IMG/VR virus record: IMGVR_UViG_2896595138_000001
Span: 1 to 30,379 of that record
DNA from: a virus
Lineage: Duplodnaviria > Heunggongvirae > Uroviricota > Caudoviricetes
Length of the DNA stretch: 30,379 bases
Direction: 5' to 3' (one strand)
Made by a program: the position numbers and the translations under genes. Shown in pieces: positions 1 through 30,379 of the stretch. Position 1 is the stretch's first letter. Each line of letters starts with the position of its first letter. Under the pieces are notes generated by a model. That model was not told where the DNA came from, ran no database searches, and was given only the letters and a program-made list of their open reading frames with translations.

Positions 1-8075: not shown

Positions 8076-8638
8076 TGTCGCCATCATTACGCAAGGCTGT
8101 TGCAGTTGCTATTGGTGGCGGGGCTGTTGCTATAGCATCTGTGTTAATCACTGGCCCAGGTGGTAACGATGGCCTGGAAGGTGTCAGCTACATACCATAC
8201 AAAGATATCATTGGTGTATGGACTGTATGTCACGGACACACCGGAAAAGACATCATGCCTGGTAAAACGTATACCGAAGCAGAATGCAAAGCTCTCCTGA
8301 ATAAAGACCTTGCCACTGTCGCCAGACAAATTAACCCGTACATCAAAGTCGATATACCGGAAACAACGCGCGGCGCTCTTTACTCGTTCGTTTACAACGT
8401 GGGCGCTGGCAATTTCAGAACATCGACGCTTCTTCGCAAAATAAACCAGGGCGATATCAAAGGCGCATGTGACCAGCTACGTCGCTGGACATATGCTGGC
8501 GGTAAGCAATGGAAAGGGCTGATGACCCGTCGTGAGATTGAGCGTGAAGTCTGTTTGTGGGGCAGCAATGAGCAGAGTCACCGCGATTATCTCCGCTCTG
8601 GTTATCTGCATCATCGCCTGCCTGTCATTGGCTGCTAA
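8075..8638 (+). CDS. SAR endolysin (lysozyme, phage 21 R / RrrD-like)
   Basis: N-terminal signal-anchor-release segment ([20 protein letters not shown]) plus lysozyme domain; start overlaps the holin stop; C-terminus longer than recalled RrrD. Confidence 0.85.
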
Positions 8639-9031
8639 TCATTACCGTGATAACGCCATTACCTACAAAGAGCAGCGCGATAATGTGAAGGAAAAACTCA
8701 ACCAGGCGACCGCAATCATTACTGACATGCAGATACGCCAGCGTGATGTTGCTGCACTCGATGCAAAATACCTGAAGGAGTTAGCTGATGCGAAAGCTGA
8801 AAATGATGCTCTACGTGATGATGTTGCCGCTGGTCGTCGTCGGTTGCACATCAAAGCAGTCTGTCAGTCAGTGCGTGAAGCCACCACCGCCTCCGGCGTG
8901 GATAATGCAACCAGCCCCGACTGGCAGACACCGCTGAACGGGATTATTTCACCCTCCGGGAACGACTGGTAATGATGCAGGCCCAACTTGAAGGTGCTCA
9001 GCAATACATAACCGAACAGTGTTTAAAGTAA
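8568..9031 (+). pseudogene. Rz i-spanin, frame-shifted at a C run (8915-8918)
   Basis: N-terminus [16 protein letters not shown]… with TM helix; after ~codon 116 the canonical Rz C-terminus ([17 protein letters not shown]…QCLK) continues in another frame to the stop at 9029-9031. Confidence 0.65.
8788..8972 (+). pseudogene. Rz1 o-spanin lipoprotein embedded in Rz, disrupted by the same 1-bp indel
   Basis: GAAGGAG RBS, lipobox LVVVGC, proline-rich PPPPPAW; the canonical C-terminus [13 protein letters not shown]… now lies in the Rz frame downstream of the C run. Confidence 0.55.
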
Positions 9032-9168
9032 AATCTTAACTACAATATGATTCATTTTGATGATTGTTTCATAAGGAACAGTGAAGTAAGATCTTAGAGG
9101 AGTTGAATTTTATACAGTATAATCATAATGTTGCAGCAAGGTGGTTATAATTGAAAGAATATTTAGAT

Positions 9169-10888
9169 ATGAATACATCTCATGTAAGAGTTGTTACTCA
9201 TATGTGTGGGTTCCTGGTTTGGCTCTATAGTCTTTCAATGTTGCCACCAATGGTTGTAGCATTGTTTTATAAAGAAAAAAGCCTGTTCGTTTTCTTTATA
9301 ACTTTCGTTATATTTTTTGCATTGGTGGCGGAGCGTGGTATACAACTAAGAAATCTGGTATTCAATTACGTACCCGTGATGGGTTTATTATAATTGTAAT
9401 GTTTTGGATTTTGTTTTCTGTTATTAGTGCATTCCCTTTATGGATTGACTCAGAACTTAATTTAACGTTTATCGATGCTCTATTTGAAGGGGTTTCTGGA
9501 ATAACAACAACAGGAGCAACTGTAATTGATGATGTTAGTTCATTACCTCGGGCATATTTGTACTATCGGTCACAGTTAAATTTTATAGGTGGTTTAGGAG
9601 TTATTGTTCTGGCGGTTGCTGTATTGCCATTATTGGGTATTGGTGGTGCAAAGCTTTATCAGTCAGAAATGCCGGGGCCATTTAAGGATGACAAACTTAC
9701 TCCCCGCCTGGCCGATACGTCACGGACACTTTGGATAACTTATTCTTTATTAGGTATTGCTTGTATTGTCTGTTATAGACTTGCAGGAATGCCTTTGTTT
9801 GATGCTATTTGTCACGGGATATCCACAGTTTCGCTTGGTGGTTTCTCAACTCATAGCGAGAGTATCGGATATTTTAATAACTATTTGGTTGAGCTGGTGG
9901 CTGGTTCTTTTTCCCTGCTATCGGCTTTCAATTTCACCCTTTGGTATATTGTTATTAGCAGGAAAACGATAAAACCTTTAATCAGAGATATTGAACTTCG
10001 TTTCTTTCTGTTAATAGCCTTAGGGGTGATCATTGTTACCTCTTTCCAGGTCTGGCATATAGGTATGTATGACTTGCCTGGAAGTTTTATTCATTCGTTT
10101 TTTCTTGCCAGCTCCATGCTCACTGATAATGGTTTAGCTACGCAGGATTATGCAAACTGGCCCACGCACACGATAGTGTTTTTGCTGTTGTCAAGTTTCT
10201 TTGGGGATGTGTAGGTTCAACTTGTGGTGGAATTAAGTCACTTCGATTTCTTATACTTTTCAAACAAAGCAAACACGAGATAAACCAGCTTTCTCATCCC
10301 AGAGCGTTGTTGAGTGTAAATGTAGGAGGGAAGATAGTTACAGATCGTGTCATGAGGTCTGTATGGAGTTTCTTTTTTCTTTATACTCTCTTCACGGTGT
10401 TTTTTATACTGGTGTTAAATGGTATGGGATATGATTTTCTTACATCATTTGCAACAGTGGCTGCATGTATTAATAATATGGGATTAGGTTTTGGGGCTAC
10501 TGCATCGTCATTCGGAGTGCTTAATGACATTGCAAAATATTTAATGTGCATAGCTATGATTCTTGGTCGCCTTGAAATTTATCCTGTTATTATATTGTTT
10601 TCAGTTTTTTTTGGCGCTCCTAATATATGGCTGATTTATAATTGTGAGTTTAATATTATGTTGACTCACTCATTGATCCAATACCTAACTTTACCAGCAA
10701 CACCTCCGCCCCCAGTAGCACTGGCTGCTGGGGTGCGTTTTATTCATAAAGCAAGGCTGTATGAGCGAGATTTTATGCGTCCATCCGTAAGGGCGGAGCG
10801 AAAGGTGAAGCCAAGTTACGAGCGGCATTGTTTAAGCTTGCCAGAAAAGGGATGCCTTTGCTCTGCGCGAACTACTCAGGGTGGATAA
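9169..10888 (+). pseudogene. trkG: TrkG/TrkH-family K+ uptake protein (Rac-prophage trkG-like), split over three frames
   Basis: Pieces 9151..9393, 9399..10214 and 10307..10888 are polytopic membrane sequence with the recalled TrkG N-terminus (MNTSHVRVVTHMCGFLVWLYSLSMLPP…) and GIGG/GLG pore-loop motifs; AT-rich. True 3' end uncertain. Confidence 0.6.
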
Positions 10889-10927
10889 AAATCAGGACTA
10901 ACTGATGAGCAGACCGGACTGGGGGCG

Positions 10928-11995
10928 TTGCAGCAGGAGTATATTGCTGAATACACCCGCTCCGGTATATCTCCGGTGGCATGGTGTGAAGCAAGGGGAC
11001 TGAATTACGCAACAGCCCGTCGTTACATCAAAAAACCTCCGAAAAATGCGCAGACAGAAATGCGTAAAACTGCGCAACAAAGTGCGCAGAAAAAATCTGC
11101 GCAGACTGCGCAAAAGCGGAACGGAAAATCTCAGAAAAAAAAGCCAGTATCCGATGCGTGCCTGAATGAGGGCGACGCGGAGGAATTTTCGTTCTGCCCC
11201 GATGAATTCGGCATTTCTGACCAGCAGGCTAAGTTTGCGATGCTTGTTGCTCAGGGGAAAAAGCCGACAGAGGCATACCGACTGGCTGGTTATGAGGGGC
11301 AAGGTGCGACAGCTAACAGCAACGCCAGCCGTATGCTTAGAAATGCCAGGGTTTATCGTGCTATCAGTTACTTCCGCAATCAGTATCAGAAACGCTATAC
11401 CGCAGACCTGGATTTACTGGTGAGTCAGTTGATGGCTATTGTCCAGGCCGACCCCAATCAGTTGGCACAATTTCGCCGTGTTAACTGCCGTTATTGCTGG
11501 GGCGAGAATCATCTCTACCAGTGGCGTGATATTGCAGAATTCGATAAGGCAGCGGCACAGGCCTCCAGAGATGGCAAACCCGAGCCGGAATATGGAGGCC
11601 TCGGCTTTGTTGATAACGCCATACCCAATCCGGATTGTCCGAAGTGCTGCGGTGAGGGAACGGGACAGCTTTATATGGCTGATACCACTCTGCTTGATGG
11701 GGATGCGCGACAATTATATGCAGGGGCAAAGCTCGGGAAATTTGGTGTTGAGATCCTGCTGGAGGATAAGGCTGCCGCCCGGCGCGAACTTATCAAGCTG
11801 ATAATGGCGACGAAAGGAAGTTCTGCTGGTGGTGCAACTGACAGTCGCAATGATCTGGAGCTTGAAGGACTGAGGCTTCGCAACGAAAAGCTGCGCACTG
11901 AGATTGAAAACCTCAAAAAAGGCGTGGGTGGTGAGAATAACGAAATAATTATCCACAACTCTCTGCCGATGCCGGGAGTGGATAATGTCGATTGA
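10928..11995 (+). CDS. Terminase small subunit with C-terminal Cys-rich extension
   Basis: Central region resembles the terminase small-subunit domain (…TEAYRLAGYEGQGATANSNASRMLRNARVYRAI…); immediately precedes and overlaps TerL. Start annotated at a TTG, so the 5' end is uncertain. Confidence 0.6.
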   Translation: MQQEYIAEYTRSGISPVAWCEARGLNYATARRYIKKPPKNAQTEMRKTAQQSAQKKSAQTAQKRNGKSQKKKPVSDACLNEGDAEEFSFCPDEFGISDQQAKFAMLVAQGKKPTEAYRLAGYEGQGATANSNASRMLRNARVYRAISYFRNQYQKRYTADLDLLVSQLMAIVQADPNQLAQFRRVNCRYCWGENHLYQWRDIAEFDKAAAQASRDGKPEPEYGGLGFVDNAIPNPDCPKCCGEGTGQLYMADTTLLDGDARQLYAGAKLGKFGVEILLEDKAAARRELIKLIMATKGSSAGGATDSRNDLELEGLRLRNEKLRTEIENLKKGVGGENNEIIIHNSLPMPGVDNVD

Positions 11996-13313
11996 AATCT
12001 ACCTCCCAAAACCTCATGAGGGGCAAATAGCTGCATGGACGGCGGCAATAGAGGAACGCTTCCACGCGGTATGCTGTGGTCGTCGCTGGGGTAAAACGGT
12101 GATGCTGGTAAACATCGCTACCAGTTTCGCTACGCGGAAATTTGCCGTTCCTACCACCGGGCAACTTATCGCGGGTAGGGTGGGGATTTTTACCGCACAA
12201 TACCGCCAGTACCAGGAAATCTGGGATGAAATTAGCGCCGTTCTGCAACCGCTGATCCTCAGCCAGTCAAAAAATGAAAAGCGCATTATTCTCCGTAATG
12301 GGGGGCGCATCGACTTTTGGGTAACGGACAATAACAAACTAGCCGGGTGTGGGCGTAAATATCACGCTGTGCTGATTGATGAGGCAGCATTCACTAAATC
12401 GCCGGAAATGCTCGAGGAAATCTGGCCCCGAGCTATACGCCCGACGCTTGTCGATTACCGCGGCTGTGCGTGGGTATTTTCCACACCAAACGGTATCGAC
12501 GAGAGCAATTTTTTCTACGCGATATGCCACGATGAATCCCTGGGATTTGTCATGCACCATGCGCCAACTTCATCGAATCCGTATATTCCGAAAGAAGAAC
12601 TGGAGGAAACGGAGAAGAAATCCGATCCGCGCGTCTGGCAGCAGGAATATCTTGCCGAGTTCGTGGACTGGTCCAAAGACGCGTTACTCGATGTCGATAA
12701 GCTGCTGGTGGACGGTCAGCCGATTGAGATGCCGCCGTACTGCGACATGATTTTCGCAGTGATGGATACGGCGCTGAAAGGCGGGACCGAAAATGATGGT
12801 ACTGGCGTGTTGTATTTCGCTTATGAGTCAACGTATTCGGAAGAGCCAAAACTGACGATTATTGACTGGGATGTGACGCAAATTAAAGCGTCATTGCTTC
12901 CTGAATATATTCCCGGCGTTTATGACAACCTTGAGCGCCTCGCGAAATTATGCCGTCCGCGTCTGGGCAGCCAGGGAATTTTTATGGAAGACGCCGCGAT
13001 GGGGGCAATCCTCAACCAGAAGGCGGAAACCGAAGGCTGGGATATGACGCCGATTAAATCGGCACTAACCAGCAAGGGCAAAGACGAACGGGCGGTGATG
13101 GCATCCAGCTACCACTATCAGGGGATGTGCAAAATCGTCCGGGAGGCTTACGACAAGACCGTTTCATTCAAGCGCACCACCGCAAACCACCTCATAAAAC
13201 AAATCGCCGGATTCCACCTGGCGGATAAAGACGCGCATAAACGTGCTGATGACCTTTTCGATTGTTACACCTATGGATTGATCATCGCGCACGGTAATTA
13301 CGCGGAGTTGTAA
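11985..13313 (+). CDS. Terminase large subunit
   Basis: 442 aa with Walker A-like CCGRRWGKT and ATPase/nuclease arrangement; ATG overlaps the TerS stop. Confidence 0.8.
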   Translation: MSIEIYLPKPHEGQIAAWTAAIEERFHAVCCGRRWGKTVMLVNIATSFATRKFAVPTTGQLIAGRVGIFTAQYRQYQEIWDEISAVLQPLILSQSKNEKRIILRNGGRIDFWVTDNNKLAGCGRKYHAVLIDEAAFTKSPEMLEEIWPRAIRPTLVDYRGCAWVFSTPNGIDESNFFYAICHDESLGFVMHHAPTSSNPYIPKEELEETEKKSDPRVWQQEYLAEFVDWSKDALLDVDKLLVDGQPIEMPPYCDMIFAVMDTALKGGTENDGTGVLYFAYESTYSEEPKLTIIDWDVTQIKASLLPEYIPGVYDNLERLAKLCRPRLGSQGIFMEDAAMGAILNQKAETEGWDMTPIKSALTSKGKDERAVMASSYHYQGMCKIVREAYDKTVSFKRTTANHLIKQIAGFHLADKDAHKRADDLFDCYTYGLIIAHGNYAEL

Positions 13314-13330
13314 AAATCAGGATATTTTTG

Positions 13331-13500
13331 ATGGCAGAGATCGAGATTACTGGCGGCCTCGGTTCAGCACTGATGCGTATTCTTGAGGCTGAAGAAATTC
13401 AGCCAGGAACCGATATTGGCTATGAATTGTGTAAGCTGCTGTGGCAATTCCATCCTCTGGGCGGAAAACTTGTCGAAAAACCCATACTGATGGCGATGTG
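13331..13500 (+). pseudogene. N-terminal fragment of the gene after terminase (portal expected by synteny), cut by an IS110-family element
   Basis: About 57 codons of phage-like coding sequence directly downstream of TerL, then the reading frame runs into the IS. Identity by position only; 3' boundary approximate. Confidence 0.3.
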
Positions 13501-14968
13501 TAATCCGCGACAGTATAACGTGCCCCTATTAAGTTGTCAAGCATGTTATGACCCCTGCGGGGTATAAAAAGTCCCGTCGCGCATCATGGCGAACAGAACG
13601 TCGCAGCGTCGTCTCGCCAGGGCGATAAGCGCCTGATTGTGTCGTTTTCCCTGACTCATTTTGCGGGTGTAGTAAGCCCTGGAGAGCGGATCCCTGAGCG
13701 CGGCGAAGGCCGACAGGAACAACGCCCGTTTGAGAGCTTTATTACCCCGTCGCGAGGGATGCTCACCGCGTATTGACGAGCCGGATCGCCGAGTTACCGG
13801 CGCAAGGCCAGCATAAGCAGCGAGATGTGCGGCAGAGGCGAAGGCGCGGCAGGCGACCTCGGTGAGGAGTCTGGCTGCGGTCCTGACACCGACTCCGGGC
13901 ATACTGGTCAGGACCGGGTAAAGAGGGTGAGCAAGAACTCGCTGTTCTACCTCAAGCGCCACCTCGTCTCTTTGCTTACGCAGCGTGATGAGCTGGAGTG
14001 CCAGACGTGGCAGTACTACGGCAGCGGCATTCGTGCCGGGAACGACGACGGTTTGTTCGGCCAGTGCCTGAGCTATGTCTGCTGCAAGGCGTTTACCCAG
14101 ACGAGGCGCAAGTTTGCAGAGCTGGGCTGCCAGCTTCTTCTCACCCAGCGAAGCGAGTTTTTCTGGTGAGGGATATCGCTGGAGAAGATCGAGTACCGCC
14201 GGGTGCTCAAGTCTCGGACCGAGAACGCGCTCCAGTGCCGGATGTATCTGGGTCAGAAGGCCGCGGAGACGGTTGCTGGCCTGCGTTGTCTGTGCGGCAA
14301 GATCATCATCGAAGCCGCAGAGCATGGAGAGTTCGGCGATTTGCTCGTCAGCCAGTTTCAGCGTGCGTAGCGCGTGAGGCAGGGTACGGGCAGCTTCGGC
14401 AATGATGGCAGCGTCACGAGCATCAGTTTTAGCTTCACCGGCGTGTAAGTCGGCTATGCGGCGCATGGCCAGTCCAGGGAGGTATCCGACAAGGACTCCT
14501 TCTGAGCGGGCAACGGCGACAGGTAACGCACCGATGGTAGCTGGCTGATCAACAACCAGCAGTATCTGACCATGTTGTTTCAGGTCAGATATTAGCGACC
14601 TGAGTTTGTTTTCGTCGTTGGGTAATGCTTTATCGAACAGGCGTTTACCTGAACGATTAATGGCAACAGCGTGATGCGTATCTTTACCGACATCAACGCC
14701 GATAAAGACCTGGACGGATTCGTAATCGCTGGATTCGGTCATTCTGTCTCCCTTGTATATGGGTTAACCAGATAACCACGGGGAGCAGGTACCGGCATCC
14801 ACGTTACAGACGGTCCCGGCAAAAGTGCCTGACCTGACCCCTATTAGCGGTTACCAGCGCCCCACCAGACCCGGTGACATCACCCCCGGATCATGGACGA
14901 CTGGGGGCAGTAATCATGCCGGGTCTGGCTGGCTAACACCCCATTATAAGGGGTACGAATAAAGTAAC
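13501..14968 (-). mobile_element. IS110-family insertion sequence (boundaries approximate)
   Basis: Contains a DEDD-type IS110-family transposase and a ~226 bp structured 5' non-coding leader; IS110 elements lack terminal inverted repeats, so ends are inferred from where flanking phage reading frames break. Confidence 0.7.
13546..14742 (-). CDS. IS110-family transposase/recombinase (DEDD N-terminal domain + Transposase_20-like C-terminal domain)
   Basis: 398 aa; N-terminus VFIGVDVGKDTHHAVAI, C-terminal …AYAGLAPVTRRSGSSIRGEHPSRRGNKALKRALF… typical of the IS110/IS1111 family. Confidence 0.85.
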   Translation of the reverse strand: MTESSDYESVQVFIGVDVGKDTHHAVAINRSGKRLFDKALPNDENKLRSLISDLKQHGQILLVVDQPATIGALPVAVARSEGVLVGYLPGLAMRRIADLHAGEAKTDARDAAIIAEAARTLPHALRTLKLADEQIAELSMLCGFDDDLAAQTTQASNRLRGLLTQIHPALERVLGPRLEHPAVLDLLQRYPSPEKLASLGEKKLAAQLCKLAPRLGKRLAADIAQALAEQTVVVPGTNAAAVVLPRLALQLITLRKQRDEVALEVEQRVLAHPLYPVLTSMPGVGVRTAARLLTEVACRAFASAAHLAAYAGLAPVTRRSGSSIRGEHPSRRGNKALKRALFLSAFAALRDPLSRAYYTRKMSQGKRHNQALIALARRRCDVLFAMMRDGTFYTPQGS

Positions 14969-14971
14969 GGG

Positions 14972-15688
14972 GTGAGCGATGCCCTGCAAGGCATTAATCA
15001 GAAAATCGATGGTGTCGTTACGCGCATGGACTCACTAGAACAGCGGGACAAAGCGCGGGCGGATGCCGAAGAACAGGTGAAAAAAGAGGCCGAAGAAAAG
15101 GCCAAAGCCGATGAAGCCGCAGAGGAACGGCGTAAAGCTGATGAAGCTGCGGCAAAGGAGGCGGAAGAAAAAGCCAAAGCTGACGAGGCGGCAGCTAAAG
15201 ACGCTGAGGAGAAAGCAAAGGCTGATTCCGAAGCGGAAGAACAGCGTAAGGCTGCCGAGGAGGCAGAAAAAGAACGCAATGACTCAGCCTTGGCAGAAGC
15301 ACAGGCAAAAGCCGACTCCGCATTCAGTGCCTGCGGTAAAAACGCGCCAGCACCGTTTTCTGGTGAAAATGCGCTGGACTACCGCAAGCGTGCGCTAATC
15401 GCTATGCAGAAACACTCTTCGGTACATAAGGACGTCAATATTCGCGCGATTGCGGATTCTGCAACGCTGGCTGTGCTTGAGGACGCAATTTTCAGTGCCG
15501 CCCGTCAGTCCATCGAAAAAGAAATGATGAGTACGCAGGGGCAACTGCATAAACGTATCCGCAACGATGAAGCCGGACGTCGCATTACTGAATATCAGGG
15601 CGATCCGAACGTCTGGCTGAGTGCTTTCAAAATTCCGGGGCGTCGTCTGGCAAAAATTAACACTCAAGGGAGCCTGAACAATGGCTGA
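14972..15688 (+). CDS. Head scaffold-like coiled-coil protein (possibly 5'-truncated by the IS110 element)
   Basis: Frame opens right at the IS boundary; repetitive (EEKAKADEAA)n coiled-coil region typical of scaffolding proteins; lies upstream of the capsid genes. Functional call by composition and position only. Confidence 0.35.
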   Translation: MSDALQGINQKIDGVVTRMDSLEQRDKARADAEEQVKKEAEEKAKADEAAEERRKADEAAAKEAEEKAKADEAAAKDAEEKAKADSEAEEQRKAAEEAEKERNDSALAEAQAKADSAFSACGKNAPAPFSGENALDYRKRALIAMQKHSSVHKDVNIRAIADSATLAVLEDAIFSAARQSIEKEMMSTQGQLHKRIRNDEAGRRITEYQGDPNVWLSAFKIPGRRLAKINTQGSLNNG

Positions 15689-15717
15689 TATTAACTTTCA
15701 TCCGTTTAAAAACCGTG

Positions 15718-15729
15718 GAGCATTTGGTG
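15718..15729. repeat. IS4 target-site duplication, left copy (GAGCATTTGGTG)
   Basis: Identical 12 bp at 17154..17165, directly flanking the IS4 ends. Confidence 0.85.
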
Positions 15730-17153
15730 TAATGCCGATCAGTTAAGGATCAGTTGACCGATCCAGTGGCTGTGTAAGAATCCGGAAACGCTCACTTGTT
15801 TCCGGATTTTTTTATGCACATTGGACAGGCTCTTGATCTGGTATCCCGTTACGATTCTCTGCGTAACCCACTGACTTCTCTGGGGGATTACCTCGACCCC
15901 GAACTCATCTCTCGTTGCCTTGCCGAATCAGGTACTGTAACGCTACGCAAGCGCCGTCTTCCCCTCGAAATGATGGTCTGGTGTATTGTTGGCATGGCGC
16001 TTGAGCGTAAAGAACCTCTTCACCAGATTGTGAATCGCCTGGACATCATGCTGCCGGGCAATCGCCCCTTCGTTGCCCCAGTGCCGTTATTCAGGCCCGC
16101 CAGCGCCTGGGAAGTGAGGCTGTCCGCCGCGTGTTCACGAAAACAGCGCAGCTCTGGCATAACGCCACGCCGCATCCGCACTGGTGCGGCCTGACCCTGC
16201 TGGCCATCGATGGTGTGTTCTGGCGCACACCGGATACACCAGAGAACGATGCAGCCTTCCCCCGCCAGACACATGCCGGGAACCCGGCGCTCTACCCGCA
16301 GGTCAAAATGGTCTGCCAGATGGAACTGACCAGCCATCTGCTGACGGCTGCAGCCTTCGGCACGATGAAGAACAGCGAAAATGAGCTTGCTGAGCAACTT
16401 ATAGAACAAACCGGCGATAACACTCTGACGTTAATGGATAAAGGTTATTACTCACTGGGACTGTTAAATGCCTGGAGCCTGGCGGGAGAACACCGCCACT
16501 GGATGATACCTCTCAGAAAGGGAGCGCAATATGAAGAGCTCAGAAAACTGGGTAAAGGCGATCATCTGGTGAAGCTGAAAACCAGCCCGCAGGCACGAAA
16601 AAAGTGGCCGGGACTGGGAAATGAAGTGACAGCCCGCCTGCTGACCGTGACGCGCAAAGGAAAAGTCTGCCATCTGCTGACGTCGATGACGGACGCCATG
16701 CGCTTCCCCGGAGGAGAAATGGCGGATCTGTACAGTCATCGCTGGGAAATCGAACTGGGATACAGGGAGATAAAACAGACGATGCAACTGAGCAGGCTGA
16801 CGCTGAGAAATAAAAAGCCGGAGCTTGTGGAGCAAGAGCTGTGGGGTGTCTTACTGGCTTATAATCTGGTGAGATATCAGATGATTAAAATGGCGGAACA
16901 TCTGAAAGGTTACTGGCCGAATCAACTGAGTTTCTCAGAATCATGCGGAATGGTGATGAGAATGCTGATGACATTGCAGGGCGCTTCACCGGGACGTATA
17001 CCGGAGCTGATGCGCGATCTTGCAAGTATGGGACAACTTGTGAAATTACCGACGAGAAGGGAAAGGGCCTTCCCGAGAGTGGTAAAGGAGAGGCCCTGGA
17101 AATACCCCACAGCCCGAAAAAGAGCCAGTCAGTTGCTTAACTGACTGGCATTA
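15730..17153 (+). mobile_element. IS4 (1424 bp here, canonical 1426 bp)
   Basis: Terminal inverted repeats TAATGCCGATCAGTTAAG… / …CTTAACTGACTGGCATTA; 12 bp direct target duplication; encodes the IS4 transposase. Confidence 0.9.
15814..17144 (+). pseudogene. IS4 transposase (InsG-like) with two 1-bp deletions in C runs
   Basis: Matches recalled K-12 IS4 transposase (MHIGQALDLVSRYDSL…YREIKQ…), but frames change at CCCC 16076-16079 and CCC 17113-17115; the canonical C-terminus PKKSQSVA is in another frame. Confidence 0.8.
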
Positions 17154-17165
17154 GAGCATTTGGTG
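17154..17165. repeat. IS4 target-site duplication, right copy (GAGCATTTGGTG)
   Basis: Identical to 15718..15729. Confidence 0.85.
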
Positions 17166-17747
17166 GCCTTTTTAACGTCGAATCCCGTGGGCTGATGCAG
17201 GGGGATGCGCAGGATGATCCGGCAATTCGTCTGCAACTTTGCTCCGGTCGACTGGACAGCAAAATCACTGAACCGGTATGGGGTGGCGTTGGAGTTATGG
17301 AGTGCATTGCCCCGCGAAAGACAGCGTTAACGGCGCGGTAATTAAACAAGCCACGAAGGACGCCTGTAACGCCTTTACTGTCTTTAATCAGGCATTTCAT
17401 GGCATTACCACGCCGGATAATCCGGTGCCGTTATATCTCGCGGGTGGCTTTGTTCACTATTACCGCGTTGGCTCAGGTGCCCGCATTCCTCTCCCTGTCA
17501 GTGCAGAAGTTGTTGCGCTGGCTGATGGAAATAACACCGTTGCTGCCAGTGGTTTTGTGTGGGATCTGACGAAAAACATGGTTGATGTTTATTCGGGATC
17601 ACCCGGCGCTAATCCGAAAGTGGATATTAAGCTGCTGATGGTTTCAGTTGACGGAAACCTGACGGTGAAAAAAGAGGATGGTGGTAACGTTGTCTGGGAA
17701 ATCGGCAAACCGTGCGGCCTGTTTTTAATTTAAGGGGATATTAATTA

Positions 17748-18776
17748 ATGAGCGCATTTACTCCTGCGACTACTATTGTGTCGCCGTCAATGGTGCTGCC
17801 GGAAATGATCGTGCAACAGAGCATGGCTTCCGGGGCGTTTGAAGTCCTGGCCGGTGGTGCTCCAGCGGTAAAAATCAGTTCCAGTGATTTGATGGTCTAT
17901 CAGAAATATATGCGCATGACCTCGCAGGCGCAGGTCAGCCAGTCTCTGCCGGGTCAGTTACCGTCTTCCAGTATCTCTGGCGGCTATGACGGAATGATGA
18001 CTTACCGAATTTCTTCCCGCTCGCAATACAGCTATCTCGATACTGATGCAGCAGATCGCTGGGGCTATTCTCTGATTGAAGGCCTGCGCCTGGCTAACCG
18101 TCAGGGACACGCTCAAATGTTGCGTAATATGCTGCTGTATGGCGTGAATGCAGCTAATAACGAGGGGATCACCAACTCACCGAACGCAGTGACGCTGAAT
18201 CTGGGCAACGACAGCAAAGGTAACGATTCGTACACCACCTGGGATTCCGGCGAGATGGCTAAATTTATGCTTGGCCTGATTGCTGACCAGAAAACCCGCA
18301 TGTTGCTGCTGGGGCAGCCATTAACGACTGTTATTCTGAGCCCACAGCGATTCATGAAGGCGCTGGAGTGGACAGGAATTGTTGAGCTGACCAGTTACCA
18401 GCGTCCTGGTGGTGGTACCGGAACGGTGGGAACGATGGTTAAAGACGTCGCCGATAAGGCGACAGGCGACGACATCATGTTCTGCCAGGACGACACGCTG
18501 ATCGGTAAAGGCGCTGGTGGTAATGACCTGATCATCGTTACGAACCCGACGATTGAGGTTCCGGAAGCGCGTCACACCATTAACACCAATATTTTCTCCC
18601 CGCTGGTACCTAACCAGCAGGCCGTCAACGTGATGTTCTGTGATATGGCAGCGCCGACGGAAATCCCGTCCCCTATGCCGGATGGCGGCCTGACCACGTT
18701 GTATACCATGCGCGCGACGCCGGGCTGGAACTTCCGCCCTGAGGGGATCACCCTGTTGTCTGCCAAATACGCATAA
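17748..18776 (+). CDS. Putative major capsid protein (342 aa)
   Basis: AAGGGGA RBS; large ORF after scaffold-like and head genes, followed by a strong intrinsic terminator. Call by size and synteny, not by a recognised motif. Confidence 0.45.
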   Translation: MSAFTPATTIVSPSMVLPEMIVQQSMASGAFEVLAGGAPAVKISSSDLMVYQKYMRMTSQAQVSQSLPGQLPSSSISGGYDGMMTYRISSRSQYSYLDTDAADRWGYSLIEGLRLANRQGHAQMLRNMLLYGVNAANNEGITNSPNAVTLNLGNDSKGNDSYTTWDSGEMAKFMLGLIADQKTRMLLLGQPLTTVILSPQRFMKALEWTGIVELTSYQRPGGGTGTVGTMVKDVADKATGDDIMFCQDDTLIGKGAGGNDLIIVTNPTIEVPEARHTINTNIFSPLVPNQQAVNVMFCDMAAPTEIPSPMPDGGLTTLYTMRATPGWNFRPEGITLLSAKYA

Positions 18777-18795
18777 ACGTTCAATCTGATAACGC

Positions 18796-18818
18796 GGGAG
18801 CTAAATGCTCCCTTTTTT
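18796..18818 (+). terminator. Rho-independent terminator after the putative capsid gene
   Basis: GGGAGC-TAAAT-GCTCCC hairpin followed by T6. Confidence 0.5.
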
Positions 18819-18830
18819 GTGGGAAAAATT

Positions 18831-19347
18831 TATGAAGCTCTACATCGCTAACTGCTCACGTCAGCCGCACACGTTCAACTACAAACTCCCCGAAAAAACG
18901 CAGTCGTTCGGTGTGACAATTCCGTCCGGACGTCAGCATATGATCGAAAATCAGTCCGATATTATCGACCACATCATCCGACAGCATGAGCCTTACGGAT
19001 TCCAGCGTTGTGACAAGGTGGACAAGAATTTTTCCGGTATCTGCTATTCCATCGATAAACCTGTGAGCGTCGGTCGCATTGAGGATTGCGCGGAGCAGAA
19101 AACGGAAAATCTGGAATCCCTGTCAGAAGAAATTCTTGCAGCCAGCGCCGTATCGCTGAATAACGCAGTGGATCAGGCAGTGATTCAAAGTGGCGAAAAA
19201 CCTCAACCGGGTGGTATTGAAATGGAAATCACCGGGAAGCGATTAACACTGAACAGGAAAATCCGCCCAGCACAAAGCGAAATATTAAGGTTAAAAAATA
19301 ATGACCTTGCGTCCGTCACTGGAGGGATTTATTCGCTTTGTTCGTGA
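18831..19347 (+). CDS. Phage structural/head-tail joining region protein (hypothetical)
   Basis: 172 aa ORF in the co-oriented structural operon between capsid and tail sheath genes. Confidence 0.35.
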
Positions 19348-19741
19348 CGACATGAAAGTATCGGTTCACGCTATTGCTGACGATGATCCGACGCTGGAAT
19401 GTTGCTTTCAGTCTGCTATGGAGCTAATCCCTCACGATCAGGGGCTGGAGCGTTTACCCATCATCTATGTGCGAACGGTTTATAACGCTGCCGCCTCATT
19501 TCTCCTGAATTTCGCTCCCGGCTCGCGGTTTGCCGACCTGAGAAAAAAACTCAACCTTGGGAAACTGGCTACCGGGCTTGTCAGCGCGGCAGCAGACCAG
19601 GGGACATCTGGTTCGATCACCATCAGCGACGCGCTGAGTAATCTGTCTTTGCTGGATTTGCAGATGTTACAGGATCCGTATGGACGACAGGTTGTTGCGG
19701 TGCTGATGCAGATGGGCACGGTATGGGGTTACACGCCATGA
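19301..19741 (+). CDS. Phage structural protein (hypothetical)
   Basis: 146 aa ORF overlapping neighbours within the structural operon. Confidence 0.35.
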   Translation: MTLRPSLEGFIRFVRDDMKVSVHAIADDDPTLECCFQSAMELIPHDQGLERLPIIYVRTVYNAAASFLLNFAPGSRFADLRKKLNLGKLATGLVSAAADQGTSGSITISDALSNLSLLDLQMLQDPYGRQVVAVLMQMGTVWGYTP

Positions 19742-20118
19742 AACTTTGTTTTGGGGTTATCGACCAGCCGTATGACTACGGCGACGAACTGGGAAAAACC
19801 ACGTTTGACGTGGCCTGTGACCTCGAGGAGCGATACGAAATTTTTACGCACTTCTGGGAAATGCATAAGGACGAGATTATCCAGGAGGCAGGTACTGAAC
19901 TGGCGTACCAGTTGGTCAATCACTTCAAGTATAAGGCTCCGCTACCTGGCGAGCATTTTCTGGAAGGGACCGGGAAGATTTTCCATATATTTCTTGAAAC
20001 CGAAGAAATGGCCGGAATGACGATCAACGGAAATCAGGTCCCAACCCAGGCTGCGTTACAGGGTGTTAACTCAAGGCTTAAGGACAAATATACCGGGAGC
20101 GGCGCCCGTCATTCATAG
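19738..20118 (+). CDS. Phage structural protein (hypothetical)
   Basis: 126 aa ORF; ATG overlaps the upstream stop (ATGA). Confidence 0.35.
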   Translation: MKLCFGVIDQPYDYGDELGKTTFDVACDLEERYEIFTHFWEMHKDEIIQEAGTELAYQLVNHFKYKAPLPGEHFLEGTGKIFHIFLETEEMAGMTINGNQVPTQAALQGVNSRLKDKYTGSGARHS

Positions 20119-20163
20119 ATGGCGGCCTGTTTAAGGGCAGCTTTATAGCGTGGATAGATAACA

Positions 20164-21108
20164 ATGCCGAGTCTTGAAGAATTAACCGAACAGCACAGTT
20201 CGCAGCTCTCGTCCGTTCTTAAATCCGCAGTTGAAACCATCTCGTCAGACCAGGAAATCACGTTCAGGCTCTATGTCCGGCAGGTTCTGCCGCTGGATGG
20301 CTTTGTCTATTGGGTTAATGCGGAAATCATCAGTTGCGATGAACTGTGTCGTCTGAATATTGAGTCACCAACTCGTCTGAAAATCAAAGGCAGCCTGCAT
20401 CGTCAGATTATTGCGATTCAGGACGAGTCTGTCTCGAAGGATGTGAACAACATTATTTTCACGCCTGTTCAGCAGGTTGATGATTTTAATGTGGAAAATC
20501 CCGATGCGATCTATCTCGGTGAGTACGGCGGCGTCCAGTTCGCTTTTTCTCGAATGGAGAGCCGCTATCAGCAGTCGGGTATTTTTCATTATCGCGGCAT
20601 GGCGATTTTGCCAACCATGCGTTCCCAGATTATCGACTGCGAGGAGGATATCAGCGACGAGCAGATCATATCCAACAGCATCCCGATCTGGCTGCAAATG
20701 AAAGATGCCGCGACCGTGTATCCGTCTTACCTGGTACCGCAGAACCTTCGCCCTCCGTATATCGCGGTGGATGTTCGCAACAGTATTCCATTGCAGGTGG
20801 CTCCCGTTGTTTTCGGTGGTGAGCGATTCCAGCTCGTCCAGGATTCGGTTCGCCTGACGCTTTATGGATTCAGCAATAAAATGGCGCTGGATCTTGTCGA
20901 CTCGGTGGTGAACAGGGCGCTGGAGGAGGAAAAGTTTGGTGTAACCAATATTCCGGTGGTTCAGGACGCAAAGTCGGGACAGGTTGAAATCAACGCTCTG
21001 GCGAAGAAAAAGATTGTCGATTTTGACGTGAATTACTACCAGAGCACCGCCCGGGAAATATCCCGGCAGTTGATTGAAAAAGTCATTTGTAAATATGAGG
21101 TTAAATAA
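20164..21108 (+). CDS. Phage structural protein (hypothetical, 314 aa)
   Basis: Long ORF immediately upstream of, and overlapping the start of, the sheath-like gene. Confidence 0.4.
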   Translation: MPSLEELTEQHSSQLSSVLKSAVETISSDQEITFRLYVRQVLPLDGFVYWVNAEIISCDELCRLNIESPTRLKIKGSLHRQIIAIQDESVSKDVNNIIFTPVQQVDDFNVENPDAIYLGEYGGVQFAFSRMESRYQQSGIFHYRGMAILPTMRSQIIDCEEDISDEQIISNSIPIWLQMKDAATVYPSYLVPQNLRPPYIAVDVRNSIPLQVAPVVFGGERFQLVQDSVRLTLYGFSNKMALDLVDSVVNRALEEEKFGVTNIPVVQDAKSGQVEINALAKKKIVDFDVNYYQSTAREISRQLIEKVICKYEVK

Positions 21109-22444
21109 TGGGGTTTAATATCGTCACGGTGAATGTGTCCCAGACCATCGGGGCCATTCCCTCGAATTTGCAGCAGATGTCTGCTGTTCTCTCGTTTGGC
21201 TCCACGACTCATGAGCCGGGAAAGCCTGTATTACTCACCCGTAATCAGGATATTAACGATCTGGTAAGAAATCCGATTGCTGCGTTGTCGGCGGCTGCTG
21301 CAGGAAAATCTGCGGCAAACGTCACCGTTACGATGACGCTTCCGGAAGGGAGCAACATCCGACGCGAAAACAGTTCTGAGGTGAAAATTGTTGTTTCCGG
21401 GTGTTCGCCCGACGCGTGGAATGGCGAATATACTGCTACCGTCACGGATGAAAAAACACTGACCTGGACGATTGCTGATTCTCAGCTTTCCGGTTCGCCA
21501 GTGACACTGGGGCAGTTTTCCATTGTTGGCAGTGAAAATCTGGTGACGGCAGTAAACACGTTTTTTGCCCAGGGAAATTCAGTTGGGATTTACCTGCTGG
21601 AGCTGGGAGTACAGAAAGGTGGAGTCAGTAAGGAAATCGCTGCACTGAAAGCTTATATGGAAGATCCGCTCCTGCGTTTTTATGCGTATCTGGTGCCGCA
21701 GCCGTGGGATGGTGACGCAGAGTTTATCAGTCTGGCAAAACTCCACACCGCCAACGAAGCGATGCAGTATTTCTTCGTGCTGACGAAAACGCCGGACGAC
21801 ACGAATTACGTTTCGCCTTATGCCGGTATTAAGTCGGTTATTGCAACGGCGGATGATACGTACCCGGCGACAAACGCGGCAGCAGCCGTAATGTGGAACT
21901 ATGTTTCCGCATCACCTTCAGAAATCAACAAGGTGCCGCCGATGGCATTTCGCTATCTACAGGCGGTAAACGCCCACACGGGCAAAAATTCAATTCTGGT
22001 CACGATGACGAAGCAGAATATTAACTACGTCGACACGGGGGCTGAGGGGGAATTTCCAACACGATTCTGGTGAAAGGCGTTACCAGTGACGGTAACGATA
22101 TGACGTACTGGTATTCCGTGGACTGGGTGCAGATTAATGTCGATATGCAGCTCGCCAACACGGTGATCAACGGCAGCAATAACTCAATTAACCCGCTTTA
22201 CTACAACCAGGACGGGATCGACCGTCTACAGCAGGTCGCACAGGCGGTGTTCAATACGGGCGTATCTTACGGCCTGGTCAACGGTCAGCCTGTCGTCGAT
22301 GCAGTGCCTTTCCGCCAGTATATCAACACTAATCCCAATGATTACGGTATCGGGCGTTATGCAGGCCTTTCGGCCTCCTATACGCCGATGCGCGGATTTG
22401 TCGAAATCATTTTTAACATCAATGTGACAATGCAGCTTTCGTGA
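21108..22444 (+). pseudogene. Putative tail sheath protein (~445 aa), frame-shifted at a G5 run (22046-22050)
   Basis: ORFs 21108..22073 and 22070..22444 join if GGGGG is GGGGGG; size and position (before a ~147 aa tube-like gene, chaperone and TMP) fit a contractile-tail sheath. Confidence 0.4.
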
Positions 22445-22455
22445 GGGACTGAACC

Positions 22456-22899
22456 GTGCCTAATCCAATGATCCCCGTTGGCACCCTTAACCGGGTTCGC
22501 GCCAGCGTTAAATTCACCTCCCATTCTGAACTGAATGTGTCCGCCTCATTTCTGGCAAAAGAAGGCGTCGAATTGTCCTTTCAGGGCAATATCACGGAGT
22601 TTTTACCCGCTATGACGGGAGCCGTGCAGTCGCCGCAGCCATACATGATTTTACAGGCGCGTGTTCATCTGCTGCGTAGCCAGGCGCTGGGAAAACAATT
22701 CAAGGCGCAATGGAAAAAGAATGCCACGATCGGCGACGCAAAAGTGTATAGCGACAGCACGGTGTTCGGTGACTTCGATATCTATAACACGGCGATCACC
22801 AACGTGCAGGATATGACCTTCGCCGGGGGCGAGCCGGGTGTGGCCATCACCATTACTGGTACGTATTACATCAACTCTGAAATGTGGGATCTGGTATGA
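22456..22899 (+). CDS. Putative tail tube protein (147 aa)
   Basis: GAGGGA RBS before a GTG start; size and position right after the sheath-like gene. Confidence 0.35.
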   Translation: MPNPMIPVGTLNRVRASVKFTSHSELNVSASFLAKEGVELSFQGNITEFLPAMTGAVQSPQPYMILQARVHLLRSQALGKQFKAQWKKNATIGDAKVYSDSTVFGDFDIYNTAITNVQDMTFAGGEPGVAITITGTYYINSEMWDLV

Positions 22900-23579
22900 A
22901 AATCGCGCGAAATTTAAACCTGATTATTCCTGTCCGGACAGAAAAGGGTAATGGCTGGATCCATGCCACGCCGATCAGCAAAGAGGTGTTTAAAGAGCAT
23001 TTCTTCATTCTGAGTAAAACTTTTTCTGCCATTTTTTCAGAAGGTCTTGGCGTCGTTGCGGGTCCGCGTATCGCTTTTTTGATGCTGGAGCGGATCTCGC
23101 GTGATTCTAATATCTGGGAAGGTGATAAAGGGGTCCGTAATACACTTGTTAATGAGGTCATTCGCCTGGCAAACCTTGTTTACCCAGTGGAGGGTAAAGG
23201 CTACGACACAATCCCTCTCGATATGGCGCTGGAGCGTGAAATCATTGATTTGGATGAAGTGGCGGGTGAGCTCATTTTTTTTTACATGCGTCTCGTCGAT
23301 AAATTCACCGGAGCAGGCGAAGGGGACTATGGATGTGGTCAATGGAGTATGGAGCACTCAATGCTCGTTATTGAATCTTACGGAATGGATCGCTTCATTG
23401 CCGACATTGAAATCAGCCGCCAGTTCTGGCGCGACGGCGAACACGTCATCAGCGACATCCTCGACTACTCAGCCGGAGCCGGATTCAGAGACATCTGTGC
23501 AGATTCCGGCCTAAATGTAAAAACAGCAGCTCAGTTTCGTGAGCTGCTCAAATTCAAAAATCCCGCAGGAGTATTGTGA
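22896..23579 (+). CDS. Putative tail assembly chaperone (227 aa)
   Basis: Sits between tube-like and tape-measure-like genes; start overlaps the upstream stop. Confidence 0.3.
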   Translation: MKIARNLNLIIPVRTEKGNGWIHATPISKEVFKEHFFILSKTFSAIFSEGLGVVAGPRIAFLMLERISRDSNIWEGDKGVRNTLVNEVIRLANLVYPVEGKGYDTIPLDMALEREIIDLDEVAGELIFFYMRLVDKFTGAGEGDYGCGQWSMEHSMLVIESYGMDRFIADIEISRQFWRDGEHVISDILDYSAGAGFRDICADSGLNVKTAAQFRELLKFKNPAGVL

Positions 23580-24243
23580 TGGCTGGTAACCAGATGCCAG
23601 TTCTGACGCTGGATGTTAATGAAGAACACCTCAGGCGGCTTGAGGCGATATTTGAAAAGTATCGCAACGGACTGATGATTGGCCCTGCCGGTACGCCGCT
23701 TAAAATACCTTCAAATACCGGTCCGGGAGGTGGCTCTTGGCAGACAACCACAGGCGGAGAAGCCAATCAGGCTCCCAGGAAACCATCTTCACCCGCGCCA
23801 GTTCTGGCTGCTTCCACTGATGGACGTTTAAGGGATGAAAAATGGCGCTTTGTTGGCAGCGGGAAAACACCTGATTCGCTGGTGAGCAACTATAAAGGTC
23901 GCGGCGAAACGATGTTTGATAAGTACCTCAGCGGGCTGGGGAAAAACGCCAAACAGACGCTGAAAACTTACAAGCAGATCAATTCTACGCTACGGACGAC
24001 CACTTCGAGATTAAACAACCTGTTTAAAACCACCGTATCGTGGGGGACAAAACTTGCGGTTATGGGCGTTGCCGGGCCGTTTGGCTTTGGCATGATGGCT
24101 CGTAATGTTGTAGAGAAACAGAAAAATGCTGATGAATTGCAGGCAACTCCAGGAGAGTTAAAGGCGGCAGAAAGCACTTATTCGCCTTATTTTTCCGGTG
24201 TTGGTAATTTGCTCAATACACTGGCAGCCGCGCAAAATGACAC
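23579..24243 (+). pseudogene. Putative tape measure protein, N-terminal fragment truncated by IS600
   Basis: Reading frame runs straight into the IS600 left end at 24244 and terminates on an IS-encoded stop; hydrophobic segment (AVMGVAGPFGFGMMARNVV) typical of TMPs. Confidence 0.4.
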
Positions 24244-24307
24244 TGAGGTAGCCTGAGTTTAACGGACACTCCTTCCTGAAATAGAATGGCATCAGAAGGA
24301 GCTAATA

Positions 24308-24610
24308 ATGAGCAGAAAAACCCAACGTTACTCTAAAGAGTTCAAAGCCGAAGCTGTCAGAACGGTTCTTGAAAATCAACTTTCGATCAGTGAAGGCGCT
24401 TCCCGATTATCCCTTCCTGAAGGCACTTTAGGACAATGGGTTACCGCCGCCAGAAAAGGGCTCGGTACTCCTGGTTCCCGCACGGTGGCTGAACTGGAAT
24501 CTGAAATTCTGCAACTGCGTAAGGCGTTAAATGAAGCTCGCCTTGAGCGAGATATATTAAAAAAAGCAACAGCGTATTTTGCACAGGAGTCGCTGAAAAA
24601 TACGCGTTAA
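24308..24610 (+). CDS. IS600 OrfA
   Basis: Identical protein to the copy-1 OrfA. Confidence 0.9.
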   Translation: MSRKTQRYSKEFKAEAVRTVLENQLSISEGASRLSLPEGTLGQWVTAARKGLGTPGSRTVAELESEILQLRKALNEARLERDILKKATAYFAQESLKNTR

Positions 24611-24645
24611 TCGAACAATGGCGACAACAATTTCCCATTGAAGCG

Positions 24646-25464
24646 ATGTGTCAGGTATTTGGTGTATCCAGGAGCGGTTATTACAACCGGGTACAGCATG
24701 AACCCTCAGACAGAAAACAAAGTGATGAGCGGCTAAAACTGGAGATTAAGGTGGCACATATCCGCACTCGCGAAACATATGGAACCCGGCGGCTCCAGAC
24801 GGAGCTGGCAGAGAATGGCATCATCGTTGGTCGTGACCGACTGGCACGTCTTCGTAAGGAGCTAAGGCTACGCTGTAAGCAGAAACGCAAGTTCAGAGCG
24901 ACTACGAACCCGAACCACAATCTGCCAGTTGCGCCAAATCTGCTGAACCAGACGTTCGCTCCTACAGCACCAAATCAGGTCTGGGTGGCGGACCTGACGT
25001 ATGTTGCCACACAGGAGGGATGGTTGTACCTCGCTGGCATCAAAGATGTTTATACGTGCGAAATTGTCGGCTACGCCATGGGAGAGCGCATGACAAAAGA
25101 GCTGACAGGTAAAGCCCTGTTTATGGCGCTCAGGAGCCAGCGCCCACCTGCCGGGCTAATCCACCACTCTGATCGAGGTTCACAGTACTGCGCATACGAT
25201 TACCGGGTCATACAGGAGCAGTTTGGTCTGAAAACATCAATGTCGCGTAAAGGTAACTGTTACGACAACGCTCCGATGGAAAGCTTCTGGGGAACGCTGA
25301 AAAATGAGAGCCTGAGCCACTATCGTTTTAATAACCGGGATGAAGCCATCTCAGTAATACGGGAATACATTGAGATTTTCTACAATCGTCAGCGTCGTCA
25401 CTCTCGTCTGGGGAATATCTCCCCGGCAGCCTTCAGGGAAAAATATCATCAGATGGCTGCTTAA
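24646..25464 (+). CDS. IS600 OrfB (DDE domain)
   Basis: 272 aa, one residue different from the copy-1 OrfB. Confidence 0.9.
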   Translation: MCQVFGVSRSGYYNRVQHEPSDRKQSDERLKLEIKVAHIRTRETYGTRRLQTELAENGIIVGRDRLARLRKELRLRCKQKRKFRATTNPNHNLPVAPNLLNQTFAPTAPNQVWVADLTYVATQEGWLYLAGIKDVYTCEIVGYAMGERMTKELTGKALFMALRSQRPPAGLIHHSDRGSQYCAYDYRVIQEQFGLKTSMSRKGNCYDNAPMESFWGTLKNESLSHYRFNNRDEAISVIREYIEIFYNRQRRHSRLGNISPAAFREKYHQMAA

Positions 25465-25507
25465 AAAAAGAACAAATGGTAGTGTCCGCTATTGCCAGTA
25501 CACCTCA

Positions 25508-26510
25508 CCGTGATGATGCACAACGTTTTGCGGAGAAAGCCCGACAGGATGCAACCGTCACAGCTGAGAACAGAAAGGCCACAGCGGAAGACGTGAAAAG
25601 CACGGGGAAAAACGCCGTCTTATCCGGTCAGCGTGCACAGGCAGCCGCAGGTTATGCCCGCGCAGCAGAACAGGCCAAAAATGACATTGATGCTGCGCTG
25701 ACCGGCACTCTGAAAACGGCTAACCATCTGTCTGAAATCGCAGCAGCAGGCGAAAAGGCACAACAGAAGTCCCGGGATAATCTGGGGCTGAAAAGTGCGG
25801 CCACGATGGAAGCACAGAGCGACATTTACGACCGGACAAAAGGCCGTCTGGCGATACCCGGCGCATTCGGCTTTGGGTGTGCTTTTCTGCCTGAAGATGT
25901 TATCCGTTTTGACACTAAGAGTGATTTCCTGGCCTGGGTAAGGAATGCGCTGCCAGGTGAGTATTCCGTTGCTGGCCGCCAGGGCATCATACCCGACACA
26001 CGGTTTGAAGGGGTGCTCAGCATCCGGTGGACTGATGCACACCCTGAGACAATAGAACCGCGGTACAGAGCCAAATCCCTTACTTTTTACGGCATTAACG
26101 GCCCCATTTATCACACCCGCTACTGCTACTGGCCCATATCCAGACTGACTGGCTGGGTGAAAATAAATATAACCACAGAAGATATTATTTACAGAATCGT
26201 GGCGAGCTCTGTCCGCAACAGATGGGGAGACCCTGACATTGGCGGGCTGATTATTGCTGCGTACCAGGGAGAAGCTGACGGTGATAAAGTCATCAGACTT
26301 GTCAGGGGGCAGTCATACAGAGGCTCACGACTGGAACCGGTGGGGATTTCAGTGCCCAGTACTCCCACCGGAACGTATATAGCATCCCCACAATTTTTCA
26401 TTACGGGATGTTCAGAGCATTCATTACCGGGGTCATATTGCGCCCTGTCCGGGGTGCCGGATGCACATGTCTCTGGCGCAATGCCCGGGCTTTTTATTCG
26501 CACATCGTGA
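25508..26510 (+). pseudogene. Side tail fibre protein, C-terminal fragment (5'-truncated by IS600)
   Basis: Frame is open from the IS600 right end; Ala/Gln/Lys-rich repeats (…AAAGYARAAEQAKNDIDAALTG…) typical of lambdoid Stf shafts; followed by a tail fibre assembly gene. Confidence 0.55.
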
Positions 26511-26520
26511 GGAATGCACC

Positions 26521-27081
26521 GTGGAAATTAAAAAAATCATTAATCCCCGTTATACCGAAAGTGGCGCAGTAGACTGTGACGTTTTTTTTGACGACAGGGA
26601 CCAGGCAGTCCCCTACACAGCCACCGCTGATGATGTCGCACCGACGGGTCAGCAAATCTGGCAGGAACTGCAAAGTGGCAAATGGGGTGAGATAGCCCCA
26701 TTCACTGTGACACCAGAAATGCTGGAAGCGGCCAGAGAGGCCAGACGTCAGGAAATTGAAGCATGGCGCACAGAACAGGAGGCGAAGCCGTTCACGTTTG
26801 AATGGAACGGTCGTGTCTGGAATGCTGGCCCGACTCACTGGGCCGCCTGTCCCGGTAGTCATGCTGGCAAAATCTGTCACAGCACAAACGCATATGGCGT
26901 GGAGCGATGCCGATAATCAGCAGGTGAAACTGTCGATGCCGGAACTGGAAGAACTGGCGGCAGCAATGGTGCAGGCGCAGGTCGATCGCAACGATGAGAT
27001 TTATCGCCGTCAGCGGGAGATGAAAGAGGAGCTGAGCAGTCTGGATGATTTGGCTTCAATTCGGGCGTTTGACGTTAAGTA
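26521..27081 (+). pseudogene. Tail fibre assembly protein (Tfa-like), frame-shifted near 26825-26835
   Basis: GAGGAA RBS before a GTG start; N-terminal part in one frame, C-terminal part (…ELEELAAAMVQAQVDRNDEIYRRQREMKEELSSL…) in another (ORF 26756..27082). Confidence 0.55.
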
Positions 27082-27199
27082 ATGAATAAGCCGCAACTGG
27101 CGGAATCACAGAAGACCGCTTTGCTTACCGAGGCGGAGTCTGTCATCCGGCCGCCGGGGCGTGCGGTCAGGCTGAACAGAGAAACGGATGAATCCGGGG

Positions 27200-27225
27200 A
27201 GGCCCGGGGCGGGCCTCTGTTTTTC
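27200..27225 (+). terminator. Hairpin plus T run between tfa and the convergent ipaH 3' end
   Basis: AGGCCC-GGGGC-GGGCCT followed by CTGTTTTT. Confidence 0.35.
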
Positions 27226-27260
27226 CGGAGTCAGTCCGGTCTGTGGTTTATGCGATGTGA

Positions 27261-28976
27261 TTATGAATGGTGCAGTTGTGAGCCGTTTTCAGGCAATCGC
27301 AGGGCCAGTACCTCGTCAGTCAGCTGACGGTAAATCTGCTGTTCAGTCTCACGCATCACCTGTGCACCGGCTTCCCTCTCCGCATCCGCATCACCGCTCA
27401 GACCTGATGCTTTCAGCCGGTCAGCCACCCTCTGAGGGTACTCATTCTCCAGCATCTCATATTTCTGCTCTTCTGCCTGCGCCCAGCGGTCAGCTTCCGT
27501 ACGCTTCAGTACAGCATGCCATGGTCCCCAGAGGGAGAACCAGTCCGTAAATTCATTCTCTTCACGGCTTCTGACCATGGCTTCGGCAGTGCGGAGGTCA
27601 TTTGCTGTCACTCCCGACACGCCATAGAAACGCATTTCCTTCACGGCAGTGGAGAGCTGAAGTTTCTCTGCGAGCATGGTCTGGAAGGCCAGGTAGACTT
27701 CTATCTCATCCACAAAATGGAGAGTTCTGACTTTATCCCGGGCAATGTCCTCCAGAATTTCGAGGCGGAACATTTCCCTGCCCAGGGAGAGCAGAGCGCC
27801 GGTATCATTATCGAAAAGGCCTTCTGATGCCTGATGGACCAGGAGGGTTTTCCGGAGATTGTTCCATGTGAGCGCGACACGGTCCTCACAGCTCTCAGTG
27901 GCATCAGCAGCAACAGCGAAAGACTGCTGTCGAAGCTCCGCAGAGGCACTGAGTTTTTCCAGCCATGCAGCGACCTGTTCACGGAATCCGGAGGTATTGC
28001 GTGCAGAGACGGTATCGGAAAGGCGGTCAAGGAACGCGGAAAAGGTGTTGGCGTGCTCTTCATGTTCAAAAGCATGCCATATCTGTGATACATCAGATTG
28101 TTTGTTTTCCGGGAACCATGCTGTCACGGCATCAGCCAGGGGGCGATGGAGTGTATTCTGTTGTCCGTCACTCATGGAGAAGTAAATCCGTGGGCCGTGG
28201 TAGTCCGGTTGGGCGGTTTGTTGCGACAGAGACTCCCTGATCCGTGAGGACAGAGGATTGTCTTCGAGGATGATAGTGCAGGTCGGATCAAGGCTAAGTA
28301 TATTTTCCGGAATGTGTGTGATGCGATTCTCGCGGCACCGGAAAAATATCTCGGTTTCCTCTGAGTGATGATTTCTTACAGGTACGGCTGGTAGGCTTTC
28401 CAGAAGATTAGTACTTACATCGAGCGCTTCCAGTGATTCAGGTAACTCAGGGAGAAATGTCAGCTGGTTATTTCTTACTGAGAGCACTTCCAGCGATGTA
28501 GGTAATTCAGGAAGCATGGTTAGCTGATTGTTATCTGCATTAATATATTCCAGCAATGCAGGCAATTCAGGAAGCATGGTTAGTTGGTTGTTATCTACAT
28601 CAAGATGTTTCAGAGATGCGGGTAATTCAGGAAGTGTTGACAGGTGATTGTCACAGGCGTCAAGGTATTCCAGCGATGCTGGCAATTCTGGTAATGATAT
28701 TAGGGCATTCTGAGTAATTTCCAGAACAGTGATTTGAGGTGGTAAGTTGTCAGGTAGCGAGGACAGATTTAAACGATTCAGTTGAAGCTCACTGAACTGA
28801 TTGATGAGACATTCTTTAAGTAGGGAGACCGCTTCATTCCGATTTTCACCGGGGAGCGCTTGTTTTTCCCATTTATCCCATGCTGAAAAGTAATCAGCAT
28901 ATGTACCGGAAATAGTGTTATAAAAAGAATTTTGGGACAATGAAAAGTTATTATTTATCGGTAACATGATGGACAT
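27261..28976 (-). CDS. ipaH: IpaH-family type III secreted E3 ubiquitin ligase (LRR domain + NEL domain)
   Basis: 571 aa; N-terminus [10 protein letters not shown]…, tandem 20-aa LRRs (LPELPxSLxxL…NNQLT), C-terminal NEL domain with catalytic Cys motif (…[19 protein letters not shown]…), near-identical to the recalled IpaH9.8 C-terminus. Alternative start at 28967. Confidence 0.9.
28389..28754 (-). repeat. Tandem ~60 bp coding repeats encoding the IpaH leucine-rich repeats
   Basis: Near-identical 60-nt units (…CAGGTAATTCAGGAAGCATGGTTAGCTG…) recur in phase inside the ipaH ORF. Confidence 0.8.
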
Positions 28977-29095
28977 TCAGTTAAAGCCGATGGACAAATG
29001 GCTTTGTTAAAAGAAATAAGTAGGAGTTTTTATGAAGTTCATTCCATGAAATGAACTTCAGAACTTTTTTATTATAAAAGGACAAACAAAATTGG

Positions 29096-30379: not shown

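Follow-up and report, generated by a model that had tools for sequence, protein, structure and literature searches.

A portal-gene deletion, probably anchored at an ISEc20 terminus, in a Rac-like Shigella prophage

In E. coli K-12, the cryptic prophage Rac is a trkG-bearing lambdoid element from which most head and tail genes have disappeared and into which an IS has inserted. Intact Rac-like relatives of the locus described here are the prophage of E. coli EC11 (NZ_CP027255.1) and Escherichia phage Rac-SA53 (KU052037.1), the latter mentioned in the literature only in passing and without a description of this locus. Bridge-RNA recombination has been described for the insertion sequence IS621 (Durrant et al. 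2024, PMC11208160), and recombinases of the IS110 family are able to excise DNA between directly oriented sites (PMC11208160). For ISEc20, the IS110-family element found at our locus, the one literature mention is in a list of insertion sequences from S. sonnei 53G, again without a description of this locus.

The window (the whole stretch of DNA analysed, 30,379 nucleotides, in whose numbering all positions are given) is part of a Shigella chromosome (GCA_002950375.1, CP026845.1). It represents the remnant of a Rac-like prophage, bears trkG as well as ipaH3, and has a tail module that is cut off at an IS600. It is 97–99% identical to the EC11 prophage and to Rac-SA53, and shares with both the gene order terS, terL, portal, a 277-aa gene, a gene for a DUF2213 protein, a 205-aa gene and capsid. 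Compared to these relatives, however, 2.6 kb have been lost, and three insertion elements (ISEc20, IS4 and IS600) have been gained. Sister copies of the same prophage, with 99.5–99.9% identity, are present in GCA_031665755.1, S. boydii ATCC 9905 (AERN01000081), CP026875 and CP026877.

The terminase small subunit gene (positions 10928–11995, plus strand; Pfam Terminase_2, phrog_51) encodes a protein that is 99.7% identical to residues 7–363 of the EC11 homologue, and a 1-nt homopolymer undercall at 10920 falls where its first codons appear to be lost. The large subunit gene (11985–13313, plus strand) is intact and encodes 442 residues with 99.8% full-length identity to the EC11 terminase; its match to Terminase_6N is weak and falls under the Pfam cut-off. 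The portal gene that follows is reduced to a stub (13331–13522, plus strand) corresponding to codons 1–64 of a 478-aa portal, with 95% identity in a tblastn comparison with the cognate protein. The ORF of this stub continues into the adjoining IS and reaches a stop at 13567. The stub matches the N-terminal part of phrog_146 (5.5e-6) and has no Pfam match. The intact homologue matches PF06381 at residues 62–349 (47.5 bits, with a cut-off of 33.8) and the phrog_146 portal at 1e-74, so the 64 residues in the window precede nearly all of the Pfam-matched region. The stub is a fragment of a member of the Phage_portal_3 family (PF06381, formerly DUF1073), not a functional member. The PGAP name of the portal, "anti-CBASS protein Acb1 family protein", was rejected as misleading, since Pfam and PHROGs both identify a portal; the only NCBIfam match of the protein is sub-threshold, to a phage-associated family.

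The stub abuts a complete ISEc20 (IS110 family, IS110 group; 13520–14972, minus strand), which is 99.7% identical over 1453 nt to copies in records annotated "insertion sequence: IS110 family ISEc20". The recombinase/transposase of 398 residues (13546–14742, minus strand) is intact, with both DEDD_Tnp_IS110 (PF01548, 5.6e-49, profile positions 1–155 of 155) and Transposase_20 (PF02371, 6.3e-22). The element, whose ends read TGCCCCTATTAAG and AATAAAGTAAC, lacks terminal inverted repeats, and the non-coding regions, ~230 nt upstream of the recombinase gene versus ~25 nt downstream, are as in the IS110 group. The left non-coding end (14743–14968, minus strand) is a candidate bridge-RNA region by analogy with IS621 (PMC11208160). 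It folds with a predicted energy of −98 kcal/mol (z = −2.5), and its first large stem-loop contains the C-run/G-run segments CUGCCCCC and CCGGGGGUG. An Rfam scan of 13300–15200 found no bridge-RNA family and returned one chance-level sRNA match only.

Homopolymer runs of G/C appear to serve as targets for ISEc20. Native copies carry a G-run on each side; at the right end (RE), a G-run is present in all eight other copies examined, six of which read exactly GGGGG/GTGCCCC (here and below, a slash marks a junction). The intergenic frmR-yaiO site of K-12 is G10 when empty and G6 + IS + G6 when filled, which would imply a 2-nt target core. This site was preferred as cleaner evidence than the rtcB sites, whose two empty alleles, GGGCGGGG and GGGGGGTGGGG, favour different definitions of the IS ends. 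The annotated copies of an Stx phage, the PPompW prophage and many E. coli genomes represent the same element with the same DUF2213-side G-run junction. The copy in the window differs from them in that its RE flank, at the left, is portal DNA without the usual G-run (TATAAC/GTGCCCC); the G-run is retained on the DUF2213 side only, whereas the sister prophages have it on both flanks. The G8 allele predicted for the DUF2213 gene before insertion was not found in complete E. coli genomes, in which the closest alleles differ at two positions, so that filled and empty sites show a small mismatch.

Coding on the plus strand resumes beyond ISEc20 with the C-terminal fragment (residues 203–440) of the 440-aa DUF2213 protein (14972–15688, plus strand; 98.3% identity by tblastn). 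This ORF of 238 residues covers the coiled-coil part of the protein, begins at a GTG pseudo-start and corresponds to positions 310–545 of phrog_6216; it has no Pfam match and lacks the N-terminal DUF2213 domain. In the intact protein, that domain (PF09979) lies at residues 46–164, and head-maturation-protease PHROGs are matched weakly (1e-7 to 3e-5); the protein is a head protein, possibly a protease or scaffold. The next gene, a rac44 homologue (205 aa, phrog_6268), is split 48 nt from its start by a simple insertion of IS4 (15730–17153, plus strand). The assignment to IS4 is based on an N-terminal and a DDE domain (Nterm_IS4, PF13006, and DDE_Tnp_1, PF01609), terminal inverted repeats and a target-site duplication expected at 11–13 bp, all of which are present, the duplication being the 12-bp GAGCATTTGGTG at 15718–15729 and 17154–17165. 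Copies of IS4 in phage records show ~99% identity to the element, and its ORF appears split where a homopolymer undercall occurs, at 16075. Further downstream, the probable major capsid protein (17748–18776, plus strand; phrog_6671, with a weak match to phrog_264 "major head protein") is intact, with 342 residues and 98.8% identity to the EC11 homologue.

In IS-free E. coli prophages and in Rac-SA53, the two flanks of ISEc20 map to separate genes ~2.6 kb apart. Alignment to these relatives indicates that 2609 bp are missing at the IS compared to EC11, and 2610 bp compared to the Shigella sister GCA_031665755.1. The lost segment comprises portal codons 65–478, the entire 277-aa head-morphogenesis gene and DUF2213 codons 1–202. 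No second portal was found in the window, either by tblastn with the cognate portal, which matches 13331–13522 only, or by Pfam scans of every unassigned stop-to-stop ORF of at least 90 residues, and all other ORFs of at least 250 residues are accounted for. The initial annotation had described an IS110-family insertion coinciding with loss of the portal gene, with no other ORF of portal size, and these points are borne out. The loss extends further than it proposed, into the 277-aa and DUF2213 genes; the remnant after terL, counted from the ORF start at 13331 to the end of portal homology at 13522, has 64 codons instead of ~57; and the scaffold-like protein after the IS, where coding resumes at 14972, is a fragment and not a complete gene.

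Comparisons with the sister assemblies reveal how this arrangement may have arisen. The closest, GCA_031665755.1 (L022), is 99.87% identical to the window over 18 kb on both sides. It shares both elements with the window, ISEc20 being a simple insertion within the DUF2213 gene and IS4 lying in the gene after it. Its portal (478 aa) and 277-aa genes are intact, and it retains an N-terminal DUF2213 fragment (called at 211 aa). The sole structural difference is that the segment at L022 positions 5941–8550 is missing from the window. In copies L014/L020 and L015/L021, ISEc20 likewise interrupts DUF2213 as a simple insertion; their portal genes are intact and IS4 is absent. Overall, ISEc20 occupies the same DUF2213 site in all five related assemblies, and IS4 is common to three of them (the window's, GCA_031665755.1 and CP026877). 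The window, L016 and L017 have the same right junction, GTAACGGGG/TGAGCGATG. The portal and 277-aa genes are kept in three of the four sisters. The exception, CP026877 (L023), is a complete genome with an independent, larger deletion of 6.2 kb that begins at trkG and stops inside the ISEc20 recombinase gene. The insertion itself is assigned by the sisters to DUF2213 and not to the portal gene, which was reached by a later deletion.

Based on this comparison of assemblies, we favor, with a probability of about 0.9, an order of events in which insertion of ISEc20 into the DUF2213 gene was followed by a 2610-bp deletion that began at the IS end and reached into the portal gene. ISEc20 would have entered DUF2213 within a G-run near codon 202, IS4 would have landed next in the following gene, and the stretch separating portal codon 64 from the RE end of ISEc20 would have been deleted last, in the window lineage only. 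The joint in the window reads GCGACAGTATAACGTG/CCCCTATT, where L022 has TATAACGTG/GAGACAG and TTACAGGGGGGTG/CCCCTATT (joint k-mer, CAGTATAACGTGCCCCTATTAAG; ancestral k-mer, TTACAGGGGGGTGCCCCTATTAAG). Its center is a GTG (13520–13522) common to the portal sequence AAC GTG GAG and the IS flank GGGGGG TG CCCC. A deletion at this overlap, which consists of one flanking G and the first two bases of the IS, would leave ISEc20 intact. The lack of a G-run on the portal side marks this junction as secondary, the deletion having probably replaced the original half of the target. The most likely mechanism would be an illegitimate, microhomology-mediated deletion started by a nick or break made by the recombinase at its own IS end. 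The exact 41-nt portal/IS junction pattern was not found in species-representative genomes, and the joint occurs in one assembly only (one contig with the junction ORF).

Other routes to the same structure can be weighed against these data. The initial annotation had offered, as its alternative, a simple insertion of ISEc20 into one gene of ~300 aa with no loss of DNA. This reading draws on a superficial continuity of plus-strand coding across the IS and nothing more, and is refuted: the flanks are residues 1–64 of the 478-aa portal and residues 203–440 of the 440-aa DUF2213 protein, and in all intact relatives the two flanks lie ~2.6 kb apart, in two genes with a third one between them. It is very improbable that the 2.6-kb gap is an artefact of the CP026845.1 assembly and that the strain has the structure of its sister. 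The joint is confined to that assembly, and all 14 of its 14 indels relative to the sister are homopolymer undercalls, so its quality is imperfect; but the loss of 2.6 kb of unique sequence is a different type of error from systematic 1-nt undercalls, and a segment that is unique and bounded by a 3-nt identity offers no repeat to collapse. Moreover, the independent deletion of the same region in the complete genome L023 indicates that such deletions do occur.

Two further possibilities invoke ISEc20 itself. Homologous recombination between the DUF2213 copy and a second, same-orientation ISEc20 at portal codon 64, with removal of one copy and 2.6 kb, would yield a product identical to the observed structure, and a second same-orientation copy is present elsewhere in this prophage in L020 and L021, upstream of the holin gene, so multi-copy states occur. 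This route nevertheless requires an off-target insertion without a G-run, as well as a second event, and no relative was found with ISEc20 in the portal gene, which makes it quite improbable; recombination of two native insertions was rejected as the leading model, given that eight of eight other copies have a G-run where the portal-side junction has none. Alternatively, the ISEc20 recombinase might have carried out the deletion as a bridge-guided reaction between the RE junction and an off-target portal pseudo-site, releasing the 2.6 kb as a circle. The endpoint within 3 nt of the IS terminus, the intact IS and the excision activity of IS110 recombinases noted above are all consistent with this proposal, and a crossover at the portal sequence TATAA-CG-TGGAG, with CG replacing the GG core, would yield the observed joint. 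However, the portal site has no G-run, a feature of every native target examined and one that suits the C-run/G-run segments of the candidate left-end RNA. The pseudo-site would match at most one of the two core bases and approximately two of the eight flanking guide positions. A crossover with a GG core at the only GG of the portal site was also rejected, as it predicts AACGTGGTGCCCC where the window has AACGTGCCCC. On balance, we consider a bridge-guided deletion unlikely. If true, it would be a wild example of genome deletion driven by a bridge recombinase, with an IS110 enzyme acting in cis on its own end; in any case, a deletion ending exactly at the ISEc20 terminus could interest students of the side reactions of these recombinases.

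The preferred sequence of insertion, second insertion and IS-anchored deletion has probable consequences for the element. Since the portal, the head-morphogenesis protein and the N-terminal domain of the DUF2213 protein are gone, the prophage should be unable to build or fill capsids, and we regard the conclusion that it assembles no heads as a sound inference from its gene content. Head assembly was probably already impossible before the deletion, because ISEc20 had split the DUF2213 gene and IS4 the gene after it. The prophage would then persist as a fixed carrier of ipaH3, a remnant in Shigella without capsid production. The importance of these observations is small outside annotation, where both ORFs flanking the IS need to be relabelled as pseudogene fragments, one of a portal and one of a DUF2213 head protein. 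The locus also provides a cleanly resolved example of stepwise decay, from a first IS through a second to a deletion with one of its ends at an IS terminus, because each intermediate persists in a sequenced sister strain.

Compared to described systems, this is ordinary prophage decay, an event of a kind already known, and not a new system. ISEc20 resembles IS621 in recombinase architecture, in a long left end that is predicted to fold into stem-loops and, it seems, in a specific target, with what may be a short core on both sides of the element. Segments of the left end would fit the observed target, as candidate guides proposed by analogy with IS621. The targets themselves differ, being a G/C homopolymer run for ISEc20 and a REP-like sequence for IS621. 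Rac of K-12 has lost nearly its whole structural module, whereas the deletion in the window is a discrete 2.6 kb and, in contrast to K-12 Rac, its predecessor state is still present in a sister strain.

Downstream of the terminase genes terS (10928-11995) and terL (11985-13313), ORF listing and domain scans delineate a short ORF starting at 13331, a 398-aa IS110-family recombinase (13546-14742, minus strand; PF01548 and PF02371), a 238-aa coiled-coil ORF (14972-15688), a split IS4 transposase and a 342-aa capsid-like ORF. Megablast identifies the first element as ISEc20 (13520-14972; 99.7% identity to copies so annotated in database entries for Stx phage and PPompW prophage) and places IS4 at about 15723-17173. 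At 97-99% identity, the non-IS parts of 10900-19400 have counterparts in numerous E. coli prophages and in phages Rac-SA53 and vB_Apl-pPE4. However, the IS-free relatives span ~8.2 kb here, whereas the window holds only ~5.6 kb of non-IS DNA.

After terS and terL, the IS-free prophage of E. coli EC11 (L001) encodes, in this order, proteins of 478, 277, 440 (DUF2213), 205 and 342 aa. By BLAST, window 10900-13522 corresponds to L001 1501-4124 and window 14972-15729 to L001 6734-7491, and the intervening 2609 bp (L001 4125-6733) have no equivalent in the window. With the EC11 proteins as tblastn queries, residues 1-64 of the 478-aa protein and 203-440 of the DUF2213 protein remain in the window, and nothing is left of the 277-aa protein. 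Profile matches identify the 478-aa protein as the portal (PF06381 Phage_portal_3, score 47.5 bits with the threshold at 33.8; phrog_146, 1e-74). Its PGAP/RefSeq name (L001 3933-5369), "anti-CBASS protein Acb1 family protein", disagrees with both Pfam and PHROGs and seems to be a misnomer passed on between records. For the 277-aa protein the match is phrog_324 ("head morphogenesis"), and the intact DUF2213 protein carries PF09979 at residues 46-164 and matches head-maturation-protease PHROGs weakly.

The initial annotation was correct in its observation and in its preferred interpretation, loss of the portal gene at the IS110-family insertion, with some details corrected. The short ORF after terL and the coiled-coil ORF after the IS are both present, but the latter, described as scaffold-like, is the C-terminal part of the DUF2213 protein. 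A simple insertion into one ~300 aa gene is contradicted by the flanks, which derive from two different proteins. The absence of a portal elsewhere was also borne out: the cognate portal query matches the window only at 13331-13522, and a Pfam scan of all unassigned stop-to-stop ORFs with 90 aa or more, packed into pseudo-proteins, found no portal family. The window ORFs of at least 250 aa were identified as terS, terL, the IS110, IS4 and IS600 transposases, capsid, tail sheath, tail fibre and IpaH; the one remaining, a 314-aa protein with no assigned function, accompanies the portal in intact relatives too.

Sister strains reveal the order of events. Searched for by exact sequence, the 78-aa ORF across the junction occurs in a single record, GCA_002950375.1 / CP026845.1, a 4.93-Mb chromosome that carries the window; the names given to identical proteins point to Shigella boydii. 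The 238-aa DUF2213 fragment was found in four more assemblies. In three of these four (S. boydii ATCC 9905, CP026875 and GCA_031665755.1), ISEc20 is a simple insertion in the DUF2213 gene, with a 204-216-aa N-fragment of DUF2213 upstream of it, along with the 478-aa portal and the gene that follows the portal. GCA_031665755.1 (L022) shares ISEc20, IS4 and the downstream IS600 with the window; window 7589-13522 aligns with L022 1-5940 and window 13520-25681 with L022 8548-20717, both at 99.87%, and the sole structural difference is L022 5941-8550 (2610 bp). With a slash marking each joint, L022 reads ...CAGTATAACGTG/GAGACAG... and ...TTACAGGGGGGTG/CCCCTATT..., and the window reads ...CAGTATAACGTG/CCCCTATT..., with a 3-nt overlap, GTG. 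Since ATCC 9905 and CP026875 have ISEc20 without IS4, ISEc20 inserted before IS4. Both also carry a second, same-orientation ISEc20 in this prophage, immediately before the holin gene (L020 1-267 and L021 1-270), unlike the window. The fourth assembly, CP026877.1 (L023), has a different, 6.2-kb deletion whose ends fall within trkG and within the ISEc20 recombinase gene, without microhomology (joint at 9082/9083, window 10446 fused to 14055). Among the genes it takes out are terS, terL and the portal. This deletion is independent, and the region has therefore decayed repeatedly.

In all eight other ISEc20 copies examined, a G-run adjoins the IS end corresponding to the window's portal side. The joint ...GGGGG/GTGCCCC... 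is exact in six, and in two diverged plasmid copies the IS end that follows the run is slightly altered; the opposite end reads ...GTAACGGGG/... in 8/8. At K-12 frmR-yaiO (L024, about 2008-2017), the unoccupied site has G10, and the occupied one reads G6-TGCCCC...GTAAC-G6. This pair suggests a G-run target with a 2-nt core on both sides, and G/C homopolymer runs appear to be the targets of ISEc20. The left non-coding end (14743-14968, minus strand) is predicted to form a stable fold, whose first large stem-loop contains a C-run and a G-run segment among CUGCCCCC and CCGGGGGUG; by analogy with the IS621 bridge RNA, these could be target guides fitting a homopolymer target. In the predicted circle junction, TTGACA (right end) lies ~18 nt from TACTTT (left end), which could form a promoter. 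The rtcB-like gene interrupted by ISEc20 in RM9467-C1 has two intact alleles at the insertion point, represented by E. coli PEC408 and C325 (L025 and L026): one is GGGCGGGG and the other, longer by 3 nt, is GGGGGGTGGGG, equal to the filled site less CCCC...GTAAC plus one G. The longer allele may represent the genuine target, or else a footprint left by in-frame excision. The last 65 bp of the left end (14908-14972) also stand alone, at 100% identity, beside Rz spanin genes in several E. coli genomes, which suggests solo-end remnants in other prophages.

The DUF2213 site of the sisters carries the G-run signature (G4-6 left, G4 right), which is absent from the window's portal side; the portal-side joint is therefore secondary and, judged from these junctions, the portal gene was never targeted by ISEc20. 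The deletion endpoint lies within 3 nt of the terminus of an intact ISEc20, which makes involvement of the IS end probable. We regard a programmed bridge-recombinase event as unlikely, because the portal site lacks a G-run and crossing over at the one GG that it contains would give a joint different from that observed. An off-target recombinase event using a CG pseudo-core we consider improbable; a second, off-target ISEc20 copy followed by homologous recombination seems more improbable still. Given that the deletion is real, we favour (probability about 0.5-0.6) an illegitimate deletion, in which a recombinase-induced lesion at the ISEc20 end would start the event and microhomology-mediated joining would complete it.

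The window and L022 differ by 14 indels, and in every case the window has lost one base within a G or C homopolymer run (7594, 8558, 8914, 10202, 10848, 10920, 14882, 16075, 17112, 17309, 18795, 19233, 20094 and 22045), which looks like systematic sequencing error. The frameshifts in trkG (split at the 10202 undercall), the IS4 transposase, the 205-aa head gene, two head-completion genes (at ~19233 and 20094) and the tail sheath (321 + 124 aa in the window, 445 aa in L022) each fall on one of these indels and are probably errors of the CP026845.1 assembly, not biology. The terS start is probably altered likewise. At the left end, adjoining an excisionase ORF, a lambda-type integrase is split (738-1772 and 1741-2094, both minus strand), with its N-terminal part in a 246-aa ORF and its catalytic C-terminus in a fragment of its own; it lies beyond the stretch compared with L022, and its split may be genuine or may stem from the same kind of error.

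ISEc20 in DUF2213 and IS4 in the gene after it had broken the head module before the deletion took place. The deletion then cost it the portal, the head-morphogenesis protein and the N-terminal domain of DUF2213. Two same-orientation IS600 copies (2707-3971 and 24244-25508) are present, neither with matching 3-bp target duplications. The second adjoins a phrog_7694 gene ending at residue 223/675 and a tail-fibre gene that begins at ~position 269/568, without its first ~268 profile positions; an IS600-associated deletion or rearrangement therefore took much of the tail and baseplate module, a structure shared with L022. With head genes lost, the module earlier disrupted and the tail cut, we infer with good grounds that heads cannot be assembled, which the initial annotation held probable. 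At the distal end, an intact 571-aa type III effector E3 ligase, IpaH3 (27261-28976, minus strand; LRR_TTSS and NEL domains), is the likely reason for retention of the remnant. The lysis cassette is separated from terS by a trkG/trkH-like potassium transporter gene (9151-10888, plus strand), an arrangement also seen in Rac-type prophages. The phenomenon as a whole is ordinary IS-driven decay of a Shigella prophage.
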